Shown: positions 1-64,000 of the stretch, piece after piece | Numbering within the stretch: position 1 is the first letter of the stretch | How the letters are laid out: every line of letters begins with the position of its first letter | Assembly (NCBI GenBank): GCA_030748895.1 | Contig: JASMLC010000006.1 | Coordinates: 15,442 to 79,441 of the forward strand | From: Candidatus Poseidoniia archaeon | GTDB lineage: Archaea; Thermoplasmatota; Poseidoniia; MGIII; CG-Epi1 | Direction: 5' to 3' | Length of the DNA stretch: 64,000 nucleotides | Notes under the pieces: model-generated | Told to the model about the DNA's origin: nothing | The model's input: only the letters and a program-made list of their open reading frames with translations | The model's database searches: none | Made by a program: the position numbers and the translations under genes

Positions 1-1775
1 TTATTGTTGACGACCACCGCCTCAAGGCCGGCATCGCGCACCGCCTGCACGCCGTGGACCGTTGAATAGTCAAACTCGATTCCCTGCCCGATGCGAATCG
101 GGCCCGACCCCAGGATTACCACCGAACGGCCACGCTCGATTTTCTCGCCCGCGTCGCCGCAGGTCGAGTAGAAGTAGGGCGTCCGCGCGGCAAACTCCCC
201 AGCGCAGGTGTCGACCATCAGGTAGCTGCTGCGCAGCCCCGCTGCGCGGCGCGCCTCGCGCACTTCCGCCTCCGGCAGGCCGCAGGCGTGCGCGATGTGC
301 GCGTCGCCGAAGCCCGCTTCCTTGGCGCGCGCCAGTAGCTCCGGCGTCAGCCCGCTTTTGGCCAGCTCTGCCTCGAGTGCGACCAGCGTCGCGATACGGC
401 TGGTAAAGAAGGCGTGGAAGCCGCTCTGCTCTGCCACCGCTTCCGCGCTAAGGCCCTGCCGCAGCGTTTCCCAAATCGCTTCCAGCCGGCGGTCTGTGGG
501 CTGGCGCAGTAATTCCTCCAGCGCTGGGCCGCGTTCGGCGACGCCCTCGGGAAAGCCGCGCCCCTGCCCGAGCGAGCGCCAGCCCTTCAGCAGCGATTCC
601 TCGAACGAGCGGCCGATGGCCATGGTTTCGCCGGTCGATTTCATCTGCGTCCCGATGTCGCGCTCGGCGAGTTTGAACTTGTCGAAGGGCCAGCGCGGAA
701 TCTTCAGCACGACGTAGTCCAGCGCCGGCTCGAAAGCGGCGCTGGTGTTGCCGGTGACGCGATTCGACAGCTCGTGCAGCCGCCGCCCCAGCGCCAGTAG
801 CGTCGCGATGCGTGCTATCGGGACGCCGGTCGCCTTGGAAGCGAGCGCCGACGAGCGCGAGACGCGCGGGTTGACCTCGATGACCACGTAGTCGGTGCTG
901 ACGGGGTCGAACGCGAACTGGACGTTGCAGCCGCCGACGATGCCGAGCCCGCGCACGACCTTCAGCGCCGACGAGCGCAGCCGCTGGTAATGTACATCTG
1001 GTAGTGTCAGCGCTGGCGCAACGACAATAGACTCTCCGGTATGGACTCCCATAGCGTCCAAGTTCTCCATCGAGCAAATGATGACGGCGTCATCACCACA
1101 GTCGCGCAACACCTCGAACTCGAACTCCTGCCAGCCCAGTACCGACTCTTCGATGAGCACTTGTGTTGTTGGCGAGAGCGCTAGCCCACGCCCGGCGATA
1201 ACCTCCAGCTCCTTGCGTGAGTGGGCAATGCCACCACCGGTCCCCCCAAGCGTGTAGGCTGGGCGAACAACGGCTGGATATCCGAGTTGTTTTCCAAGTG
1301 AAATTGCCTCTTCAAGTGTCTCCGCCACGTCGCTCTGCGGCACGGGTTCACCAAGTTCGACCATGTGCTGGCGAAACTTCTCGCGGTCTTCCGCCATTGC
1401 AATGCTATCAAGCGAAGTACCGAGTGGCTGCACTCCATATTTTTCCAGCACGCCTGCTTCTGCTAGCTCAGTAGTCAGGTTCAGCCCGGTCTGCCCTCCC
1501 ATTCCCGGCATGATAGCATCTGGTCGCTCTTTTTCAATAATGCGTTCCAACGTCGCGACGTTTAATGGCTCAATGTAGACAGTGTCGGCTGTCTCCGGGT
1601 CAGTCTGGATGGTAGCGGGGTTGCTATTGACCAGCACTACAGAGTGCCCTTCCTCGCGTAGTGCGGCGCAGCATTGCGAGCCGGAGTAGTCGAATTCGGC
1701 CGCTTGCCCGATGATAATCGGTCCTGAGCCGGCGACCAGCACCTTCAGTGCCGGCCCGTGGGCAGTTTCACCCAT
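1..1775 (-). CDS. carB: carbamoyl-phosphate synthase large subunit (partial; C-terminal part lies beyond window start)
   Basis: Minus-strand translation from ATG at about 1775 gives MGETAHGPALKVLVAGSGPIIIGQA, the classic CarB N-terminus. Internal stretch ...EESVLGWQEFEFEVLRDCGDDAVIICSMENLDAMGVHTGESIVV matches CarB. Start overlaps the carA stop (ATGGGTGA). The ORF runs off the window edge, so it is absent from the track. Confidence 0.9.
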   Translation of the reverse strand, partial: MGETAHGPALKVLVAGSGPIIIGQAAEFDYSGSQCCAALREEGHSVVLVNSNPATIQTDPETADTVYIEPLNVATLERIIEKERPDAIMPGMGGQTGLNLTTELAEAGVLEKYGVQPLGTSLDSIAMAEDREKFRQHMVELGEPVPQSDVAETLEEAISLGKQLGYPAVVRPAYTLGGTGGGIAHSRKELEVIAGRGLALSPTTQVLIEESVLGWQEFEFEVLRDCGDDAVIICSMENLDAMGVHTGESIVVAPALTLPDVHYQRLRSSALKVVRGLGIVGGCNVQFAFDPVSTDYVVIEVNPRVSRSSALASKATGVPIARIATLLALGRRLHELSNRVTGNTSAAFEPALDYVVLKIPRWPFDKFKLAERDIGTQMKSTGETMAIGRSFEESLLKGWRSLGQGRGFPEGVAERGPALEELLRQPTDRRLEAIWETLRQGLSAEAVAEQSGFHAFFTSRIATLVALEAELAKSGLTPELLARAKEAGFGDAHIAHACGLPEAEVREARRAAGLRSSYLMVDTCAGEFAARTPYFYSTCGDAGEKIERGRSVVILGSGPIRIGQGIEFDYSTVHGVQAVRDAGLEAVVVNN

Positions 1776-2823
1776 TGACCATCTCCCGCACTCGCTCGAA
1801 GAGCACGTTGGCGTCGAGCGGCCCCGGCGACGCCTCGGGGTGGAACTGGACCGACCAGCAGCCGGGCCCGCGAATCCCTTCGCAGGTGCTGTCGTTCAAG
1901 TTGGTAAATACCTCTGCTATGCCATCAGGCATTTCACCAAGAGCAAAGCCATGGTTCTGCGACGTAATGAACACCCGGTCGGCGTCGGTGTCATGCACCG
2001 GCTGGTTGGAACCGCGGTGGCCGAAACGCAGTTTGTAAGTGCTGCCCCCTAGCGCCAGCCCAAGAATCTGGTGACCGAGGCAGATGCCTACGACCGGCCA
2101 GCGCTCGAGCGCCTGCTGCACCGTCGTGACCACCGGCGCCATCTCCGGATGGGCGGGGTCGCCCGGGCCGTTGGACATGAAAATCAGGTCGGGCTTCGTT
2201 TTCTCAAGCCCCGCAACATCGGTGTCCCACGGCACGACCGTGACGCGGCAGTCCTGCGCCAGATTGGTGACGATGGACTGCTTGACGCCCCAGTCGAAGA
2301 GTGTCACCCGCGGGCCGCTTCGTCCGCGCCGGTATTTCTTTGGCGTCGAGACTCCGGCGACCTGGTTCGAGTCCGAAGGCCACGCCATCGCCGCGGCGCG
2401 GGCGACGCCCTCTTCTGGCGAGAGCGAGCCGTCAGTACAGACGACGGCGCGTAGCGTTCCCGCTTCGCGCGTCTGGACCGTCAGCGTGCGCGTATCAATG
2501 CCTTCCAGCCCCGGGATGCCTTCACTGCGCAGCCACTCATCGAGCGTTTGTTGCCCCTGATGCGGCTCCCGGCAGCATTCGCGCACGATGCAACCGCGTA
2601 CCTGTGCACCAGAAGACTCCATCCAGTCCGGCTGGCAGCCATAATTCCCAATTTGCGGGAAAGTGAACATCAGCAACTGGCCGGCGTAACTAGGGTCCGT
2701 AAGAGCTTCCTGATAACCCGTCATCGACGTGTTGAAAACCAGCTCACCCTCGACAATTCCGGTAGCGCCAAACGGGCGCCCCCGGGCAATCGTGCCGTCC
2801 TCTAGCGCAAGCCACCCCTGCAT
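1768..2823 (-). CDS. carA: carbamoyl-phosphate synthase small subunit (glutamine amidotransferase)
   Basis: 351-aa ORF with CarA N-domain and GATase motifs (GICLGHQ, FHPE), immediately upstream of carB on the same strand. Confidence 0.9.
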   Translation of the reverse strand: MQGWLALEDGTIARGRPFGATGIVEGELVFNTSMTGYQEALTDPSYAGQLLMFTFPQIGNYGCQPDWMESSGAQVRGCIVRECCREPHQGQQTLDEWLRSEGIPGLEGIDTRTLTVQTREAGTLRAVVCTDGSLSPEEGVARAAAMAWPSDSNQVAGVSTPKKYRRGRSGPRVTLFDWGVKQSIVTNLAQDCRVTVVPWDTDVAGLEKTKPDLIFMSNGPGDPAHPEMAPVVTTVQQALERWPVVGICLGHQILGLALGGSTYKLRFGHRGSNQPVHDTDADRVFITSQNHGFALGEMPDGIAEVFTNLNDSTCEGIRGPGCWSVQFHPEASPGPLDANVLFERVREMVNG

Positions 2824-2860
2824 CTAGGGCGCGGCAGTCGGCTGGGGGATAAAACGCTGC

Positions 2861-3610
2861 CTATTCCTGAAGCGCGGCCAGGGCCTCTTCCTCGACGAAG
2901 TGCAGTTCGCCCGGAATCACAATGGAGTGCGGCACCTCTCCTATCTTTGCCTGCGCCATTTCCCCCAGCGTGCCGCACCAGAGCTGCTGGTCGCTGCGGC
3001 CGACGCGAGCCGCCGCGCACGCCTGCGCTCCGGTCCCGACGCCGCCCTCGAGCAGCAGCAGCGCCCCTTCGGCAGCAGTCATCAGCCGCGGCTCGGCGGC
3101 GGGGTCATCGGCACGGATGTCGAGCAGTACCAGCGAGTGGAATTCCGCCTCGATATTCTGCAGTACACGCTCCACCGGCGAGAGCGGCCGGTAGTCGCCC
3201 TCCGGCAGCACCAGCGTCGCGACCGGGCCGAAGCGGTAGTGCTGTAGCCCCAGCTCGCCCGCAATCGCCGTCAGCACCGACGCGTTGTGCACGACGTGGC
3301 ACGCGATGCCCACCTCGCGGCACTGCAACCGCAGGCTGACGTGCGTTGTGGCAGCGAGGGGGTCGCCGCCGACCAGCAGCACCGTCGCGTCATCGCGCGC
3401 TGCCGCCAGCAGCGTTTCGGGCTGCTCAACCTCTTCGCGCGATAGCAGCCTCACCTTGCCGGCTTCCTGCTCGACCCACGCCAGCGTTTCCGGCAGCAGC
3501 GGCGAAGTGTAGCCTTCGGCGAAGACTGCGTTGGCCTCGCGGATGGCGGCGATTCCCGCCTGCGTCAGCGATTCCGGACCGCCGAGCCCAAGGCCGACCA
3601 GCGTGAGCAT
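2861..3610 (-). CDS. dphB: diphthine synthase (tetrapyrrole-methylase fold)
   Basis: 249 aa; MLTLVGLGLGGPESLT... N-terminus and overall similarity to archaeal Dph5/DphB. Confidence 0.8.
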   Translation of the reverse strand: MLTLVGLGLGGPESLTQAGIAAIREANAVFAEGYTSPLLPETLAWVEQEAGKVRLLSREEVEQPETLLAAARDDATVLLVGGDPLAATTHVSLRLQCREVGIACHVVHNASVLTAIAGELGLQHYRFGPVATLVLPEGDYRPLSPVERVLQNIEAEFHSLVLLDIRADDPAAEPRLMTAAEGALLLLEGGVGTGAQACAAARVGRSDQQLWCGTLGEMAQAKIGEVPHSIVIPGELHFVEEEALAALQE

Positions 3611-3644
3611 GCGCTCTTAATGCGTGGAGCGGATAAGGCATCCG

Positions 3645-4055
3645 ATGCGACGACGGACGCTGGCCGTGCAGACCGAGCCCTACGCGTTCCACGACATCAC
3701 CCGCGAAGTGCAGGGCGCCGTCGCCGACGCGGGTGTCAGCGACGGCGTCTGCCATTTGTTTATCCGCCATACCAGCGCCAGCCTGCTACTCCAGGAGAAC
3801 TACGATCCTTCGGTAAGGCAGGACCTCGCGCAATTCATGTCACGTATTGTGCCCGAGGATGGCAGCTATGTACATGGCATGGAGGGCAGCGACGACATGC
3901 CTGCGCATATTCGGAGCGCACTCACCTCAGTTTCAGAGAGTATCCCAGTTTCCGAAAGCAAGTTGCTCCTAGGACGCTGGCAAGGAATCTACCTCTGGGA
4001 ACATCGTGCGCATGGACATCGGCGCGAGGTTATCATCACAGTCACAGGTGACTAA
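3645..4055 (+). CDS. YjbQ/UPF0047 family protein (secondary thiamine-phosphate synthase-like)
   Basis: ORF 3624..4055 in the track (GTG start). ATG at 3645 gives MRRRTLAVQTEPYAFHDITREV..., the typical YjbQ-family length and sequence. Confidence 0.65.
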   Translation: MRRRTLAVQTEPYAFHDITREVQGAVADAGVSDGVCHLFIRHTSASLLLQENYDPSVRQDLAQFMSRIVPEDGSYVHGMEGSDDMPAHIRSALTSVSESIPVSESKLLLGRWQGIYLWEHRAHGHRREVIITVTGD

Positions 4056-4108
4056 TGCAGGATGCAGCCGGGCTGCAGCCCTAAAAACAGCACCACTATT
4101 GCCTCCTG

Positions 4109-5131
4109 ATGCAAGCGCTCCACTTCGAAGCTCACGGCGAGCTGGACGTGCTGCAGTTCGGCGATGTCCCCGACCCCGAAGTTCCCGTGGGCTGGGCGCT
4201 GCTGAAGGTCGAAGCGTGCGCGCTGAACCACCTCGACATCTGGGTGCGGCGTGGGTGGCCCGGGCTGCGCCTCGAGATGCCGCACATCGGCGGCAGTGAC
4301 GTCGCCGGCACGCTCGTGGCGGACGCTGGCGACTGGAAGGCGGGCGACGCCGTCGTGGTCGATCCGGGCATCTCGACGCGGCAGGATGAATGGACCGCGC
4401 GCGGCGATGATTCCATGTCGCCCGGCTACTGCATCCTCGGCGAGCACCTGCGCGGCGGCTGCGCCGAGTTCGTGGCGGTGCCGCTCGAGAACCTGCACCC
4501 GCGGCCGGCCGACCTCTCGGCAGCGCAGGCGGCCGCGCCGCTGCTGGCGGGGCTGACTACCTGGCGCATGCTGGTCAACCGCGCGCAACTGCAAGCTGAC
4601 GAGCGGCTGCTGGTCGTCGGCGCGGGTGGCGGCGTCAACTCGACCACCATCCAGCTCGGCTGCCACCTCGGCGCTGAAGTGCATGTCGTCGCTGGCGGCG
4701 CCGCGAAGGCGCAGCGCGCTGAAGAGCTGGGCGCGGCGCTGGTCGTCGACTACAAGACTGACGCGGCGTGGCACAGGCAACTGCTCGCCGCCACCGACCG
4801 CCGCGGCTACGACGTCATCGTTGATAATGTCGGTCGCGCGACATGGAAGCAGTCGCTGCGGCTGGCGGGCATCGGCGGCCGCATCGTCACCGTCGGCAAC
4901 ACCAGCGGCCCGCTGGCGGAGACCGATATCCGTTTCATCTTCTCGCGACAGCTCTCAATCCTCGGCTCGACTATGGGCTCGCACTCCGATTTCGCCGCGG
5001 TGCTGGAGCTGCTTGTGCAGGGCGCGCTGAAGCCGCTCATCCATTGCGAGCTGCCGCTCTCCGAAGGACGGCGCGGGCACGAAATCCTCGAGCGCGGCGA
5101 GATGTTCGGCAAAGTCGTGCTGCGGCCTTAG
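4109..5131 (+). CDS. zinc-type alcohol dehydrogenase / quinone oxidoreductase (MDR superfamily)
   Basis: 340 aa; GroES-like N-domain and Rossmann motif VVGAGGGVNSTTIQL; MDR family architecture. Confidence 0.75.
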   Translation: MQALHFEAHGELDVLQFGDVPDPEVPVGWALLKVEACALNHLDIWVRRGWPGLRLEMPHIGGSDVAGTLVADAGDWKAGDAVVVDPGISTRQDEWTARGDDSMSPGYCILGEHLRGGCAEFVAVPLENLHPRPADLSAAQAAAPLLAGLTTWRMLVNRAQLQADERLLVVGAGGGVNSTTIQLGCHLGAEVHVVAGGAAKAQRAEELGAALVVDYKTDAAWHRQLLAATDRRGYDVIVDNVGRATWKQSLRLAGIGGRIVTVGNTSGPLAETDIRFIFSRQLSILGSTMGSHSDFAAVLELLVQGALKPLIHCELPLSEGRRGHEILERGEMFGKVVLRP

Positions 5132-6018
5132 GCCGCTTCGAGCCGGATGGCGAGATGCGCCGTCGCGGGGCCGTAGTTCTTCACTCGCGCCACCCGCGCA
5201 ACGCGCAGCCCCGGCGCCGCTCGCTCCAGCTCGCGGCGCAATTGTCCGGGCACGGCGTCCCATTCACCGCTGCGCTGTACGCCGTAGTCGGCGCGCCGGA
5301 AGGCGTCGTGCAGGATGATTGTGCCATCTCTGCCGGCACGCATTTGCAAGGCCGCGTGCGGCAGGAAGTGGGCGGTATCGCCGATGTAGCCCAGATGCAC
5401 GATGTCGGCTTCGCGCTCCACGTCGCGGCAGTCGGCCTCGATGATTTCGACGTTGTCGAGCCCGTTGAGTGCCACGTTCTGCCGCAGGTATTCCGCCGCG
5501 ACCGGGTTCTTCTCGACCGCGATGACTTGCGTCGCGGGCCAGTGGCGCGCGAACTGCAACGCGAAATAGCCGACGCCGGCAAAGCAGTCCAGCACGACTC
5601 GCGGGCCGGGATGTGCGTAGAGCGCCGCGACCGCTGCCGGCCCGCGCGGGCCGGCGCGCCAGCCGACGTTGCCGGGCGCCCACATCACGCACTGCAGGTC
5701 GAGCCGGTAGCGCAGCCCGTGCTCGCGCACTTCGGTCTCCGCCGAGCTTCCGAACAGGAGCTGCGGCAGCCGTGGCTGCCGCAGCTCGCCTGCGATGCGT
5801 GGCCGGCGCATGACTGCCTCGACACCCGGCAGCGTCGCGTAAGCAGCCGCGACCGCTTGCGCTTCCGCCTCCAGCTCGGGCGGCAGCCGCAGCAGCAATA
5901 CGCACCCCAGCTGGACCCATTTGCGTGGCAGGTGCTGTTGCATCCATTCAGGCAGCCGGGCGGCAACCTGTTCGAAGGGCGTTTCGCGCTGGAGCAGGGA
6001 TACCGCGGCGGGGCTCAT
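5128..6018 (-). CDS. class I SAM-dependent tRNA methyltransferase, Trm5/Taw2 (Met-10+) family
   Basis: VLDCFAGVGYFAL SAM-binding motif and NVEIIEADCRDV motif typical of Trm5/TYW2. ATGA overlap with the downstream nfo gene. Confidence 0.65.
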   Translation of the reverse strand: MSPAAVSLLQRETPFEQVAARLPEWMQQHLPRKWVQLGCVLLLRLPPELEAEAQAVAAAYATLPGVEAVMRRPRIAGELRQPRLPQLLFGSSAETEVREHGLRYRLDLQCVMWAPGNVGWRAGPRGPAAVAALYAHPGPRVVLDCFAGVGYFALQFARHWPATQVIAVEKNPVAAEYLRQNVALNGLDNVEIIEADCRDVEREADIVHLGYIGDTAHFLPHAALQMRAGRDGTIILHDAFRRADYGVQRSGEWDAVPGQLRRELERAAPGLRVARVARVKNYGPATAHLAIRLEAA

Positions 6019-6878
6019 CGCCCAGCCAGCTCGCGCAGCCGGGCGATTTCCGGCTTCCAGCGTTCAGGGCCGCCGGGCGTCTCGAGATAGCCGGCAACTG
6101 CCTCGAGCCGCGAATCCTGCATGATGCTGGCGAAAACGGCTTCGCCCAGCTTCCCTTCGCCGTGGTTGGCGTGGCGGTCAACGCGTGAGCCGCGGTCGCT
6201 GAGCGAGTCGTTCAGGTGCATCCCGACCAGCCGTTCGCGGTCAATCTGCGAGTCGAACTCGTCCCACACGCCGTCGTAGTCGCCCGCCCAGTCGTAGCCC
6301 GCAGCCCAGGCGTGTTGCGTGTCGATGCAGACGCCCATGCGTGACGGGTCATCGACCCGCTCCAGGATATGCGCCAGTTCGCCGAAGGTGATACCGACAT
6401 TGGTCCCCTGTCCCGCGGCGTTCTCGAGCACCAGCAGGGATTCGAATCCTTCGGTCTTGGCGAGCGTGGTGTTGATGTGGCTCGCAATTCGCTCGAGCGC
6501 CGCGTCGCGCGTCGCGCGGTCGTCGCGCATCGCCTTGCGGGGATGCGTGTGCGAGCCGGGATGGAAATTCAGGTAAGGCACGCCGAGCGCTTCGCAGCGG
6601 CGATATTCTTCGAGAAAGGCGTGCTGCGCCCGTTTTCCTTTCGCTTCGTCAGGCGAACCCATGTTAATCAGGTATGAGTCGTGAATCATCACCGGCCCCA
6701 GCCCGCTCTGCGCCAGCGCAGTGCGGAACTGGTCGAGTTGCTCGTCGGTGAGCGGCTTCGCAATCCACTGCCGCTGGTTCTTGCTGAACATCTGGAATGT
6801 GTCTGCGCCGATGCTAAGTGCTTCACTGACGCCGTTATGCAGACCGCCGGCGACCGAGACGTGCGCGCCTAGCTTCAT
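6015..6878 (-). CDS. nfo: endonuclease IV (deoxyribonuclease IV)
   Basis: Track ORF 6015..6926. Likely true start is MKLGAHVSVAGG (typical Nfo N-terminus). TIM-barrel AP-endonuclease 2 family sequence throughout. Confidence 0.85.
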   Translation of the reverse strand: MKLGAHVSVAGGLHNGVSEALSIGADTFQMFSKNQRQWIAKPLTDEQLDQFRTALAQSGLGPVMIHDSYLINMGSPDEAKGKRAQHAFLEEYRRCEALGVPYLNFHPGSHTHPRKAMRDDRATRDAALERIASHINTTLAKTEGFESLLVLENAAGQGTNVGITFGELAHILERVDDPSRMGVCIDTQHAWAAGYDWAGDYDGVWDEFDSQIDRERLVGMHLNDSLSDRGSRVDRHANHGEGKLGEAVFASIMQDSRLEAVAGYLETPGGPERWKPEIARLRELAGR

Positions 6879-6943
6879 GGGGCGCCAGCAGGTGCCATTA
6901 CAAATCGCCTGCGGGCTTATTAGCACCCCATTTCTGCGGCGAT

Positions 6944-7744
6944 GTGAAGCTCGCGCTGGTCGCCAATCCGTACCATCCGCAGGCAGCGGAGAAGCTGGAA
7001 GCGCTGCTCGAACTAGTCGGCGACGCCGAGCTGGAAGAAGCGACGGCGCAGCTGCTCGGCCGTGAGGGGACGCCGCTGGCGGAGCTCTCGGGCGATTTGC
7101 TACTGGCGCTTGGCGGCGACGGAACGCTGCTCTACGCGCTATCGCACCTTGACCTGCCGGTCTTTGGCATCAACATCGGGCAGGTCGGATTCCTGACCGA
7201 GGCGGAGTTCGGCGACACACTCGAGGCCAATCTGGCGCGGCTCGAAGCGGGCGATTACGAAGTCGAGGAATTGCAACGTATCGAGGTACGGCTCAATGGC
7301 CAGATGGTGGGTCGGGCGCTGAACGAGGCGGTCATCCATACCGCGCGCGTCGCCAAAATCCAGAAATTCCGCATCACGCTCGACGGCCAGGTGGCGGACG
7401 AGTTCCGCGGTGACGGGCTGATAATCGCCACTCCCACCGGTTCGACCAGCTACGCCATGTCGGCCGGCTCGCCCATCCTGCACCCTGCCGTTGGCGCACA
7501 TGTGCTGGTGCCGATTGCACCTTACCGCATCGGCTCACGGCCGCTGGTGATTCCCGACTCCGTTGAGCTGAGGATCCAGCTCCTTAATCCGCGCCCGTCG
7601 GTCGTCGTACTGGACGGGGGCGATGAACTGGCCCTTGGGCCAGATGACGAAATCACCATCACGAAATCGGCTGTCCCGGCTCGTTTTGCGCGATTCGGCG
7701 ATACCTTCTTCGAGCGAGTGCAGCGGAAGCTGAGGATGCAGTAA
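6944..7744 (+). CDS. nadK: NAD+ kinase
   Basis: 266 aa; GGDGT motif (LALGGDGTLLYA), NGQM/DG..ATPTGSTSY motifs of PpnK/NadK. Confidence 0.85.
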   Translation: MKLALVANPYHPQAAEKLEALLELVGDAELEEATAQLLGREGTPLAELSGDLLLALGGDGTLLYALSHLDLPVFGINIGQVGFLTEAEFGDTLEANLARLEAGDYEVEELQRIEVRLNGQMVGRALNEAVIHTARVAKIQKFRITLDGQVADEFRGDGLIIATPTGSTSYAMSAGSPILHPAVGAHVLVPIAPYRIGSRPLVIPDSVELRIQLLNPRPSVVVLDGGDELALGPDDEITITKSAVPARFARFGDTFFERVQRKLRMQ

Positions 7745-7746
7745 TC

Positions 7747-9195
7747 GTGGCGAAACGACGCAGGGCGCGGCTCAGGGGCACCCGCACGGCAACGCGCAGT
7801 GAGCAGCGCAAGCTGCTTGAGCGAGTGGCACAGCTCAAGGAAAAGCCACAGTTTCTGCTCCCCAAGTGCCGCCACCCTGCTGGCGAATGCCCCTATCCCA
7901 GCGTGCGCGAGCAACTCGAGCGCGCGGTGGAGCCCGAAGAGCGCGGCTTTCTCGGCAGGTTGTTCGGCCGCCGGCTGAAGGACCCGCTGGCGCTCGCCCT
8001 GCGTGCCAGTCTGAGCCTGCTCGACGCCGGCAAGGCGCCGGTGATGGCGGTCGCGCGCTACCCGGCGGGAGATGTGGGCTACGTCCTGCGCGGGCAGTCG
8101 ATTCCCAAGGAGCGGCTGATTGGCGTGCAGAATTTCCACCATCGCACCTGGCGCGCGCTGGCGCATCTGGCCTATGTGCGCAAGAACGATATCTGGCTTT
8201 ATTCGCTGCCGAAGCGGCTGGTCTGCACCGGTCGCTCAGCTTCTTTGCCGTCTGAACTGTGGGATGAGCTGCGCGCTGCACTGCCGCGCGGCTGGCGTGA
8301 TTCCGACGGCGAAGGGTTGCTTCTGCGCTGCCTGTCGCTCGACCGCGCAGTGCGGTTGCCGGCCGCGGGCTGGCGTCGCTCGAGCCGCAATTCGCTCATA
8401 AATGTGCTCGAGCATCAGCATGCTGGCGATGCGGCGGCTGACTGGGAAGTTGAGGTTGTGACGCCGCTCGACGCGCTGGCGCCGGCCACGGAGTGCCCGG
8501 CGCTCGACGAATACCGCGAAGGAAAGTTGACCGACGCCGAGCTCTGGACCCGGCTCGGTGACTGGCAGCGCGAGCGCGCCGCTGAGGGCGGCGCGCATGG
8601 AGTCATCCACGGCAGCGAAATGCTCGCGCCCGATGATTTCGTCGCACGGCTTTCGCTCTCCGGCCACGACGCCCGGATTGCGCGCGAGCTTCTGGAGCGG
8701 CACGATGGCGCCGTCGCGTTAGAGGCGCTCACGCTGGGCGCGGTCGCTGGCGCCACCTGGAAACCGCACGGCCAGCGGCTACTAGCCGAGTGGGATGGCA
8801 CAGCTGACGAGCGCGAGCCGCTGGAACAACTGCGTGACGCGCTGTCGCGCGCCGGGATGCAGGAAGCGTTAGCAGCGCTCCCCGAGCTCGAAGGCCTGCC
8901 GCCGCTCCCGGCACTGGCCGACCGCGCGGTGCGTTTGCTGCGCACCGGCCGCAACGTGGACCTACAGCGCGAGCTGGCGGCCGCAGCCGAGGCGAGCCAT
9001 GGCGAACAGGCGCTGGCGTGGGCCATCCTGCAACATACCGGCAGCGCGGGCGGCCGCGAATGGCAGTTCGCTCGCGAGGTGCGCGAATTCGCCGAGGAGC
9101 TACAGCCCGCCTTCGAAACGCTGACTACGGCCGAGGGCGACAGCTATGCTGAGGCTCTGCAACGGCTCGCGCAGCTGGCCGGCGCAGAATTTTAA
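7747..9195 (+). CDS. hypothetical protein (482 aa; basic N-terminus, KCRHPAGECPYP motif)
   Basis: Long ORF with coding-like composition between nadK and tRNA-Val. No family recognised by eye. Confidence 0.5.
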   Translation: MAKRRRARLRGTRTATRSEQRKLLERVAQLKEKPQFLLPKCRHPAGECPYPSVREQLERAVEPEERGFLGRLFGRRLKDPLALALRASLSLLDAGKAPVMAVARYPAGDVGYVLRGQSIPKERLIGVQNFHHRTWRALAHLAYVRKNDIWLYSLPKRLVCTGRSASLPSELWDELRAALPRGWRDSDGEGLLLRCLSLDRAVRLPAAGWRRSSRNSLINVLEHQHAGDAAADWEVEVVTPLDALAPATECPALDEYREGKLTDAELWTRLGDWQRERAAEGGAHGVIHGSEMLAPDDFVARLSLSGHDARIARELLERHDGAVALEALTLGAVAGATWKPHGQRLLAEWDGTADEREPLEQLRDALSRAGMQEALAALPELEGLPPLPALADRAVRLLRTGRNVDLQRELAAAAEASHGEQALAWAILQHTGSAGGREWQFAREVREFAEELQPAFETLTTAEGDSYAEALQRLAQLAGAEF

Positions 9196-9219
9196 CCACC
9201 CTCCTTCGTCCGCACGCGG

Positions 9220-9295
9220 GGGCCCGTGGTCTAGGGGTTATGACGTCGCCTTGACATGGCGAAGATCGGCGGTTCAAATCCGCCCGGGCCCACCA
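9220..9295 (+). tRNA. tRNA-Val (anticodon GAC)
   Basis: GGGCCCG acceptor stem pairing with CGGGCCC; T-arm GGCGG-TTCAAAT-CCGCC; anticodon stem TCGCC/GGCGA with loop TTGACAT, giving GAC; encoded CCA. 76 nt. Confidence 0.9.
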
Positions 9296-9314
9296 CACCC
9301 GCAACAGGAAAACG

Positions 9315-10842
9315 GATGAAACCGAAACACACTCTGCCGACCGCCTGCATCGCCCTGTTATTCCTGCTGCCGGCACTGGCCGGTTGCCTGGCGCCAGAGG
9401 ACAAGCGCACCTACGAGCCGGAACCGGGGCCGTTTGACTTCGACGCGCCGATTCCGGTAACGACATGGTACCACTACCCCGGGAGTGTAAGCAGCCCGCA
9501 GGCAATTGATGCGACAAATCCGGCAGCGGTCGCGGCGGCGAATATTACCGCCAACCTGACGGGCGACAGCACGCCCTTTTTCACGAACGCAACCTACTAC
9601 GGCACTGGCTTCGACACCTTCGAGCCGACCATCGGGATTACATCCTCAGGAGCCATTTTCTTCACCAGCTGGAACGGAGCGGGCGACGGCACGCACATCA
9701 TCCGCTCGCTCGACCAAGGACAAACCTGGGAGGACGTTGGACCTTTCCTGGGTGGAGGTGATGATGGTCCGGGACAAACGGCAAACTCCAATGACCCCTA
9801 TATCTATGTTGATAAGTTCACTGACAAACTTGTCAAATTCGACATGCATGCGCTTACCGTAATCAACGTTGAATATTCAACTAATGACGGTCAGACATGG
9901 AGTACGCCTTTCCCAACTCATGGATATGCTGTCCCTCAAGACCATCAGAGTATTGCCTCGATGCCACACTCCAATGCAATTTCAGGAGAGGTAGTCTACG
10001 TTTACTGCATTAATACTGGATCACCTGCAGCTGGGCCTCAATGTTCCCGTTCTATAGATGGTGGACACACATGGGATGCGCAGAGAATAGGTTATCCGTT
10101 AGGGACCTCTCAGTGTTCTGGCCTCCATGGTCATGTTGCAGGCGGGGCTGATGGAGCAGTTTACCGGGGCAACCCTTCCTGCGCAGGCCCTGCAGTCTAC
10201 CGCTCGCTGGATGGCGGGTCCATATGGAGCGAGCACACCATCACAGAGGATGTTGGGATGCAGGATGGATGGCACGCTCACGAAGTTGCCACAGCTGTAG
10301 ACGACGAGGGGAATGTTCACGCTACATGGATTGGTAATGACTTGTTTCCATGGTACGCTTATTCCCGGGATCAGGGAGGTACATGGAGCGACCCGATGAT
10401 GGTTGCAGCCCCGGGTGTCAAAGAAACTGGTTTTCCGACAATATTCGCAGGTTCTGAAGGGCGTGTAGTCGTCGGTTATATTGGTGAAATTAACGACATT
10501 GAGACCAATGCCTCGAACAGCGGTTGGTCTGGTTATATGGCAATTATGACTGACGCCTTCGCCGAGCACCCTCTAATCACGAGTGTAGCTGTGAACCACC
10601 CTGATGATCCTCTGGACATAACCTCTGACTGCGGCAACGTTCGCTGTGGTGGTTTCGGAGATTTCATTGATGTCGAGATTGATGACGAAGGGCGACCATG
10701 GATTGCCCTTGCGCATAATGCCGCGGGTTTCGAGGAAGCTGTTATTGGGACTCTAATGGAAGGCCCAACCCTTTACGGCGATGAAATCACCGACCTGCCT
10801 GTCTTGCCGGTAGGCGGCAGTTCAACCCTCAAAATGGGATAG
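9315..10842 (+). CDS. BNR/Asp-box repeat lipoprotein (secreted, sialidase-like beta-propeller repeats)
   Basis: Track ORF begins at 9256 inside tRNA-Val. Real start is MKPKHTLPTACIALLFLLPALAGCLAPED (signal peptide plus LAGC lipobox). Multiple SxDxGxTW repeats (SLDQGQTW, STNDGQTW, SIDGGHTW, SLDGGSIW, SRDQGGTW). Confidence 0.7.
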
Positions 10843-10927
10843 GGGTCACCTGATATCAATTAGCATAAAAACATCCATGCAAAGCACGTTGTGAAACCTT
10901 AAAGCCCCGGAACTCTCATACACCAGC

Positions 10928-12394
10928 ATGCAGCAGAAGGCCGTCGCCGTAGTGTTCCTGTTCGTCTTCTCTAGCTTGGCGGGCTGCCTTGGTCCAGAGG
11001 ACAACAGGACCAAAATAGATGAACAACTACCTTTTGGTTTTGCTTCACCTGTTCCAGGTACAACTTTCTATCATTTTGATGGCGCACGCAATGCTACTGA
11101 TTTCTATGAGATAAATGGTACGTTAGTTCTTTACGGAAACAACATTCCCATTTTCAGTGAAGGAACTTATTATGCAATCGGAACAACTACTTTCGAGCCT
11201 ACAATAGGTGTTACACAGGCTGGGAATGTATATATGACCAGTTGGGGAACAGGAGATGGTGGTTCTACGGCCATAATCAAGTGCGAAGGGATGCTTGAAA
11301 TGAATTCCATCACTGAATATTCCTGCGCAGACAGTGGTCCCGGTGTTGTACCGAACAGCAATGACCCGTACCTGTACGTTGATTTGTGGAATGACAGATT
11401 GATGAAGTTCGATATGCATGCTCTTGCTGTTATGACAGTTCAGTATTCGGATAATGAGGCTGCAACTTGGTCTCCCCCCACAGAAGCAACTTCTCCTTAT
11501 GCCATTCAGGATCACCAGACGATAGCATCTTCTCCTTACCAGGATTCTCTTTTGTCAATCCATGATACAACCTTTGTCTACTGCGTTAACACTCAATTTC
11601 CTCACCCACTCTGCTCAACGAGTTTTGATGGTGGTAATCTGTGGACGCCAGAAGTCTCAGGTGCTCCAACAGATTGTGATAGTGGTGGACTAACAGGTCA
11701 TATAATTGGATCCAACAACGGTAATTTTTATAGAGGGAATAGAGGCTGTAATGGTGGTGAAGGATATTCAATATACAGGAGCACAGATGGAGGTATGTCC
11801 TGGACGGAACATCCACTTCCAACAGAAACTACTGGAACTGCAGAAACTTGGAATTTTGAGGAAGCTCAAGTAGCAGCCGATTCTGAAGACAACGTCCATG
11901 CTATGTGGATGGGGTTTGACAATATGCCATATTATTCATATTCTCACGATGAAGGAGGAACGTGGAGCAACCCAATTATGGTTGCACCCCCTGGTGTCAA
12001 TGGGACTGGATTTCCTGCAATCGCGGCCGGTTCCGAAGGAAGGGTGGCAATGGGTTACATCGGCACAACTAACGGTGGATTGACTTGGAATGGATATATG
12101 ACTGTAATAACAGATTCATTCAATGAAAATCCGTTGCTGACCACAGTAGTTGTAAACCTACCCGACGACCCGCTCGAGAACGCCAAGGAAGACTGCGGAT
12201 ACGACCGCTGCGGCGGCTTTGGAGATTTTATAGACATCGTCGTGGGTTCGGATGGCCGTCCGTGGCTCGGACTAGCACATAATCCTGCCGGTGAAATAGG
12301 TATTTTCGGGACGTTCGCGGAAGGGCCGTCGCTGCGCGGCGATACGGCAGCGGCGCTGACAACGCTGCCGCTGGGCGGGCCGGGAACGTTGTAA
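10928..12394 (+). CDS. BNR/Asp-box repeat lipoprotein, paralog of 9315..10842
   Basis: MQQKAVAVVFLFVFSSLAGCLGPED signal plus lipobox. Collinear similarity to the upstream gene (TFEPTIG, NSNDPY.YVD, KFDMHAL, GFP.I.AGSEGRV, CG..RCGGFGDFID). Lower GC than flanks. Confidence 0.7.
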   Translation: MQQKAVAVVFLFVFSSLAGCLGPEDNRTKIDEQLPFGFASPVPGTTFYHFDGARNATDFYEINGTLVLYGNNIPIFSEGTYYAIGTTTFEPTIGVTQAGNVYMTSWGTGDGGSTAIIKCEGMLEMNSITEYSCADSGPGVVPNSNDPYLYVDLWNDRLMKFDMHALAVMTVQYSDNEAATWSPPTEATSPYAIQDHQTIASSPYQDSLLSIHDTTFVYCVNTQFPHPLCSTSFDGGNLWTPEVSGAPTDCDSGGLTGHIIGSNNGNFYRGNRGCNGGEGYSIYRSTDGGMSWTEHPLPTETTGTAETWNFEEAQVAADSEDNVHAMWMGFDNMPYYSYSHDEGGTWSNPIMVAPPGVNGTGFPAIAAGSEGRVAMGYIGTTNGGLTWNGYMTVITDSFNENPLLTTVVVNLPDDPLENAKEDCGYDRCGGFGDFIDIVVGSDGRPWLGLAHNPAGEIGIFGTFAEGPSLRGDTAAALTTLPLGGPGTL

Positions 12395-12408
12395 TGATTG
12401 TTAATAAT

Positions 12409-12962
12409 TTATTCCAATATTTCCCAACCATAAACCGTAGCTTGTTGATGGACGGGATGAATTAAATCAGTAACAGTTTTTGAAAATTTCTCACTTAGTC
12501 TAATCTCAAGTTCTTCCGAAGCTATTAGCTCAAATGAATCAAAGAGGATTGACAAGTCAAATCTGGGTTCGGAATGTTCATATGTAAACACAACCACTCC
12601 CTTTCTTTCCGAAAAATCTGAATTTAGTAGGCTTATGCAATCCCCCAGCACACTAACATTTCCCGCATAGGGATGCATCATATTTTCCGACCAGTGTTCA
12701 GCAGGTTTGCCGTTATCGCCAAATGGCCTGACAATCTTGAATTCTAGTGCCCATTTTTCAGGGATTAACAAGTCCGGATGTCTCTTCGTCTTTGCTCCGG
12801 CAAAATAATCAATATAATGCTCTTTCAGGTATTGAAGGGATTTAATCACCAGCTGAGTTTCTGCGTAAGGCCCCACTCCCGGTTTGTAATTCTTAAATGG
12901 AATTCCAGAACGGTCAATATGTCTCAGTGCTTCAGCAAAATAATTAACTAATTTATCCATAT
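12409..12962 (-). CDS. PD-(D/E)xK nuclease-fold protein (hypothetical), AT-rich
   Basis: Track ORF 12409..13008. Likely start MDKLVNYF (ATG about 12962, 3 nt after the aspS stop). Contains HPDLLIPEKWALEFKIV, a classic PD...ExK arrangement. Strongly AT-rich relative to neighbours. Confidence 0.45.
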
Positions 12963-12965
12963 ATT

Positions 12966-14252
12966 CTAGGGCGTCAGCCGGTTCCGGTCCCGCGGGAAGA
13001 GCACGCACTCGCGCACGTTCTGCGCGCCGCTGAAGACCATCGCCAGACGGTCGAGGCCCAGCCCCCAGCCGCCGTGCGGCGGCATCCCGTAGCGGAACGG
13101 CTCGAGGTAATGCCCAAACTCGGCGGGGTCGAGCCCCTGCTCGCGCAGGCGCTGCTCGAGCTGCGCGACGTCGTGGACGCGTTGGCCGCCGGAGGTCATC
13201 TCGACCTCGCGGAACATGAAATCGAACCCCTTGCTGTGCTTCTCGCCTTCAGACTGGATGTAGAACGGCTTTAGCGCGAGCGGCCACTTGGTGATGAAGT
13301 AGAAACCGCCATATTGCTCGGCGATGACGCGCGTCGCTTCCATCGAAAGGTCATCACCCCAGGCGATATCGGCCTTCACGCTCGCGATATCTATCGCCTC
13401 GTCGTAAGTGATGCGCGGGAGCGGAAGTTCGACCGCGAGCGGAGCCATTTCCAGCGCGGCGAGCGCCTCTGCTTCCTGCGCCACCGCTTCAGCACAGCTG
13501 GCGACCAGCCGTTCCATAACTCCCATCACGTCATCGTCGTCGGCCCACGACATTTCGATATCAATCGAGATAAACTCGTTCAGGTGGCGCGGAGTGTTGT
13601 GCTCCTCGGCGCGGAACGCGGGACCGATCTCGTAAACCCGGTCGAGCCCGCCCGACATCAACACTTGCTTGTAGAGCTGCGGCGATTGCGCCAAGTACGC
13701 TTTGCGGTCGAAATACTGCACCGGGAAGAGCGCGGTGCCGCCCTCAGTGGCCGAGGCGATAATCTTTGGCGTCTGCACCTCCAGGAAGCCTTCGCGCCGC
13801 AGGTGGTCGTGCACAGCGCCCAAGATGGCGGCGCGGATGCGGAAGAATGCCGCGACTTCAGGCCGCCGCAGATCCAGGTAGCGTGCGTTGAGCCGCGTCT
13901 CAATTTCACTCTCGATGCGGTCCACTACGCCGAGAGGTAGTGGGGTCGCGGCAGCGTTGAGCACCTCCAGTTCTGTGGGCACCAGTTCGAGGCCGTTCGG
14001 GGCTTCCTGATTAGCCTTTACTGTGCCAGTAACGCGCAGTGTTGATTCACGCGCGATGGCAGTCCACACCTTGAAATTGTCCTCGCCCACTTTCTTCTTC
14101 GGTAATGTCAACTGTGTTATACCTGTGGAGTCACGCAACTGCAGGAAGGCGATGCCGCCCAGGTTGCGCGTCTCCTGTAGCCAGCCGCAGAGCGTCTGCT
14201 CGCTGCCGTCGTCCGCTTCGGACAATTCACCACAACGTCGTGTCTGTAACAT
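12966..14252 (-). CDS. aspS: aspartate--tRNA ligase (archaeal type, discriminating or non-discriminating undetermined)
   Basis: 428 aa; class IIb aaRS motifs (FRAEE, GGWGLGLDRL), N-terminal anticodon-binding OB fold. Confidence 0.9.
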   Translation of the reverse strand: MLQTRRCGELSEADDGSEQTLCGWLQETRNLGGIAFLQLRDSTGITQLTLPKKKVGEDNFKVWTAIARESTLRVTGTVKANQEAPNGLELVPTELEVLNAAATPLPLGVVDRIESEIETRLNARYLDLRRPEVAAFFRIRAAILGAVHDHLRREGFLEVQTPKIIASATEGGTALFPVQYFDRKAYLAQSPQLYKQVLMSGGLDRVYEIGPAFRAEEHNTPRHLNEFISIDIEMSWADDDDVMGVMERLVASCAEAVAQEAEALAALEMAPLAVELPLPRITYDEAIDIASVKADIAWGDDLSMEATRVIAEQYGGFYFITKWPLALKPFYIQSEGEKHSKGFDFMFREVEMTSGGQRVHDVAQLEQRLREQGLDPAEFGHYLEPFRYGMPPHGGWGLGLDRLAMVFSGAQNVRECVLFPRDRNRLTP

Positions 14253-15364
14253 CAGTTAAGAGGATACCTCAGGATTGCAGCCAGCCCACCAAAGGCGTTG
14301 CGCAGGCCTGCCCCCTCCTCGGTGTCGGTGGATATGAGGTTCACGGTGCTGCGCGAATTCTCGGCAAGCTCTACCATTTCCCTCACTAGCCCCTTTTCGC
14401 GGTCGGTCTCAAGTTCTTCGGAAATTAACAGCTGGTCGACTGCTCCGCGCTTGAGCGCATCGCGCACTTGTGTTTCTCCGTAGGTCGCCAGTCCACCCCG
14501 GGAAGTCATGACTTCCTTCATGAATCGCTCCATCAACACCTTTTCCTGAACCAGTTGTACTTCCTGCAATCGTCCGGAAGCATTGGTAACCAGTTCGCGC
14601 AGCCCTGCCTCTTCTGTATAGCCCGTGTCAAAGCTGTCCAGGATTTTATCTCGCAATTCATAGTGGAGATATTCTTTTGTAATGAAAAAATCCTTGGTCG
14701 CGCCCGGCCCACCAATCAGCAATGCCTCAATTCCGTGGGGGTCAAAACAATCTTCGGCGCTGCCAGCCACACGCTTATACCACTCATGAGCCGCCTCTTC
14801 GATAAGCCGCTCAAAACGACGGCGTGACTGCCCTCCCTTGCCATGCTTGGAAGGCACCTGGGAAAACATGTGCTTCAGCACCTTGATACGCGAGCCGCGC
14901 AGCATTCCCAGCGTCGCCTCGGAACGGTCAATCACCAGCAATGCATACTGTTCCTTGATTTCCTGTAGCTGCTCCAGCGGCTCCAGAAAGAAGCGGTTAT
15001 CGCAGCGGTAGAGGAACGCTCCCACAGGTTCGGGAGGTATGACAACCTCCTGAGTCATTTCGGTCTGGTTAGCGCCCTTGGAAATATGTCCCACGAAGAA
15101 TATCATGCCGTTTTCGGGTGGTGTCTTGAACGCTTTCAGCCGCGACATGATCGATTCAATCGCAGCACTGACGTTCTTGCGCGTTGATTTGGACTTGATG
15201 TTGGCCGATTGCGAAGCTTCATTGCGCAGGTAAGCCATGACTTCGTGAATCTTGCGTTCGGGAGGAATGTAGAGCGATATTAGTTCTGTAGCGCGTCCGC
15301 TGAACTGCCCGAGTCGCTCAAGCTGCTGGCTGAATTCATAACGCGCGAGGCTGTCACCTGCCAT
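14252..15364 (-). CDS. prf1: peptide chain release factor aRF1
   Basis: 370 aa; NIKS motif (SANIKSKSTRKNV) and GGQ motif (HGKGGQSRRRF). Confidence 0.9.
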   Translation of the reverse strand: MAGDSLARYEFSQQLERLGQFSGRATELISLYIPPERKIHEVMAYLRNEASQSANIKSKSTRKNVSAAIESIMSRLKAFKTPPENGMIFFVGHISKGANQTEMTQEVVIPPEPVGAFLYRCDNRFFLEPLEQLQEIKEQYALLVIDRSEATLGMLRGSRIKVLKHMFSQVPSKHGKGGQSRRRFERLIEEAAHEWYKRVAGSAEDCFDPHGIEALLIGGPGATKDFFITKEYLHYELRDKILDSFDTGYTEEAGLRELVTNASGRLQEVQLVQEKVLMERFMKEVMTSRGGLATYGETQVRDALKRGAVDQLLISEELETDREKGLVREMVELAENSRSTVNLISTDTEEGAGLRNAFGGLAAILRYPLN

Positions 15365-15405
15365 CGGCCGCGCAAAGAAGGCTCGTTAAAAGCGAAGTCC
15401 CGCAA

Positions 15406-16158
15406 TCAGAGAATCTGTTCGAGGAACAGCTTGGTGCGTTTGTGCTGCGGATTGTTGAAAAACTTCTCCGGAGTCGCAGCCTCGACCAGTTCTCCCTCGT
15501 CGAACAGGATGGCCCGGTCGGCCACTTCCTTGGCGAAGCCCATTTCATGGGTCACGACAATCATGGTTATGTCGCGCTTCGCGAGGTCAATCATCACGTC
15601 CAGCACTTCCTTGATCATTTCGGGGTCGAGCGCAGATGTGGGCTCGTCGAACAGCATGATCTTCGGGTCCATCGCCAGCGCGCGCGCAATCGCGACACGC
15701 TGCTGTTGACCGCCCGAAAGCGCCGAAGGATACTTGTGCGCCTGCTCAGGGATACCGACCCGTTCGAGCAGCTTCAGGGCGCCTGCTTCGGCTTCCTGCT
15801 TTGATTCTGCCTTGACTTTCATCGGGGCCATGGTGATGTTTTCCATGATAGTCAGGTGCGGGAACAGATTGAACTGCTGGAAGACGAACCCTATTTCTGA
15901 ACGGATATATTTCAGGTCAGCCACGCTGGTCTCGTCATCGATTGTGATGCCATCGACCGTAACTGTTCCGGCGCTGTGCGGCTGCAGCCGGTTCAGTGTG
16001 CGGATAAATGTGGATTTTCCGGAGCCGGAAGGCCCCATGATAACCACGATTTCACCCCTTCCTATTTCCATCGTAATTCCTTTGAGGGCCCAGAAATCTC
16101 CGAAGTTGACTTTCACGCCCTCAGTCCTGATGATTTTTTCCTTGTTTTGTTCACTCAT
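15406..16158 (-). CDS. amino-acid ABC transporter ATP-binding protein
   Basis: 250 aa; Walker [13 protein letters not shown] signature [15 protein letters not shown], Walker [12 protein letters not shown]; GlnQ/AapP-like. Confidence 0.85.
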
Positions 16159-17702
16159 GTAGCCTCACCTCCGCCTTCCTTGACAAGTCCGAGTTTCGCC
16201 TCGATACGACGCGAAATCCGGGACATGTAGAATGCAAAGACCCAGAAAATAAAGCCAGCAAAGAACAGCGGCTCCCTGTAATCGCCCAGGAATTCCTTGT
16301 CGGTACTGGCAAGGACCTTGGCCACATTGAAAAAGTCGAGGACGCCCACGAGGTATACTAGTGTAGTATCCTTCCAGAGGCCGATAAAAATACTGACGAT
16401 GGCAGGTAGGGTTGTCCGTATTGCGCTGGGTAGTTCGACATACAGTTTTGTTTGCATCGGGCTCAAGCCCAGTGCAATGGCTGCCTCTATCTGGCCGTGT
16501 GGGACTGCCTGAAGCCCACCACGCAGTACTTCGGCCATATAGCATCCACCAAACAGCGAGATAATTATGATAGTTCGCATAACCGAATCGGCCTCATAAA
16601 TTGGGCGAATTATATCTGGAACCAGGAAGAAAGCGATGAACAGCCACGCCACTAGTGGACCAGACCTTACGATCTCGATAATTCCCACGGAAGGCCATTT
16701 GAAGAATGGGAGCTCACTTCGCCTCCCAAAGGCGAGCAAGACCGCAATCCCGGAACCGATTACGCAAGCTGCGACAGAGAATATCAGGTTGATAAACAGC
16801 CCACCCCATTCGAGGGGGGCAACTCCTTCTTCCGCCACAAAATGGTGGCCAAAAAGGTTGAAATCAATCAATCCTGCCTCGACTAGCCGGTCCGGTGGGT
16901 CAAGCAGGACCATAGTGAGGACAAACGTCAGCACGGAGGCAATAGCCACCCAGGAATTAATCCGGTTGACAAGGTATTCCTCAGCAGTTAGGCTGTAATA
17001 GTAAACCGCTCCGAACGATATGTAGGCACAGGCAAGTGCTCCGCCGAATAGCAACAGCGTGGCTCCGGGGTTGTAATTGATGTGGTTCGGGTTCCAGATA
17101 GCAAACAGGCAAATCAGGGAAAACAGGCTGAATGGTATCAGGAACTTGCCGGCTCTTTCCTTGATTGTTCCGTAAGTGGCCCCAATCAGGATTGCAACCA
17201 GATAGATAGTGGGCCACAACCTCCAGGTCTCGTTGGCTATGTGTGGTTGCGTAACGCCACTGGTGAAGAAGGGGCCGATGGCAAGGTTGACACGGTTGGC
17301 CCATACGACGTCCCAGTTAGCCTCAATAAGTATGAAACCTCCGAATTTTTTTACGATACTTAGAATCAATAGTGATGAAATAATGCTCAGGATTGCGGTC
17401 GTAGGATTTTTCTTGAAGGTCGCCTGCAGGAGTACGGTCGAAATGACCCAGGTTGCGAATAGGGCAGCTAGTGCTACGAGGACAGTATAGAGTATAATTC
17501 GTGCAAAACCTGCACCTGAGCTTCCAGTTTCACCGAGTACATCCACAAAAGTAAAAACTCCAAGGATAATTGCAAGTGCTAGTGAACTGCGGGATGCTCC
17601 TGACTTCCATTCGGGTGTCACCCAGTCTGCTGGTTTTCCAGTGATATTCTCATTAAAATTACGAAGGTCTGCAAACATTTTGCTTGTCCATGCCCAGTTC
17701 AT
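16155..17702 (-). CDS. amino-acid ABC transporter permease (AapM/YhdY-like, extended N-terminus)
   Basis: 515 aa polytopic membrane protein with the EAA-like loop of the His/Gln permease family ([12 protein letters not shown]). 4-nt overlaps with neighbours. Confidence 0.75.
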
Positions 17703-19789
17703 ATCTTCACCTGCGTTACGCGGCTATTGTAGAAGTTCATGATACTTGAGATTAACAGGCTCCCGACCTGATAGGTAACCAGCAGAAGCAGGAAGCTCGG
17801 AACGGCCTTACCGACCTTGTTCACGATCACCAGATTTACATAGAAAAAATCGTTGTAGGCCACGATGAGTGCCAAACTCGAATTTTTCCAAACATTCATG
17901 TACTGGTTGTTCAGCGAAGGAATCATGCTCCGGAGAGCTTGGGGGATTATCACCAATCGCAGTCGCTGGACAGGATTCAGCCCGAGGGCAATTGCAGCTT
18001 CAACCTGCCCATACGGAAGTGACTGGATGCTCCCCCGCACTATCTCGGCTACGTGTGAGCTAGTGTATAGAGTAAGCCCGGCCACTATAGCAATGAATGC
18101 GGGCGATATCTCGAAGCCCCCCTCCATCCGCCAGCTTCCCGGCTGATCGGATGGTTTCAGGTAGCTGGGATAGTCAATACCGCTCGAAACCGCGACAGCA
18201 ACAGCCACGACGATAGCCAGGAACCAGAGGATAATTCGTCGCCTGACACCTTTCTCGGAATCGTCAACTCCATTCCAGTCTTCATAACGAGTATAGAGCC
18301 ATGTACCAATCAGCACTGCAATCGCCCACGTGAAGTTTGAAAGCTGGACTACGGGAACCCAGATACCCTGATTACTGACAAAAATAATATCCATAATATC
18401 CATCTCTTCCCTGAATTGCGGTAATGATTGTCCCATCACGCTGCTGATGACGAAGAGCAGGACTGCGAATGGAAAGTTGCGGAATATCTCGACATATACC
18501 GTTGCAAGGCCTGAAGCCAGCTTGTTGCTGGAGAGTCGCGTAACGCCTACTATGAATCCCAGGATGGTACAGAGCAACACGCTTGCCAGCACAGCCCTTA
18601 CAGCATTCACGATGCCTGCGCGATAGAATTCCCATCGGCTTGCATTAGCGATATCAATCTGGTCAGGCCAGTTACTGATGTTGAAGCCCGCCTTGGCCTG
18701 CATGAATTCTAGGGTAATATCCCAGGACTGGTCTGTCTTGAGCAGTACCATCAATCTCAGGACTAGGTAGAGGATTAGTGGAATTGCCAGGAGGAAGGCC
18801 ATAGCGGCCGCCCTCTTGGCGGCGACAGCCGGCTTTGCCATCTCCAACGCCATCAGTTTCCACCAGACCAGAACTATCACCAGCATGGTTGCAGATAGCA
18901 CAGTGGGGAAATTCTGGGTTAGGTCCGGAAGGAATACGGCGTTGAGGAATATGAAAAGGAATATGCCAATTGCAACCATGGTTGCGATTACCGATTTCCA
19001 GGCTTTCTTCCAGATATCTACTGCATCTCCGGGATTGCGTGCTGTCTTTACGATGGTTATAATCAAGGTCTTGAGCTCATTCTGTAACAGCAGGAATCCT
19101 GTAAGTATCGAACCACCAATCATCAGGAAAGGAATCTGGGACCGGGGTGACAAGTCTGCAGAAGCAGACCATAATAGGATGATATAAAACACCACGATTC
19201 CAACGAGGGTAGTGATATAATTCTCCCAGTTGCACCATGCACGATACCATGACTGGCATGCGTCCCACCAAGCGTTTGCCACGTTCACTAAGTACCCGGA
19301 TTGTGCGGTTAAAGCCATTCCGAACGCAGATAGTGCCGTTCCATAGCCAAGATATTCGACCAGTACGCTCTGTGCCAGTAGTGCGTCGTATAGCGCTAGC
19401 ACCGCGCAAATCCCGTAGCTGGCTTGTGGCAGGTTAATAGCTTTTAACGTATCGGCCAGCAGACTGAAGAATTTCTCCAGATTCAGGATATGCTTTATTT
19501 CGTTCTGGATCAGGATGAAAGCTATCAGTATTGTACCGCCGATATATTTTACGGTGGTTTCCAGAGGATAATAGGCTTCATTGGATTCCAGCCCGCTCGG
19601 AAGCTTGATAGAGCGAGCTATCTGGATTACCATTTCGGTAGTAGGTTCGAGGAAAAACAGGATGTAATTCCAGAGAAGCACTGCCGCCAGAGCCGTTAAT
19701 GCAAGACCTTTCAGGTCATTCAGGGTCGGTAGCCGCAACTGCCGCAGTAACCACCCAGTGCCGCGGCTGCCAAACGCCTTCAGCTCCAT
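17699..19789 (-). CDS. amino-acid ABC transporter permease (AapQ/YhdX-like, unusually long)
   Basis: 696 aa polytopic membrane protein; C-terminal region carries permease signature [24 protein letters not shown]. Confidence 0.75.
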   Translation of the reverse strand: MELKAFGSRGTGWLLRQLRLPTLNDLKGLALTALAAVLLWNYILFFLEPTTEMVIQIARSIKLPSGLESNEAYYPLETTVKYIGGTILIAFILIQNEIKHILNLEKFFSLLADTLKAINLPQASYGICAVLALYDALLAQSVLVEYLGYGTALSAFGMALTAQSGYLVNVANAWWDACQSWYRAWCNWENYITTLVGIVVFYIILLWSASADLSPRSQIPFLMIGGSILTGFLLLQNELKTLIITIVKTARNPGDAVDIWKKAWKSVIATMVAIGIFLFIFLNAVFLPDLTQNFPTVLSATMLVIVLVWWKLMALEMAKPAVAAKRAAAMAFLLAIPLILYLVLRLMVLLKTDQSWDITLEFMQAKAGFNISNWPDQIDIANASRWEFYRAGIVNAVRAVLASVLLCTILGFIVGVTRLSSNKLASGLATVYVEIFRNFPFAVLLFVISSVMGQSLPQFREEMDIMDIIFVSNQGIWVPVVQLSNFTWAIAVLIGTWLYTRYEDWNGVDDSEKGVRRRIILWFLAIVVAVAVAVSSGIDYPSYLKPSDQPGSWRMEGGFEISPAFIAIVAGLTLYTSSHVAEIVRGSIQSLPYGQVEAAIALGLNPVQRLRLVIIPQALRSMIPSLNNQYMNVWKNSSLALIVAYNDFFYVNLVIVNKVGKAVPSFLLLLVTYQVGSLLISSIMNFYNSRVTQVKI

Positions 19790-19821
19790 ACTAAGGCTTG
19801 CACGTCAAACCCTGCTTTAAA

Positions 19822-19839
19822 CTCGGGGGGCCCCCTGAG
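19822..19839 (-). promoter_or_regulatory. GC-rich palindromic hairpin (CTCGGGGGG/CCCCCTGAG) between SBP gene and first permease gene, followed by U-tract on the transcribed strand
   Basis: Near-perfect 18-nt palindrome in the 93-nt intercistronic gap. Typical position for a partial terminator or mRNA-stabilising stem giving SBP excess over permeases. Confidence 0.4.
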
Positions 19840-19882
19840 GATAGTACCCCAGAGGGCGTATTCCATCGTGCCTGTTCCCGAG

Positions 19883-21070
19883 CTAACGCATCGGGGGCGC
19901 GAACTGCAGGCCACCGTTGGCGGCGAGGTCGTTTGCAGTTCCAGCGCGGTCAATCAGACAGTTGTTCATTCCACCGTCGCCGTCACAGAATGACCGGTCG
20001 TACGCTTCGCCGTAGTTACCTACAGCGCCGAGTACAGCTTGCATCCAGGTGTCAGCTAGTGGGTTGGTGGAGGTTCCAAGGCCGAGGTTCTGGTTCAGCA
20101 GCCTGTTGATACCGGGGTCGCCACCGTCGGCGGCGGCCGTGGTAGCCTCAGCTGCGTAGTTGGCGTTGGTAATGCCGAATTCCTCGGCAGTGATCATGCC
20201 GTACCATACCCATGCGACTACGTCATTCCAGTCGTCGTCGTTGTCACGGGTTGCGGCGCCGAGGGGCTCCTTGGAGAGCAGTTCCTTGGCTATCCAAGTT
20301 CCAGCGTAAAGAGCATCCCCTTCAACATACGTGTCCTGGTCGAGAATCCACTTGCGTGCAACCATGGCTGACATGTCGCCGGTGAAGGCGTCACATTCGC
20401 CAGCGACGAATTTCTCCGTTGCTTGTTCAGCGTTCTCGACATTTATGGCCTCGAATGTAATGCCGTTGAATGTGAAGTAGTCTGCCAGGTTCCCCTCAGT
20501 CGTAGTACCAGTTCCGACACAGATTTTTGCTCCGCCAAGGCCAGAAACTGAGTTGCTGGCGTTTGCTGCAGCGAATGAGTTCTCGCTAATCAGGATACCC
20601 TGACCGTCGTAGAAGTTCATTCCGGCGAAGTCCGCGTTCAGGCCCGCATCACGGCTGGTGGTCCAGGTCGTGGTACGAATCAGGACATCGATTTCCTCTG
20701 ATGCTAGTTTCTCGAAGCGGTCCGAGGAACTGGCGGGGACATACGTGATGTCGGTGTCCGGATTGAGTCCGATTGCGGCTGCTACAGCCCGGCAGTACTC
20801 GACATCGAGACCGGACCTCACACCGTCTTCAGACAGGTAACCCATTCCGAACTGGGATTCCTTCACTCCACATTTCATGGATCCGCGTGCGAGGATTGTG
20901 TCAAGCGTGCTGACTGGTGCTGTGTCAGCGACGCCCTTCGCATATCCTTCGTCGTAAGCGGCGTCGACGTCTTCCTGCGTAAGGCCGGAATCGTCGTCAC
21001 CGCCCAGGCAACCCGAGAGGGCCACAGTCGTCAACACCATCATGAGTGTTGCTGCGTAGGCTTGGCGCAT
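19883..21070 (-). CDS. amino-acid ABC transporter substrate-binding protein (AapJ-like), lipoprotein
   Basis: Track ORF to 21082 (GTG). ATG at about 21070 gives MRQAYAATLMMVLTTVALSGCLGGDDD (signal plus lipobox). Type-2 periplasmic binding fold, general L-amino-acid-binding family. Confidence 0.8.
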   Translation of the reverse strand: MRQAYAATLMMVLTTVALSGCLGGDDDSGLTQEDVDAAYDEGYAKGVADTAPVSTLDTILARGSMKCGVKESQFGMGYLSEDGVRSGLDVEYCRAVAAAIGLNPDTDITYVPASSSDRFEKLASEEIDVLIRTTTWTTSRDAGLNADFAGMNFYDGQGILISENSFAAANASNSVSGLGGAKICVGTGTTTEGNLADYFTFNGITFEAINVENAEQATEKFVAGECDAFTGDMSAMVARKWILDQDTYVEGDALYAGTWIAKELLSKEPLGAATRDNDDDWNDVVAWVWYGMITAEEFGITNANYAAEATTAAADGGDPGINRLLNQNLGLGTSTNPLADTWMQAVLGAVGNYGEAYDRSFCDGDGGMNNCLIDRAGTANDLAANGGLQFAPPMR

Positions 21071-21123
21071 ATTTACCCGCACGAGGCGGGTTGTATATAA
21101 CTGTAACTTATAAGGAAAAGGAT

Positions 21124-21161
21124 GACATTCGAAGATATATTAGTGCCAGTACAGCAAACCC
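21124..21161 (-). other. 16S rRNA 3' flanking processing-stem half (pairs with 22663..22700)
   Basis: GACATTCGAAGATAT... is the perfect reverse complement of the 5' flank segment ATATCTTCGAATGTC, with extended imperfect complementarity (GGGTTT.CTG.ACTGG). Expected bulge-helix-bulge processing helix around archaeal 16S. Confidence 0.7.
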
Positions 21162-21169
21162 GTGTTCTT

Positions 21170-22636
<1,467 letters not shown>

Positions 22637-22662
22637 TTTTACACACTTTTCTAGAAATTTTT

Positions 22663-22700
22663 GGGTTTACTGCACTGGTTTCACCATATCTTCGAATGTC
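22663..22700 (-). other. 16S rRNA 5' flanking processing-stem half (pairs with 21124..21161)
   Basis: See 3' flank; inverted repeat bracketing the 16S gene. Confidence 0.7.
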
Positions 22701-22738
22701 AGACGACAGCTCCCGCAGGAGTTATTGCCATCTCCACA

Positions 22739-22746
22739 GATTTATG
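22739..22746 (-). promoter_or_regulatory. candidate TATA box (CATAAAT on minus strand) for the 16S rRNA transcript
   Basis: TATA-like element about 40 nt upstream of the processing stem. A CCGC-TTTTT-GCGG hairpin (22803..22815) between it and the giant-gene stop looks like the terminator of the upstream gene. Confidence 0.35.
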
Positions 22747-22882
22747 CAACAGCGGAAGACATCCATCATTGGAGAATCAGGATTCAGCCGAAACTGCTGC
22801 CACCGCAAAAAGCGGCTGCCCGGTGACGGCAGGGCCGGTCGGGCTCGCGTCCACCCAAGGTGGTGTATTTAAGCCGAATGGC

Positions 22883-25800
22883 TCACTCGTCGAGCTGCAA
22901 TCTGGTCGCACAACCGGTGCAATTTACTATCAACGGACGTTGTGAGCTGGTCACTTTCAGCATAGTACTGCACTTGGGGCACTGCAGAGTTATGGCCGCC
23001 ATGGCTGCGGCGGGACTGGCTGCTGGTGGAAGAATTGCATCCTGCGAACGCTGGTAGACGAACCAGGTTACACCCAGGCCGCCAACGAGCACCAGCCCCA
23101 CCAACACCAGTATCAGCAGCGGGCTGCCCGTATCGCTGCTGCCGCCCGGAGCGACCGCGGCGCTGCTGGCCGCAACGTCAAAGCGCAGGCTGCCACCATT
23201 ATCGAGTAGCGCTGCCGGACCACCCGCCTCCGCCGGCTGGATGTTGGCCAGCTGCACCTCGATAGTCACGTCGCCCGACATACTTCCCGGCACGTTCCAC
23301 ACCAGTTCAGGATACGCCTCACCGTTGGCCACGATATCGAATGTTCCGATGATATCAGAGTGGCCACCATAGACCACACGCACCTGTCCAGTGGCATCAG
23401 TGCCACCGTCATTGTAGATTGCCATCGAGATTGTGGCAACTTCGCCCGCCGTTGGCTTGGCAGGAGATATTGTGAGGCTGCTCTCATCAAGCAGCAATTC
23501 AGGTGGCTCAGCCACCGTCACGGTCGTGGATTCGTCGATGAACTCCAGCGCTTCGGGGTCCCATAGCCCTTGCTCTTCCTCGTTTACGGAATTGATGTTG
23601 AAGACGCGCGCCTGCAGGGTCCAGTCGCCGTAGAGCAGCTGCCCCATTCCTCCTTGCGATTCTGTGAAACGGACCTGAAATTCGAACAGCCGCTGGCCGT
23701 TTCCGAGGAATTCCTGGCCAGCCCAGTATGTCGGGTCGGCGGTGATGACCCGGGTGCCCTTGACCAGTTTGACTTCGACGCTCGTCAGGACATCGAACGA
23801 ACCGACATTCTGTAGAGTCATGCTGAAATCAACCAGCGAACCGTCCGAAATCTGGTCCGGAGTCCAGCTCACCTCGAGCATGGCGAAGCGTGCCAGTATC
23901 TGCACGTCAAGGTCCAGAAAACGCTCGTCGAGCGTCTTGCCAGTTTCGTTGTCGAGCAGCAGCAGATATAGCCTGTCAATTTCTTTCACAACCCAGTCAG
24001 CACTCCACTTTTTGGGAGTATCTACATCAATCTCGAAGCCCAGGTGTTGCATAATGAGCGGGCCATTGGAATCTGACTCGCGCACCCACAGGTCTACCAG
24101 TCCGCTCCGCTCGCCGCGATTGTCTATTTCGACCGAAACCACATTCGAAATCAGTTCAATAGGCGTAGTCACAAGATAGAAACCATCATTGACAATGTAG
24201 ATGTCGGGATTGGTTGCCGGGATGTCGACATTCACCTCACGATACCAGACACTGGCGCTGGCGGTCGAATCACCGGGGAAGGTTTCGATGACCTGCACTA
24301 TGATGGTGTGCTGTCCCTTCGGGATATCGTACCAGGTTGCCTTAGCTGTCCAGTCATCTCCGTCGGCGTAGACGTTGGTCGAGAAGTTGGCGATGCGATG
24401 CTCGAGGTCCTTGACGTCGTACCAGAACGCGACTTGTACGCGGGCGTTCGCGGCGCCGGTATTGCGCAATTTGGCTGTGATTTCGAGGTCTTCGCCCTGG
24501 CGCGGATTGGAGGGTACCAAATGCAGGCTGCGCAGTTCGACATCGCACTCCTCAGTCTCGATGGCGAGGTTATTCACCAACACGCGTCCCTGCGTCTGCG
24601 AACTGACGTAGAGCGTCGCGATTGCCACCTCATCTCCCCGGTTCTGCGCGTTGGTAACGCGTTTGTTGAGCTGGTCGATCAGGTTTTGATTCGTGATGGT
24701 GAGCGTGACCTCATATTCCACTTCCATGTTTGAAAGCCAGATAACACCCTTACTGTCACTGCTCACGGTAATTGGTATCCGGGCCATCTCAACTCCGTAT
24801 TCATCAACAAACGTGTCCGCATTGGCTAAAGCATCAACAAGGGATGCACGGAATGATTTTCCAGCAGCCCCAGGAGATGAGTCGGAATCCCATCGGACGG
24901 GTGAATTATTATTGTTAAATTCACCTGCCCACTGCCATTCGTACTGCCCACTGGAGCCTATATCGATTTTGGGGTTAAGAGGATAGTCACTGCCTTTGGT
25001 AGTTCTGACGAAAATATCGCTGTCATCCTTACCTGCACCATCAATATCTCCATTATCGCGGAAGGCAAGGTACGTTCGTTCACCTATTGCCAGTGCTGGA
25101 GCCTCGTTACCGAATGTGAGTTCGCCCTCTTCATTATCCGAGACGTGCACGAAATCTGACCAGTTCTGCCCCTGATCCATCGAAAATCGCATGTACATAT
25201 CGAATGTAGTGGCTATGTATCCGCCAAATAGAACCATCTTTTCGGCTGTGACATCATATGTCATGTCATGATAGTAACGGGCAATAGGGGTGGTATTAGT
25301 CTCAAGAAGAGCCCAAGAACCAGTTGTTCCATCAAGCACCCAAGTATCATCAGAATAGTATGGGGCACTAAGTTTGTATCCTCCAAAAACAACAATCAAA
25401 TCATTTTCACGATCATGTTTCATTGCGTGGTATCGCAGGGATTCTGGATGGGTAGTAGATTCCACCATGGTCCAGTTGCCCTCCCGGTACCGCCAAGTGC
25501 TTTCATCGTAACCAACTACGTCGATATATCCACCAAACATCATAATATTACCACTGTGATCACCAGCCATTTTGTGATAACTTCGCTTGCCTGGGTTTAT
25601 TGTAGTGTTAATTTCGTTCCATTTCTGAGTTTGAATGTTGAAGGCCCAAGTATCATTGAAACGCTGATAATAGCCTGTTTCGTTCATGCCGTAGCCACCA
25701 TACAGTATGACATCACCCGTAATATTGTCAAAAGCCATGGCGTGCTGGTAACGAGGTGCAGGGCCTCCCGCATCTGGAATCTCTAACCAGAGGTCCCTAT

Positions 25801-28800
25801 CAGCATAGTAAATCCAGGTGTCATTGCGATAAGCGTAAAATCCTGTGTCATTAAGGCCGTACCCACCAAACATTACAATCTGATCGCTATTCCAGTCGTT
25901 GGCCATTGCATGGAAATAACGTGCACTGGGGGTATCCTCACTAAAACTTTCCATCCAATTATTGTTGTTGTAGTAGTAAATCCAGGTCTTGTTGGTATAA
26001 CCTGTGTTAGTTGACCCCCCAAACATCACTGAACTGGTAAAACCAGAAAGTGACACGCCAGTGGCCATTGTGTGATAATAAGTTGGTTCGGGATGGTTGC
26101 TTGGTGTGCGCTCAGTCCAGTTTTGTTCATCAAAATCAAAACCCCACGTATCATCGATACGTCCTGATGCCGGTCTTTCCATCCAGAGCGCATAGAGCAA
26201 TCCGTTTCCAGCCTTGAGACTGGCATAGGTCTGGGCGTTAGACATGTATGGGTCATCATCATCACTTATAACTACGGTAGATTCCCAGGTCGTACCATGG
26301 TCCAGAGAGGCAATCATTACCAGGTCGTAGTCAGCAGTGCCGTCCTTGTCAAAATCACCATAATCTCGCCATGCTACAAAGACACCGGAAGCATCGGCAG
26401 CGAGACAGGGATACATGGAGGATTCTGCAGTTGAATTGGTGATTCTGATGGGCTCGTCCCAATCGTTACCTTGGTTACTGGAACGTGTATAGTGGATTTC
26501 ATAATCAAAACGTTCCCCATCATTATAATATGATTCCCAGGCAATATGAACTTTACCTCCACCTATATCGATTGATGGGCGATAATTACTATCACCATCA
26601 GTTATCCTTTCACCGTAGCCCCAATTTACCCCATAATCGCGTGAAGTACGGACCATTATCTCTGTCCCTTCCCGGTATGCAACGTGAACTCGTGCTCCTT
26701 CAGCAGCGATTACCGGATCATAAGAAAAAGTATCCTCGCGAGTTACTGCTATGGGCTCGCTCCATGACCCCCCCTGGTCGCTGGAATGTGCGAAAGCGAT
26801 GTACCAACCGCCGCCCGTGTCGATCGTACTTGGCACGCTCGCAATCCATATTACATACAGGTGATTACCGGTAGCGACCATTCTTGGCTGATACTGAAAA
26901 TTTCCGTGAGGGTTATAGATTATCTGGTCTCCTTCTTCTGAAATAACACTCGGGTCGCTCCAGGAAGCACCGTTATCATCCGAACGGCGATAAAATATAT
27001 CTCCATCGTCATTGTGAGCATTGTTGCCGTTATCACCTATTTCTCCACCATCCCAATAGATAAGATGCAGATAGTTTTCCGTAGCAGCCAGAGCAGGCAT
27101 GCTTGATTCAATTGATTCATAGTATTGTTCTGAAAGATAGACTGGTTGCGACCAACTTTGTCCCCTATCGCTGCTCTGCGATACAGAAATATCCATATCT
27201 CCACCGGTTCCAGAGGCCGGTTCCCGGTCCCCCCAGGCCATTACCACATCATCACCATCAATGTCTATGCTGGGCCAGTCCCTGGCGACAGAAGCTGCAC
27301 CAGAGTTTGCCTCAACAGGCTCCCCAAAAGAACCTCCACTATTTGTTGATCTTACAACCATAATTCCTGGATCGCCGTCATTCTGTGTCCTTGCCCAAAC
27401 GAGAATCACCTCGCCCTCCGAATCTGCTCTAATCTCGAGTGGATTGTAAGGAAAGGCGTAGAATCCATCATCATTTTCATCCGAAATCAGGTTTATTGCT
27501 CCAAAAGTAAGGCCCCCATTGGATGAACTGCGCATCTGGACTTCATAAGTTCCCCTATTATTAGTGAAATATTCGTACCATCCTACATGAACATAATTAC
27601 TGGCACCCACAGTTGCAACGGCAACCATGGGTCGATAGCCACTATTCTCAGTCCCTGCTTCGTGCATCTGGTAAGGGATGGACCATAATTGGCCATTGTT
27701 AGTAGAACGGCTGTAGGATGTAATGTAACGAGCCAATCCGTCGCTTGTGAAATTATATTCAGTCCATACTGCATGAAGGTTTTCCCCATTTGCTGCGAAA
27801 CGGCATTGGTATGATGTACTGGAACTCGAGGGGGAATTGACTTGCACTGGGTCACTCCAGCTGACACCGCCATCACTGGTGTATCGGTGATAAATATCAT
27901 AGTCAAAACCTGAACCAGACATATTGCCACTATCACTCCACAATAGGTGTAGATTATCACCTTCTTTTACAAGATCATAATCGTATATGTAATTTCCTCC
28001 ATTGGCACGAATAGACTTGAAACTGGACCATGATTCCCCACCATTTACTGAGGTGATCCAGGTCAACTTGTTGGGATATGCGTTGTCTATCCAGCTGAGG
28101 TAGAGCGTACCATCGTCCTCGAATATCCAGGGCATCAGATAGGCTGTTGTAGTACGGCTGAGAAGCTTTGCATTATTCCAGCTTCCATCCGTATAGCTCC
28201 TGAAGATAATGCTGTCATACGTTGTGCTTCGGGTTTCAAGGTCTCCATCATCAAGCCATGCAACAAATATGTCACCGTCTGAATTCCGGGCTACAGCCGG
28301 TGTCTGCGATATGGAGCCGCCATTAGTTTCTGTAGAGGCGAGTTTGTAAGGGTTGAGCTCCCCGGTGCCGTAAGCGTAACCTGTAATGTTCAGGGTGGCT
28401 TCGTGTATAGTTGCGTTGGCAGGAATCAGTATCCCGGCATTGACCTCGTCAGCAGTATGGAACACCGTCGCCTTGCCGGGGCCGCCACTGTCAAAGGTCT
28501 GCTGCATCCCGAGCGCGCCGTATCCCTGCCCGGAATAGCGCCACCTCTCATTACGGACCTGCACCTCGATGTCGGAGGGATACGCCCCGTCAAGCGCTTC
28601 ACCGGTCACTTGCAGCGAGGCAGAGGTGACGGTCGAAGCAGGGAATTCCAGCGTCACCGAGCCGTTGCGGTCCGCTTCGCTGAAGTCGTAAACGACCGAG
28701 TCCAGCTTCTGTTCATACTGAGTGAATTCGCTGGTGGTTTCAGCTCCAGCCAGCAGGGCGAGGTCGGCCCCCAGCAGGCAGAGCACGACGAAGACGGGCA

Positions 28801-28810
28801 GCAGGCGCAT
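22883..28810 (-). CDS. giant cell-surface protein (1975 aa): signal peptide, BNR/Asp-box propeller repeats, Kelch-like repeats, Ig/CARDB-like domains, C-terminal TM helix plus cytoplasmic zinc ribbon
   Basis: MRLLPVFVVLCLLGADLALLAGA signal. At least 10 SxDxGxxW repeats (SVNGGESWS, SDGGVSWSD, SSDRGQSWSQ, SDDNGASWSD, SSDQGGSWSE, SRDYGVNWG, SLDHGTTWES...). Six Kelch-like units (..RY.HAM..D....MFGGYG). C-terminus ...LILVLVGLVLVGGLGVTWFVYQR...CPKCSTML...CTGCATRLQLDE. TTTATA box about 22 nt upstream of ATG (leaderless). Lower GC than core genes. Confidence 0.8.
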   Translation of the reverse strand: MRLLPVFVVLCLLGADLALLAGAETTSEFTQYEQKLDSVVYDFSEADRNGSVTLEFPASTVTSASLQVTGEALDGAYPSDIEVQVRNERWRYSGQGYGALGMQQTFDSGGPGKATVFHTADEVNAGILIPANATIHEATLNITGYAYGTGELNPYKLASTETNGGSISQTPAVARNSDGDIFVAWLDDGDLETRSTTYDSIIFRSYTDGSWNNAKLLSRTTTAYLMPWIFEDDGTLYLSWIDNAYPNKLTWITSVNGGESWSSFKSIRANGGNYIYDYDLVKEGDNLHLLWSDSGNMSGSGFDYDIYHRYTSDGGVSWSDPVQVNSPSSSSTSYQCRFAANGENLHAVWTEYNFTSDGLARYITSYSRSTNNGQLWSIPYQMHEAGTENSGYRPMVAVATVGASNYVHVGWYEYFTNNRGTYEVQMRSSSNGGLTFGAINLISDENDDGFYAFPYNPLEIRADSEGEVILVWARTQNDGDPGIMVVRSTNSGGSFGEPVEANSGAASVARDWPSIDIDGDDVVMAWGDREPASGTGGDMDISVSQSSDRGQSWSQPVYLSEQYYESIESSMPALAATENYLHLIYWDGGEIGDNGNNAHNDDGDIFYRRSDDNGASWSDPSVISEEGDQIIYNPHGNFQYQPRMVATGNHLYVIWIASVPSTIDTGGGWYIAFAHSSDQGGSWSEPIAVTREDTFSYDPVIAAEGARVHVAYREGTEIMVRTSRDYGVNWGYGERITDGDSNYRPSIDIGGGKVHIAWESYYNDGERFDYEIHYTRSSNQGNDWDEPIRITNSTAESSMYPCLAADASGVFVAWRDYGDFDKDGTADYDLVMIASLDHGTTWESTVVISDDDDPYMSNAQTYASLKAGNGLLYALWMERPASGRIDDTWGFDFDEQNWTERTPSNHPEPTYYHTMATGVSLSGFTSSVMFGGSTNTGYTNKTWIYYYNNNNWMESFSEDTPSARYFHAMANDWNSDQIVMFGGYGLNDTGFYAYRNDTWIYYADRDLWLEIPDAGGPAPRYQHAMAFDNITGDVILYGGYGMNETGYYQRFNDTWAFNIQTQKWNEINTTINPGKRSYHKMAGDHSGNIMMFGGYIDVVGYDESTWRYREGNWTMVESTTHPESLRYHAMKHDRENDLIVVFGGYKLSAPYYSDDTWVLDGTTGSWALLETNTTPIARYYHDMTYDVTAEKMVLFGGYIATTFDMYMRFSMDQGQNWSDFVHVSDNEEGELTFGNEAPALAIGERTYLAFRDNGDIDGAGKDDSDIFVRTTKGSDYPLNPKIDIGSSGQYEWQWAGEFNNNNSPVRWDSDSSPGAAGKSFRASLVDALANADTFVDEYGVEMARIPITVSSDSKGVIWLSNMEVEYEVTLTITNQNLIDQLNKRVTNAQNRGDEVAIATLYVSSQTQGRVLVNNLAIETEECDVELRSLHLVPSNPRQGEDLEITAKLRNTGAANARVQVAFWYDVKDLEHRIANFSTNVYADGDDWTAKATWYDIPKGQHTIIVQVIETFPGDSTASASVWYREVNVDIPATNPDIYIVNDGFYLVTTPIELISNVVSVEIDNRGERSGLVDLWVRESDSNGPLIMQHLGFEIDVDTPKKWSADWVVKEIDRLYLLLLDNETGKTLDERFLDLDVQILARFAMLEVSWTPDQISDGSLVDFSMTLQNVGSFDVLTSVEVKLVKGTRVITADPTYWAGQEFLGNGQRLFEFQVRFTESQGGMGQLLYGDWTLQARVFNINSVNEEEQGLWDPEALEFIDESTTVTVAEPPELLLDESSLTISPAKPTAGEVATISMAIYNDGGTDATGQVRVVYGGHSDIIGTFDIVANGEAYPELVWNVPGSMSGDVTIEVQLANIQPAEAGGPAALLDNGGSLRFDVAASSAAVAPGGSSDTGSPLLILVLVGLVLVGGLGVTWFVYQRSQDAILPPAASPAAAMAAITLQCPKCSTMLKVTSSQRPLIVNCTGCATRLQLDE

Positions 28811-28850
28811 GGGCTGCCGAAAGTAGGCTGCTATAAATGAGTACGGATAA

Positions 28851-31800
28851 TCACTCCAGCTTCAGATGGGTCTGGCAGCCCGGACACGCCACGGTCAGCG
28901 GCCGACGCGTGTCTGCAATTTTCAGCTGCGTCTGGCAGCCGGGGCACTGGATGGTTACTGCGGCGGCCGCGGCTGGCGCTACCGGGGCGGCTTGAGGCGC
29001 AGGTTGGGGAGCCGCCGGTGCGGCCGGAGGTGGTGGGGGCGCGGAGGCGACGGGCGGCGCTGCCGGAGCGGGCTCGCCGAGCGCATCTTCCTCGTCAGCA
29101 GGCTGGTCGCCCCCCGTGCGCTGGAAGTAGAAGAAAATTCCGCCCAGCCCAACCAGTAGCATGGCGAAAACCAGCAGGAAAAACGTCAGATTGCCGAGGT
29201 CACCCTCGCCTTCGCTGCCACCACCGGGCTGGGTCACCTTGCCTTTGATGTCGAGCGTGGTGGAAGCGCTGTTATCCTCGGTGCTGGCGCCCTCCATTTC
29301 AGCCGGTGTGATTGATACCAGTTCGGCCTCGAACGGTGTTTCGCCGTCGATATTCGGGCCGACAATCCATTCAATCGTAACATCAGTATCGGCAAAGTCG
29401 CCCGCAACGCTGAACGGAGCGGACTCGATGATGGTGCCGGAGCGAACGAGGTTCACGACGCCGCTTGCGGGCGAATCTCCGCTATTGAGCACCGTGATGG
29501 TGAAGGTGACGGTATCGCCAAAGCTGGGTGTGGAAGGCGAAGCGGTGAATGAGTTAATCGAGAGGTCAGGCGGCTCCGCGACGTTCAGCGTGTAGCTGGT
29601 GTCGATGAAGTGCATTTCTTCCGGGTCCCAGAGGCCTTCGTCAGTGCTATGCTCGGGGCGAACTTCCTTAACGTTCACCTCCAGCGTCCACTGGCCGGTA
29701 AAACCAGAATATTTCGAGGCGTCAAACTCGAAGAGCGGCAGGTTGCCATCCTGCGTCAGGAGCTGGCTCTGCCCGGCGGGGAAAAGCACGTTGGGGAAAT
29801 AATTCGGTGCAACATCCTCCAGCCGGTTGTTGCCGCGCGTCAACGAAATCTCGATGTCGGCCCTGGCATCAAAAGAGCCGCTGTTCTGGATCATAATCTG
29901 CGCATATGCCTCCACACCGTCGGTAAAGATGGTGATCAGGTTCTCGTCGGCGTCCTGCCACTCCACAGAGATGACGTTGAAGTCTACCAGTGTCTGCACC
30001 GAGGGAATCATAAACTCCCGCACATACACGGTGCCGTCGTCGTGGTCAACAACCAGTAACAGTAACTCCTCAACGTCCTTGTCAGCGACCCAGTCAGCAC
30101 TGCGCTGCTTGGTCTCGTCCTCATTAATCTGCACGCCCAGCTCGGAAAGAACGGCAAAGCCGTCCTCATCATCCTCGTATACGTAGATGTCGACTGTCCC
30201 GTACCGGTCGCCGCTATTGTAGAGCTCGACAAGCAGTTCGGTCTCCTCGCCATCAATGGCAGTATCATCAAGCCGGAACGTTTCGACATCGAATGCCGGA
30301 GAAGTTGCCTGGAATTCGTAGTACTGCCGCCAGGTGTTGCCGGCCGTGTCGCTGTCGTCTGGCACCGAGTCGACGATGCTGACAATCAGCTCGTGGCTGC
30401 CGGCGGGCGGGTCCTGCCAGATGGCTGAGACCTGAACATTGCCGCCGGACGGCACGGTTACCGACGACACGTTTCCGAGCTGATTAGACAGAGAAACCTC
30501 ATCATACCAGAAAGCAATCTGGGCAGATACATCTCCGTCCCCATCATTCGAAATAGTCGCGGTAATCGTCAAATCATGGCCTTGGCGCGGAGGGTCGTCA
30601 CTAAGTTGGACCGAATCGATTTCAAGTTCAGCATTGGTCGTTCGGAGATTGAGCTCCTTCAGGACTACGCGCCCCTGCGTGCCGGCGGTTACCGAGATAG
30701 CGGTCTCAACAGTCTCGTCATCCTCGTCAGCATTATTGACCAGTGAGTTGAGCCGGCTCAACAGGGTGGCGCTGCCGAAGACGAGGTCGACGTCGTATTC
30801 CACCGAGAGCGAGTTGAGCCGTACTACTCCTTCGCCATCACTGTGCAACTGTAGCTCAAGCCGTGCCATTTCGACTCCGTACTGGTCCACTTCCGTCTCA
30901 GCTTCTGCCAGAGCGTCGTTAAGTGCGTCCACGAGCGATTTCTGGGCGCCAGGTGAACCACTGTCGCTCCATGTCACTGGCGAATTGTCATCATTCAGCT
31001 CACCACCCCATTGCCAGTCATTACTTCCGTCGCCATCCATATCAATTGAGGGATTGTCGGGATACTCCTCACCCAGAGTTGTGCGCAGGAAAATGTCTGA
31101 ATCATCTGCCCCGGCGCTCGCAATATTTCTTCCATCGGCCCACGCGAAATAGGCACGATTTCCTATCGCTGTGGCAGGCGCCATGTAGTTGTAGCTGGAC
31201 TGGCTGTCACCATTGTATTCTGAAATGGGGAGTATATCCGACCAACTCTCTCCGTCATCCTGAGTAAAACGGAAAAAGTGCTGCCACTCGGTAGTACTGC
31301 CATCGGTCAGGTCCTGCCACGCGACATAAGTGATTCCGTTGCCTGTGACAAGGGCGGGAAAGGTGTAGTAGAAATAGGCGGTGGAATCATCACTGACAAC
31401 AAATGCTTTGTCCCAGGTTACGCCACCATCCTTGGAATGCTTGACAATCACATCGTAATCAGCTACGGCATCACCATCGTAGTCACCATACTCGCGCCAA
31501 GCCACGAACAAACTGTCGTCCTGGCCGCTAACAGAAGGTGAAAGTGATGTAGTGGACGACTCCTCTGTGTCGATTGTCTGGGGCTCGCTCCAGGTCGCAC
31601 CATTATCGTCACTGTTACTGTAAAGAATAGTGTACTGGTTAGTGTTAGTCCAAACCAGCTGGATTTTTCCTCCAGCAAGCGCCATCCAAGGCTGGTCATC
31701 CCAGTCCCCATTATCCGCAGGAACGACTATGTCATCCCAGTTTTGGCCGTAATCGGCAGAATGCCGGAAGGCGATATCATAATCATTCCCACTGCTGTCA

Positions 31801-33956
31801 ACATTCCCGTCTTCAACCCAAGCTATGTAGACGTGCGCGCCCTCCGAAAGAACAAACGGAGCAAACGACCAGTCGTCAGAGCCATGATCGGATATGATGA
31901 ATGGCGTACCCCAGTTTGATCCCCTGTCACTGGATACGGACATCAGGATGTCATAGTCAAGGAGGCTATCCTCGTCGTATAATCCATAATCTACCCAGGC
32001 GACATAGACATAGTCCCCACTAGCGGATATCGAAGGGCGATAATCTGTCTGCTCAACGCTGTTACCATTAGTATCTGCATCTCCATCAAAATGTGAGATT
32101 ACAATGGGGCTGCTCCAACTCTCACCATCATCGCTGGAATGGCGAAAAAATATATCGCCATCATCACCATGGGCATCATTACCGTTGCTATCGGATTGCT
32201 GATTAAGGTCACCTCCATCCCAGTATGCGAGGTACAACGAATCTCCTGAAGTAGCGAGCGCGGGCATCCACGAATCCGCTTCATAGTAATGTTCGGAAAT
32301 CTGATTTACGACTGACCATGAACTGCCTCCATCGCCAGAAGTGGCATAGTGGATGTCCTGCTCACTCGAGGCTCCACCGCTGCTGTCACGGTCCGACCAG
32401 ACCACAGCAATGTCCGAGCCCTCGGCAGTGACCCAAGGTGAGGCGCGGAAGTCAACCTCTACATCGTTATCAATTGTCTCGGGGTCGCTCCAGGTCGTGC
32501 CGCCATTGGAGGAGTCGCTGATAACAATCCGGTAGGGCTGGTCTGCATCCACCGTTGTACGACGCCATGTACTGTAGAACCCCCCGTCGCCATCAGCCGC
32601 GACGGAGACGAACGCAACATTGTTGTCATCGGAAGTTGAGAGGGTACTCTCAGTACCGAAACTGGTTCCCCCGTTCGAGGAAGCTCTTGCCTTGACGGAA
32701 GGCTGGGCGCCAGTCTCGGCGTTGGAATCTATCCATATCACGACCACGCGATTTCCGTCATCGACATCGATGTTGCAATCATTGACGGTACGGTCGACCG
32801 AACTCAGCTGCTGTTGCGTGCCGAAGGTAGTGCCGCGGTTACTGGATTGACGGTACTGGACTGTGTAGTATGCGTTGTCACTGTCATACTCCATCCACAC
32901 CACGTAAACATTACTGCCGCTTACAGCCACTGCAGGGTAGAGGCTGCTCTGATCGCTCGACGAAGACACGAGGGTCGGTGTGCTCCAGCTATCGCCACCA
33001 TCATCGGAGGAAACGACATAGATGTCGGGGTCTGTGCCCTGATTACTCATATTATTGTCATCGGCATAAACCACGTAGACATACCCGTCGGTAGCAGCCA
33101 TGGCAAGACCATAGGTTAGGTTACTCTCATCAAGATCAACTTTCTTGGTCTCGGACCAGCTGCTGCCGCTATTGGTAGATACACGCAAATGAATCTCATC
33201 GCCTTTCACGGTCAATAAGCCATATGATTCCCAAGCCGCGTAGAGGGTTGAGCCATCGCGTGCCAGAGTCTGGTAGTCCAGTATGGGTGAGCTACTGGTG
33301 CCGCTACTGGCGAGTACGACAGCATCATTCCAATTACTGCTGGTGTAGCTACGGAAGAGGATATTCTCGTAGTTCACATCGCTCAGGTTCCCATAATCCT
33401 GCCAGATTACGAATAGGTCATCGCCATTATTGACAACTTTCGGGGCATAACTGACAGAACCACCATTAGTATCGATTGAGGATAATCTGAAATCATCTAA
33501 CTCACCCGAACCATAGGGCAATCCGCTAATGTCGACCGTGGCGTCCGTCACGGTTGCATTGGCCGGAATAAGCATCTCAATCGTATCATCACCGGCGGAG
33601 GGGAAGCTGGCGCTGGCACTGTTGCCGCCGCTGACGAAGAGCTGCTGCCGTCCCAGTTCGCCATAGCCCTTGCCACTGTACCTCCAGGTGCTGCTGCTCA
33701 CCGCGACTTCGATGTCGCTGGCGTAATCGCCGTCGTCATCGGCGCCGCCGCTGATGGTGATTGCTGCCTCGAGCACCTCCGCCCGCGGGAAGAGCAGGCT
33801 GGTCAGCGCATCCTCCTCGCCGCTGGTGAGGTCGAGGCTGACGCTGTCGGTGTACGCGTCGTCACGGTAATACTGCGTGACGGTCTCGCCCATGGCCGGG
33901 ATGTTCAGCACCAGCAGTGCGGCGAGCAAAAGCGAAAACAGGCGTTGGGAGTACAT
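28851..33956 (-). CDS. giant cell-surface protein (about 1700 aa), paralog of 22883..28810 with the same domain order and the same C-terminal TM plus zinc-ribbon tail
   Basis: Track ORF to 34061. Probable start MYSQRLFSLLLAALLVLNIPAMG (ATG about 33956) with TTTAAAA box about 30 nt upstream. Many BNR repeats (SNGGTSFG, SSNGGTTWSD, SGDGGSSWS, SDDGESWSS, SSDRGSNWG, SADYGQNWDD, SDDNGATWSE, SKDGGVTWD, QDDGESWSD). C-terminus ...FFLLVFAMLLVGLGGIFFYFQR-(Pro/Ala-rich linker)-CPGCQTQLKIADTRRPLTVACPGCQTHLKLE. Confidence 0.8.
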   Translation of the reverse strand: MYSQRLFSLLLAALLVLNIPAMGETVTQYYRDDAYTDSVSLDLTSGEEDALTSLLFPRAEVLEAAITISGGADDDGDYASDIEVAVSSSTWRYSGKGYGELGRQQLFVSGGNSASASFPSAGDDTIEMLIPANATVTDATVDISGLPYGSGELDDFRLSSIDTNGGSVSYAPKVVNNGDDLFVIWQDYGNLSDVNYENILFRSYTSSNWNDAVVLASSGTSSSPILDYQTLARDGSTLYAAWESYGLLTVKGDEIHLRVSTNSGSSWSETKKVDLDESNLTYGLAMAATDGYVYVVYADDNNMSNQGTDPDIYVVSSDDGGDSWSTPTLVSSSSDQSSLYPAVAVSGSNVYVVWMEYDSDNAYYTVQYRQSSNRGTTFGTQQQLSSVDRTVNDCNIDVDDGNRVVVIWIDSNAETGAQPSVKARASSNGGTSFGTESTLSTSDDNNVAFVSVAADGDGGFYSTWRRTTVDADQPYRIVISDSSNGGTTWSDPETIDNDVEVDFRASPWVTAEGSDIAVVWSDRDSSGGASSEQDIHYATSGDGGSSWSVVNQISEHYYEADSWMPALATSGDSLYLAYWDGGDLNQQSDSNGNDAHGDDGDIFFRHSSDDGESWSSPIVISHFDGDADTNGNSVEQTDYRPSISASGDYVYVAWVDYGLYDEDSLLDYDILMSVSSDRGSNWGTPFIISDHGSDDWSFAPFVLSEGAHVYIAWVEDGNVDSSGNDYDIAFRHSADYGQNWDDIVVPADNGDWDDQPWMALAGGKIQLVWTNTNQYTILYSNSDDNGATWSEPQTIDTEESSTTSLSPSVSGQDDSLFVAWREYGDYDGDAVADYDVIVKHSKDGGVTWDKAFVVSDDSTAYFYYTFPALVTGNGITYVAWQDLTDGSTTEWQHFFRFTQDDGESWSDILPISEYNGDSQSSYNYMAPATAIGNRAYFAWADGRNIASAGADDSDIFLRTTLGEEYPDNPSIDMDGDGSNDWQWGGELNDDNSPVTWSDSGSPGAQKSLVDALNDALAEAETEVDQYGVEMARLELQLHSDGEGVVRLNSLSVEYDVDLVFGSATLLSRLNSLVNNADEDDETVETAISVTAGTQGRVVLKELNLRTTNAELEIDSVQLSDDPPRQGHDLTITATISNDGDGDVSAQIAFWYDEVSLSNQLGNVSSVTVPSGGNVQVSAIWQDPPAGSHELIVSIVDSVPDDSDTAGNTWRQYYEFQATSPAFDVETFRLDDTAIDGEETELLVELYNSGDRYGTVDIYVYEDDEDGFAVLSELGVQINEDETKQRSADWVADKDVEELLLLVVDHDDGTVYVREFMIPSVQTLVDFNVISVEWQDADENLITIFTDGVEAYAQIMIQNSGSFDARADIEISLTRGNNRLEDVAPNYFPNVLFPAGQSQLLTQDGNLPLFEFDASKYSGFTGQWTLEVNVKEVRPEHSTDEGLWDPEEMHFIDTSYTLNVAEPPDLSINSFTASPSTPSFGDTVTFTITVLNSGDSPASGVVNLVRSGTIIESAPFSVAGDFADTDVTIEWIVGPNIDGETPFEAELVSITPAEMEGASTEDNSASTTLDIKGKVTQPGGGSEGEGDLGNLTFFLLVFAMLLVGLGGIFFYFQRTGGDQPADEEDALGEPAPAAPPVASAPPPPPAAPAAPQPAPQAAPVAPAAAAAVTIQCPGCQTQLKIADTRRPLTVACPGCQTHLKLE

Positions 33957-34015
33957 GCGTGGCCTCGACCCCTCCTGCTCCAACGCCATTTTAAACTTCA
34001 CGCGCTGGCACGACC

Positions 34016-34738
34016 GTGACTGAGCAACTGCACATGGCCTCGTTCGAGGGCACCTACACACGCCAGTTCTCGGCGACGGTCGAGGCGGTCCACCCGGGAA
34101 TCGTCGAGCTGGACCGCACGGCGTTCTACCCGTTCGGCGGCGGGCAGCCGGCCGATACAGGCCGGCTCGAATGGGAGGGCGGCACAGCGAGCGTCGAGGA
34201 CGTACGCAAGCGCAACCGCCTGCGGCACATGGTTGCGGGCGACCTGCCGGAGGTCGGCACGACGGTCGAGGGCGCCCTCAACTGGGAGCGGCGCTACGCG
34301 CACATGAAGATGCACTCCTCACAGCACCTCGTCTCGGCGGTCGTCGACCAGCTCCACGGTGCGCGCACCGTCGGCAACCAGCTTTACGCCGACAAAGCGC
34401 GCATCGATTTCCAGCCGCTGCGGCTCTCCCCCGCGCAGCTATCCGAGGTCGAGGCCGAAGCGAACCGCTACCTTGCGAGGGACTTGCCGGTCACCATCAC
34501 CGAGGGCGAGCGCAGCGAGCTGGAGCAGGACCCGCTGGTGCGCTCGAACCTCGCGCTGCTCCCGCCATCAATCAAACGCCTGCGCGTCATAAGCATCGGC
34601 AACCTGGATACCTGTCCCTGCGCCGGCACGCATGTCCGCTCCCTCGGGGAAATCGGCGAAATCGAGTTCACGAAGCGCGATAACAAAGGCAGCGGCAAGC
34701 AGCGGCTGACGTATGCGCTGCGCGACCCCACCCCTTAA
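34016..34738 (+). CDS. alaX: alanyl-tRNA editing protein AlaX (AlaX-M type, Ser-tRNA(Ala) deacylase)
   Basis: 240 aa; FYPFGGGQP.D.G motif, zinc-binding HSSQHL and CAGTHV motifs of the AlaRS editing domain. GTG start at 34016 in the track; ATG alternative at 34034. Confidence 0.75.
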   Translation: MTEQLHMASFEGTYTRQFSATVEAVHPGIVELDRTAFYPFGGGQPADTGRLEWEGGTASVEDVRKRNRLRHMVAGDLPEVGTTVEGALNWERRYAHMKMHSSQHLVSAVVDQLHGARTVGNQLYADKARIDFQPLRLSPAQLSEVEAEANRYLARDLPVTITEGERSELEQDPLVRSNLALLPPSIKRLRVISIGNLDTCPCAGTHVRSLGEIGEIEFTKRDNKGSGKQRLTYALRDPTP

Positions 34739-34765
34739 AACCGGCTCGAGGTCGCGCCGCCACCA

Positions 34766-36094
34766 ATGGTTCTCGACAGCCTCGGCTCCGCCCTTCGCGC
34801 TACGATGCGCAAGATAGCGGGCGCGAGCCATATCTCGCCGGAGCTGGTGAAAGAGCTGGTCCGCGACATCCAGCGGGCGCTGCTGCAGGCGGACGTCAAC
34901 GTCAAGCTGGCGCTGGAACTGAGCAAGCGCATCGAAAGCCGCGCGCTGGAGGAGAAAGCGCCGGCGGGGATGACCGCGCGCGAGCACGTCGTGCGCATTG
35001 TGCACAGCGAGATGGTCGGCGCGCTGGGGGTACCGCGCGAGCTGAAGCCGGGAGCGCAGAAAATCATGCTCGTCGGGCTTTACGGGCAGGGCAAGACGAC
35101 CACCGCCGGGAAGCTGGCGAAATGGTTCCAGCGCAAAGGACTCTCCGTCGGCCTTACGGGGGCGGATGTGCACCGGCCGGCGGCGTTCGAGCAGCTTTCG
35201 CAGCTGGCGGCGCAGCTGAACGTGCCGGTGGCTGGCGGCAGCAGCGACGCGGTCGCGGCCGCCAGTGCCGGGCTCGAGGCGCATTCCGAGCTGGAAGTGC
35301 AGATTTACGATACCGCCGGACGGCACGCGCTCGATGGCGACCTGATTGCCGAGATGAAGGCGGTTGCCAAGGTTATCAAGCCGGACGAAATCCTGCTGGT
35401 GCTCGACGCCACCGTCGGCCAGCAGGCGGGGCCGCAGGCGGCGGCGTTCCACGAAGCGGTCGGCGTTACCGGCGTGGTGCTGACCAAGCTGGACAGCTCC
35501 GCGAAGGGCGGCGGCGCGCTCTCGGCCGTGGCCGCGACCGACGCGCCGGTGATGTTCGTCGGGACTGGCGAGATGCTCGATGCGCTGGAGCGGCTCGAGC
35601 CGGACAGGTTCATCTCGCGGCTGCTCGGGATGGGCGACCTGCAATCACTGCTCGAGCGCGCCGAGGAAGTCATGGACGCCGACAAGGCCGAAGAGACGGC
35701 AAAGCGGCTGCTCTCGGGCAAGTTCAGCCTGGTCGAGATGCGAGAGCAGATGGAGGCGCTGGCGCAGATGGGGCCATTGGGCAAGGTGATGGAGATGATT
35801 CCCGGCATGTCGGCGATGATGAAGGGTAACCAGGCCGACGTAACGCAAAAAAAGCTGGAGCGATTCAAGGTGTTGATGAACTCGATGACGCAGCAGGAAA
35901 TGGAAAATCCGAAGCTCATCAAACGTTCCCGGCTCCAGCGTATCGCCGCCGGTGCGGGCGCCGATGTGCAGGAAGTGCGCGAGCTGCTCGCCTACTACAA
36001 CAAGAGCCGAAAGATGATGTCGTCGCTCGGCGGCAACCGTCGCATGCAGAAGCAGCTGATGCGGCAGATGGAGCGCGGCGAGCTGAATCTCTGA
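34766..36094 (+). CDS. srp54: signal recognition particle protein SRP54
   Basis: 442 aa; N domain, G domain (GLYGQGKTTTAGKLA, DTAGR, TKLD) and Met-rich M domain (MIPGMSAMMKG). Confidence 0.9.
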   Translation: MVLDSLGSALRATMRKIAGASHISPELVKELVRDIQRALLQADVNVKLALELSKRIESRALEEKAPAGMTAREHVVRIVHSEMVGALGVPRELKPGAQKIMLVGLYGQGKTTTAGKLAKWFQRKGLSVGLTGADVHRPAAFEQLSQLAAQLNVPVAGGSSDAVAAASAGLEAHSELEVQIYDTAGRHALDGDLIAEMKAVAKVIKPDEILLVLDATVGQQAGPQAAAFHEAVGVTGVVLTKLDSSAKGGGALSAVAATDAPVMFVGTGEMLDALERLEPDRFISRLLGMGDLQSLLERAEEVMDADKAEETAKRLLSGKFSLVEMREQMEALAQMGPLGKVMEMIPGMSAMMKGNQADVTQKKLERFKVLMNSMTQQEMENPKLIKRSRLQRIAAGAGADVQEVRELLAYYNKSRKMMSSLGGNRRMQKQLMRQMERGELNL

Positions 36095-36133
36095 AGGCAA
36101 ACAGCCTTTTACCGCGCCGAACCTCGCCTGCTG

Positions 36134-36496
36134 ATGGTCCTTGGACTGCAGCACCTCGGCGAGCTGACCGAACTGCTCGAGCGCATGAACGAAACAATGC
36201 GTTCGCTCGACGGCCGGCTCGAGTCGTTTGACGCGACTGCGGGCAGCCTCGACGAGCATCTCGTCGGGCTTTCGGCCTCGATGGAATCCATCGTCGGCTC
36301 GTTCGAGTCGGTGGCGCGCTCGCTCGAGAAGCTGGCTGCAACGCTCAGTTACCTCGACACCCCGCTGAAGCTGGCGACTACTCCGCTGCGGCCGGTGCAG
36401 TCAGTGCTGGATGTCGTCGTCAACGAGATCACCTCCGTCCGCGACCTCTACCAGCAGGTTGTCGAAGAGGCGCGCAAGACGCTGGCAGAGGATTAA
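36134..36496 (+). CDS. hypothetical coiled-coil protein (120 aa)
   Basis: ORF with heptad-like Leu/Glu pattern between srp54 and downstream small ORF. No family recognised. Confidence 0.4.
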   Translation: MVLGLQHLGELTELLERMNETMRSLDGRLESFDATAGSLDEHLVGLSASMESIVGSFESVARSLEKLAATLSYLDTPLKLATTPLRPVQSVLDVVVNEITSVRDLYQQVVEEARKTLAED

Positions 36497-36527
36497 AGCA
36501 CAAATACCCCCTCCCGGTCGCGGGAAG

Positions 36528-36878
36528 ATGCGTAGCTACGAGGTGAAACGCGGGCACGGCAAGACGCTCGAAAAAGGCGGCCTGCGGAAGAGGCTGGCTG
36601 AGGTTTTCGACGGCGTCAGCGACAAGGGCGACTGGCATGTCGCCTCATACGGCGCGCTGCAGCAGGTAACGGTAAGGATGGTCAGCAAGTCCGAGATTGA
36701 GCTGGATTCGCAGCTCGACACTACCGCCTCGCTCGAAGTGGCGACCGACACCCACCAGCGCTTCAACAAGTTTCTCGAGACTGTGACCGGTTTCAGCGCC
36801 AAACAGCGCAAGGACCGCGCCAAGGCCAAGGCGAAAGCCGAGGCGAAGGCGGCCGCCGCGCAGGAAAGCGGCGATTGA
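36528..36878 (+). CDS. hypothetical protein (116 aa, Lys/Ala-rich C-terminus)
   Basis: Track ORF 36411..36878. N-terminal part overlaps the previous ORF in another frame, so the ATG at about 36528 (MRSYEVKRGHGKTLEKGG...) is the likely start. Confidence 0.4.
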   Translation: MRSYEVKRGHGKTLEKGGLRKRLAEVFDGVSDKGDWHVASYGALQQVTVRMVSKSEIELDSQLDTTASLEVATDTHQRFNKFLETVTGFSAKQRKDRAKAKAKAEAKAAAAQESGD

Positions 36879-37384
36879 GCCCGCTGGCTCTTACAGGAAC
36901 CCCGGGAACCGGTAAGACCACGCTGGCGCGACTGCTCAACCACCCGCGGCTGGAGCTCTCCGACTACTACGAAACGTCCAGCGACGGCCGCGACGACGGT
37001 GGTGAATGGCTGGTTGACCTTGAGCAAATGGCGACCGCGGTCGCGCGCGACACAAAACCGGAGGCGGTCATCGAGGGGCACCTGTCGCACCGGTTGGGGC
37101 TGTGCGAGACCGCTGTCGTCCTGCGCTGCCACCCCGACGAGCTGCGGCAGCGGCTCGCCGCCCGCGGCTACGCGGAGGCGAAGCTGCGCGAGAACCTCGA
37201 GGCGGAGGCGCTGGGCATCATCACCGCCGAGGCGCTGGAAACGGGAGCGGAGGTGCATGAGCTCGACACCACTGGGCAACCACTGGCCGCCAGCGCGGCG
37301 GCGCTGGCGGCCATCATGGCGGGCGCGAAGAGTTATCAGCCGGGGCGAATTGACTTCAGCGAAGCCATACTGGGATGGTACTGA
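36875..37384 (+). CDS. putative adenylate kinase / nucleoside-triphosphatase, Fap7 (AK6)-like
   Basis: 169 aa; P-loop LALTGTPGTGKTTLARLL at the N-terminus, a size and organisation typical of archaeal Fap7-like kinases. ATGA overlaps on both sides. Confidence 0.6.
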   Translation: MSPLALTGTPGTGKTTLARLLNHPRLELSDYYETSSDGRDDGGEWLVDLEQMATAVARDTKPEAVIEGHLSHRLGLCETAVVLRCHPDELRQRLAARGYAEAKLRENLEAEALGIITAEALETGAEVHELDTTGQPLAASAAALAAIMAGAKSYQPGRIDFSEAILGWY

Positions 37385-37990
37385 ATGGTCGCCGACAACT
37401 TCCGCGAAATTGGCACGCGCCTGCTGACACCGCTGGCGCGCAGCTTCCCGCTCGACCCGATGGGCATCAGCCTGCTCTCACTCGCGACCGCTATCGGCGC
37501 CGGCTACTGCTTCTCGCAGGCGAACGCCGGTGAGGTATGGCTGCTCTACGCGGCGGGACTGGTGTTCCTCACCGCCCTCCTGGACGCGCTCGATGGTATC
37601 GTCGCCCGCATCCGCAACCTCGCCTCGAAGCGGGGCGACCTCGTCGACCACACGCTTGACCGCGTCGCCGACGTAATCATCCTCGGCGGCATCGCGCTGG
37701 GGCCGCTGGTCAATGAACGCGCCGGATTTGCAGCCCTTCTCGGCGTGCTGCTGCTCTCCTACATGGGGACGCAGGCGCAGGCCGTGGGAGCCGGCCGCGT
37801 CTACAGCGGGCTGCTGGGCCGCGCCGACCGGCTGGTGCTGCTGATGACGGTACCGGTCATCCAGTTCTTTTTCGACGTGCCGATTGAGGGCGAATATCTG
37901 ATTACATGGATGGCGTACACCTTCGCGGTCGTCTGCTCCGGGTCGGCGCTGCTACGCTTCTGGTTGGTCTGGAAATTTCTGGAAAAATAG
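37385..37990 (+). CDS. CDP-alcohol phosphatidyltransferase family protein (archaetidyl-inositol-phosphate/serine synthase-like)
   Basis: 201 aa membrane protein with DALDGIVAR...G...D...D (D-x2-DG-x2-AR...G-x3-D-x3-D) signature. Confidence 0.75.
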   Translation: MVADNFREIGTRLLTPLARSFPLDPMGISLLSLATAIGAGYCFSQANAGEVWLLYAAGLVFLTALLDALDGIVARIRNLASKRGDLVDHTLDRVADVIILGGIALGPLVNERAGFAALLGVLLLSYMGTQAQAVGAGRVYSGLLGRADRLVLLMTVPVIQFFFDVPIEGEYLITWMAYTFAVVCSGSALLRFWLVWKFLEK

Positions 37991-38135
37991 GAACTATATG
38001 GGTTTTATTAACAGACGTATGAGTCTGGCAATGGTGGCCTTGAAGGACATCACTAGTGACGAGAAGGAAATTGAAAGGATTCAGTCCTACTTTGTAGATG
38101 ATGACGAAGAAGAAAATATCGCAGGAGACAAATAA

Positions 38136-38840
38136 ATGATAAAAGAAAAGACAGTGGGTGAGATGGTTGTTAATGATGGACGTGTAGCAACAGTTTTCAA
38201 TAAATTTGGATTGGATTTTTGTTGCAATGGTCACCAGACTCTTGAAGCAGCTTGTGCGTCAAAAGGCATCAATCTCCAAGAGATTGTAGATGATATCGAG
38301 CTGTTAATGAAAAACGATAGCAATCCTGATAGATCATTTAACGATATGTCTTTGGACAAGCTAATTGAACATATTTATGACAAACATCACCAATATATTT
38401 ACAAAAATTGTCCAGCAATCTCTAAATTCATCAACAAGGTAGCAAATGTTCATGGCAAAAATCATCCAGAGACTGTTGAAATTGCAAAAATGTTTGATGA
38501 ATTACAATTAGAACTTGAACAACATTTGTTCAAAGAAGAACATATTCTGTTTCCATATGTAAAAGGTATGGTTTTGGAAGATAAATGCCCGGGTTCTTTT
38601 GTAAATGGCCCTATATCTGTAATGATGGAAGAACATGATAATGCTGGAAGAATTCTTGAGGTATTAAGAAGGATAAGTAATAACTACAAGCCACCAAAAG
38701 ACGCTTGTAATACATTCAGGGCAGCATATGTCAATTTACAAGCCCTAGAAGAAGATCTTCACATGCATATTCACTTGGAAAATAACATTCTTTTTCCTAA
38801 AGCAATAGAACTAGAAAATAGCTTATTGGAAAACGTCTGA
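38136..38840 (+). CDS. iron-sulfur cluster repair di-iron protein (RIC/ScdA/YtfE family)
   Basis: 234 aa; N-terminal ScdA_N-like VGEMVVNDGRVATVFNKFGLDFCCNG; hemerythrin-like His/Glu pattern (HH..., EEH, HMHIHLENNILFP). Located in the AT-rich island. Confidence 0.7.
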   Translation: MIKEKTVGEMVVNDGRVATVFNKFGLDFCCNGHQTLEAACASKGINLQEIVDDIELLMKNDSNPDRSFNDMSLDKLIEHIYDKHHQYIYKNCPAISKFINKVANVHGKNHPETVEIAKMFDELQLELEQHLFKEEHILFPYVKGMVLEDKCPGSFVNGPISVMMEEHDNAGRILEVLRRISNNYKPPKDACNTFRAAYVNLQALEEDLHMHIHLENNILFPKAIELENSLLENV

Positions 38841-38864
38841 AAGCGAAATCCTGTGGAAGAATCA

Positions 38865-39191
38865 CTATATGTGGGAGTCTGAGGGGCTTGGATCTGCCCT
38901 GCATATCTTGGTTGGAGACTCCAGAAAGCGATTGATGGCAATCTCGGCTATATTGGAACCATATTCACCTATCCAGGCGATATTCCAGCCAATCGACCGG
39001 ATACTGGAGGCAAGGGTAGGATGAAAATCGGCTGTCAGCTTGAATAATATAGAAGTAAAGGCCGCTTCCTCTTCCTTCAGGATACCGCGGCGGATGATCG
39101 CTTCATTGGCAAGTCCTATGTCACGGTTGATAAGTGAGGAGAGTGCCATCTCCAGAGACTCCATGACTGTGTGCCCCATTTCGATTCCCAT
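38865..39191 (-). CDS. PhoU-domain protein (single PhoU repeat); start uncertain
   Basis: Track ORF 38865..39311. The C-terminal 90 aa match the PhoU motif (..DIGLANEAIIRRGILKEEEA...NIAWIGEYGSNIAEIAI, like dLERIGDhavNIAE). The S/T-rich N-terminal 40 aa are probably not translated. An overlapping plus-strand ORF exists (see rejected). Confidence 0.4.
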   Translation of the reverse strand: MGIEMGHTVMESLEMALSSLINRDIGLANEAIIRRGILKEEEAAFTSILFKLTADFHPTLASSIRSIGWNIAWIGEYGSNIAEIAINRFLESPTKICRADPSPSDSHI

Positions 39192-39401
39192 TGAAGAAGA
39201 ATATACCGTTGATTTTTTTGCAGATAAAGCGGGTGAATTCACATACCGTAGTACTGGGCTGTGCAAAGTCGAGATTGCTGGAGGCAATGAAGTAATCGTA
39301 GACTGCTCCATATTTTGTGGTGAGATAGGTAATGCACGTACGGGAACAATTGTGATTGAGTCAAATCCTTCTGGTTAGTCCTATTCAGTCAAAGATTCAG
39401 G

Positions 39402-39422
39402 AGCCGGATGAGGAAGCCTGAG
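39402..39422. repeat. 21-bp direct repeat AGCCGGATGAGGAAGCCTGAG (copy 1)
   Basis: Recurs with one mismatch at 40068..40088, bracketing the SnoaL-like gene. Confidence 0.6.
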
Positions 39423-39511
39423 CCATAAGGTGCTGTTATAGGATCTATAGTAGACCCCTCCCCTCATTTCTTTCGCAGTATAGTTTTTATAGATGTATAG
39501 TATAGAAAGTC

Positions 39512-39913
39512 ATGAGCAAAGCCGAAGTTAATGCTGCAAATTTAGAATTCTACGCCGCCTTAAATAAAATATTATCTGGCCAACTTGCCCCGATGGAGGC
39601 CGTTTGGTCTCATGCTGACGATATCACTTATATGGGGCCTGCAGCCGGGGACTACAAGGTGGGCTGGGAGGCGGTACGAAAAGACTGGGAAGGACAGCTG
39701 GGTTTGCGGGGCACCGTGGAACCGGTGGAGGTGCAGATCACGTCTGGCCCCCTCATTGCGACGGTCAGCAATATCGAGAGTATAAGAATGGAAATCCAAG
39801 GAGAGCTTAAAGACATAAGTATCCGCGCTACAAATATTTTCCGCAAGGAGGATGGACATTGGAAAATGATTGGCCATCATGTGGATCCTCTCCCATCTTT
39901 TCCTTCGCAGTAA
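39512..39913 (+). CDS. SnoaL-like / NTF2-like (ketosteroid-isomerase fold) protein
   Basis: 133 aa; NTF2-like pattern. TTTTATAG box about 27 nt upstream of the ATG (leaderless). Flanked by 21-bp direct repeats. Confidence 0.55.
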   Translation: MSKAEVNAANLEFYAALNKILSGQLAPMEAVWSHADDITYMGPAAGDYKVGWEAVRKDWEGQLGLRGTVEPVEVQITSGPLIATVSNIESIRMEIQGELKDISIRATNIFRKEDGHWKMIGHHVDPLPSFPSQ

Positions 39914-40067
39914 AAGCAATACCTCTGGCAGGATTTATTGTGGGGCAATATATCTCTCCAAAGAAGAGGAACATTACAAACACGTAGATAAGAATTGTCT
40001 AATCTTTTCTGCACTGAATATTGTTCTCGGTTTCATAATGATAGCTGCAATATTAGGAAGTCTGTGA

Positions 40068-40088
40068 AGCCGGATGAGGAAGCCTTAG
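40068..40088. repeat. 21-bp direct repeat AGCCGGATGAGGAAGCCTTAG (copy 2); also forms an imperfect palindrome with downstream TCCGGCTT
   Basis: See copy 1. 666 bp apart. Confidence 0.6.
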
Positions 40089-40090
40089 AA

Positions 40091-40258
40091 TTAATCGTCT
40101 TCCGGCTTAGTTAACGCCATTATTATGCAGGCAACTACGAACACAATGCCTCCCCAACAACTCAGTGCCCATAAACGCCCAGATGCGATGATACTGAACA
40201 GGAGGAAAACAAGTAGTAAGATTAACCCAACAGAGAAGTATAATGCGTTGTTTTCCAT
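40091..40258 (-). CDS. small two-TM membrane protein (55 aa)
   Basis: Below the track size cut-off. MENNALYFSVGLILLLVFLLFSIIASGRLWALSCWGGIVFVVACIIMALTKPEDD. TTATAAAT box 26 nt upstream of the ATG on the minus strand. Confidence 0.35.
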   Translation of the reverse strand: MENNALYFSVGLILLLVFLLFSIIASGRLWALSCWGGIVFVVACIIMALTKPEDD

Positions 40259-40433
40259 AGGATACTATTCTATCACAAATTTATAAGCTTTTCAATATGA
40301 ACAACCACAGTATTTTAATCTCAGGAGGCGTCAGGGGGGTGTGAAGGATAAACTCGCAAACATTGTGATTTGGATTGTGTTACTTGGTGCGGAAGTCCTA
40401 AATACTAACTGATTCGGTCGCAGTCAAGCTAGG

Positions 40434-41039
40434 ATGAGTACACACGCTGACGCACTTGGAAGAAGGGCATTGATTATTGCCTTCATTATAAATTTGATAA
40501 TGATGTCAGTAGATTTATGGTACGGTTTAATGATGAAATCAGCTTCATTGTTAGGTGATGCTGCTAACAATTCAGGAGACGTGTTTATCCTTGGATCGAG
40601 CATCCTCGTGCTATCGTCAACCACAGCCGTCAAGAACAGACTGGCATTGTTCAAAGGAATAATAATGACCGTATTTGGTCTGTGGGCATTCTATCATGTA
40701 TATCTGGGTCTGATAGAGGAATCGGATTTGTTGACTGGAGGTACTATTTCTATTATTGGAGTAATGTCACTGGCTGGCAACGCGAGCGTTGCATTCATGA
40801 TGTACAAGCACCAGCACAAAGACATAAACTTCATGAGTGCATTTATCTGCTGCAGGAATGACGCCTTTGCTTCAGCTGGAATTATCCTTGCCGGTCTATT
40901 GGTATGGTATTTTGATGCTTCCTGGCCCGACATCATAATCGGGGCCGCCATAGCAGCCATCGTTTGCCATGGGGGAATCCAGGTTATCAGAATGAGTCTC
41001 GACCCTGCTTCTCAGGAAGAGGATTGCGAGTGCTGCTAG
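40434..41039 (+). CDS. cation diffusion facilitator (CDF) family transporter, short form lacking C-terminal cytoplasmic domain
   Basis: 201 aa, 5-6 TM. N-terminal HADALGRRALIIAFIINLIMM and DAANNSGDV segments resemble the CzcD/ZitB TM domain. Ends with a Cys-rich tail (EEDCECC). Confidence 0.55.
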   Translation: MSTHADALGRRALIIAFIINLIMMSVDLWYGLMMKSASLLGDAANNSGDVFILGSSILVLSSTTAVKNRLALFKGIIMTVFGLWAFYHVYLGLIEESDLLTGGTISIIGVMSLAGNASVAFMMYKHQHKDINFMSAFICCRNDAFASAGIILAGLLVWYFDASWPDIIIGAAIAAIVCHGGIQVIRMSLDPASQEEDCECC

Positions 41040-41048
41040 GGTCTTAAT

Positions 41049-41255
41049 TTAAAAAGGGATAGAAATGGGAGACTCTCCTGTAGTATCGCTTAATCGGTAA
41101 GTTACCCATGCACCAACTAGCCAACCAAGAGCTAGTATCATTACTCCCAACATCATAAACGCATCCCCACCATTTGGACCAATACCGGAATTACCAATAA
41201 ATATCACAACAAAACCGAAAAGCCACACCCAAATAGGCAGAAGATTTTTGTCCAT
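41049..41255 (-). CDS. small two-TM membrane protein (68 aa), hypothetical
   Basis: ORF convergent with the CDF gene. TTAAAG element about 28 nt upstream of the ATG. Confidence 0.3.
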   Translation of the reverse strand: MDKNLLPIWVWLFGFVVIFIGNSGIGPNGGDAFMMLGVMILALGWLVGAWVTYRLSDTTGESPISIPF

Positions 41256-41328
41256 ATCGGTGCGATACGCATCTAGATATGACTTTAACTGGAAAAATAG
41301 TTTCTGGAAAGATTAGAAGCCTGCGCGC

Positions 41329-41484
41329 TGGTGGGAGCGCTGGGATTTGAACCCAGATCGGCGGGTCTCACCTATGGTGGCGTGCAGGTCAGCGCTCCAG
41401 TCATTCATCACTGTTCAGCAGACCTATTGCCATCATTCCTGCATAACTGGAGCCCGCAATGATGCCGAGTTACACCACACTCCC
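41329..41484 (-). tRNA. tRNA-Trp (anticodon CCA) with an 80-nt intron (38-nt 5' exon, 80-nt intron, 38-nt 3' exon incl. CCA)
   Basis: Minus-strand acceptor GGGAGTG/CGCTCCC, T-arm CTGGG-TTCAAAT-CCCAG, anticodon stem GCGGG/CCCGC reconstituted only after removing 41367..41446, loop CTCCAGA (CCA anticodon), encoded CCA end. Oligo-T about 30 nt downstream. Confidence 0.75.
41387..41437 (-). ncRNA. C/D box sRNA embedded in the tRNA-Trp intron (C AUGAUGG, D' CUGA, C' UGAUGA, D CUGA)
   Basis: Intron (minus-strand reading) ...aATGATGg-caataggtctg-CTGA-acag-TGATGA-atgactggagcg-CTGA... The D-box guide is complementary to GCTCCAGTT at the 5' exon/intron junction, placing the fifth nucleotide upstream of box D opposite C34 of tRNA-Trp. 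The D' guide matches CAGACC (position 39) of the ligated exons. Confidence 0.7.
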
Positions 41485-41572
41485 TGTTACGCGCAGGCGA
41501 GGGCGCATTGTGTGCCGCTCTTAAAGTTCACGGCCACGGAGCGTTTATTTACGGGCAGCCGTCGCGGGCCGC

Positions 41573-42115
41573 GTGGCGAGCGCCAAACCGCAGCCTGCAG
41601 CCAGTCCCGATGAGCGGGAGCCGGTTCAGGTTGTGCCTGAACCGGCTCCTGAAGAGGCGGACGCCGGCACCGACGCAGAGGGCGCGGCCGAAGTGGTGGA
41701 CGGCGAGGAAGAGGAACGGCCGGAGCACGAGCCGTGCCATCCGCTCGACAAAATCTGGCTGCCGACTTACGCTGATGAGAACACGCAGAATGCGAAGCAT
41801 GACTGGTGCCTGAATACAGGCATCATCCGCAACCAGAGCGGCGAAGAGGCGCGGCCGCGCGGGTTCTGGGTGGCGGCGCTGCGCAAGCTCCAGCGGAGGC
41901 TGGCGAAGGAAGCGGACAAGACCCACATGACTGGGCAGCTGACCGACGCACAGGAGCGCATCATCCTCCACGAGCTTGACGCGCTCGAGGGTTTCTACGA
42001 CCGCTGGTGGCGCACTGAGTCGTCGCAGGTCCACAAGTTTGTGCAGGTGGTCCAGAAATGGCGGCCGGATATTTCGGAGCGCGTCATCGTCGACACCATA
42101 ACCCGGATGTGGTAG
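41573..42115 (+). CDS. hypothetical protein (180 aa, acidic low-complexity N-terminus)
   Basis: GTG-initiated ORF immediately upstream of rpe (1-nt spacing). No family recognised. Confidence 0.4.
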   Translation: MASAKPQPAASPDEREPVQVVPEPAPEEADAGTDAEGAAEVVDGEEEERPEHEPCHPLDKIWLPTYADENTQNAKHDWCLNTGIIRNQSGEEARPRGFWVAALRKLQRRLAKEADKTHMTGQLTDAQERIILHELDALEGFYDRWWRTESSQVHKFVQVVQKWRPDISERVIVDTITRMW

Positions 42116-42116
42116 C

Positions 42117-42743
42117 GTGGCGGTCGTCGCCCCCTCGATGCTGGGCGCCGACTTCGGGCGACTGCGCGAGCTGGCAGAGCTTATCGCGCCGCACAGCGGC
42201 TACCTGCACATGGACGTCATGGACGGCCATTTCGTGCCGAACCTGACCATGGGCCCCGATACGGTCGCGGCGCTACGCGGCATCGCACCGCTCGACGTGC
42301 ACCTGATGGTCACAGACCCGCTGGACTTCATTGAGGCGTTTGCCGACGCGGGGGCTGATATCATCACAGTCCACGCCAAGGCGAACGGGACGGCAGCCGC
42401 CATCGACGCCATCCATGCGCGCGGGCTGAAGGCGGGCGTCGCGATTCGGCCTTCGACACCGCTCGAAGCGCTTGACCCGTGGCTCGGAGTGGTGGAACTG
42501 CTGCTGCCGATGTCAGTCGAGCCCGGATTCTGCGGACAGGAATTTGACGAAGGCACTTACGACCGCATCCGCGCGCTGCGCGAGGCGGCACCCGAGGCGC
42601 TCATCGAGGTTGACGGCGGCGTCACCTGCGAGAATGCCGCAGCACTGCGCGAAGCGGGTGCGGACATCCTGGTTTCGGGCAGCGCCATCTTCGGGACCGA
42701 AGACCCGGTCGCCGCCGCACGCACGATTGCGGGTCTCGAATAA
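42117..42743 (+). CDS. rpe: ribulose-phosphate 3-epimerase
   Basis: 208 aa; SMLGADF...HMDVMDGHFVPNLTMGP motif of Rpe TIM barrels. GTG start. Confidence 0.85.
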   Translation: MAVVAPSMLGADFGRLRELAELIAPHSGYLHMDVMDGHFVPNLTMGPDTVAALRGIAPLDVHLMVTDPLDFIEAFADAGADIITVHAKANGTAAAIDAIHARGLKAGVAIRPSTPLEALDPWLGVVELLLPMSVEPGFCGQEFDEGTYDRIRALREAAPEALIEVDGGVTCENAAALREAGADILVSGSAIFGTEDPVAAARTIAGLE

Positions 42744-42750
42744 CTTTTAT

Positions 42751-45042
42751 ATGGTTCACGGTACCCGAGTCAGCGTGCGCGCTGTCCTACTCGCCTGCCT
42801 TCTCGCTTGTTTCACGATGCTGCTGCTGCCGGGAAGCGAGGCGGAGCTGCCAGTAGAGGACTTTACCCACGCAGTTATCGGCGAGGAGTTCACCGCCACC
42901 TGGTGTGTCTATTGTCCAAGCGCTGCAGATAATCTGAACAAAGTCTGGCAACCCAAGTCAGAATACCCGGATGACCCTTACTACCACGACCAGTTCTTTT
43001 TCGTGGCGCTGATTACCGACAAAAACGATAAGGCGGATGACCGCACCGGTGACTATCCCGACTTCGCCGGCTACCCCACCGTCTATTTTGACGGTGGCGA
43101 CGAGAAGGTCGAAGGAGGCCAGTCAGACACTTCCAACTATGAAGAAGCCATTGACAGCAGCGGCGGCCGCAGTGACACCGACATCTCGCTGCGCATCGCA
43201 ATGCAGCACCTGGGTGATGACCGGATAGGGGTACAGGCGTATATCACCTGGAACGAGGACGCCGGCTTCGGCAATCCTACTTTCAATGGCTACATCAGGG
43301 CGTACATTGTCGAACCAGTCTCGCGCTACGACAACTACGACGGCAACCCGTACCATTTTGGCTTCCTCGACTACGCCTTTGACCAACAGGTGGAGCTGGA
43401 CCCTCACGAGGAAGTTGTACTCGAAACTATCTGGATCGGGGGGAATCACAGCGATTCCGACGGGAACGACTTCTCTGATATCAGCTATAATAATTTGAAC
43501 ATTTTCGTTTCCTTCTTTAACGATGAGTCCGCCTCTACTGATGACTATGCGTTACAGAGCGCTTTCGCCATCCCGCCACAAACCAGCTTCGAGTTCCCGA
43601 CAGGAAACCTGAGCGACACCGTCAGTCTGCCGGGCAGCGCCAGCCAGCCCCGAAGTGCAATTGCCGCGGTAGAGTACAGCGTCGACGGCGGCGAGTGGCA
43701 GCTCGCCGACGGCACGGACGAATTCGACCTGATGCTTGATACGACCGCTTACGGAAACGGGCAGCACGAACTGGTGCTGCGCATCACTGACACAGCCGGC
43801 ACCACGCTCGAGCTGGCGGGAAACCTTGAAATCCTGAACGACAGCGAGCCCCCGGTCGTGACGTGGCTGGAACCAGCTGCGGACAGTGAGGTCACGGAAC
43901 TTGTGGCCCTTGCCGCCAGCGCATCGGACAATAGTGTAATCGCGAAAGTCGAATACCGCGTTGATGAAGGCAGCTGGCGCCAAATGGCCTCAGTCGGCGA
44001 TAACCGCTGGGAGGCGGAGTGGAACAGCGAGGAGACCGGAATTGACAACGGCCTCCACACGCTGGAAGTGAGCGCCACCGACACCTACGGCAACGAAGCG
44101 ATGGCGAGCCTCGAGCTGGATGTCCAGAACGAGGGCGACATTACCTACCCGGTGCTAGAAGTCAACGGCGTGCCCGGGGCGCTCTTCGCGGGACCGCTCG
44201 ACGTTACGATAACTGCCTCCGACCCGGACGGGGTTGCCAGTGTTGAATACCAGATTAATGGCGGCGTGTGGCACAGCGTGGACGAAAACGGTTTCCGGAT
44301 CATCACCGCAGCCCTGCCCGACGGGGTGCATACCCTGCTGGTGCGTGCTGTTGACGGGCTGGACTATGCCACCGAAGTTTCCACGCAGTTCGAGTGCGAC
44401 AACACCGCTCCCGTCATCCTGCTGGATGCGTTTCCCGACCCGGTGACAGCCGAGGTGACCATCAGCTTCGCGATCGACGATTACGCCGGTGTGGGCAGCA
44501 TCGTCCTGCAATACCGGGTTGGCGGCAGCGACTGGACCAGCCTGCCGGCACCGCACGCCGGCGCGACCGAATTCACTTGGGATTCGACCCTCGCCAGCGA
44601 CGGGGGCTGGCTGCTTGAAATCGAAGCCAGCGACCGGCTTGGCAACCACGATACCACCTACCGCACGCTGAACGTCAAGAACGCCGGACGCGTCGCGCTC
44701 CTGCCGGTGGCGGACGCGCAGGCGGGCAGCCCGGTCGAGATTCGCGCTTTCGTGGACTACCCTGACCCGCAGGCGGTCTACCTGCTGGTCGCTGGCCAGC
44801 GGCTCCCGATGCTGGAAAGCCCGTCCGGATGGAGTGCCGAGGTAACGCTGGCCGAAGCTGGCAGCTACGGCTACCGCGTCGAAGTTGATACAGGCCACGG
44901 TAGCTTCCAGAGCGATGAACAGACGCTTACGGTCGGCGCAGCGGCGCCGCTCCCTGACGGAAATCTGGAGCCGTTGCCGGCGCCTTCACTGCTGGCCAGC
45001 GCGGCCCTGTTCGCCGGCATTGCGCTGCGCCGACGCCGTTAG
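42751..45042 (+). CDS. cell-surface protein: signal/TM, thioredoxin-like CxxC domain, 4-5 tandem Ig-like domains, C-terminal TM anchor with Arg tail
   Basis: Track ORF 42472..45042 overlaps rpe. Probable start MVHGTRVSVRAVLLACLLACF (ATG about 42751). EEFTATWCVYCP resembles thioredoxin VDFWAEWCGPC. Repeated about 90-aa units (VEYSVDGGEWQ..., VEYRVDEGSWR..., VEYQINGGVWH..., LQYRVGGSDWT...). C-terminus PAPSLLASAALFAGIALRRRR. Confidence 0.65.
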   Translation: MVHGTRVSVRAVLLACLLACFTMLLLPGSEAELPVEDFTHAVIGEEFTATWCVYCPSAADNLNKVWQPKSEYPDDPYYHDQFFFVALITDKNDKADDRTGDYPDFAGYPTVYFDGGDEKVEGGQSDTSNYEEAIDSSGGRSDTDISLRIAMQHLGDDRIGVQAYITWNEDAGFGNPTFNGYIRAYIVEPVSRYDNYDGNPYHFGFLDYAFDQQVELDPHEEVVLETIWIGGNHSDSDGNDFSDISYNNLNIFVSFFNDESASTDDYALQSAFAIPPQTSFEFPTGNLSDTVSLPGSASQPRSAIAAVEYSVDGGEWQLADGTDEFDLMLDTTAYGNGQHELVLRITDTAGTTLELAGNLEILNDSEPPVVTWLEPAADSEVTELVALAASASDNSVIAKVEYRVDEGSWRQMASVGDNRWEAEWNSEETGIDNGLHTLEVSATDTYGNEAMASLELDVQNEGDITYPVLEVNGVPGALFAGPLDVTITASDPDGVASVEYQINGGVWHSVDENGFRIITAALPDGVHTLLVRAVDGLDYATEVSTQFECDNTAPVILLDAFPDPVTAEVTISFAIDDYAGVGSIVLQYRVGGSDWTSLPAPHAGATEFTWDSTLASDGGWLLEIEASDRLGNHDTTYRTLNVKNAGRVALLPVADAQAGSPVEIRAFVDYPDPQAVYLLVAGQRLPMLESPSGWSAEVTLAEAGSYGYRVEVDTGHGSFQSDEQTLTVGAAAPLPDGNLEPLPAPSLLASAALFAGIALRRRR

Positions 45043-46445
45043 CCGAGCATGTCTCGCATTACCAGTGGCACCTGCGCCGCAACTTCGGTCGCCATGAAAC
45101 CGGCACCGTGCGCTTCAGCGGCGCGTTCGCCAGCGGTGCCGAGCAGCCACGCCGCAACGCGTGCAGCCTGGAATCCCGTCAGGCCACGCGCCATAGCGGC
45201 GGCACACATCCCTGCCAGTATGTCGCCGGTGCCGCCTACTGCCAGCCGCGGATGGCCGGTGCGGTTGCGCCGGATGCGGGTGCCGTCGGTGATGATATCT
45301 TCCGGCCCCTTGGCGAGCACCGTAGCGCCGTAAGCGCACGCGACCGCTGTAACCATGGCTTTGCGTCCGTTAGCGTCGATGCCAGCCGCCTGCGCCAGCC
45401 GTGCCAGTTCACCCGCGTGCGGGGTCAGCAGCGCATTTTGCGCTGCTGAAGGCTGAAGGCTGAACAGGCCGTCGGCGTCAATCACGCGCGGCTTGCGCCA
45501 CGCACGGAGCAACTTATCGACCGCCGCGACCGTTTCAGGGTCGCGACCCAGCCCGGGGCCGACCAGCAGCACGTCCGCCTTCGCCTCCGCCTCGAGCACG
45601 GTCGCAACGTGCTCTGGCGCGAAGTGGTCGCCCGGGAGCGGATGGACTATCAATTCAGGGGCGTGCTTCGCGACGATGCTGGCAGCGCTCTCGGGCACGA
45701 ACATCGGCACCAGATCGGCACCCATGCGGTACGCCCCGATGGCGGCCAGCGACGGCGCGCCGGTGTAGGGGCCGCCGCCGACGAAGGCGACGATGCCGTT
45801 CTGCCCCTTGCGCGCGCTGGCGTCGGCGGGCGGCAGCAGCTGTAGCTCCCCCGGTCCCGTATAGCGCTCCGCCTCCGGGGGGAAGCCGATATCGGCGACA
45901 ATGATTTCGCCGCAACTGGCTGCATCCATGCCCTCCTTCAGCGCGTGGAACGTCACGGTCAGCTTTGGCACGACCGCCTCCGGCAGCCCCAGCCCGGACG
46001 GCACGTCCATCGCCACGACCGGCGGGCCTGCGTTGAGCACGGCGACCATTTCAGCATACGGCTTGCGCAGTTCGCCGCGCAGCCCCGAGCCGAGCAGCGC
46101 GTCGACCACCACGTCCGCTTCCGCGAGCAGCTTCGCCAATGCCCGGGGTGCATGCACTTCGCCCTCCCAGCGGTCGCGCGCCCGTTGCGAGATGGCGGAG
46201 CGCGGCTCGCCCGCCAGCACGACCGTGACCTCGAGCCCCGCATCCGCCAGCAGCCGCGCCGTGACGAAACCGTCGCCACCGTTGTTGCCGCTGCCACACG
46301 CCACGACGACGCGCTGCGCTCGCGGGAACCGCTCGCGCAGCGCGTCGGCGACCACCTTTCCGGCAGTTTCCATCAGCTCACCCAGGTCGGTGCCGAGCGC
46401 GACGGCGTTGTGGTCCAGCACGCGAAACTCGGCCAGCGGGAGCAT
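45039..46445 (-). CDS. nnr: bifunctional NAD(P)H-hydrate repair enzyme Nnr (epimerase plus ADP-dependent dehydratase)
   Basis: Track ORF to 46727 overlaps the next gene. Start MLPLAEFRVLDHNA (ATG about 46445). YjeF-N motif ACGSGNNGGDGF and YjeF-C motif GGTGDILAG. Confidence 0.85.
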   Translation of the reverse strand: MLPLAEFRVLDHNAVALGTDLGELMETAGKVVADALRERFPRAQRVVVACGSGNNGGDGFVTARLLADAGLEVTVVLAGEPRSAISQRARDRWEGEVHAPRALAKLLAEADVVVDALLGSGLRGELRKPYAEMVAVLNAGPPVVAMDVPSGLGLPEAVVPKLTVTFHALKEGMDAASCGEIIVADIGFPPEAERYTGPGELQLLPPADASARKGQNGIVAFVGGGPYTGAPSLAAIGAYRMGADLVPMFVPESAASIVAKHAPELIVHPLPGDHFAPEHVATVLEAEAKADVLLVGPGLGRDPETVAAVDKLLRAWRKPRVIDADGLFSLQPSAAQNALLTPHAGELARLAQAAGIDANGRKAMVTAVACAYGATVLAKGPEDIITDGTRIRRNRTGHPRLAVGGTGDILAGMCAAAMARGLTGFQAARVAAWLLGTAGERAAEAHGAGFMATEVAAQVPLVMRDMLG

Positions 46446-46491
46446 GGCCTGGCAGGCTCGCCCGGCTAAAGAGCCTCTGCCGGGAATTGGA

Positions 46492-47403
46492 TTACAGCAG
46501 CTCGAACAGGAACAGCAGGAAGAAGCCAGCCAGGATTGCGCCCGCAGCGCGCCCCAACGGCAGTCGCACCAGCCCCATCGCGGCGAGCGTCGCCAGCAGC
46601 AGCAGCGGTAGGGTGACCGAGACGACAAAGTCGCCAACCGGGACCGGCGACACCAGCGCCAGCAGTCCCAGCACCAGCCCGATGTTGGCAATGTTCGAGC
46701 CGATGACGTTAGCGACCGCGATGTCATGGAACCCCTTGCGCGCCGCCGTAAGGGAACCGGCCAGCTCCGGCAGCGAAGTGCCGACCGCGACTACCGTCAG
46801 GCCAATTACCAGCTCGGAAATGCCGGCCCACTCCGCAATCGCGACCGCCCCCTCGATAGTCAGGTGCGCCCCGAGCAGCAGCCCGGCCACGCCGAGCGCC
46901 AGCTGCGGCAGGCTTCCGTCGCCCTCCGGGCTTCCGCCAGCAGGTGCTGGGCGGCGGAGCAACCAGCCCACGTACGCCAGATAGAGCAGCAGCAGGAACA
47001 CGCCTTCGACGCGTGAGACGCTGCCGTCGAGCGCAACGCCGTAGAGCAGGAATGCGAACGCCAGCATCACCTGCCCGTCAGTGACGGCACCGGCCGCCGG
47101 CAGGATGCAATGGCCGTAGCGATACCAGCAGAGCAGGCAGGCACAGGCGAGCACTAGCCCCAGGTTGGACATATTGGAGCCGATAATATTGCCGAGCGCC
47201 AGCGCATCATGTCCCCGCGTCCCGGCCAGCAGCGAAACCAGCACTTCCGGCAGGCTGGTGGCAAAGGCGACCAGCGTTACGCCGATGACGTGCGTCGAGA
47301 CCCCCCACTCACGCGCCAACCCAACCGCATTCTCGATGAACGCGTCGGCACCGCGCATCAACAGCAATAGCCCCACCGCCAGGAACACCAGCGCTTCGAG
47401 CAT
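46492..47403 (-). CDS. Na+/Ca2+ exchanger family (CaCA, YrbG-like) antiporter
   Basis: 303 aa; two alpha-repeats with GTSLPE motifs (FATSLPEV, VGTSLPEL), about 10 TM. Confidence 0.8.
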   Translation of the reverse strand: MLEALVFLAVGLLLLMRGADAFIENAVGLAREWGVSTHVIGVTLVAFATSLPEVLVSLLAGTRGHDALALGNIIGSNMSNLGLVLACACLLCWYRYGHCILPAAGAVTDGQVMLAFAFLLYGVALDGSVSRVEGVFLLLLYLAYVGWLLRRPAPAGGSPEGDGSLPQLALGVAGLLLGAHLTIEGAVAIAEWAGISELVIGLTVVAVGTSLPELAGSLTAARKGFHDIAVANVIGSNIANIGLVLGLLALVSPVPVGDFVVSVTLPLLLLATLAAMGLVRLPLGRAAGAILAGFFLLFLFELL

Positions 47404-48758
47404 CAGGTCGCCCCTGCCACGGGCGCTACGCGTTTACCACGTAGCTGCCGCATGTGCGCCACCCTCTGCGCGAGCAGTGGCGGCGTGGCGATGTCGTGCC
47501 GTACGTGCAGCCCGCGGCCGCTGACGGCAGCCAGTCCAGCCTCGCACTGCGCTTCCGCCGCAGCGAGCGTGGCGCCGCTGCCGACGACCGCGACTGCGCG
47601 CGAGCTGGTCGTCTCGAGCGCGCCACCGGGCGGCTGGTTGACCGCCGCGTAGAATAGCGAAACGCCGCTGGCGGCGAGCCGTTCGTCGTCGATGACGAGC
47701 GTGCAGTCGCGCCGCGGCTGCGCGCCGTAACCCTCGGGGACGACGTACTTGCAGACGGTCGCCTCGGGACGGAAAGTGACTTCGCATTCGGCGAGCGTGC
47801 CGGTCGCCATGCCCTCGCAGATTGGCAGAAAATCGCTTTGCAGGATTTCCAGCACGTTGAGCGCCTCCGGGTCGCCCAGCCGGGCGTTGTATTCGATAAG
47901 TTTCGAGCCGCCAGCGGTAGCGATGAATCCGCCGTACAGGAAACCGCGATAAGGCTCGTCGCATTCTGCCTTGAGCGCGGCCGCGGTAGCCTCGTTAATC
48001 GCCTGCGCAGCACTTATATCTTCGTCGTCGAGAAAAGCCAGACTGTGATTGGCGTCGCAGTAGGAGCCCATCCCGCCAGTATTGGGGCCGCGGTCGCCCT
48101 CCAGCGCGCGCTTGTGGTCCTGCACCGCCGGCATGTGCCGCAGCGTCTCACCGTCGCAAAAGCTCATCAGTGAAAACTCCTCGCCGACCAGCTTTTCCTC
48201 GACCACGAAACGGCCGCCGCACGCGACAAGTTCGCGGCAGTAAGCGAGCGCCTCGGCGTGGGAGTGGAGATGGTCGCCCGCGACCTTGACGCCCTTGCCA
48301 CCGGCAAGGCCATCATACTTGACGACGTAGCTGTCGCCCAGTTCCGCCAGCCAGCCGGCGACCCCCGCGAGCGCATCGAAGGTGCGGTAGCGCGGGCAGC
48401 CGGGAATCCCGTGCCGCATCAGCAGGTCGCGCGCGAACGCCTTGGAAGTCTCGATTTGCGCCAGCTCGCGGCTGGGGCCGACGGTAGGGATGCCAGCAGC
48501 GCGCAGCGCGTCGGCCACACCTGCGGCGAGCGGCGCCTCGGGGCCGATGACCGCTAGCTCCGCTAACTGCTGCGCGGCGAAAGCGACTACCGCTTCCGGC
48601 GCATCCAGCTCGCCCAGCTCGAATCCAGCGGCGAGTGCCATGATGCCGGGGTTCAGGTTGGATGCGAAGCAGCTGACACTGCCGCCGGAGTTGCAGAGTG
48701 CACGGGTAATGGCGTGCTCGCGTGCGCCGGAGCCGACGAGCAGGACGCGAGTCATCAC
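47403..48758 (-). CDS. purD: phosphoribosylamine--glycine ligase
   Basis: 451 aa; ATP-grasp; MMTRVLLVGSGAREHAI N-terminus typical of PurD. Confidence 0.9.
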   Translation of the reverse strand: MMTRVLLVGSGAREHAITRALCNSGGSVSCFASNLNPGIMALAAGFELGELDAPEAVVAFAAQQLAELAVIGPEAPLAAGVADALRAAGIPTVGPSRELAQIETSKAFARDLLMRHGIPGCPRYRTFDALAGVAGWLAELGDSYVVKYDGLAGGKGVKVAGDHLHSHAEALAYCRELVACGGRFVVEEKLVGEEFSLMSFCDGETLRHMPAVQDHKRALEGDRGPNTGGMGSYCDANHSLAFLDDEDISAAQAINEATAAALKAECDEPYRGFLYGGFIATAGGSKLIEYNARLGDPEALNVLEILQSDFLPICEGMATGTLAECEVTFRPEATVCKYVVPEGYGAQPRRDCTLVIDDERLAASGVSLFYAAVNQPPGGALETTSSRAVAVVGSGATLAAAEAQCEAGLAAVSGRGLHVRHDIATPPLLAQRVAHMRQLRGKRVAPVAGAT

Positions 48759-49267
48759 TCTTCCCGCAACAGGCTCCCGATACGCACCAGCGGCAACAGC
48801 TCGATGCCGACCGCACGCAGCGCCTCATTGGCACCCTCTTCGCGGTCGACCACCACGATAGCGCACTCGACAGTGCTACCAGCACGGCGAAGCACCTCGA
48901 CAGCGTCAACCAGCGAGCCGCCGCTGGTAGCGACATCCTCAACCACGGTTACGTTCCCCAGCAGTTCGCCCTCGATGCGGCTGCCAGTGCCGTGGACCCG
49001 CTCGCCCTTGCGTATCATGACGTAGGGCAGCCCCGTCTTCAGCGAAAGCGCGACCGCCAGCGGCACCGCACCTAGCTCCATCCCGGCGATGACTTCCGCC
49101 CCATCAGGAAGCAGCTGCTCCATCTCGCTCGCAATCTGCTCCAGCATTTGCGGCCGGGTTGCGGCCAGCTTCAGGTTGACGTAGTATTTCGACCTGCGGC
49201 CCGAAGTAAGGCGAAAGTCGCCGAACTGCACCGCGCCGCACTCCTGCAGCATTCCTGCGAGGTCCAT
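48755..49267 (-). CDS. pyrE: orotate phosphoribosyltransferase
   Basis: Track ORF to 49612 (spurious extension). Start MDLAGMLQECGAVQFGDFRLTSGRRSKYYVNLK (ATG about 49267). PRPP motif VTVVEDVATSGGS. Confidence 0.85.
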   Translation of the reverse strand: MDLAGMLQECGAVQFGDFRLTSGRRSKYYVNLKLAATRPQMLEQIASEMEQLLPDGAEVIAGMELGAVPLAVALSLKTGLPYVMIRKGERVHGTGSRIEGELLGNVTVVEDVATSGGSLVDAVEVLRRAGSTVECAIVVVDREEGANEALRAVGIELLPLVRIGSLLREE

Positions 49268-49315
49268 CGGGCCGCCACTGCAGGGGCTGACAAATATGGC
49301 TACCCCTGCCCCCGC

Positions 49316-49872
49316 ATGCACATGGCGCGAGACGAGCCGGAGCTGGAGCGGGACGTGCAGCGCCACTCGACGCGTCTGTTGCCGCCCTACCGCTACCTCC
49401 CGGGGCTGCACCCACACCCGCAGGCAAACCCGCACGGCCACAGTTACGGCGCCGACGACGAGCCGCACCCGCCGTGGCGCCCGGGAGAGTGGCGCACACT
49501 CGACGGCTGGCGCCACGGTGTGGACCTCTGCAACGCGCATTATTACTGGGAATCGCACGAAGCGTGGGAAGCACTCTGGCTGGCCGCGCCGCGCCGCGCC
49601 GCAGCACACCACACCGATTCCTGCAGGGGCTCATCAAAGTCTCGGCAGCGCTGCTGAAGGTGCGGCTGGCGATGGTTACCGGGAAGGACATCGCCGACGC
49701 GCAGTCGCTCGCGCCGGCCGGGCTGGAGCTGCTCGCGTCGGTCGGTCGCGAGCGCTACATGGGACTCGCACTAGCCGAGCACATCGCGGCGTTGCGCGCA
49801 TACTTCGCGCCGCTCGAGCGCGACGAGCTGCCCAACATCCACGCCAGCCCGCTAATCCTGCTCGACGACTAA
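49316..49872 (+). pseudogene. DUF309-family gene interrupted by a frameshift within a (GCCGC)4 repeat (49583..49602)
   Basis: Frame 1 (track ORF 49148..49657) carries the DUF309 N-half ...YLPGLHPHP...CNAHYYWESHEAWEALWLAAPRR. The C-half ...PHRFLQGLIKVSAALLKV...LILLDD continues in frame 2 (track ORF 49474..49872). Removing one GCCGC unit fuses them into an uninterrupted DUF309 protein. Confidence 0.5.
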
Positions 49873-50757
49873 TTTCAGCGCTCCCGGCACCACCTGCACA
49901 TCCAGCCGCCGCACCCCGTCGCCGGGGAGGCAATAGAATTCGCCGTCGGCCTGGATGCAGAGGTCGCTCTCGCTCGCCAGCGCCAGCCGCGTGGTCGAGA
50001 CGAGCCGTACCGCCGGGCTGGCGAGATGCGTGCCGGTGAGCACCTGCGGCAGCAGCCCCAGCATCTGCAACCGGTCGACCTGACCAGCAATCAGGAAATC
50101 GAGGATACCATCATCCATCTGCGAGTCGGGCGTCGTCAGGAAGCCGCCCCCTTCGCGCGGGCCGTTGCCGACCACCAGCATCATCACACGATAAGCCGCG
50201 CGACCACCTTCCCAGCGCAGCGCCATGCGGGGCGCCGCGAAGTAGTAGAGAATCGTCCACAGCGTCGCAATCAGGTATTTCGGGAAGTCGCGCAGCAGCA
50301 CGTAGCGGCTCTGCATATTGACGGTCGCGTCAAAGCCGATTCCCGCTGTGTTGCAGATATACTCATCGCGCCCCGCGCCGCGCAAGTGCGCCAGGTCGAA
50401 ACGCTTGCGCGCGCTGCCGCGTAGCGCCGTCAGTGCGCGCTCGGCGCTCGGGGGTGCGCGTGAGCCGAAAACGAAATCGTTGCCGGTGCCGCTCGGAATG
50501 ACCGCCAGCGCCGGCCGGCTGGCGGCGGGGTGCCGCATCAGGCCATTGACGACTTCGTGCACCGTGCCGTCGCCACCGACCGCTACTACGATTTCGCAGC
50601 CGGTAGCGGCCGCCGCCAGCTCGGTGGCGTGGCCCGGCGCGTTGGTAACGAGCCACTCGCCGTCAAGGTCGGCCGCCTGCTGCCGCAAGTCTTCCAGCCG
50701 GCGACCAGTCTGGCCCATGCCGGAAGCGGGATTGACTATGAAGCAAATCGCAGCCAT
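49852..50757 (-). CDS. diacylglycerol-kinase catalytic-domain lipid kinase (YegS/BmrU family)
   Basis: 301 aa; VAVGGDGTVHEVVNG motif (DAGK_cat). Convergent 21-nt overlap with the DUF309 3' end. Confidence 0.7.
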   Translation of the reverse strand: MAAICFIVNPASGMGQTGRRLEDLRQQAADLDGEWLVTNAPGHATELAAAATGCEIVVAVGGDGTVHEVVNGLMRHPAASRPALAVIPSGTGNDFVFGSRAPPSAERALTALRGSARKRFDLAHLRGAGRDEYICNTAGIGFDATVNMQSRYVLLRDFPKYLIATLWTILYYFAAPRMALRWEGGRAAYRVMMLVVGNGPREGGGFLTTPDSQMDDGILDFLIAGQVDRLQMLGLLPQVLTGTHLASPAVRLVSTTRLALASESDLCIQADGEFYCLPGDGVRRLDVQVVPGALKLVVEQD

Positions 50758-50852
50758 CGGGCAGGCACCAGCCTGAAGCTTTATAATCAGGGGGCGGTCG
50801 GCGCGATGCGGGAATGTGGCTCCGGCTGAACCCGTGAAGCGAGGATATCGCG

Positions 50853-51473
50853 ATGTCGAAATCAGTATACTCCTACATTGGGGACGCGTGGAACCGCCCG
50901 GGGGATTCCATCAAGGCCATGCAGCGTGAGCGGCTGCTCACGTTCCGCCGCGAGCGAGCCGTCGAGCGCATCGAGCGACCGACCCGGCTCGACCGGGCGC
51001 GCAAGCTGGGCTTCCGCGCCAAGCAGGGCTTCGTGATGGCACGCGCACGCATCCGCCGCGGGAGCATGCGTAAGCCCGCCATCAAGGGCGGCCGCCGTGC
51101 CAAGCGCACCGGCATCACCAAGATTACCGTTTCCAAGTCGCTACAGTCGATTGCTGAGGAGCGGACTGCGCGCAAGTTCCCCAACCTTGAAGTGCTCAAC
51201 TCCTACTGGGTGGTCGAGGACGGCCGCTACAAGTGGTTCGAGATTATCATGGTCGACCCGCACCATCCGGTCATCATGGCCGACCCCAAGATTAACTGGA
51301 TTTGCGGTCGAGCGCACAAGGGCCGCGTCCATCGCAGCCTGACGTCCGCCGGCAAGAAGAGCCGCGGGCTGCGCCGCAAGGGCAAGGGTGCCGAGAAAGT
51401 GCGCCCCAGCCGCAAGAAGGCGCACGCACGCCGCAAGGCAAGCAGCACGCCGCACCCGCCACACAAGAGCTGA
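50853..51473 (+). CDS. rpl15e: 50S ribosomal protein L15e
   Basis: [19 protein letters not shown]... is the canonical L15e N-terminus. Basic C-terminus. TTTATAAT box about 70 nt upstream. Confidence 0.9.
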
Positions 51474-51475
51474 AG

Positions 51476-52612
51476 ATGGAATACGGTCGCAAGAACCCGT
51501 TCCCCGCGACGATCAAGGAAGCCTGCACGCTAGCGCGCGACGACGTCAAGGAAACCAACCACTACGTCATCGACATTGCTGGCAGTGGGCTCGAATACAA
51601 GGCGGGCGATTCGCTCGGACTATTCCCACGCAACGACCCGGCACTAGTCGATGCACTGCTCGCGAAACTGGGCGCCAGCGGCGACGAGGTGGTCGAGCTG
51701 AAACGTAAAGGTGAATTTGCGTTTCGCGAAGCCCTGGAAAGCCATTTGACGATCCACCGCGCCAACCGCAAGTTCCTGAAGCCGCTGATGGCCAAGCTCC
51801 CGGCAGGCGACCAGCAGGGGCTCGAGCAGCTACTGGCGGACCGCACCGCGCTGGACCAGTACCTGAACGTCCGCGACTACATCGATATTCTCAACGAATA
51901 TCCGGGCGTGAGCTTCAGCGCACAGGAATTCGCCCACTCTGTGGGCGGCATCACTCCGCGACTCTACTCTATCGCTTCCGCTCCCGGCGCCCACCCGGGC
52001 GAGGTGCACCTGACCGTGGCTGTCGTGCGCTACCACAATTTCGAGCGCGACCGCGCCGGCCTTGCTACCGGCTACATCGCTGACCGCATCACCGTCGGCG
52101 AAACCGAAGTGCCGGTCTTCATCCAGCCGACGCGCGAGTTCGTCATCCCCGAGGACGCAAGCCGCGACGTCATCATGGTCGGCCCCGGCACCGGCATCGC
52201 GCCCTTCCGCGCCTTCCTTGAGCAGCGCGAACTCGACGGCGCGACCGGCCGCAACTGGCTCATCTTCGGCGAGTGGTTCGAGAAAACGACCTTCTTCTAC
52301 GAAGAGGAGTTCCGTGCCTGGCAGGAATCGGGCTTGTTAGCGCGGCTCGATACTGCCTTCTCGCGCGACCAGTCCGAGAAGATTTATGTCCAGCACCGTC
52401 TCCAGCAGGCGGGCGGCGAAATCTGGAAATGGCTCGAGGGCGGCGCGTACTTCTACGTCTGCGGCGACAAGGACTACATGGCCAAGGACGTCCATCAGGC
52501 GCTCATCGATATCGCACAGGAACATGGTGGCCTCTCCGAAGAAGAGGCGGAGCACTACGTCAACCGCACGCTAATGAAGGACGAGAAGCGCTACCTGCGC
52601 GACGTTTACTAA
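51476..52612 (+). CDS. FAD/NAD(P)H-binding oxidoreductase, sulfite-reductase flavoprotein (CysJ C-terminal / ferredoxin-NADP reductase-like) domain protein
   Basis: Track ORF 51302..52612 overlaps rpl15e. Start MEYGRKNPFP (ATG about 51476, 2 nt after the rpl15e stop). FAD motif RLYSIASAP and NADPH motif GPGTGIAPFRAF; C-terminal YVCGD...DVY. Confidence 0.75.
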   Translation: MEYGRKNPFPATIKEACTLARDDVKETNHYVIDIAGSGLEYKAGDSLGLFPRNDPALVDALLAKLGASGDEVVELKRKGEFAFREALESHLTIHRANRKFLKPLMAKLPAGDQQGLEQLLADRTALDQYLNVRDYIDILNEYPGVSFSAQEFAHSVGGITPRLYSIASAPGAHPGEVHLTVAVVRYHNFERDRAGLATGYIADRITVGETEVPVFIQPTREFVIPEDASRDVIMVGPGTGIAPFRAFLEQRELDGATGRNWLIFGEWFEKTTFFYEEEFRAWQESGLLARLDTAFSRDQSEKIYVQHRLQQAGGEIWKWLEGGAYFYVCGDKDYMAKDVHQALIDIAQEHGGLSEEEAEHYVNRTLMKDEKRYLRDVY

Positions 52613-55113
52613 TCCTTCTTTTTCTCGCCGATGACCTCGCCAGTCGTGGCGTCATAGGTTATGCCCGACTCCGCGTCGTAGCGGAACGTGGTTGCGCCCG
52701 GCTCCTGTCCCGGCGCGCTGCCCCCGGACTGGCGTCCGCGAGTGCCGGGGAGGAAATCGTCATCGCCGCGCAAACGGTAGTAGGCGAACATGCCTGCGCC
52801 AATAATAGCCAGCGTCGCCAGCGGCACCCATACAATGGGTTGCGTAATGAATGAGTCATCCTGGATTACCGGCGGAGTCGTCGGCGTGAATTCCTCGTTG
52901 GTGACGTTGATGACGCCCGTCGCGAAGTTGTCGTCCTCATCGGGCTCGTCATGGATGTTATCAGGGTCAATCCGCGCCTCGATAACATAGGGCCCGGTGC
53001 CGTTAGGAGTGCAGAAGAACTCGAGGTTATCCTCACCAGTAGCGCGCTCCAGTTCGCGCGTGCGCTGGAGGCCCGGCTCGCACTGCGTGCCGCTGCCGGT
53101 TACCACCACTTCAGCCCCCTCGAAGAGAATTTCCGGGCCAAAATTGAAGGCGTTAACGATGACGCGTACGGTCTCGTTCAGCTTGATTTTTTCGGGTAGC
53201 GGCTCTATCTCGAGCGAAAGCTGGTAGAAGATCTGCTTGAGGTAGAAACTGGTCGTATTGCGATTGTCGCTCAGGTTCAGGTCGGGGTAGGTACTGTCCA
53301 CAACCTCGACCTCGACGCTCAGATTGTGCCAGCCGAAACCGACGGTACTGTACCACCAGATTGAGACGACACGCGATTCATTGTAGGCCAGGTTAAATCC
53401 TTCGACGTAATAGAGTTCCTGCACCTGATTCGGGTCCTGGTATTCGGGTGCGGTGGCATTGTCGACAAAGAGCGAAAGGCGATAGTGCGGCACTTCCCCC
53501 AGCAGATTCTGTAGCTCAACCGTCAGCTCGACCCACTGTCCTTCGAAAGCTTCGCCAGAGTGGCTGATTGCACCCACTTGCACGTCATGCTGCGGGGCGG
53601 CAATCTCGACCCAGATGGAGTGGTAGTTGTTCGACTCATCAAGTTCCTCAACTGCTTTCTCTGGGTCGGCGTAGCCCATCACGGTTGGGTTGTGTTCGGA
53701 CCATACGTAATCGTACTCCAAATCTCGCAATTCTCCCTCCGTCAAAGTAATGTTCCAGCCGTTGACCAGCTCCCCGTCAACGCGCAATTCCACATAGGCA
53801 CCGGAGACCGTCTCCGCTCCTACGTTGATGACAGAAACAGTGATTATTGAAGGAATCCCGCGCACAGGCTCACCGGCGACCGCGACCGCCGTGACCTCTA
53901 GGTCGGGCTGTGGCTCATGAACAATCACGTTGAAGAAGCGGCGATTGTCATCCTCATTCCATTCCCCGATGGCGTTCAGCGGGTCAACCTCGACGATAAT
54001 GGTGTGGTTGCCCAAGATTGAAGTGCCGCTGTCAAGGTCCCAGGTAATCCACGCCAGTGCCTCACCAGGGACGTAGACGACACCTTGCCTAGTGCCATTC
54101 TCGAGATTCCCGATTATGAAATCAGCAATTTCGCTGGCACTGCCGCCCTCGGGTTGATCCCAGAAACGGACCCTTACGTCCGAGGCGGGCTCGACACTGT
54201 CATTGTTGTAGACCAGAACCGAGAGATTAATTGCGTGGTTCTGGAACGGCAGCTCCAGCCATTCATCCAGTGGGTCGGCTACCAGTCCCCGATTGACGCT
54301 GACCGTAAGCTCGGGTGTATGGGGATGAACAAAAATAAATTCGTCAAAGACGTTGTTATCCTCGTTGGTCTCCTCAATATCATCATCTGAATCCAGAGTA
54401 ATGCGAAGTGTGTGGTCGCCCTCTGCACCGGGTTGCCAAGTAATATTGACCTGCGCCGCACTACCATCCCGAACATTGCGTACTTCCAGTGTTTCTATTT
54501 CGGTTATATTACCATCAAGAATATCTTGGAAGAGGACATAGAACAAAGGTGCTGAAGCACGCCCTGAATTCTGGAACAGGACGACCACATCGGCAATGTC
54601 TCCAACGGCAGGATCTGGAGGTGAAAGAATTACGGTTGTACCCTCAATAAATTCCAAATCCGCTGTAGGCTCACCAAATACATGGAACTCGTAGTAAAGC
54701 ACGTTGTTATTCTCGTCAGTCTCATCAATATCATCCATGTAGTCAATAAGCACAGAGAAAATCCGGTCCCCCTCAGCGTGGTCTGTCCAATCAAATTCAA
54801 TCAACACGGCCTTGTCTGCACCAATTGCACCTATCGTCACATCGTGGACTACATCACACTGCATGTCACCCGGCGCACACTCGTCTGTATGATTCATTAC
54901 CAGGACTGTGACATCGACAGCAGCTTCAAGGCCATTATTGCGCACCTCGAATGAACCCTGGAAGCCCTCATGCGCCACCGGGTCCTCGGGGTCGAGGTTC
55001 ATGTTGAGGGGCTCGACATCAACGTCGAGCGCCGTCACCGGCGACGCCAGCAGGAGCAGCGCCAGCGCCGAAAGCAGCAGGCCAGCCAAGGTCTGGAGCA
55101 GAATTCTTCGCAT
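52609..55113 (-). CDS. secreted multi-CARDB-domain surface protein with C-terminal TM anchor
   Basis: Track ORF to 55530. Probable start MRRILLQTLAGLLLSALALLLLASPVTA (signal; ATG about 55113). At least five CARDB-like units ending in the acidic-Asn motif (ETDENNNV, ETNEDNNV, EWNEDDNR, ELDESNNY, PDEDDNFA). C-terminal TM IVWVPLATLAIIGAGMFAYY plus cytoplasmic tail. Confidence 0.7.
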   Translation of the reverse strand: MRRILLQTLAGLLLSALALLLLASPVTALDVDVEPLNMNLDPEDPVAHEGFQGSFEVRNNGLEAAVDVTVLVMNHTDECAPGDMQCDVVHDVTIGAIGADKAVLIEFDWTDHAEGDRIFSVLIDYMDDIDETDENNNVLYYEFHVFGEPTADLEFIEGTTVILSPPDPAVGDIADVVVLFQNSGRASAPLFYVLFQDILDGNITEIETLEVRNVRDGSAAQVNITWQPGAEGDHTLRITLDSDDDIEETNEDNNVFDEFIFVHPHTPELTVSVNRGLVADPLDEWLELPFQNHAINLSVLVYNNDSVEPASDVRVRFWDQPEGGSASEIADFIIGNLENGTRQGVVYVPGEALAWITWDLDSGTSILGNHTIIVEVDPLNAIGEWNEDDNRRFFNVIVHEPQPDLEVTAVAVAGEPVRGIPSIITVSVINVGAETVSGAYVELRVDGELVNGWNITLTEGELRDLEYDYVWSEHNPTVMGYADPEKAVEELDESNNYHSIWVEIAAPQHDVQVGAISHSGEAFEGQWVELTVELQNLLGEVPHYRLSLFVDNATAPEYQDPNQVQELYYVEGFNLAYNESRVVSIWWYSTVGFGWHNLSVEVEVVDSTYPDLNLSDNRNTTSFYLKQIFYQLSLEIEPLPEKIKLNETVRVIVNAFNFGPEILFEGAEVVVTGSGTQCEPGLQRTRELERATGEDNLEFFCTPNGTGPYVIEARIDPDNIHDEPDEDDNFATGVINVTNEEFTPTTPPVIQDDSFITQPIVWVPLATLAIIGAGMFAYYRLRGDDDFLPGTRGRQSGGSAPGQEPGATTFRYDAESGITYDATTGEVIGEKKKD

Positions 55114-55191
55114 ACGCCCGCACCCTCCATGCCGGGGTGATAAAGGTTTCTGATGAGCGGAGGCCTTTAAGAAGCGCAGCAGTGCGCCCGC

Positions 55192-56526
55192 GTGGACCCC
55201 ACCTGCGTACTCGACTACCGCTACGGGCGCGACGCGATGCGCGCCATCTTCGGCGCCGACGCATACCTGCGAGCATTGCTCGAGGTCGAAGCAACCCTCG
55301 CTGAGGAGCAGGAAGCGCTGGGGCTGATTCCAGAAAGGCATGGAGCGGAAATCCGCAAGGCGATTCCCAAAGTCAGTCGCGACCGCGTCGAAGCTATCGA
55401 GGCGGAAATCCGGCACGACATCATGGCAGTCGCGAAAGCCCTCGCAGAGCAAGCGGGCGACGCAGGCAGGTCGGTGCACTTCGGCGTGACCAGTTACGAC
55501 ATCGTCGATACGGCCCGCGCGTTGCAGCATCGCGACGCGCTGGCACTAGTCGCTGACGGAGTTGACGCGCTCATCGCCGCGCTGGCGGGACAGGCGCGCG
55601 AGCACCGCGATCTGGTGATGCTGGGGCGGACCCACGGCCAGTGGGCGACGCCGGTCACCTTCGGGCTGAAGATGGCGGTCTTCACCGCCGAGGCGGCCCG
55701 GCAGCGCGAGCGACTGGCCGAGCTACGACCGCGGCTCGAGACCGGAAAGCTGCTCGGCGCGACCGGCAGCGGCGCCGCACTGCACCCGCACACACTCGAG
55801 CTGCAGGACCGAGTTATGGCGCGGCTCTCACTCAACACGCCGCTGGCGACAACGCAAATCCTGGGGCGCGACCGGCTGGCGGAGCTGGTGCAGTGGGGCG
55901 GCAACCTGGCGACCAGTATCGAGAAATTCACGCTTGAAATCCGGAACCTGCAGCGCAGCGACATTGGCGAAGCGGCCGAGGCGTTCGACGCCGCGAAGCA
56001 AGTCGGCTCGTCAACCATGGCGCAGAAGCAGAATCCGATTGCGAGCGAAAATCTGGGCGGGCTGGCGCGGATGGTGCGGTCTTTCGCGGCGCCGGCGCTG
56101 GAGAACAACTTGCAGTGGCACGAGCGCGACCTGGCCAACTCGAGCAGCGAGCGAATGCTGCTGCCCCATTTTTATATACTTATCGACGAGATGCTCTGTA
56201 AGGCAGTGGAGGTCTTCCACAACGTGCAGCCCAACCCGGAGCGCATCGCCGCCAACCTTGCCGCCGCGGGCGGGCTGCCGCTGGCCGAGGCGGTGCTTCT
56301 GGCGCTGACCCGCAAGGGGATGGACCGGCAGGCAGCGCACGAACTGGTGCGGCAAGTTTCCATGCAGGCCGCGACTGGCAAGGCCAGCTTCCGCGACCTG
56401 CTGCTGGCCGAAGGCAAAATCGCGAAGCTCATGACTGCTGCTGAAATCGACGCGGCGCTCAACCCCGTCAACTACGTGGGCCACGCTGGCGAGATTGTTG
56501 ACCGCGTGCTCGCTTCGCTGGCGTGA
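55192..56526 (+). CDS. purB: adenylosuccinate lyase
   Basis: 444 aa; fumarate-lyase family signature GSSTMAQKQNP. Confidence 0.9.
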   Translation: MDPTCVLDYRYGRDAMRAIFGADAYLRALLEVEATLAEEQEALGLIPERHGAEIRKAIPKVSRDRVEAIEAEIRHDIMAVAKALAEQAGDAGRSVHFGVTSYDIVDTARALQHRDALALVADGVDALIAALAGQAREHRDLVMLGRTHGQWATPVTFGLKMAVFTAEAARQRERLAELRPRLETGKLLGATGSGAALHPHTLELQDRVMARLSLNTPLATTQILGRDRLAELVQWGGNLATSIEKFTLEIRNLQRSDIGEAAEAFDAAKQVGSSTMAQKQNPIASENLGGLARMVRSFAAPALENNLQWHERDLANSSSERMLLPHFYILIDEMLCKAVEVFHNVQPNPERIAANLAAAGGLPLAEAVLLALTRKGMDRQAAHELVRQVSMQAATGKASFRDLLLAEGKIAKLMTAAEIDAALNPVNYVGHAGEIVDRVLASLA

Positions 56527-57461
56527 GCCTGTTCCTGCTGCGCTACGGCGAGCTGGGGCTCAAGGCGCCCGGAACGCGCCGGCGCTATGAGCAGAAGCTG
56601 GCTGACAACCTGCTCCAGCGGCTGGCGCTGGCCGGCATTGAGGCGCGCATCGAGCGCATGCGCGGACGCTTTTTCGCGCACATCGCCGAGGGCGGCGCAG
56701 CGCCTGTTGGGGCCGCGACTGCGGCATCGCCTGACGGGGATTCTGTAGCCGGCGTGCTGGCGCGCACCTTCGGGATTGTCTCGCTCTCACCGGTGGAAGA
56801 GCTACCGGCCGAGCTGGAGCTGCTCGGGGAGGCGGCGGCCGAATGGGGCGCTGCGTTGCCAGAAGGCAGCAGCTTCGCGATTCGCCCGCGGCGCACCGGC
56901 TCACACTCGTTCACGTCGCAGCAGTTGGGCGCCGACCTTGGCGCGGCGGTGCTGGCAGTGCGGCCCGACCTGAGGGTCAACCTTTCGAAGCCCGAGCATG
57001 CGCTGCACGCCGAGGTGCGCGACAAGCGCGCGTTCCTGTTCCGCAAGGTGCTGCCGGCCATCGGCGGATTGCCGCTGCACACGCAGGGCAAGGTGCTGGT
57101 CCACGCCGAAAACTGGCGCGACCTGGTTGCAGGCTGGCTGCTCGCCAAACGCGGCTGCACGCTCGAACTGGTTGAGCAAGCCCCATTGCCGCAGCCGGAG
57201 CGAACGGCGCTGGAGCGCTGGCATCCGCGATTGCGCAGCCATCCCGCCACGGCACTGGAGGAGCTGCCGCAACTGGCGCAGCGCCGCAAGGCGCTCGGTA
57301 TCGTCGTCGGCTGGGACGCGCAGCGCATGGTCGCACCACCGGCCGGAATGACCTGGCATGCGCCGCTGCTGGCACTGCCGTCGGAGCGCGTGGCAGTGCT
57401 GCGCGAAATCCTGCTCGAGCAGCGCGACCCGGAAGGCCCGTCAGGCAAGGCGCCGGCATGA
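56523..57461 (+). CDS. THUMP-domain, ThiI-like protein lacking the PP-loop (SGGxDS) motif
   Basis: 312 aa; N-terminal ferredoxin-like plus THUMP region resembling ThiI (LLRYGELGLKAPGTRRRYEQKL..., ...IRPRRTGSHSFTSQQLGADLGAAV..., NLSKPEHALHAEVRDKRAFLF). Where ThiI has GK.L.LLSGGIDS this protein has GKVLVHAENWRDL. C-terminal region shorter than the ThiI AANH domain. Confidence 0.5.
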   Translation: MSLFLLRYGELGLKAPGTRRRYEQKLADNLLQRLALAGIEARIERMRGRFFAHIAEGGAAPVGAATAASPDGDSVAGVLARTFGIVSLSPVEELPAELELLGEAAAEWGAALPEGSSFAIRPRRTGSHSFTSQQLGADLGAAVLAVRPDLRVNLSKPEHALHAEVRDKRAFLFRKVLPAIGGLPLHTQGKVLVHAENWRDLVAGWLLAKRGCTLELVEQAPLPQPERTALERWHPRLRSHPATALEELPQLAQRRKALGIVVGWDAQRMVAPPAGMTWHAPLLALPSERVAVLREILLEQRDPEGPSGKAPA

Positions 57462-58339
57462 AGACAGCCTTGCTCGGCGCCGGCGCGCTCGGCTCGGTGC
57501 TGGCGGCGCGGTTGGCGCAGGGCGGCAGCGAGGTCGTGCTCATCGCAGAAGGCGCCCGCGCCGAGCGGCTGCGCCGCGGGCTGCGAGTGGAGGGGTTGAC
57601 GCGGTTCCACGCGACGCTGTCGGTGCAGCCGACACCCGAAGGCTGCGACTGGCTGCTGCTCTGCACCAAGTCGTGGCAACTGGAGCCGCTGCTGCCCCGG
57701 CTGGCAGAGTGGGGCGTCCCGGTGGTCGCGTGCCAGAACGGGCTGCTCGCCGTGGAAATGCTGGCCGATGCCCTGGGCGCCGAAAACGTGGCGGGGTTCG
57801 TGACCGGACTCGGCGCTGCGCGGCAGCCCGACGGCAGCGTGATGCATGCTGGCGACGGCTACGCGGTGCTGGGCGCAACGGTCGGCGCGCCGACCGCTGC
57901 GCTACGGCAGTTGCACGACGCCTTCAGCGCGGGCGGGATTGAGGCTACCCTGACGAGCGATTTGCCGGGCGAACTGTGGCTCAAGGCCATAGCGAACAAC
58001 GCCATCAATCCGGTCGCCGCGCTGGCGGGCGTCCCGAACGGCGCGCTCCGCGAGGGCGCACTTCGCGAGCAGGCGCGGGCAGCCTGCCGCGAAGGGGCAG
58101 CTGTCGCCGCAACACTCGAAATCACGTTGCCGGGCGACGCATGGGCACGCGCGCTGGAAATCATGGAGCGCACCGCTGCGAACAGGTGCAGCATGCTGCA
58201 GGACCTGGAGGCGGGGCGTCGCACCGAAATCGAGGCGATTACCGGTGCCATCGTGCAGCGCGGCCGCCGGGCGGGCATCGCGACGCCCGTCAGCGAAGCG
58301 TTGCTGCACGCCGTCCGCGAGCGCGAAGTGTACTTCTGA
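57458..58339 (+). CDS. panE: 2-dehydropantoate 2-reductase (ketopantoate reductase)
   Basis: 293 aa; N-terminal GAGALG Rossmann motif and C-terminal NRCSMLQDLEAGRRTEIEAITG motif of ApbA/PanE. Confidence 0.8.
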   Translation: MKTALLGAGALGSVLAARLAQGGSEVVLIAEGARAERLRRGLRVEGLTRFHATLSVQPTPEGCDWLLLCTKSWQLEPLLPRLAEWGVPVVACQNGLLAVEMLADALGAENVAGFVTGLGAARQPDGSVMHAGDGYAVLGATVGAPTAALRQLHDAFSAGGIEATLTSDLPGELWLKAIANNAINPVAALAGVPNGALREGALREQARAACREGAAVAATLEITLPGDAWARALEIMERTAANRCSMLQDLEAGRRTEIEAITGAIVQRGRRAGIATPVSEALLHAVREREVYF

Positions 58340-58363
58340 AACGGGCGACCGCAAACTACTTTT

Positions 58364-59821
58364 ATGACTCACCCGAGCGGGGGCATGGTCAAGCAGATAG
58401 TGCGCGAGCCAGGGCGCACCTTCAGCGAATTTTCACTACTGACCGGACTGACGCCGGCTGACTGCACGCTGCCCAATATCTCGCTGGCAACCGAACTCGG
58501 CGGGCTCGCGTTGCGGCTGCCGCTGCTCAGCGCCGCGATGACTTCCGTCACGAGCTACGAAATGGCACTTGCCCTGGGCAAGGAGGGCGGGCTGGGGGTG
58601 CTACCGGTGCGACTGCCCGTTGCCGAGCAGGCGGCCATCGTCGAGCGCATCAAGGGCTACGAGATGGGCTTCGTCGAGGATTCGGTCTGTATCGAACGCG
58701 AAACTACGATTGACGAAGCGGTGCGGCTGGTTGAGCGGCACGGCCACTCCAAACTGCCGGTCACCGACCGCAACAACATCTTTCTCGGGCTTTTCAGCTT
58801 CGACCGCTATCTGGAACTGGACGCGCCGCCGGGTGACCCGGTCGGGAGCGTAATGCTCATGCCCGAAGATATGGAATGCTGCCGCGACCCCGCACTGACC
58901 GTCGAGCAGGCGAAACAGCTGCTGGGCGAGGGGCGCTACCTGGTCGTGCTCGACGAGCTGGACCGGCTGGTGAAGCTGGCGTTCCGCAAGGACGTCGAGA
59001 AAATCCCGGTCGCCGCCGCCATCTCGACCCACAAGGGATGGCAGGAGCGGGTCGAGGCCAATATAGCAGCGGGCGTTGACATGATTGTCATCGACACATC
59101 AGACGCCCACAGCGAGTTCGTCGGCGAAGTGCTGGCCGCATACCGCGCGATGAAAACCGGCGTCCCGATTTGCGCCGGCAACGTCATCACCGCCGACGGC
59201 GCCCAGTACCTGATGGAGCAGGGCGCCGACGTCGTCAAAATCGGGATGTCGTCCGGCTCAATCTGCACCACCCAGCGTCAGAAGGCGACCGGCCGCGCGC
59301 CACTGACGGCACTCATCGCGGCCGACCGCGCGCGACAGGAGTTCTGCGACGAGGGCGGACGCTACGTGCCACTGGTTGTCGACGGCGGCGTCGGGTCGGC
59401 AGGCGACATGATTATCGCGCTGACGCTGGCGGACGCTGTGATGATGGGGGGCTACTTCAACCACTTTCTGGAGGCGGCCGGGGAAAAGCTGGACGAGAAC
59501 CTGCGGCTCACCAGCCATGAGCCGGAGATGCGCTGGGTTGCCACCTGGGGCGAGGGCTCCGCCCGCGCGCGCAATCTGGACCGCTACGGCCACGCCACGG
59601 CGAAGAGCTTCTTCACCGAAGGCGAGGAAGGCACCGTTGCCTTTCAGGGCCGCCTGAAGCCGCGGTTGAAGGAGGATATGCGCAAGGTCAAGGCTGCGCT
59701 CGCCAATACCGGCTGCCGCACGCTGGCGGAGTTTCGCGAGCAGGCGGTCATCGAGCTGATGTCGCCCCGCACCCGCGACGTGGTGGGCGACACACACTCC
59801 ATCCGGGTCGGCGGCGGCTGA
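58364..59821 (+). CDS. IMP dehydrogenase/GMP reductase family protein with CBS pair
   Basis: 485 aa; ...LPLLSAAMTSVT..., CBS tandem in the middle, catalytic loop GMSSGSICTTQ (canonical GIGPGSICTTR), VVDGGVGSAGD. Confidence 0.7.
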   Translation: MTHPSGGMVKQIVREPGRTFSEFSLLTGLTPADCTLPNISLATELGGLALRLPLLSAAMTSVTSYEMALALGKEGGLGVLPVRLPVAEQAAIVERIKGYEMGFVEDSVCIERETTIDEAVRLVERHGHSKLPVTDRNNIFLGLFSFDRYLELDAPPGDPVGSVMLMPEDMECCRDPALTVEQAKQLLGEGRYLVVLDELDRLVKLAFRKDVEKIPVAAAISTHKGWQERVEANIAAGVDMIVIDTSDAHSEFVGEVLAAYRAMKTGVPICAGNVITADGAQYLMEQGADVVKIGMSSGSICTTQRQKATGRAPLTALIAADRARQEFCDEGGRYVPLVVDGGVGSAGDMIIALTLADAVMMGGYFNHFLEAAGEKLDENLRLTSHEPEMRWVATWGEGSARARNLDRYGHATAKSFFTEGEEGTVAFQGRLKPRLKEDMRKVKAALANTGCRTLAEFREQAVIELMSPRTRDVVGDTHSIRVGGG

Positions 59822-60243
59822 TGCTGCCGCATTACCAGCACTCCCAGAATCCCTGGTGGGTGGCGCTGGTCGCGCTCTTCCTGATGGGGGTGGCAACCTA
59901 CCTGTTCCGGGAGCTTGACTGGCAAGCCGCACTCCTGCTCGGCTCGTTCGGCTTGCTGCTGGGGCTGCTCTTCTACCGGCTGCGCGTCGCCGTGGACGAC
60001 TCGCATCTGCATCTCGTGTTCGGCGTCGGGCTGGTCCGGCGCAGCATTGCCCGCGCCGATATCGTCGGCGCCGCGGCAATGCGCAACCGGTTCTGGTATG
60101 GCTGGGGCATCCGGCGCACCCCGCACGGCTGGATGTGGAATATTTCGGGGCTGGACGCGGTCGAAATCACGTACGCCAGCGGCAAGAAATTCCGCATCGG
60201 CACCGACGAGCCGGGACGGCTGCTGCAGGCGCTCGGCTACTGA
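59821..60243 (+). CDS. hypothetical membrane protein (140 aa, 2 TM plus small soluble domain)
   Basis: ORF with hydrophobic N-terminal helices; no family recognised. Confidence 0.4.
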   Translation: MLPHYQHSQNPWWVALVALFLMGVATYLFRELDWQAALLLGSFGLLLGLLFYRLRVAVDDSHLHLVFGVGLVRRSIARADIVGAAAMRNRFWYGWGIRRTPHGWMWNISGLDAVEITYASGKKFRIGTDEPGRLLQALGY

Positions 60244-60731
60244 GACCTGAGCAGCTCGACGAAATGGTCATACTCTTCGCCGAGGTGGACATAGCAACGG
60301 CGCCACGGCTTGAGCTGACCGTCACGCGCCGGGACGAAGCGCCAGGCGTGGCCGGCGCCGACGAGGTCTTCGGCGAGCAGGATGTCGCCGGCACCAATCG
60401 TGGCGCGGGTCGTCTCGTCAAAGCTTTCGACATCGCAGCTGCGGAACTCGAGGCAGCCGCCCAGCGTCAGCACCAGCTGCTTACGCGGCGCGGTGTGCGC
60501 CAGTTGCGGCCCCTCGCCCGCGCCGCCCTCCGGCAGCGGCGTGACGGCGAATTGCAGCCGCAAGTCGCCGGCGTTGTCGAGGATGTTCTCGTTGACGAAC
60601 AGTTCCGAGAAGAGGCCGACCGACCCGAGGCCAGTCTTCCGAGCCAGCGGCAGCACGGTCCACACAAAACGGGTCTTCCCGCCGGGGCCGGTGTACATGC
60701 GCAGGATTGGCAGCCCCGTTGCGTCAGCCAT
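60237..60731 (-). CDS. hypothetical protein, possibly cupin-fold (164 aa)
   Basis: ORF between the membrane-protein gene and gap. Weak cupin-like Gly/His pattern. Low certainty. Confidence 0.35.
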   Translation of the reverse strand: MADATGLPILRMYTGPGGKTRFVWTVLPLARKTGLGSVGLFSELFVNENILDNAGDLRLQFAVTPLPEGGAGEGPQLAHTAPRKQLVLTLGGCLEFRSCDVESFDETTRATIGAGDILLAEDLVGAGHAWRFVPARDGQLKPWRRCYVHLGEEYDHFVELLRSQ

Positions 60732-60732
60732 C

Positions 60733-61773
60733 CTAGCCGCTACCGTGCGCCGCAGCGATGGCGGCGTCAGTCTGCGCGACGCTCGCGCGCCAGTCCGCTT
60801 CGCTGCCGGTCAGCGCGCGGATGGCGTCGACGTTTTCCGGGACGACGTCGCTCTCCTGGTGGATAGCCTGAAAATAGTAGAGTCGGTCGCCCTGCAATGA
60901 AACGCCGTCTTCCCAGACGAAGATTTCGTGCAGGTCGCCCCAGCGGCGGCCGATGTCGCGCGCCATCTCCATCACTTCGGCCGTCGTCGTAATCCGGCTG
61001 TCGCCGCCATGCATCACGATGACGCGTGGCTGCGCGCGGAACAGCTCGACAACCGACTCGGTCGTCAGCCCGTGGCCTGACGGGAGCGTCGCGACGATGG
61101 CGTGAACGTGCATGATGGTGGTCGGCACCGCGACCGCCAGCGAGTTGATGCTGATTTCGGGGCGCACGGTCATCAGATCGGGACCGTGGTGGCTCGGCAC
61201 CTTGAGCACAGGTTTGATAGCGTTTATCGGCCCCTTGCCGGAATCGCCGGGGTCTGCCGCACGGCGAATCATGGTGCACTCGACCGCCAGCGAGCCGTAC
61301 TGCTCCCAGAGCGGCACCAGCGTGCGCGAGAGCCCGGTGGTGTTGCAGCTCACGACACGTGTCGCGTCGGCGCCAAGGTTGGCGTCATGGTTAGCGCTCG
61401 AACTGTAGGAAAGGCCGGTAAGCGCGTGCGGCTCACCGCCCTGAAAAACCGCCTTCACGCCCGCCTTGCGGTATTTCGCGAGATTCTCCGCGCCCATCTT
61501 GCCGGGCGAGCAGTCCACGACGACATCCGCCGCCGCGAGCAAGTCGGAGAGCGGGCCGGCGCACTCGTAGCCGCCTGCGTCGAAGGCGGCTACGCGGTCG
61601 GCATCGTCCGAAGTGCAGTAGAGCGGAAAGCCGCGGCGTACCGCCAGCTCGCAGCCAAAGCTGGGGCCGGTCTTGGTGACCCCTGCAATTTCCATGTCAG
61701 CCTGCGCTGCAATCGCGTCGGCAACGCGCTTACCAATGGTGCCGAAACCGTTGATGGCGACCTGTGTGGCCAT
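60733..61773 (-). CDS. gap: glyceraldehyde-3-phosphate dehydrogenase, archaeal type II
   Basis: 346 aa; INGFGTIGKRVADA N-terminus and VSCNTTGLSR catalytic-Cys motif of archaeal GAPDH. Confidence 0.9.
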   Translation of the reverse strand: MATQVAINGFGTIGKRVADAIAAQADMEIAGVTKTGPSFGCELAVRRGFPLYCTSDDADRVAAFDAGGYECAGPLSDLLAAADVVVDCSPGKMGAENLAKYRKAGVKAVFQGGEPHALTGLSYSSSANHDANLGADATRVVSCNTTGLSRTLVPLWEQYGSLAVECTMIRRAADPGDSGKGPINAIKPVLKVPSHHGPDLMTVRPEISINSLAVAVPTTIMHVHAIVATLPSGHGLTTESVVELFRAQPRVIVMHGGDSRITTTAEVMEMARDIGRRWGDLHEIFVWEDGVSLQGDRLYYFQAIHQESDVVPENVDAIRALTGSEADWRASVAQTDAAIAAAHGSG

Positions 61774-61800
61774 GCGCGCCCATTCGGCCGGTTTTTAAAG

Positions 61801-63894
61801 TCAGTCGTCGGTTTCTTTCTGCTCGACTATTTTCTTCAGGTCCTGTATGGAAATCGTGCGCGATTCCGGTTTCCGAGTAGATTCTTCCTCGTCGGGAGCT
61901 TCTGGTTCCGGCTCCGCTTCCACTTCGGGCTCTGTCTCTTCCGCTTCTGCATCCGCCCCGGAATCGCCATCCCCGCACGAGCCGACCGCGTAATCGCCCT
62001 CGCCCGCCGAGCCGACCGCGTAATCGCCCTCGCCCGCCGAGCCGGTCGCCACGGCCGCATCCCCGGCCAGCGCCCCTTCCAGCTCCGCATGGCGTTCCTC
62101 CGCCTCTTCCCCGGCAGATTCCTCGAGTTCCTCTTCGGACGACAGCTCTTCGTCTTCAGCATCCTGCTTTTCGGCAATCAGCTCCGATGGAATGACGGGC
62201 GGTTCGACCGGCTCGTCTGGCAGCGGCACCAGCGGTTCGACAGGCCTGGGCAGAACAGCGCCCGGTGTCGCAATCGCCTCGTAGTATTCCCACGCCCGCT
62301 TCTCGGCGGCCAGCGCAACCGCGTCGGCATCGCCGTCGTCGAGCGCCTGCCAGATGGCGGCGAGCCGGTCGACAATGAAGGCGAAATAGCGGGGCGCTGC
62401 ATCGTACGCCTGCTCGGTCCAGGTGAACGGAATCCACGCCAGCACCTGCCGGTTGCGGGAGTCGCAACTGAATCGAAGCTGCGGCCCGGGGTAGATGATG
62501 CCACCGCACGGAATGCGATAGTTATTCATGAACGCCAGCACCTTGTAGATATCCTGCTGGCGCGGTTGCTGGCGCAGGCCATACTGGCATTCGAAATAGA
62601 TATTGACGCCGCGGTAGTTCAGGAAAATCTCCGGCTGCCCGGAGCCGGTCGCTGGCGCGGCGGGCTCATCCTCCGGGAACAGTGCGCCCATGATTGAATC
62701 GCCCCATCCCTCGCGCACCGCGCCCGGGGCGTCGTAGCGCAGGACGCTCTCCTTACGGGGCGAGCGGAACTCGCGCAAGCTCTTTGAGTGGGCGCGCAGG
62801 CCGAGGCCGTTGGCCATCTCGCACACTATCCAGAGCGCGTAGACGTCAGCCATGCGCTGAGTTTCGACGAGCACGGTATCTTCGTAGTAGGATCGGTAGT
62901 CATGCAGGAACTCCTGCCAGAGCGGAGGCAGCTCACGGTAGGCACGGTTCTTGAGGCGACGGATTTCCTGCTCTGCCTCGCGGTTGATTTCGCGCGCCTC
63001 CTTACGGATGTGCCGCGCGACGCCCAGCAAATCCTTGAGCTTCCCGCCCAGTAGCATCTGCTTGTGCAGCTGGCATACTACGTCCAGCTTCTCCAACTGC
63101 TCCCGGACTTCGTCCGACGCCGCGTCTGGTTCCTGACCGTAGATGGCCGCCCACGCCTTACGCTCGCGCTCACGGCGGTCCATCTCGTCACGGAAAAATA
63201 CCGCCTCGGTGAAGAGTTCGATATGGAATTTTACCAGCAACAGGTTCGACGGCGTGTGCCATTTCCGCTTGCGGATATCGGTGACGTGGACGGTCGCATA
63301 TTCGACCCCTTTCTGCGCGCGTGCCAGCGCGGTTTTCTCCCAGCGCACCGCGCCGCGAATCGTCGATTTCATGTGCTTGCGCTGCTTCTCGATGAGATAC
63401 GAGTAGGCGCCCCGCTGGATGCGGCGCGTCAGCTTCAGCAACCTCTCCGAAAAATCGAGCAGCTGGGAGATGTTGAGCAGGATCTGCTCCTCCTCAATGG
63501 AAGCGGTCGCGCCGGGATAGGCGGCACCGCTCTGGTCATCCGCCCCCGCCGCCTGCACCAGCGCCGGGATGTGCTGCTCGCGCAATTGCTGGAAATGGTC
63601 GTAATCGAACATTCCGGGCGATATTACGACCTCGAGCCTGTTCGAGACGCAACCGCCGCCGTCGTGCAGTTCGAGCCGGTTGGCGCCAATGTAGTCAGGC
63701 ACCCGAAACCGCAACGAATGGGTCTGGTTGGACGGCAGCGCCGGCAATTTCTCGAGCGTGATATTCCCCAGCCGGAGGCTGGGCGCCTCAAGCGGCTTCA
63801 ATGCATGCACCAGCAGCGTCAGCGTCTCGCCCTCGAGCAGGTGCTTGCACCCCTCGGGCAGTTCCAGTTCGAGGGTCGCGCGCGGCGCAGCCAT
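61801..63894 (-). CDS. large hypothetical protein (697 aa) with acidic C-terminal region containing a tandem 10-aa repeat; possible nuclease-like core (speculative)
   Basis: Long ORF with normal composition in its first 570 aa, then an Asp/Glu-rich tail. Start ATG overlaps the stop of an upstream partial gene (ATGA coupling). Confidence 0.5.
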   Translation of the reverse strand: MAAPRATLELELPEGCKHLLEGETLTLLVHALKPLEAPSLRLGNITLEKLPALPSNQTHSLRFRVPDYIGANRLELHDGGGCVSNRLEVVISPGMFDYDHFQQLREQHIPALVQAAGADDQSGAAYPGATASIEEEQILLNISQLLDFSERLLKLTRRIQRGAYSYLIEKQRKHMKSTIRGAVRWEKTALARAQKGVEYATVHVTDIRKRKWHTPSNLLLVKFHIELFTEAVFFRDEMDRRERERKAWAAIYGQEPDAASDEVREQLEKLDVVCQLHKQMLLGGKLKDLLGVARHIRKEAREINREAEQEIRRLKNRAYRELPPLWQEFLHDYRSYYEDTVLVETQRMADVYALWIVCEMANGLGLRAHSKSLREFRSPRKESVLRYDAPGAVREGWGDSIMGALFPEDEPAAPATGSGQPEIFLNYRGVNIYFECQYGLRQQPRQQDIYKVLAFMNNYRIPCGGIIYPGPQLRFSCDSRNRQVLAWIPFTWTEQAYDAAPRYFAFIVDRLAAIWQALDDGDADAVALAAEKRAWEYYEAIATPGAVLPRPVEPLVPLPDEPVEPPVIPSELIAEKQDAEDEELSSEEELEESAGEEAEERHAELEGALAGDAAVATGSAGEGDYAVGSAGEGDYAVGSCGDGDSGADAEAEETEPEVEAEPEPEAPDEEESTRKPESRTISIQDLKKIVEQKETDD
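61979..62045. repeat. 30-bp tandem direct repeat (about 2.2 copies) encoding GSAGEGDYAV x2
   Basis: GAGCCGACCGCGTAATCGCCCTCGCCCGCC repeated back-to-back inside the 3' acidic region of the 61801..63894 gene. Confidence 0.7.
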
Positions 63895-64000
63895 CAGCCG
63901 AAGATACTCATTCCGGGTGAATCAACCATCTTCTCGAGCGTGTGGGTGATTTCAGCCTCCTCGCCCAGCACCGCCTGCGACTTGAGCAGCAGGCAGCGCA
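63894..64000 (-). CDS. partial CDS (C-terminal 35 codons, ...LLLKSQAVLGEEAEITHTLEKMVDSPGMSIFG*), translationally coupled to the downstream large hypothetical gene
   Basis: Open frame on the minus strand from the window edge to a TGA overlapping the ATG at 63892..63894. Confidence 0.4.
   Translation of the reverse strand, partial: RCLLLKSQAVLGEEAEITHTLEKMVDSPGMSIFG

Follow-up and report, generated by a model that had tools for sequence, protein, structure and literature searches.

A predicted C-terminal zinc ribbon as a possible cytoplasmic docking tag on giant membrane proteins of Marine Group III archaea

Two giant proteins and their C-terminal tails

The 64-kb window, i.e. the whole stretch of DNA that was analysed, carries on its minus strand two genes for giant proteins, here called P1 and P2. 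Based on the open reading frame and its translation, the P1 gene (22883..28810) encodes 1975 aa in the order signal peptide (MRLLPVFVVLCLLGADLALLAGA, 28742..28810, from the translation with the hydrophobic segment scored), BNR/sialidase-like repeats, Kelch propeller, CARDB-like Ig domains, TM helix, linker and zinc ribbon, with Pfam matches to BNR_2, Kelch and CARDB. The P2 gene (28851..33956) encodes 1701 aa when counted from M36; the open reading frame reaches a GTG at 34061, and the true start is likely to be M36 at 33956 instead. P2 consists of a signal peptide, BNR repeats, CARDB/DUF11 Ig domains, TM helix, long Pro/Ala linker and zinc ribbon, and was 99% identical to a database protein of 1700 aa (P0023). 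Orthologues of P1 are present in metagenome-assembled genomes (MAGs) of Marine Group III (MGIII).

The C-terminal parts were delimited from hydrophobicity and translation, all on the minus strand. In P1, the sole C-terminal TM helix (PLLILVLVGLVLVGGLGVTWFVY, 23054..23122) is followed by stop-transfer residues and a short Pro/Ala linker of 20 aa (QRSQDAILPPAASPAAAMAA, 22994..23053) and then by the C4 zinc ribbon (ITLQCPKCSTMLKVTSSQRPLIVNCTGCATRLQLDE, 22886..22993), which terminates at the stop codon (22883..22885). The corresponding parts of P2 are the sole C-terminal helix (LTFFLLVFAMLLVGLGGIFFYF, 29124..29189), stop-transfer residues with a 55-aa linker, acidic first and then Pro/Ala-rich (28959..29123), and the ribbon (VTIQCPGCQTQLKIADTRRPLTVACPGCQTHLKLE, 28854..28958), again ending at the stop codon (28851..28853). 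In both proteins the residues QRS/QRT come directly after the helix and precede the linker, and the distance from helix end to C-terminus is ~55-56 residues in P1 and 90 residues in P2. An earlier note on this DNA had quoted the two tails, placed the module behind a single C-terminal TM helix in each protein and described the P2 tail as tethered by a Pro/Ala-rich linker; both quoted sequences were found letter for letter, and the translations bore out the arrangement. The tail is a 35-residue CPxC-x16-CxGC module, and the spacing of 14-15 aa that the note had given between the cysteine pairs has to be corrected to 16 in both proteins. Among the real ORFs of the window, CxxC...CxxC modules were located only at these two tails, and the codon pattern of the module matched the same two sites, with 0 expected from 100 shuffles.

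Lysine plus arginine amounted to 2.44 after the helix versus 0.69 before it, and the tail side of the helix had more of these residues in 107 of the 133 proteins. Because of this positive-inside bias and the N-terminal signal peptides, the tail is predicted to be on the cytoplasmic side, as had been supposed; it also counts for this side that the same ribbon arrays end soluble proteins, namely a receiver-domain protein (P0029) and a TPR protein (P0049). Tail-anchored membrane proteins are without a signal peptide and have their single TM helix within ~30 residues of the C-terminus; membership of P1 and P2 in this class was ruled out by their signal peptides and by helices that end ~56 and 90 residues before the C-terminus.

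Fold and family relationships

AF2 modelling of the ribbon gave four beta strands, with a pLDDT of 78 from 2 sequences and 84 from 71 sequences. The model supports the four-Cys zinc-ribbon fold that had been proposed for the tail, and the module is predicted to be a C4 zinc ribbon that would bind Zn2+ through its four cysteines. The folds closest to the model were LysW, TMEM55B and ZitP, and an archaeal ribosome-bound zinc-finger protein was also among the structural neighbours; Foldseek against the PDB ranked ZitP top, with a probability of 0.87 but an E-value of 0.33.

The earlier note had not recognised the module as a described sorting or anchoring signal, but it does have recognisable relatives: the best matches in family searches were TIGR02098 (MJ0042-type) and Pfam Zn_ribbon_5/4. 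Zn_ribbon_5 (PF13719) and MJ0042_CXXC (TIGR02098) were the top-ranked Pfam and NCBIfam families for both tails, with TIGR02098 as the best or second-best NCBIfam match. For TIGR02098 (cutoff 20.9 bits) the P2 tail scored 22.7, above the cutoff, and the P1 tail 18.5, below it; for PF13719 (cutoff 29.3 bits) P1 and P2 scored 25.9 and 25.0, respectively, both below. When full-length P1 and P2 were used instead of the tails, the family scores fell to ~10 bits. At E<=0.01, 52 of 72 ribbon units matched Zn_ribbon_4 (PF13717) and 42 matched Zn_ribbon_5. As many as 48 of the 72 units matched DUF7560 (PF24441), a small archaeal zinc-ribbon family, at the same threshold; the two tails scored 22.6 and 19.6 bits against its cutoff of 27, indicating a related generic ribbon and not membership.

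Both tails possess the four cysteines in the CxxC...CxxC arrangement required by the MJ0042/Zn_ribbon_4/5 family and, in the model, the two-hairpin fold of the ZitP zinc ribbon (ZnR). However, the spacing of 16 departs from the ~19 of the MJ0042 family, and its usual N-terminal placement, followed by linker and TM helix, contrasts with the position of the tails at the extreme C-terminus after the helix; the N-terminal layout occurred in just 10 of the 134 protein clusters described below, all of them weak matches. Judged by sequence, the ribbon appears to be a short-loop C-terminal subfamily related to the MJ0042/Zn_ribbon_4/5 class, with scores at or below the curated thresholds. It differs from that family in the shorter loop with a near-invariant Arg-Pro, the C-terminal position and the frequent tandem arrays.

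Two other assignments were rejected. For LysW-like (PF21344) the tails scored 14-15 bits against a cutoff of 27; LysW is a free soluble amino-group carrier of ~54 aa whose acidic C-terminal tail carries the substrate, whereas the archaeal tails end proteins of 1700-1975 aa and are without the acidic extension, so that the likeness is one of fold and not of role. As for a rubredoxin-like iron site, no rubredoxin family was among the best matches listed, and the module has too short a loop and lacks the aromatic core; the metal itself is predicted.

The closest characterised relatives are bacterial. The ZnR of ZitP (PF13719) serves as a localisation tag, tethered to the membrane on the cytoplasmic side, and binds PopZ (PMC5182065), and GltJ belongs to a trans-envelope adhesion machine in which its ZnR binds cytoplasmic regulators, with binding to MglB and to its own linker (PMC11135422); in both proteins the cysteines are C5, C8, C28 and C31, with the pairs 19 apart (PMC5182065, PMC11135422). 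Comparison with the archaeal tails revealed that 1) in ZitP (Caulobacter crescentus, PDB 2nb9) the ZnR is N-terminal and single in a protein of type-II topology lacking a signal peptide, its loop contains a short helix and Trp35 is a key residue, whereas the archaeal ribbon, with x16, an Arg-Pro loop and no Trp, is situated at the extreme C-terminus of signal-peptide proteins, often in tandem, and the PDB sequence match is weak (E 0.055), 2) GltJ/AgmX (Myxococcus xanthus, PDB 7zok), the founding characterised member of TIGR02098 MJ0042_CXXC, is likewise a TM protein whose flexible linker bears a zinc ribbon in the cytoplasm, except that this ribbon is N-terminal, single, has x19 and works with a GYF domain, which the archaeal tails do not have (weak PDB sequence match, E 0.027), and 3) TMEM55B (PDB 8oqh, 9qm9) has cytosolic tandem zinc-ribbon/RING-like domains N-terminal to its TM helices and, being unrelated in sequence and lineage, offers an analogy only.

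Distribution, carriers and conservation

A degenerate codon pattern of the ribbon was scanned over 185,579 species genomes. All in-frame matches were in MAGs of Thermoplasmatota/Poseidoniia/MGIII, 31-32 codons ahead of the stop in ORFs of 500 to ~2000 aa; matches in bacteria (Streptomyces, Pseudomonas and others) were set aside, all being chance matches of GC-rich DNA that were out of frame. An exhaustive HMMER profile search of 1.84 billion proteins (threshold E<=1e-3) yielded 134 protein clusters, 36 of them at E<=1e-10, and the ribbon array ended <=9 aa from the C-terminus in 98 of these 134 (~73%). Five matches without Cys pairs, one of them a 4710-aa protein with 19 'stretches' (P0005), were treated as low-complexity false positives, and a protein with an N-terminal hydantoinase-B fragment before its C-terminal ribbon (P0011) was excluded from the evidence, as it may be a mis-joined gene call. 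Word-index homologue searches with the C-terminal 475 aa of P1, a tail profile and a 66-unit ribbon profile retrieved only near-identical fragments (P0001, P0002 and P0215), the module being short and diverged, and no related loci were found when genome contigs were searched with the P1 C-terminus.

The earlier note had described the module on paralogous giant exoproteins and had asked whether its carriers are always large TM-anchored ones; this frame turned out to be too narrow. The module is carried, in 1-7 copies, by proteins with at least five ectodomain types that are unrelated to one another, by multi-pass membrane proteins of small size, and by soluble proteins with a receiver domain or TPRs, and it is also C-terminal on Ig-like surface proteins of 500-700 aa. 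The ribbon is a portable C-terminal module of the Poseidoniia/Marine Group III lineage and some other archaea, with one copy or an array of as many as seven. In the databases such proteins at present go under the names 'hypothetical', 'exo-alpha-sialidase' or 'N-acetylneuraminic acid mutarotase', with no account taken of the tail. No account of this architecture was found in the literature on Marine Group III/Poseidoniales with zinc ribbon or in that on MJ0042.

Alignment gave the signature [VI]-x-C-P-x-C-x-T-x-[LIF]-x-[VI]-x4-R-P-[LIF]-x-[VI]-x-C-P/T-x-C-x3-[LFI]-x-[LI], in short form CPxC-x10-RP-x4-CPxC. The four cysteines were invariant in 72 of 72 aligned units, the pairs were spaced by 16 in 245 of 293 units, and the conserved positions include non-basic ones (T6, P16, L17 and the hydrophobic positions 8, 10, 19, 28 and 30). 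Identity was higher in the ribbon than in the ectodomain in each comparison, i.e. 53% vs 30.5% between P1 and P2, 69% vs 49.5% between P1 and its orthologue, and 91% vs 45.6% between P2 and its orthologue; together with the codon-pattern matches in MGIII MAGs, the last two ribbon values indicate that the tail is kept in orthologues. In comparison with a 96%-identical strain (L002), the last 35 codons of P1 had 9 synonymous and 0 non-synonymous differences, whereas codons 36-82 from the end had 9 non-synonymous ones. Conservation of the tail is not due to chance, and purifying selection on the ribbon is stronger than on the ectodomain.

Possible role of the ribbon

The ribbon most likely acts as a cytoplasmic docking tag, probably tying its carriers to a putative partner inside the cell. 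To the full reading, in which P1 and P2 are type-I membrane proteins with a cytoplasmic C-terminal zinc ribbon that is a portable module of the short-loop subfamily and serves as a docking or address tag, we assign a rough probability of 0.55. The Sec signal peptide would lead to export of the large BNR/Kelch/Ig ectodomain, one helix would anchor it, and the last 35 residues would fold inside the cell as a four-cysteine zinc ribbon tethered by a flexible linker. The partner of the ribbon would be an acidic protein of the cytoplasm, most probably a scaffold protein or a component of the cytoskeleton, and binding to it would allow the surface proteins to be coupled, clustered or positioned from within, ribbons in tandem adding avidity. 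The ZnR domains of ZitP and GltJ act as docking modules in this manner, with PopZ and MglB, respectively. No conserved partner gene was found near the tail genes in the window and in six further loci (L043-L048), where the neighbours were unrelated housekeeping genes that differed between loci.

More tentatively, the ribbon may be a lineage-wide archaeal address tag that couples a set of envelope proteins, with avidity tuned by copy number, to one putative cytoplasmic scaffold or cytoskeletal element; as part of the same tentative reading, this set might comprise small membrane proteins and S-layer-like Ig proteins as well as the giant adhesin-like ones, joined by a few signalling proteins of the cytoplasm. 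If true, it would be the archaeal counterpart of integrin-tail/focal-adhesion coupling and of the bacterial ZitP-PopZ system.

The foremost alternative, which we consider rather unlikely, is that basic ribbons, with Lys-rich linkers in some lineages, attach, without specificity and without a dedicated protein, to nucleic acid or to the anionic head groups of inner-leaflet lipids, so that the tail would be pinned to the membrane or the nucleoid or RNA tethered to the envelope. The ribbons have a mean net charge of +4.7 and 92% of them are positive, which fits lipid or nucleic-acid binding equally with protein binding and to that extent counts against docking. The same explanation would accommodate arrays such as that of P0003, with seven ribbons joined by K/P/A-rich linkers, the ribosome-bound protein among the structural neighbours, and the soluble receiver-domain and TPR carriers, which could use the array for membrane recruitment. 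However, the ribbons of P1, P2 and their MGIII orthologues have a net charge of only ~+2 and uncharged Pro/Ala linkers, yet their motif is conserved to the residue, non-basic positions included, which argues for a specific interface; moreover, the closest characterised relatives bind proteins.

It is unlikely that the module is a mere mechanical or topogenic stopper, i.e. a fast-folding metal-bound knob that fixes the C-terminus in the cytoplasm, needs no partner and stops the single helix that anchors a very large and highly acidic ectodomain from slipping or being drawn out. Such a function is consistent with the place of the module at the very C-terminus, immediately behind one anchor helix and a linker, with the single copy that each giant protein carries and with the failure to find linked partner genes at the loci inspected, but it would leave unexplained the arrays of 3-7 ribbons on flexible linkers as long as 580 aa, the occurrence of the module in soluble proteins and the conservation of surface positions such as the Arg-Pro loop.

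A sorting signal of the PGF-CTERM/PEF-CTERM kind, recognised and cut by an archaeosortase-like enzyme, is very improbable. These signals, too, are C-terminal, lineage-restricted features of archaeal surface proteins, but they consist of a motif, a TM helix and a few terminal basic residues and are removed by archaeosortase, whereas in the archaeal tails a linker of 20-55 aa and a folded 35-aa domain, ~55-90 residues in all, follow the helix in place of a short basic stub. No PGF-CTERM, PEF-CTERM or other sorting-domain model of NCBIfam matched the last 120 aa (E<=1), in agreement with the earlier note, and the module is also present as tandem copies and in soluble carriers. Hardly credible is a chance cysteine pattern or an extracellular disulfide-bonded stub without function, for which nothing but the small size of the motif speaks and which is already contradicted by the shuffles of the window, the 134 HMMER clusters, the purifying selection, the confident zinc-ribbon model and the positive-inside topology.

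The archaea of Marine Groups II and III, which are abundant in the ocean, are uncultured; to our knowledge nothing is known about the organisation of their cell envelope. From sequence alone the module singles out a set of envelope proteins that, as proposed here, would be wired to something inside the cell, and thus offers a handle for finding the inside partner; since the ribbon is tiny, soluble, easily synthesised and extremely conserved, it would be a practical bait for pull-downs. A dedicated HMM would mend the annotation that overlooks the tail. Docking by the archaeal ribbon would mean that the membrane-tethered docking ribbon of the ZitP/GltJ type, which in those bacterial proteins is a single N-terminal copy, also exists in archaea, at the C-terminus and in arrays of as many as seven.

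Genes P1 and P2 and their neighbourhood

P1 (22883..28810, minus strand, 1975 aa) and the P2 ORF (28851..34061, minus strand, GTG start as called) were adjacent, with a gap of 40 nt. The GTG start at 34061 is probably too far upstream, and the 35 extra residues that it adds (33957..34061, minus strand) are unlikely to be real; starting from Met36 at 33956, P2 had a typical signal peptide (MYSQRLFSLLLAALLVLNIPAMG) and a length of 1701 aa, and was 99% identical to the database protein P0023 (1700 aa). Both proteins possessed an N-terminal signal peptide, BNR/sialidase-like repeats and CARDB/DUF11 Ig-like domains, while a Kelch beta-propeller (PF24681, E 2e-70) was located among the BNR repeats of P1 (residues about 885-1200, roughly 25210..26160, minus strand) and was absent from P2. 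Besides the signal peptide, each contained exactly one hydrophobic helix, near the C-terminal end, followed by QRS/QRT and then a linker, which measured 20 aa in P1 and was 55 aa long and rich in Pro/Ala in P2. The tail sequences quoted in the earlier note were exactly the last 35-36 residues of P1 and P2; the spacing of the Cys pairs, given there as 14-15, was actually 16 residues in both. No further ORF with such a CxxC module was found in the window. The codon pattern of the module matched the window only twice, at the P1 and P2 sites, with none expected from shuffles, and a chance origin of the tail pattern was excluded.

Downstream of P1, after 245 nt, lay an archaeal 16S rRNA gene (21170..22637, minus strand), which had neither a 23S nor a tRNA gene next to it. 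It was 98.3% identical to the 16S of the MAG 'Methanobacteriota archaeon NP112', 95.5% identical over a partial 289-nt overlap to that of a MAG labelled Marine Group III (MGIII), and 87-89% identical to those of 'Marine Group III euryarchaeote CG-Bathy1' and a Thermoplasmata MAG. Upstream of P2, SRP54 (34766..36094, plus strand) was divergently transcribed. In the related locus L003 (16S 88.6% and SRP54 79% identical) the genes followed the same order, from 16S through the tail-bearing giant protein to SRP54, but with one giant gene, not two; 16S adjoined a tail-bearing gene in loci L013 and L011, and the short locus L030 showed both features. Neither in the window nor in the related loci examined did any conserved neighbouring gene emerge as a candidate partner of the ribbon. 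The public gene call of P0002 on the short contig L001 (2..188) ignores the P1 stop codon (…LQLDEW…) and continues into the spacer that precedes 16S, a gene-calling artefact. Elsewhere in the window, a C/D-box sRNA (41387..41440, minus strand; Rfam sR3) scored 43.4 bits, just above the gathering score of 41, and tRNA-Val(GAC) (9220..9295, plus strand) overlapped the start of a 528-aa ORF (9256..10842, plus strand) by 40 nt, so that the true start of this ORF is probably further downstream.

Fold of the tail and side of the membrane

For both isolated tails the best Pfam match was Zn_ribbon_5 (PF13719), at 25.9 and 25.0 bits (cutoff 29.3). MJ0042_CXXC (TIGR02098; cutoff 20.9) was the top NCBIfam match of the P2 tail with 22.7 bits, above the cutoff; for the P1 tail it tied for the top at 18.5 bits, below the cutoff. 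AlphaFold2 predicted a small sheet of four strands whose two hairpin turns carry the Cys pairs (mean pLDDT 78 for the two window sequences and 84 for 71 family members). Foldseek against the PDB ranked the ZitP zinc finger (2nb9) first (E 0.33, probability 0.87), and a 72-unit profile searched against PDB sequences matched LysW (E 4.6e-5) and, more weakly, AgmX/GltJ (0.027) and ZitP (0.055). These scores are all modest, since 35 residues allow little more, but all structural and sequence neighbours were C4 zinc ribbons. The tail is securely a zinc ribbon; its membership of the MJ0042 or Zn_ribbon_4/5 family is borderline.

The Cys pairs of ZitP and GltJ are 19 residues apart (C5, C8, C28, C31; PMC5182065, PMC11135422), and the ZitP loop holds a short helix (PMC5182065), whereas the spacing was 16 residues in 245 of 293 ribbon units. 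Pro directly followed the first Cys in 93% of units, loop Arg15 and Pro16 were present in 83% and 85%, respectively, and positions 8, 10, 19, 28 and 30 were hydrophobic. The tail therefore forms a short-loop subfamily of its own, set apart from ZitP and GltJ and marked by a near-invariant Arg-Pro.

Since an N-terminal signal peptide is combined with a single later helix, the C-terminus of the tail is expected inside the cell. In 133 tail-bearing proteins, some of them redundant cluster members, the 15 residues flanking the helix on either side were compared: mean K+R was 2.44 after the helix versus 0.69 before it, with the higher value on the tail side in 107. Tandem ribbons also end soluble proteins, namely P0029 (response-regulator receiver, four ribbons) and P0049 (TPR), both of cytoplasmic protein types, which is independent support for a cytoplasmic tail. 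Topology, K+R bias and soluble carriers therefore agree with the intracellular position proposed in the earlier note and not with one outside the cell.

Distribution and constraint of the ribbon

One genome each from 185,579 species was scanned with the degenerate codon pattern C-P-x-C-x-T-x9-P-x4-C-x-G-C-x-T, yielding 40 loci. Bacterial matches, all out of frame, were rejected as true modules, and in-frame matches occurred only in Thermoplasmatota / Poseidoniia / MGIII MAGs. Every in-frame module had a stop codon 31-32 codons downstream and, where the locus extended far enough, belonged to an ORF with 500-1964 codons upstream of the module. Loci that included the N-terminus invariably encoded a signal peptide, an ectodomain, one helix, a Pro/Ala linker and one or two ribbons. 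The ectodomains were of at least five types: P1-like, P2-like, a BNR protein of 1788 aa (L003), the L040 ectodomain, and two separate families (L019/L039 and L014/18/29/35/37) whose members are ~700 aa long and combine FixG_C/NEW3-type Ig domains with two ribbons.

An exhaustive HMMER search of 1.84 billion representative proteins with a two-sequence tail profile returned 134 clusters at E<=1e-3 (36 at E<=1e-10), in 98 of which the final Cys pair was at most 9 residues from the C-terminus. Ectodomain, helix and 1-7 ribbons (354-2604 aa) made up 44 clusters, small or multi-pass membrane proteins with ribbons 26, C-terminal ribbons without a helix 28 (12 of at least 200 aa, 16 shorter), the classical bacterial layout of an N-terminal ribbon followed by a helix 10, all weak matches, and other layouts 21; five clusters without Cys pairs were false positives. 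P0005 (4710 aa; E 3e-41, 19 'stretches'), without Cys pairs, was rejected as a repetitive false positive. Named members of the P1 and P2 clusters came from Candidatus Poseidoniia, Poseidoniales, Thermoplasmatota and Euryarchaeota MAGs, and their database names take no account of the tail; a few short contigs binned as Gammaproteobacteria were taken to be mis-binned. Together with the 16S identities, these members assign the window to an archaeon of Marine Group III type in the class Poseidoniia, phylum Thermoplasmatota. The contig of P0016, a Lys-rich member, carries an archaeal S12-S7-aEF2-aEF1alpha-S10 operon, so the wider family is at least partly archaeal.

Two further groups were noticed. 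P0032, P0039 and P0050 (L043 3718..11532) form a family of 1900-2600 aa with a NosD/beta-helix ectodomain, a mid-protein TM helix and a cytoplasmic part of ~550 aa containing long acidic EAEAVEAEAV-type repeats and three terminal ribbons. The Lys-rich P0003 (715 aa), P0006 and P0004 have 5-7 ribbons; the terminal copies hardly differ from each other, and neither do their K/P/A-rich linkers, indicating recent tandem amplification of the unit.

The ribbon was conserved above the rest of the protein in all three comparisons, with identities for ribbon and ectodomain of 69% and 49.5% (P1 and its orthologue), 91% and 45.6% (P2 and its orthologue), and 53% and 30.5% (P1 and P2). Relative to a 96%-identical environmental strain, the 35 ribbon codons had 9 synonymous and 0 non-synonymous differences, versus 9 non-synonymous differences in the adjoining linker and helix. 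The MAG with the 98.3% identical 16S has a P1 orthologue (L013) with a tail matching that of the L027 orthologue; the latter, the one aligned, had an ectodomain only about 50% identical to P1, and the neighbouring solute-binding protein was 58% identical. The ectodomains evolve strikingly fast, a pattern that suggests diversifying selection on the surface proteins.

Possible role of the tail

Neither the zinc ribbon class nor the idea of tethering such a ribbon to the membrane on its cytoplasmic side is new. The zinc ribbon domain (ZnR) of ZitP binds the polar matrix protein PopZ and alone suffices as a localisation tag (PMC5182065), and that of GltJ, which belongs to a trans-envelope adhesion machine, regulates complex turnover by binding MglB as well as its own linker (PMC11135422); both characterised relatives are membrane-tethered cytoplasmic protein-docking modules. 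In the literature we found no description of a C-terminal zinc ribbon behind a type-I anchor, of the short-loop Arg-Pro signature, of such arrays up to seven copies, or of ribbons deployed throughout the surface proteome of a class of uncultured archaea.

What these data show is a zinc ribbon that is folded, basic and cytoplasmic and that hangs from a flexible tether at the extreme end of membrane-anchored proteins; the ribbon is modular, often multiplied and strongly constrained. By analogy with the ZnR of ZitP and of GltJ, the most economical reading is that it serves as an address or docking tag through which surface proteins, along with a few soluble signalling proteins, would be linked to a single shared acidic partner in the cytoplasm; tandem ribbons would add avidity. 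The ribbon charge (mean net +4.7 across the family, about +2 for the window ribbons) favours a non-specific electrostatic attachment to lipids or nucleic acids, but conservation at the level of single residues and the almost neutral ribbons of MGIII speak against it. A purely topogenic or mechanical stopper would fit the giant proteins with a single copy, but neither the arrays nor the soluble carriers. As for a sortase-type sorting signal, no sorting-domain model matches the tail and the geometry is wrong. The chief importance of the tail would lie in opening a way to study how envelope and cytoplasm are coupled in marine planktonic archaea.

What the first reader, a model, noticed from the sequence alone, without database searches (positions are those of the whole stretch)
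37990..41330. Low-GC accessory island abutting the 3' end of tRNA-Trp: Fe-S repair, PhoU-like, SnoaL-like, short CDF and micro-ORFs, no integrase
GC drops sharply from the end of the CDP-alcohol phosphatidyltransferase gene (37990) to the 3' end of tRNA-Trp (41329). The segment encodes a RIC/ScdA di-iron protein, a single-repeat PhoU-like protein, a SnoaL/NTF2-like protein, a truncated CDF transporter with a Cys-rich tail, and at least two leaderless 55-68-aa membrane-protein ORFs with well-placed TATA boxes. The position against a tRNA 3' end is the classical integration site of archaeal and bacterial integrative elements, yet no integrase or obvious att duplication of the tRNA 3' end is present. 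This suggests an old, decayed island carrying a metal and nitrosative-stress cassette.
Basis: partly seen in the sequence, partly recalled or inferred. Interest (0 to 1): 0.5.

Follow-up and report, generated by a model that had tools for sequence, protein, structure and literature searches.

The report
Swappable gene-cassette island beside tRNA-Trp
The low-GC stretch next to tRNA-Trp is a real insertion hot spot in a marine Group II archaeon (Poseidoniia). It is filled with small gene cassettes that are swapped between strains and between distant relatives, often at a conserved 18-21-base joint sequence that I could not find described in the literature I searched.

Summary
Window 37997-41315 has GC 0.418 against about 0.65 in the flanks. 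It sits between a CDP-alcohol phosphatidyltransferase gene and an intron-containing tRNA-Trp (41329-41484, minus strand). It holds no recombinase and no repeat of the tRNA end.

It is an insertion. A related genus keeps the whole gene order with only 35 nt between the transferase and tRNA-Trp. Other relatives fill the same slot with different low-GC DNA of 2.2-6 kb.

"One old decayed island" is only partly right. The island is a mosaic of about four cassettes. Intact genes are RIC/ScdA, a SnoaL-like gene, a 55-aa membrane ORF and a naturally short CDF. Truncated remnants derive from DUF5654, PhoU, cupredoxin, Kazal-like and DUF4389 genes.

The modules are 90-99.6% identical to DNA at other loci of other Poseidoniia, including a 42% GC genome. 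Same-species strains (99.9% identical) switch neighbours exactly at cassette joints.

Several joints carry AGCCGGATGAGGAAGCCT: two perfect copies in the window, plus a remnant beside the tRNA. This motif is common in marine metagenomes, abuts tRNA 3' ends in relatives and bounds cassette indels.

A small serine recombinase flanked by tRNA 3' fragments occurs in sibling islands. It is a candidate agent, not a proven one.

The parts
37385..37990 (+). Left conserved flank: CDP-alcohol phosphatidyltransferase, archaetidylinositol-phosphate-synthase-like
   Evidence: Pfam PF01066, E 3e-9. Best NCBIfam match is archin_ph_syn, below its cut-off. Homology with all relatives runs to 37996.
37997..41315 (.). 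Low-GC flexible island (cassette array), GC 0.418
   Evidence: Absent from L162/L163. Replaced by other low-GC DNA in L023, L019, L021, L022, L025 and L161.
37998..38135 (+). 45-aa ORF; 3' remnant of a DUF5654 gene, with homology starting at 38018
   Evidence: L027-L031 carry a full 107-aa DUF5654 gene directly upstream of ScdA. They are 92% nt identical to the window over 38018-38842.
38136..38840 (+). Intact RIC/ScdA di-iron Fe-S cluster repair protein (234 aa)
   Evidence: Pfam ScdA_N + Hemerythrin. TIGR03652 equivalog, 250 bits against a cut-off of 204.7. The nearest named homologues outside its own group are 59% identical proteins of Marinimicrobia.
38865..39164 (-). Single PhoU-domain fragment. 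The ORF can be extended to 39311, but that extension is antisense to the cupredoxin remnant.
   Evidence: Pfam PhoU, E 9e-8, residues 44-124 of the 148-aa ORF. The first 43 residues match the antisense of the L032 cupredoxin gene. No PDB or NCBIfam match.
39184..39378 (+). 3' remnant of a 176-aa cupredoxin-like gene
   Evidence: tblastn gives 88% aa identity to residues 104-162 of the L032 protein, which sits directly upstream of ScdA there. Weak Cupredoxin_1 match, E 3e-4, below the Pfam cut-off.
39402..39421 (+). Joint motif copy 1: AGCCGGATGAGGAAGCCT followed by GA
   Evidence: 2 copies in the window against 0.05 expected by chance. The motif plus the next 38 nt (39402-39457) is 93-98% identical in 8 other loci.
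39512..39913 (+). SnoaL_3/DUF4440-like protein (133 aa)
   Evidence: Pfam PF13474, E 8e-15. No homologue in the other loci fetched.
39918..40067 (+).
   Evidence: 77-83% nt identity to 9 loci. The intact 67-aa gene is L128:2326-2529. In the window its reading frame is split between ORFs 39859-39987 and 39870-40067.
40068..40085 (+). Joint motif copy 2
   Evidence: Strain L165 (99.9% identical) matches the window only from 40067 rightwards and carries a different cassette to the left.
40091..40258 (-). 55-aa membrane-protein ORF, conserved intact
   Evidence: 98% aa identity in L091, L112, L121 and L122. The DNA at 40066-40314 is 96.1-99.6% identical in those four loci.
40300..40412 (+). Conserved promoter/Shine-Dalgarno-like leader (..AGGCGTCAGGGGGGTGTG), then a 23-codon micro-ORF that is the 5' remnant of a Kazal-like small secreted-protein gene
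   Evidence: The leader is 89-100% identical in about 9 loci. Window 40300-40396 is 89% identical to L165, where the ORF continues into a 93-aa protein that looks Kazal-like by eye (not scanned against Pfam).
40383..40399 (+). Degenerate remnant of a third motif copy at the left edge of the CDF cassette (tentative)
   Evidence: L141 has the full motif, L092/L049 a half motif and L172 a 3-mismatch copy, all directly before the same AAAGTCCTAAATAC.. sequence. Strain L172 matches the window only from 40393 rightwards.
40434..41039 (+). Short CDF transporter (201 aa): membrane domain only, with a Cys-rich tail
   Evidence: Pfam Cation_efflux, E 4e-18. TIGR01297 positions 2-195 of 285. Full-length homologues of the same size, 91-98% identical, occur in L141, L126 and L092.
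41049..41255 (-). 68-aa ORF; the first 66 codons of a 269-aa DUF4389-containing gene, cut at 41058
   Evidence: Window 41058-41284 is 91% identical to L128:329-555. The L128 gene is 269 aa with DUF4389 at residues 194-260.
41316..41328 (+). Motif remnant GAAGCCTG plus CGCGC, abutting the tRNA 3' end. Homology with relatives resumes here.
   Evidence: L022/L023 have CGCCGGAAGAGGAAGCCT (16/18 match) at the same place. L019, L021 and L025 keep only AAGCCTG.
41329..41484 (-). tRNA-Trp(CCA) with encoded CCA end and an 80-nt intron holding a C/D-box sRNA (41387-41440)
   Evidence: ARAGORN -i. Rfam tRNA 39.6 bits and sR3 43.4 bits.
41573..42743 (+). Right conserved flank: 180-aa protein with no Pfam or NCBIfam match, then ribulose-phosphate 3-epimerase
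   Evidence: The same order is seen in L161-L163.

Best explanation
The gap between the transferase stop codon and the 3' end of tRNA-Trp is a flexible genomic island in Thalassarchaeaceae (marine Group II, Poseidoniia). It is an insertion hot spot filled with short, self-contained, AT-rich gene cassettes of 0.25-1.4 kb.

Shown:
- The slot is empty in one related genus and holds different fillings in other relatives and strains.
- The window's filling is a mosaic of about four cassettes plus gene remnants.
- The modules recur at 90-99.6% nt identity at other loci of other Poseidoniia, including a 42% GC genome.
- Strain-to-strain and contig-to-contig differences begin or end at cassette joints.
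- Many joints carry the conserved sequence (A)AGCCGGATGAGGAAGCCT(GA). It usually follows a stop codon and often precedes a conserved promoter/SD-like leader.
- A copy or remnant of the motif abuts the 3' end of tRNA-Trp and tRNA-Leu genes.

Inferred:
- Cassettes are gained, lost and exchanged by recombination at these joints.
- The island looks low-GC because the cassettes come from an AT-rich gene pool shared across Poseidoniia with genomic GC of 33-66%.

More speculative:
- The exchange is site-specific, catalysed in trans by a small serine recombinase. That enzyme is found in sibling islands next to tRNA 3' fragments. The window encodes none.

The cargo is accessory: Fe-S repair, metal efflux and small membrane proteins. 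It is not one coordinated stress operon.
For: Empty site with gene order conserved on both sides: L162/L163.

Alternative fillings with identical boundaries at 37996 and 41316: L023, 4.9 kb, no DNA homology to the window's filling; L161; L006/L007, +2702 bp.

Not an assembly artefact: both junctions are spanned at 99.7-99.9% identity by independent contigs from JGI, NCBI MAGs and ENA.

Transfer of modules: the ScdA module is 92% nt identical to a 42% GC Poseidoniia contig at a different locus. The 55-aa cassette is 98.8-99.6% identical elsewhere and the CDF cassette 96%.

Joints in same-species strains: L165 diverges from the window 1 nt before motif copy 2. L172 diverges at 40393, directly after its own 3-mismatch motif copy.

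Motif:
- 2 copies in the window against 0.05 expected.
- A conserved block of about 21 nt in 85 dereplicated contexts.
- 82 left-flank clusters and 62 right-flank clusters give 104 distinct junctions; 12 left and 16 right clusters have several partners.
- Indels bounded by motif copies in otherwise near-identical contigs: L082 against L117, and L044 against L081/L098.
- The motif lies 1-7 nt from full tRNA 3' ends in L128, L117, L022 and L023.

Recombinase: Resolvase + HTH_7. The motif lies 114-126 nt after its stop codon in 4 of 4 testable contigs. A tRNA 3' fragment lies upstream in at least 5 contigs, and in 6 more by read-through of the gene call.
Against: No recombinase lies in the window or in the tRNA-Trp islands of the relatives examined.

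Only 1 of about 120 loci selected by the motif carries the serine recombinase. Its link to the motif may only mean that it is one more cassette.

The motif has no dyad symmetry or hairpin. Truncated copies break at several different positions. A fixed crossover point is therefore not shown, and homologous recombination at short shared sequences would explain the data equally well.

Not every module boundary in the window has a motif. Those at 37996/38000, 38842, 41058 and 41284 do not.

The cupin cassette at this slot in three species is 78-98% identical. That fits long residence with differential loss as well as exchange.

All data are metagenomic, so neither expression nor mobility has been observed.
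Confidence: 0.7

Rival explanations
1. One reading: one classical integrative element (virus or plasmid) entered the 3' end of tRNA-Trp by an integrase. It then lost its integrase and att repeat and has been decaying in place.
For: The position is at a tRNA 3' end. Several genes are truncated. Sibling islands do carry a recombinase with tRNA 3' fragments. Charybdis elements are reported to integrate next to tRNAs in Poseidoniales (bioRxiv 10.1101/2025.08.03.668216).
Against: No att repeat was found, and none of the island ORFs matches a virus or plasmid hallmark family in Pfam. The content differs cassette by cassette between strains that are 99.9% identical. Each module occurs independently at other loci. 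No relative of the recombinase family was found in IMG/VR.
Confidence: 0.1
2. The 18-21-nt motif is a regulatory or 3'-end signal of small mobile genes, for example a protein- or RNA-binding site after the stop codon. Cassette shuffling is ordinary homologous or microhomology-mediated recombination that uses the motif and the leader modules as the only sequences the cassettes share. No dedicated recombinase is involved.
For: The motif sits just after stop codons in the orientation of the gene. It has no symmetry or hairpin of the kind expected of a recombinase core site. Truncated copies break at varied positions. The recombinase is rare near the motif. A second conserved module, the leader, also marks joints.
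Against: 18-21 nt is short for efficient homologous recombination. The sequence is kept nearly invariant across hosts of 33-66% GC. It abuts tRNA 3' ends where no gene precedes it.
Confidence: 0.3
3. The low-GC stretch is ancestral DNA with unusual composition, or an assembly or binning chimera with a co-occurring low-GC archaeon. On this view it is not an insertion.
For: The cupin cassette at this slot is shared by three species at 78-98% identity. The window has other regions of lower GC inside large surface-protein genes and in a ~0.5-GC ABC transporter cluster.
Against: An empty site exists with gene order conserved on both sides. Both junctions are recovered in many independent assemblies. 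GC3 is 0.28-0.55 against 0.8 in the flanks. Modules are near-identical to copies at other loci.
Confidence: 0.03

Closest known systems
Flexible genomic islands, 'additive' type (Rodriguez-Valera and co-workers; concept as summarised in PMC8430335)
   Same: A fixed chromosomal slot between conserved genes. Gene content varies between closely related strains through gain, loss and replacement of small cassettes. Composition is atypical and short-read assemblies break there; many contigs end at 38000-38255 and 40111-40314.
   Different: Here many joints carry one conserved 18-21-nt sequence, and the cassettes are shared across genera whose genomic GC differs by 30 points.
Integrons and integrase-less cassette arrays (CALINs), including archaeal ones (PMC9668308)
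   Same: Arrays of short, often co-oriented ORFs separated by a recurring site at the 3' end of each cassette. There are far more sites than recombinase genes. Partners at the site are combined in many different ways.
   Different: No IntI tyrosine recombinase was found. The site is a linear conserved sequence without the imperfect inverted repeats or hairpin of attC. Cassettes bring their own promoter-like leaders. The array is anchored at tRNA 3' ends, not at attI. The only recombinase seen is a small serine recombinase. Poseidoniales are not mentioned in the main text of that survey.
tRNA-adjacent genomic islands and tycheposons of Prochlorococcus (Hackl et al. 2023, Cell; recalled from my own knowledge, cited in the reference list seen)
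   Same: An abundant oligotrophic marine microbe. Islands sit next to tRNA genes and hold arrays of cargo modules and degraded elements.
   Different: As I recall, tycheposons carry tyrosine recombinases or other hallmark genes and leave partial tRNA repeats. The window has neither. The host here is archaeal and the joint motif is different. Not tested with these tools.
Charybdis elements of Poseidoniales (bioRxiv 10.1101/2025.08.03.668216)
   Same: Same host order. [quoted passage not shown]
   Different: Charybdis elements are circular units of about 4.6 kb with a conserved structural module. The cassettes here are 0.25-1.4 kb with unrelated cargo. No relative of the serine recombinase family was found in IMG/VR. 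No direct comparison with Charybdis genes was made.
Small serine recombinases of the resolvase/invertase family
   Same: The sibling-island enzyme has a Resolvase catalytic domain (E 4e-35) followed by HTH_7.
   Different: It falls below every NCBIfam equivalog cut-off; the best match is XisF at 90 bits against 375. It has a C-terminal extension of about 60 aa. A tRNA 3' fragment lies upstream, which is unusual for this family (from my own knowledge).

Membership tests
Flexible genomic island (strain-variable slot) | Same position between conserved syntenic genes in related genomes | tested here: met
   Transferase on the left and tRNA-Trp, the 145/180-aa gene and Rpe on the right in the window, L023 and L161-L163.
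Flexible genomic island (strain-variable slot) | Gene content differs between close relatives, including an empty state | tested here: met
   Sizes are 35 nt (L162/L163), 2.2 kb (L161), 3.3 kb (window), 4.9 kb (L023) and 6.0 kb (L006/L007). Alternative cassettes occur in strains L165 and L172.
Flexible genomic island (strain-variable slot) | Atypical composition relative to the host genome | tested here: met
   GC 0.418 against 0.63-0.66; GC3 0.28-0.55 against about 0.8.
tRNA-integrated element (provirus, plasmid or ICE-like) | Integrase or recombinase gene inside the element | tested here: not met
   No recombinase domain in the island ORFs scanned. No tblastn hit of the serine recombinase in the window.
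tRNA-integrated element (provirus, plasmid or ICE-like) | Direct repeat of the tRNA 3' part at the far end (attL/attR) | tested here: not met
   The only copy of the 25-nt tRNA-Trp end is the gene itself. No 14-20-mer repeat above chance was found in 30000-41290.
Integron / CALIN | IntI-type tyrosine recombinase next to attI | tested here: not met
   No recombinase domain among the window ORFs scanned. The recombinase in sibling islands is a serine recombinase. The other fetched loci were not scanned systematically for tyrosine recombinases.
Integron / CALIN | attC sites: imperfect inverted repeats that fold into a hairpin, variable in sequence | tested here: not met
   The motif is conserved in sequence. 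The core has a folding energy of about -1.5 kcal/mol. Its flanks are no more complementary than in shuffled pairings (4.02 against 4.17).
Integron / CALIN | Array of short ORFs, each followed by the recombination site | tested here: inconclusive
   The window has 2 perfect copies, 1 degenerate copy and 1 remnant, which delimit about 4 cassettes. ORFs lie on both strands and cassettes have their own leaders. L060 and L073 hold 3-4 copies within 1.3-3.2 kb.
RIC/ScdA Fe-S repair protein (window 38136-38840) | Full-length match above the curated equivalog cut-off | tested here: met
   TIGR03652, 250.3 bits against a cut-off of 204.7, covering positions 1-216 of 216.
Cation diffusion facilitator (window 40434-41039) | Six-helix membrane domain plus a cytoplasmic C-terminal domain | tested here: not met
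   Only the membrane domain is present: TIGR01297 positions 2-195 of 285, at 79.2 bits against a cut-off of 82.35. The short form is conserved in relatives.
PhoU (window 38865-39311) | Two PhoU repeats in a protein of about 210-230 aa (from my own knowledge of the family) | tested here: not met
   One repeat only, at residues 44-124. The N-terminal 43 residues are antisense to another gene remnant.

The most novel reading that the evidence does not exclude
Poseidoniia have their own cassette-capture system that works like an integron but is built from different parts. On this reading, mini-cassettes each have a portable promoter/SD leader and end in the linear site AAGCCGGATGAGGAAGCCTGA. They are inserted and excised site-specifically at a copy of that site beside the 3' end of tRNA genes. 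The enzyme would be a new family of small serine recombinases that carry a tRNA 3' fragment upstream. The cassettes would circulate across the whole order regardless of host GC content.
Probability: 0.3. Interest if true: 0.85.

Novelty: new variant of a known kind. Interest (0 to 1): 0.6.

Why it matters
Marine Group II archaea (Poseidoniia) are among the most abundant archaea in the surface ocean, and none has been cultured. How they exchange genes is largely unknown.

This locus shows a defined slot where accessory genes turn over. The changes happen on the time scale of strain divergence.

The same mini-cassettes move between lineages whose genomic GC ranges from about 40% to 66%. A conserved joint sequence tags them, and it can be used as a search key.

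If the joint proves to be a recombination site, it would be a new, archaeal, integron-like route of gene flow. It would also give a handle for finding the flexible gene pool of this order in metagenomes, where short-read assemblies break at exactly these joints.

If it is only a shared 3' signal, the island remains a clear but ordinary example of a tRNA-adjacent flexible island.

Tried and rejected
- Default ARAGORN and the Rfam gathering run missed tRNA-Trp because of its intron. It was recovered with ARAGORN -i and a focused Rfam search.
- A search for an att duplication of the tRNA-Trp end found nothing above chance.
- The idea that the motif is an attC-like or terminator hairpin was rejected. 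It has no stable fold, and its flanks show no more complementarity than shuffled pairings do.
- No Rfam family matches the motif or the arrays.
- The motif as a coding or read-through extension was rejected. Upstream stop codons fall in different frames relative to it (reading).
- A fixed crossover point inside the motif is not supported. Truncated copies break at several positions.
- No viral origin of the recombinase was found, either with the single sequence or with the family alignment against IMG/VR. The three viral hits to the motif lie in GC-rich contexts unlike the marine type and look like chance matches.
- No recombinase homologue exists in the window. Only one was found among about 120 motif-selected loci.
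- No other low-GC patch of the window carries the motif or the leader module.
- One of the motif-bounded indel pairs (L042 against L057) rests on short, weak flanks and was not used.
- Literature searches found no description of the motif or of a serine recombinase in Marine Group II.
- The PhoU fragment has no PDB or NCBIfam relative, so its parent gene was not identified.

Full report

Yes. In 500-nt windows GC falls from 0.64-0.68 to 0.34-0.48 between about 37990 and 41300, then returns to 0.61-0.66. The segment 37997-41315 has GC 0.418, lower than all 607 other windows of that length in the 64 kb. Third-codon-position GC is 0.28-0.55 in island ORFs against 0.79-0.85 in the flanking genes.

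The window is archaeal, with a 16S rRNA gene at 21170-22637. Protein names from public sources place it in Candidatus Poseidoniia / Thalassarchaeaceae, that is, marine Group II.

Default ARAGORN did not report the tRNA-Trp, but it is real. With introns allowed it is found as tRNA-Trp(CCA) with an 80-nt intron, at 41329-41484 on the minus strand with the CCA end encoded. The Rfam tRNA model scores 39.6 bits, and the intron holds a C/D-box sRNA (sR3, 43.4 bits).

Pfam confirms the CDP-alcohol phosphatidyltransferase, ScdA_N+Hemerythrin, PhoU, SnoaL_3 and Cation_efflux calls. The RIC protein exceeds the equivalog cut-off of TIGR03652.

There is no recombinase domain in the island ORFs scanned, no tblastn hit of the serine recombinase in the window, and no second copy of the tRNA-Trp 3' end.

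**2. Is it an insertion?**

In L162/L163 the whole neighbourhood is conserved: AlaX, SRP54, DUF5611, AAA_18 and the transferase on the left; tRNA-Trp, a 145-aa gene, Rpe, a Big_7 protein, YjeF, a Na/Ca exchanger and GARS on the right. These contigs come from a 40% GC Poseidoniia lineage whose transferase is 64% identical. Only 35 nt separate the transferase stop from the tRNA 3' end.

- L161, a 33% GC lineage, has a different 2.2-kb filling.
- Among closer relatives (flanks 88-91% identical), homology with the window stops exactly at 37996 and resumes at 41316/41317. The DNA between is low-GC but not homologous to the window's filling. L023 has both flanks and a 4.9-kb filling.
- A sister species (94% identical on the left) has a 1.9-kb low-GC filling followed by different genes and no tRNA-Trp, so a gene-order break lies at the island.
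- Within the window's own species (99-99.9% identity), L006/L007 carry an extra 2702-bp low-GC block inserted at 37996/38000. It holds a cupin gene and two membrane-protein genes.

Both junctions of the window's version are spanned by independent contigs from JGI, NCBI MAGs and ENA assemblies. An assembly chimera is therefore excluded.

**3. What is inside?**

Comparison with other loci resolves the 3.3 kb into modules.

- 37998-38135 is the 3' remnant of a DUF5654 gene. With the intact RIC/ScdA gene it forms a block (38018-38842) that is 92% nt identical to L027-L031.
- L027 belongs to a 59-kb Poseidoniia contig of 42% GC. There the block lies at another locus, next to adenylosuccinate synthase.
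- The PhoU ORF is a single-repeat fragment. Its first 43 codons are antisense to 39184-39378. That stretch is itself the 3' remnant (88% aa identity) of a 176-aa cupredoxin-like gene that sits upstream of ScdA in L032.
- The SnoaL-like gene appears intact.
- The '65-aa ORF' is a frameshifted copy of a 67-aa gene family.
- The 55-aa ORF is conserved intact, with DNA 96.1-99.6% identical in four other contigs.
- 40300-40412 is a conserved leader plus the first codons of a Kazal-like small secreted-protein gene. That gene is complete in strain L165.
- The 201-aa CDF is a conserved short form (91-98% identical over its full length in L141, L126 and L092), not a truncation.
- The 68-aa ORF is the first 66 codons of a 269-aa DUF4389 gene, cut at 41058.

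But it is a patchwork of independent pieces rather than one element. The RIC protein's nearest named homologues outside its own group (59% identical) are from Marinimicrobia, which hints at an older bacterial origin.

**4. A conserved joint sequence**

The only notable repeat inside the island is AGCCGGATGAGGAAGCCT, at 39402 and 40068 (0.05 expected by chance).

Most are marine contigs of 34-50% GC, with up to four copies in 3 kb.
- Named proteins on such contigs are from Poseidoniia.
- In 85 dereplicated contexts the conserved block is about 21 nt, (A)AGCCGGATGAGGAAGCCT(GA). It usually comes just after a stop codon and is often followed by a conserved TATA-like/SD-like leader.

Several lines of evidence show that it marks recombination joints.

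- Flank combinations. 82 left-flank clusters and 62 right-flank clusters combine into 104 distinct junctions. Identical 40-nt left flanks are joined to three or four unrelated right flanks.
- Motif-bounded indels. Otherwise near-identical contigs differ by units bounded by two motif copies: L082 against L117 (about 500 nt, two cassettes) and L044 against L081/L098 (51 nt).
- Same-species strains. L165 is 99.9% identical to the window from 40067 rightwards, one base before motif copy 2. To the left it carries a different cassette. L172 is identical from 40393 rightwards, directly after its own 3-mismatch motif copy.
- Position next to tRNAs. The motif lies 1 nt from the 3' end of tRNA-Leu(CAG) in L128, and 2 nt from it in L117 (second copy, 1 mismatch). 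It lies 6 nt from tRNA-Trp in L022/L023 (16/18 match). The window keeps GAAGCCTG at exactly that place, which is where homology with relatives resumes.
- Assembly breaks. Contig ends cluster at 38000-38255 and 40111-40314, as expected if the assembly graph branches at cassette joints.

The motif splits the window's island into about four cassettes: 37997-39401, 39420-40067, 40086-40382 and 40399-41311.

**5. What the motif is not**

It does not fold (core about -1.5 kcal/mol). Its flanks are no more complementary than in shuffled pairings (4.02 against 4.17). It matches no Rfam family. Upstream stop codons lie in different frames, so it is not a read-through peptide. Truncated copies break at several positions, so a single crossover point is not shown. 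Several module boundaries in the window (37996/38000, 38842, 41058, 41284) have no motif. These look like ordinary deletions or illegitimate joins.

**6. A candidate enzyme, elsewhere**

One motif-selected locus, L065, carries a 249-aa serine recombinase in a low-GC island at the 3' side of tRNA-Ala. It has a Resolvase domain (E 4e-35) and HTH_7.

Its family (58-96% identical, then a drop to about 40%) is abundant in marine metagenomes, mostly on very short contigs. In all four contigs with enough downstream sequence, the motif lies 114-126 nt after the stop codon in the opposite orientation, beyond a conserved segment. A 25-35-nt tRNA 3'-end fragment lies 55-110 nt upstream of the start in five contigs. 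In six more family members it is visible as read-through in the gene call.

This looks like the integrase end of tRNA-targeting elements. The link to the window is indirect, however:

- the window has no homologue;
- only 1 of about 120 motif-selected loci has one;
- no relative was found in IMG/VR;
- its proximity to the motif may only mean that it is one more cassette.

**7. Mechanism**

Shown:
- a conserved slot at the tRNA-Trp 3' end that can be empty or variously filled;
- mosaic cassettes shared across Poseidoniia at high identity;
- population-level junctions at cassette joints that often carry the motif.

Inferred:
- cassettes enter, leave and swap by recombination at these joints, drawing on an AT-rich pool common to lineages of 33-66% GC. 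This would explain why the island stands out in a 66% GC host.

Open:
- whether exchange is site-specific (by the serine recombinase or another enzyme acting in trans), or
- whether it is homologous or microhomology-driven recombination at the only sequences the cassettes share.

The cupin block is present at this slot in three species at 78-98% identity. So some cassettes are long-term residents that have not drifted to host GC, or they are repeatedly refreshed by exchange.

The cargo (Fe-S repair, a short metal transporter, a SnoaL-fold protein, small membrane proteins) is accessory. It is not one stress operon, because each part travels separately.

**8. Comparison with what is known**

The island meets the definition of a flexible genomic island of the additive type (concept in PMC8430335). 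It works like an integron or CALIN array but fails the defining tests: no IntI, no attC hairpin, and cassettes with their own leaders (PMC9668308). It fails the tests for a classical tRNA-integrated element in this window (no integrase, no att repeat).

Charybdis elements show that Poseidoniales do host tRNA-adjacent integrating elements (bioRxiv 10.1101/2025.08.03.668216). Those are 4.6-kb units with a structural module. No link to them was found, and none was tested directly.

Tycheposon islands of Prochlorococcus are a functional parallel that I recall from my own knowledge; this was not tested.

Literature searches found no description of the motif or of serine recombinases in Marine Group II. 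The library is incomplete, so this is absence of evidence only.

**9. Verdict**

The 'old decayed island' reading is replaced by an actively turning-over cassette array.

As an island next to a tRNA it is ordinary. The conserved joint motif, its position against tRNA ends, and the recombinase family with tRNA fragments upstream are not described in the literature I could search. They justify follow-up.

- Novelty: new variant of a known kind.
- Interest: 0.6.
- Most novel reading: a dedicated integron-like system driven by a serine recombinase. Probability about 0.3; interest 0.85 if true.

Noticed in passing
window 9220-13000: A second region of lowered GC (0.37-0.56 against 0.64-0.72) starts about 400 nt beyond the 3' end of tRNA-Val(GAC) (9220-9295, plus strand). 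It encodes two BNR-repeat proteins and a 199-aa protein with no Pfam match. The high-GC aspartyl-tRNA synthetase-like gene follows. No joint motif is present.
   Followed up: partly
window 22883-34061 and 52609-55530: The other low-GC patches (25-28 kb, 31-33.5 kb, 53-55 kb) lie inside giant ORFs of 1975, 1736 and 973 aa. These match BNR/Kelch and CARDB domain families, as in surface proteins, so the patches are not separate islands.
   Followed up: partly
window 41387-41440 (minus strand), inside the tRNA-Trp intron: A C/D-box sRNA lies in the tRNA-Trp intron (Rfam sR3, 43.4 bits). The intron is 80 nt here and 95-96 nt in the low-GC relatives L161-L163.
   Followed up: partly
L117:1930-2794: Two identical full tRNA-Leu(CAG) genes lie 690 nt apart. 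Copied native flank and a small low-GC insert sit between them. Only the second copy has the joint motif against its 3' end. This looks like a footprint of integration or duplication at a tRNA.
   Followed up: partly
L011-L018 (sister species), locus coordinates 10607-12800: After the transferase and a cupin-containing low-GC block, gene order switches to Sec61-beta and transglutaminase genes that are absent from the 64-kb window. No tRNA was found in L015. The island therefore coincides with a rearrangement breakpoint between two species that are 94% identical.
   Followed up: partly
L032:3956-6702: In a 36% GC contig the RIC homologue (63% aa identity) sits directly after a cupredoxin-like 176-aa gene and a multicopper-oxidase-like gene, near COX1. 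This may be the native context of the RIC and cupredoxin pieces found scrambled in the window.
   Followed up: partly
L065:179-291, L156:10760-10884, L157:6948-7060, L159:937-1060: The 114-126 nt between the serine recombinase stop codon and the motif contain invariant blocks, GTCGACAAATGG and CACTA.C...CAAAATA. Their role is unknown; they could be a binding or crossover site of the enzyme.
   Followed up: no
L165:5352-5633: Strain L165 carries a 93-aa protein in place of the window's SnoaL cassette. By eye it has a signal peptide, a Kazal-like Cys pattern (CICTEEYAPVCGTDGKTYSNSCKAGC) and a C-terminal membrane anchor ending in RRK. Many ORFs upstream of the motif end in similar ..RRK/..RK tails. 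Not scanned against Pfam.
   Followed up: no

Follow-up and report, generated by a model that had tools for sequence, protein, structure and literature searches.

The 156-nt segment at positions 41329-41484 on the minus strand of the analyzed window, i.e., of a stretch of 64,000 nucleotides originating from a Candidatus Poseidoniia archaeon, raises the question whether it represents a functional tRNA-Trp(CCA) gene whose intron directs 2'-O-methylation of its own host tRNA, and whether one or two tRNA positions are addressed by the intron. Candidatus Poseidoniia form a class within the Thermoplasmatota and comprise abundant, uncultured, mesophilic archaea of marine habitats. In keeping with such a host, the window features a GC content of approximately 65%, harbors a lone archaeal 16S rRNA gene and encodes giant surface proteins of the Kelch/BNR/CARDB type. 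A functional tRNA-Trp(CCA) gene with an intronic small RNA (sRNA), which would first guide methylation of C34 (Cm34) and subsequently be removed by splicing, is proposed as the whole explanation of the locus with a probability of about 0.85.

Identification of the tRNA-Trp Gene and Its Intron

Applying ARAGORN with introns allowed, a tRNA-Trp(cca) gene containing an 80-nt intron was predicted for the isolated segment as well as for the segment in its sequence context. Removal of the intron leads to a clean 76-nt cloverleaf featuring the CCA anticodon, the G1-C72 pair, A73 and an encoded CCA end, as also deduced from ARAGORN. When the region was searched alone, the Rfam tRNA model matched with 39.6 bits (gathering threshold of 29) and placed an 84-nt insertion in the anticodon loop. 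Read 5' to 3' from 41484 down to 41329, the pre-tRNA is composed of exon 1 (41447-41484 (-); tRNA positions 1-37; GGGAGUGUGGUGUAACUCGGCAUCAUUGCGGGCUCCAG), the 80-nt intron (41367-41446 (-); UUAUGCAGGAAUGAUGGCAAUAGGUCUGCUGAACAGUGAUGAAUGACUGGAGCGCUGACCUGCACGCCACCAUAGGUGAG) inserted at the canonical 37/38 site and holding the box C/D sRNA, and exon 2 (41329-41366 (-); positions 38-76; ACCCGCCGAUCUGGGUUCAAAUCCCAGCGCUCCCACCA), the intron and exon 2 being delimited by ARAGORN. The anticodon CCA is located at 41450-41448, with C34 at 41450, the discriminator A73 at 41332 (-), and the genomically encoded 3' CCA at 41331-41329 (-). The predicted junction of the spliced exons reads GGGCUCCAG joined to ACCCGCC, and that of the circular intron CAUAGGUGAG joined to UUAUGCAGGA.

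The gene was missed by ARAGORN at default settings, a tRNA-Val then being the sole tRNA recorded for the whole window, and it was not listed by the whole-window Rfam tRNA search with default filters. Furthermore, the Rfam box C/D family RF01133 ('sR3') matched positions 41440-41387 (-) with 43.4 bits compared to a gathering threshold of 41, corresponding to an E-value of 1.4e-07 for the whole 64-kb window. The feature is confirmed as a real archaeal tRNA-Trp gene with an intronic box C/D sRNA. A previous sequence-only reading of this DNA had described an 80-nt insert between positions 37 and 38 of tRNA-Trp(CCA), and ARAGORN with introns allowed returned the same result. Its coordinates (41329-41484), intron length, isotype and boxes were correct, and the strand, which it had left unstated, is the minus strand.

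Anatomy of the Intronic Box C/D sRNA

Within the tRNA-Trp intron, the box order C, D', C' and D is complete, with a D'-C' spacer of 3-4 nt. All boxes proposed earlier, together with guides of 11-12 nt, were found by motif scanning and reading of the sequence, namely box C (AUGAUGG; 41430-41436 (-)), which is also covered by the RF01133 match, box D' (CUGA; 41415-41418 (-)), box C' (UGAUGA; 41405-41410 (-)), which is preceded by a G at 41411, and box D (CUGA; 41389-41392 (-)). In the following, guide nucleotides are numbered n1, n2, n3 and onward, starting with the nucleotide adjoining the box and counting away from it. The 11-nt D' guide CAAUAGGUCUG (41419-41429 (-)) is arranged such that n5 lies opposite C39, and the 12-nt D guide AUGACUGGAGCG (41393-41404 (-)) such that n5 lies opposite C34.

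Directly outside boxes C and D, a terminal stem is formed by its 5' strand GCAGG (41438-41442 (-)) and its 3' strand CCUGC (41384-41388 (-)); terminal pairing is also present in the Rfam snoPyro_CD alignment. The trinucleotide AAU constitutes a 3-nt bulge ahead of the GA of box C, and the resulting order GCAGG-AAU-GA / CUGA-CCUGC represents a K-turn layout, the corresponding geometry being predicted. The sRNA is separated from the 3' splice site by a tail of 22 nt. By motif scan, no further C/D sRNAs were found in the 64-kb window, the intron being the sole such arrangement. A 28-nt segment at 40851-40878, considered as a partial second sRNA copy due to its 71% inverted match to the 5' half, was rejected as a chance match; it resides in a cation-efflux ORF and is not followed by C' and D boxes.

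Pairing of the D Guide with C34

Nucleotides n2-n12 of the D guide pair with GGCUCCAGUUAU, which corresponds to G31-G37 and intron nucleotides 1-4. On exact alignment, the duplex comprises 11 base pairs (ten Watson-Crick pairs and one G.U pair) with an energy of -18.7 kcal/mol, and C34 is located opposite n5. The sequence-only reading had assumed a 10-nt pairing across the exon-1/intron junction with C34 at the same register and was thus slightly conservative. The additional pair between n12 and intron nucleotide 4 occurs in only four of the 81 sequences compared below. Archaeal C/D RNPs accommodate a duplex of at most 10 nt (PMC7229835, citing Yang et al. 2016), into which the D guide core n2-n11 fits.

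The D duplex extends into the intron, and both guides show covariation with nucleotides of the intron; the substrate must therefore be the unspliced pre-tRNA, either the same or another molecule. Based on the anatomy of the element, the RF01133 score above threshold, the covariation among 81 relatives and the conservation of the intron, it is very probable that the intronic sRNA guides Cm34 formation in its own tRNA.

Comparative Analysis of the Guide Duplexes

One genome per species was scanned with a pattern of the type TGATGN{11,14}CTGAN{3,9}TGATGANNNNNTGGAGNNCUGA, leading to at least 120 loci. Among the 120 genome loci listed, an intron-containing tRNA was predicted by ARAGORN in 107, comprising 104 tRNA-Trp and three tRNA-Arg calls; the latter became tRNA-Trp(CCA) once the intron was set at 37/38. 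The taxa represented among the listed loci are Methanomicrobiales, Archaeoglobi, Thermoplasmata, DHVE2/Aciduliprofundum, Poseidoniia and Methanosphaera (Methanobacteriales). Two loci labeled as 'Nitrososphaeria' (L076) and 'Bathyarchaeota' (L069) were not counted as occurrences outside the Euryarchaeota. They possess introns identical or nearly identical to those of Archaeoglobi, are located on short contigs (one of 1.2 kb) and probably represent mis-binned MAG contigs. Moreover, scanning of metagenomes with the pattern GGCTCCAGTTN{25,55}TGATGANNNNNTGGAGNNCTGA yielded 88 loci and 46 distinct pre-tRNAs. From the genome matches listed and the metagenome loci, 81 distinct sequences were compiled in an ungapped alignment consisting of four fixed-length pieces: positions 26-37 with intron nucleotides 1-6, the D' guide with box D', the D guide with box D, and the last ten intron nucleotides with positions 38-45.

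In these 81 relatives, 89.6% of the cells of the guide duplexes represent standard pairs, compared to 29-48% when the partners were slid by one to three columns. Compensatory changes (n=81 for each pair) were observed between intron nucleotide 1 and D guide n9 (CG 46, UA 34, UG 1), intron nucleotide 2 and n10 (GC 51, UA 24, UG 5), and intron nucleotide 3 and n11 (GC 59, AU 20), as well as between D' guide n3 and the last intron nucleotide (CG 58, UA 13) and between D' guide n2 and the penultimate intron nucleotide (UA 67, AU 5). These counts refer to related sequences, in which UGGAG..CUGA was fixed by both scan patterns and intron nucleotides 1-2 were fixed as UU by the metagenome pattern; compensatory changes were tabulated at positions that the patterns left free. 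At the level of sequence comparison, both guide duplexes and also the competing bulge-helix-bulge motif described below are supported by compensatory changes.

The D' Guide and Position 39

Within the D' guide, nucleotides n2-n6 form five contiguous Watson-Crick pairs with intron nucleotides 79 and 80, A38, C39 and C40. The A at n7 mismatches C41, and the U at n8 forms an isolated G.U pair with G42. A duplex energy of -7.6 kcal/mol was calculated for the window, compared to -11.4 kcal/mol for the sister lineage L160 and -14.8 kcal/mol for Methanomicrobiales. At n7, the window carries A, whereas G, providing a further G-C pair, is present in 72 of the 81 relatives. Since the outgroups (DHVE2, Thermoplasmata, Methanomicrobiales and Archaeoglobi) have G at this position, the A of the window is derived and the position-39 duplex has been weakened.

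Within the 16S rRNA encoded in the window, the best sites for this guide comprise six Watson-Crick pairs and one G.U pair, which is approximately expected by chance for 1.5 kb, and the match to C39 is no better than these. Because chance matches within the 16S rRNA are equal or better, the D' match alone is not significant and obtains its meaning from register and homology. A search for other targets of the D' guide covered the 16S rRNA, tRNA-Val and the entire window, which is devoid of a 23S rRNA gene, and supported none.

With these results, a reading in which the intron of this lineage guides Cm34 only comes almost, but not quite, to an even prospect. It considers the D' guide as an eroding relic, the C'/D' motif being kept since efficient methylation by the D guide requires a symmetric RNP. 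The A at n7, reducing the duplex to five base pairs, fits this reading, and so do two other groups of marine-metagenome sequences with related tRNA-Trp exons, which keep the C34 guide and have lost the position-39 match. One of them features the C box AUGACGA and the D' guide AAUAAGUGAU, the other the C box AUGAAGA and U39, and lacks a D' box. Furthermore, a 1-nt insertion in the D' guide is tolerated by the close relative L106. However, the five remaining pairs n2-n6 centre on the target with n5 opposite C39, and relatives with diverged flanks share an otherwise unchanged D' guide region. Moreover, fewer pairs may suffice in a mesophile, and the local concentration would be raised if guide and target belong to one molecule.

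The odds of an active position-39 guide in the lineage of the window are roughly even, and its D' guide may act weakly or not at all. Regarding the previously claimed match around position 39, the register with C39 at n5 was recovered, but the match is weak, being limited to the five contiguous pairs and the isolated G.U pair. Likewise, of the claimed dual guidance, the Cm34 part is supported, whereas guidance of both positions is not established for this lineage given the degenerate D' guide. Judged from the variation among the relatives, the C34 half of the element looks indispensable and the position-39 half dispensable.

The Splice Motif and Its Competition with the Guide Duplexes

The exon-intron boundaries can be arranged as an hBHBh' motif, in which the 5-bp anticodon stem represents h. 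The central helix is composed of C32-U33-C34-C35 (CUCC) and GGUG (intron nucleotides 75-78) and includes one U33.U mismatch. It is bordered by the bulges A36-G37-U (intron nucleotide 1) and A (nucleotide 79)-G (nucleotide 80)-A38, and h' is formed by UAUG (intron nucleotides 2-5) and CAUA (intron nucleotides 71-74). The 3' strand of the motif, consisting of CAUA at 41376-41373 and GGUG at 41372-41369, spans positions 41369-41376 (-) as deduced from the manual model and covariation. Because AG repeats at both ends of the intron, the sequence alone leaves an uncertainty of 2 nt in the splice position; cleavage after the second bulge nucleotide leads to 37/38, and the bulge-helix-bulge therefore resolves this ambiguity.

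In the 81 relatives, 87.2% of the cells of the motif are paired, compared to 34-51% when slid, and covariation was observed for the anticodon stem and h'. Imperfect central helices are frequent, with C34.A present in 31 of 81 sequences and the U33.U of the window in four of 81. Unconstrained minimum-free-energy folding of the pre-tRNA resulted in a structure of -62.1 kcal/mol featuring neither the cloverleaf nor the bulge-helix-bulge, and is uninformative on its own since neither fold was recovered. Genes for a splicing endonuclease or an RNA ligase were not found among the 20 ORFs of the window that were scanned against Pfam.

As C32-C35 and intron nucleotides 2-4 are shared, the bulge-helix-bulge and the guide duplexes are mutually exclusive. 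This sharing of nucleotides, together with covariation in favor of both folds, would also be compatible with a mainly non-catalytic role of the C/D element as pre-tRNA chaperone, in stabilisation of the circular intron or in the timing of splicing, methylation being incidental or absent. According to its title in the reference list of PMC4090602, the study by Joardar et al. 2008 found the intron and the methylations not to be essential in Haloferax. Nevertheless, the location of C34 at the n5 register is invariant, although this is partly forced by the search pattern, and a chaperone function alone leaves the canonical spacing to box D and the conserved catalytic architecture unexplained. In addition, methylation in vitro has been published (cited in PMC7994747). 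A mainly non-catalytic role is considered very unlikely.

Conservation of the Pre-tRNA and Features of Its Flanks

Compared to the L160-type sister lineage, 78 of 80 intron positions, 36 of 38 positions of exon 1 and all 38 positions of exon 2 are identical, whereas identity decreases to approximately 60% in the 500 nt upstream and to 72% in the promoter/leader region. D' n7 accounts for one of the two intron differences, the window having A and the sister lineage G. Judged from these identities, the intron is constrained as much as the exons, and selection on it is equally strong. Among the matches listed, L011 (also designated 'Candidatus Poseidoniia archaeon') and L106 possess a near-identical pre-tRNA with flanks 85-89% identical to those of the window. 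In relatives with 60-89% identical flanks, the pre-tRNA is conserved to 97-100%, and an identical pre-tRNA was present in all six of the six places examined, which represent independent marine assemblies. Moreover, a compensatory change in the T-stem was observed in L153. For the neighbouring ribulose-phosphate 3-epimerase, the exact protein was found on marine metagenome contigs, including those of TARA Oceans, and the six places examined were taken from these contigs.

Approximately 39 nt upstream of the mature 5' end, an AT-rich, TATA-like box (CTTTAAGAG; 41518-41526 (-)) is located, which is kept in all close relatives and probably represents the archaeal promoter of the gene. A scan for sigma-70 promoters and intrinsic terminators, which is inapplicable to archaea, returned none. 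That the locus represents a chance match or a decaying tRNA pseudogene, as the default tRNA scans without the gene might suggest, is effectively refuted by the conservation of the pre-tRNA exceeding that of its flanks, and considering also the E-value of 1.4e-07, the perfect cloverleaf, the T-stem compensation and the conserved TATA-like box, its probability is negligible.

The tRNA is enclosed by a conserved 9-bp leader-trailer helix formed by the leader strand GCCUGCGCG (41490-41498 (-)) and the trailer strand CGCGCAGGC (41319-41327 (-)). An energy of -22.8 kcal/mol was calculated for this helix, compared to -9.4 +/- 2.9 kcal/mol in shuffled sequences, and covariation was observed in relatives, in which C-G is replaced by U.G and U-A. 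The helix lies outside the described system and could order end-processing, methylation and splicing. It is conceivable, although somewhat doubtful, that marine Poseidoniia-related archaea, in which the C34 guide is invariant, are converting an ancestral dual-guide into a single-guide tRNA-Trp intron and that the leader-trailer helix perhaps orders its processing. A duplicated tRNA 3' end in the sense of an attachment site was not found within three mismatches. A weak 18-nt direct repeat flanks a low-GC stretch.

Proposed Mechanism

For the functional gene with an intronic Cm34 guide, the following course of events is proposed. The gene would be transcribed from the upstream TATA-like box, and the intron would fold into a terminal C/D K-turn, closed by GCAGG/CCUGC, and an internal C'/D' K-loop. 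By analogy to the known family, K-turn and K-loop are expected to recruit L7Ae, Nop5 and fibrillarin. In the unspliced pre-tRNA, the 12-nt D guide would pair with the anticodon loop and the first four intron nucleotides, and fibrillarin would produce Cm34 because C34 lies opposite the fifth nucleotide counted from box D. Spanning the intron/exon-2 junction, the D' guide aligns with C39 in the correct register, one G-C pair having been lost in the lineage. After methylation, the pre-tRNA would refold into the competing bulge-helix-bulge, whereupon the splicing endonuclease would cut at 37/38, the exons would be ligated and the intron would probably be released as a circle. We infer RNP assembly, catalysis, the order of events and circularisation from what has been reported for related archaeal systems. 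In these, C34 and position 39 (Um39) are 2'-O-methylated under guidance of the C/D RNP of the tRNA-Trp intron, and after excision the intron persists as a stable circle (PMC4090602, PMC7994747, PMC3326292; the reviews cite Omer 2000, Clouet d'Orval 2001, Bortolin 2003 and Singh 2004). Regarding the action of the guides, the literature has shifted from a cis to a trans model (PMC7994747).

Relation to Known Systems

Descriptions of the pre-tRNA-Trp intron sRNA (Omer 2000; Clouet d'Orval 2001; Singh 2004) are summarized in the reviews PMC4090602 and PMC7994747. The sequence-only reading had recognized the arrangement of Haloferax and Pyrococcus tRNA-Trp, in agreement with the reviews PMC4090602, PMC7994747 and PMC3326292. 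With the RF01133 systems of Haloferax volcanii, Pyrococcus (sR50) and Archaeoglobus, the window shares the host tRNA, the 37/38 site, the four boxes, the terminal stem flanking boxes C and D, a D guide with C34 at n5 across the exon-1/intron junction, a D' guide that spans the intron/exon-2 junction with position 39 in register and a competing bulge-helix-bulge. As in Haloferax, the guide duplexes and the splice fold are mutually exclusive. RF01133 scores amount to 43.4 bits for the window, 66.3 bits for Archaeoglobus and 60.2 bits for Methanomicrobiales, the latter two matches being nested in Rfam tRNA hits. Since the same model matches the tRNA-Trp introns of Archaeoglobus and Methanomicrobiales, the element of the window represents a marginal-scoring RF01133 member. 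It differs from these systems in the D' duplex, which is cut to five base pairs by the G-to-A change at n7, in a box C ending in G, in a D duplex extending to n12, in the U.U mismatch of the central helix, in the 22-nt 3' tail and in its mesophilic, marine Poseidoniia host. In contrast to Haloferax, position 39 is C instead of U.

Free-standing, trans-acting C/D sRNAs also target C34, e.g., in Pyrococcus tRNA-Leu, tRNA-Met and tRNA-Trp (PMC7994747). They share the RNP type, the n5 rule and the wobble target with the window but are encoded by independent genes, whereas the copy in the window lies within an intron and has guides that pair with nucleotides of this intron. Stand-alone copies with the same guide (..UGGAGNNCUGA) were found in MAGs of Micrarchaeota, Anstonellales, Thermoproteales and Desulfurococcaceae. 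The tRNA-Trp intron of Sulfolobus solfataricus, a stable 65-nt circle, is complementary to positions 34 and 39 like that of the window (PMC3326292). However, it lacks consensus C and D boxes (PMC3326292), whereas the intron of the window possesses all four boxes.

Implications for Poseidoniia and Related Archaea

The finding is not new in kind but extends a 25-year-old textbook arrangement to the Poseidoniia; no paper on a tRNA-Trp intron sRNA in Poseidoniales or Thermoplasmatota was found in a literature search. It had been suggested that the intact arrangement helps to place the organism among lineages of euryarchaeal origin. This is only weakly true. The trait occurs in many orders of Euryarchaeota and, being widespread in Methanomicrobiales, Archaeoglobi, Thermoplasmata, DHVE2, Poseidoniia and Methanobacteriales, represents a weak taxonomic marker. 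Because tools operated without an intron mode may miss the gene, such MAGs could be reported to lack tRNA-Trp, with consequences for completeness calls based on the tRNA complement. Furthermore, the relatives constitute a natural-variation dataset, in which methylation-competent and splicing-competent folds of the pre-tRNA are both maintained and which points to the position-39 guide as evolutionarily more dispensable than the C34 guide.

Predicted Leader–Trailer Helix and Upstream Elements of the tRNA-Trp Gene

In the precursor of the intron-containing tRNA-Trp(CCA), the 5' leader strand GCCUGCGCG (41498-41490, minus strand) can pair over 9 bp with the 3' trailer strand CGCGCAGGC (41327-41319, minus strand), and the whole tRNA is predicted to be enclosed by this leader–trailer helix, leaving an internal loop of 4x4 or 5x5 nucleotides (UAACA / ACCAG). 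An energy of -22.8 kcal/mol was calculated for this helix, compared to -9.4 +/- 2.9 kcal/mol in shuffled sequences. One of its pairs, C-G in the window, is replaced by U.G in L160, representing the sister lineage, and in L209, and by U-A in L170 and L182 (all of them relatives among the metagenome loci). Among the tRNA-Trp loci listed, the helix is restricted to the lineage of the window.

Upstream of the mature tRNA 5' end, two AT-rich boxes were found on the minus strand, namely CTTTAAGAG at a distance of approximately 39 nt (41526-41518) and CGTAAATAAAC at approximately 66 nt (about 41551-41541). Both boxes are unchanged in every close relative, whereas the sequence flanking them varies. 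The box CTTTAAGAG at 41526-41518 likely represents an archaeal TATA box. The ribulose-phosphate 3-epimerase gene is separated from the tRNA by an ORF (41573-42115 on the plus strand / 41549-42034 on the minus strand), which has no Pfam match and comprises 160–180 aa as called on the contigs of relatives.

Genomic Surroundings of the tRNA Gene

Synteny between the window and its relatives ends at 41316/41317, directly past the tRNA trailer, and in the metagenome locus L174 homology ends exactly at the tRNA 3' end. The adjoining 3.3 kb (37976-41318) feature a GC content of 41–49% compared to approximately 65%, and harbor a ScdA/hemerythrin gene (38136-38840) as well as a cation-efflux gene (40434-41039). 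Furthermore, this stretch is flanked on both sides by an imperfect 18-nt direct repeat (37976-37993 and 41301-41318). The low-GC stretch may represent a variable island beside the tRNA gene.

Elsewhere in the window, a complete archaeal 16S rRNA gene was identified (21170-22637, minus strand; 1485 bits), which is solitary, i.e., lacks an adjoining 23S rRNA gene. On one side, it adjoins a gene for a solute-binding protein; the opposite side is occupied by two giant ORFs, encoding 1975 aa with Kelch/BNR/CARDB (22883-28810) and 1736 aa with BNR/CARDB (28851-34061).

Variant and Free-Standing C34 Guides at Other Loci

At locus L037 from a Methanoregula MAG (about 2700-2900, minus strand), a degenerate sequence resembling exon 2 lies downstream of a C/D sRNA of the tRNA-Trp intron type, and a recognizable exon 1 is absent. 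This arrangement may be a decayed second copy. Moreover, two further marine tRNA-Trp groups were observed among the metagenome loci L127–L214 (e.g., L129, L128), featuring introns of 95–115 nt in which box C', the C34 guide and box D are retained, the C boxes are variant (AUGACGA, AUGAAGA) and the D' guide is either absent or without a match to position 39. For some of these loci, ARAGORN placed exon 2 wrongly (95 nt instead of 113 nt).

Stand-alone C/D sRNAs, without surrounding tRNA exons, were encoded at the genome-contig loci L007, L046, L058, L091, L065 and L121, originating from MAGs labelled Anstonellales, Micrarchaeota, Thermoproteales and Desulfurococcaceae. Their D guides end in UGGAGNNCUGA, matching C34 of tRNA-Trp, and in the DPANN members (Anstonellales, Micrarchaeota) the D' guide terminates in GGUUUG or GGUUUU, similar to the position-39 guide. 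Such sRNAs look like a trans-acting counterpart of the dual guide residing in the tRNA-Trp intron.
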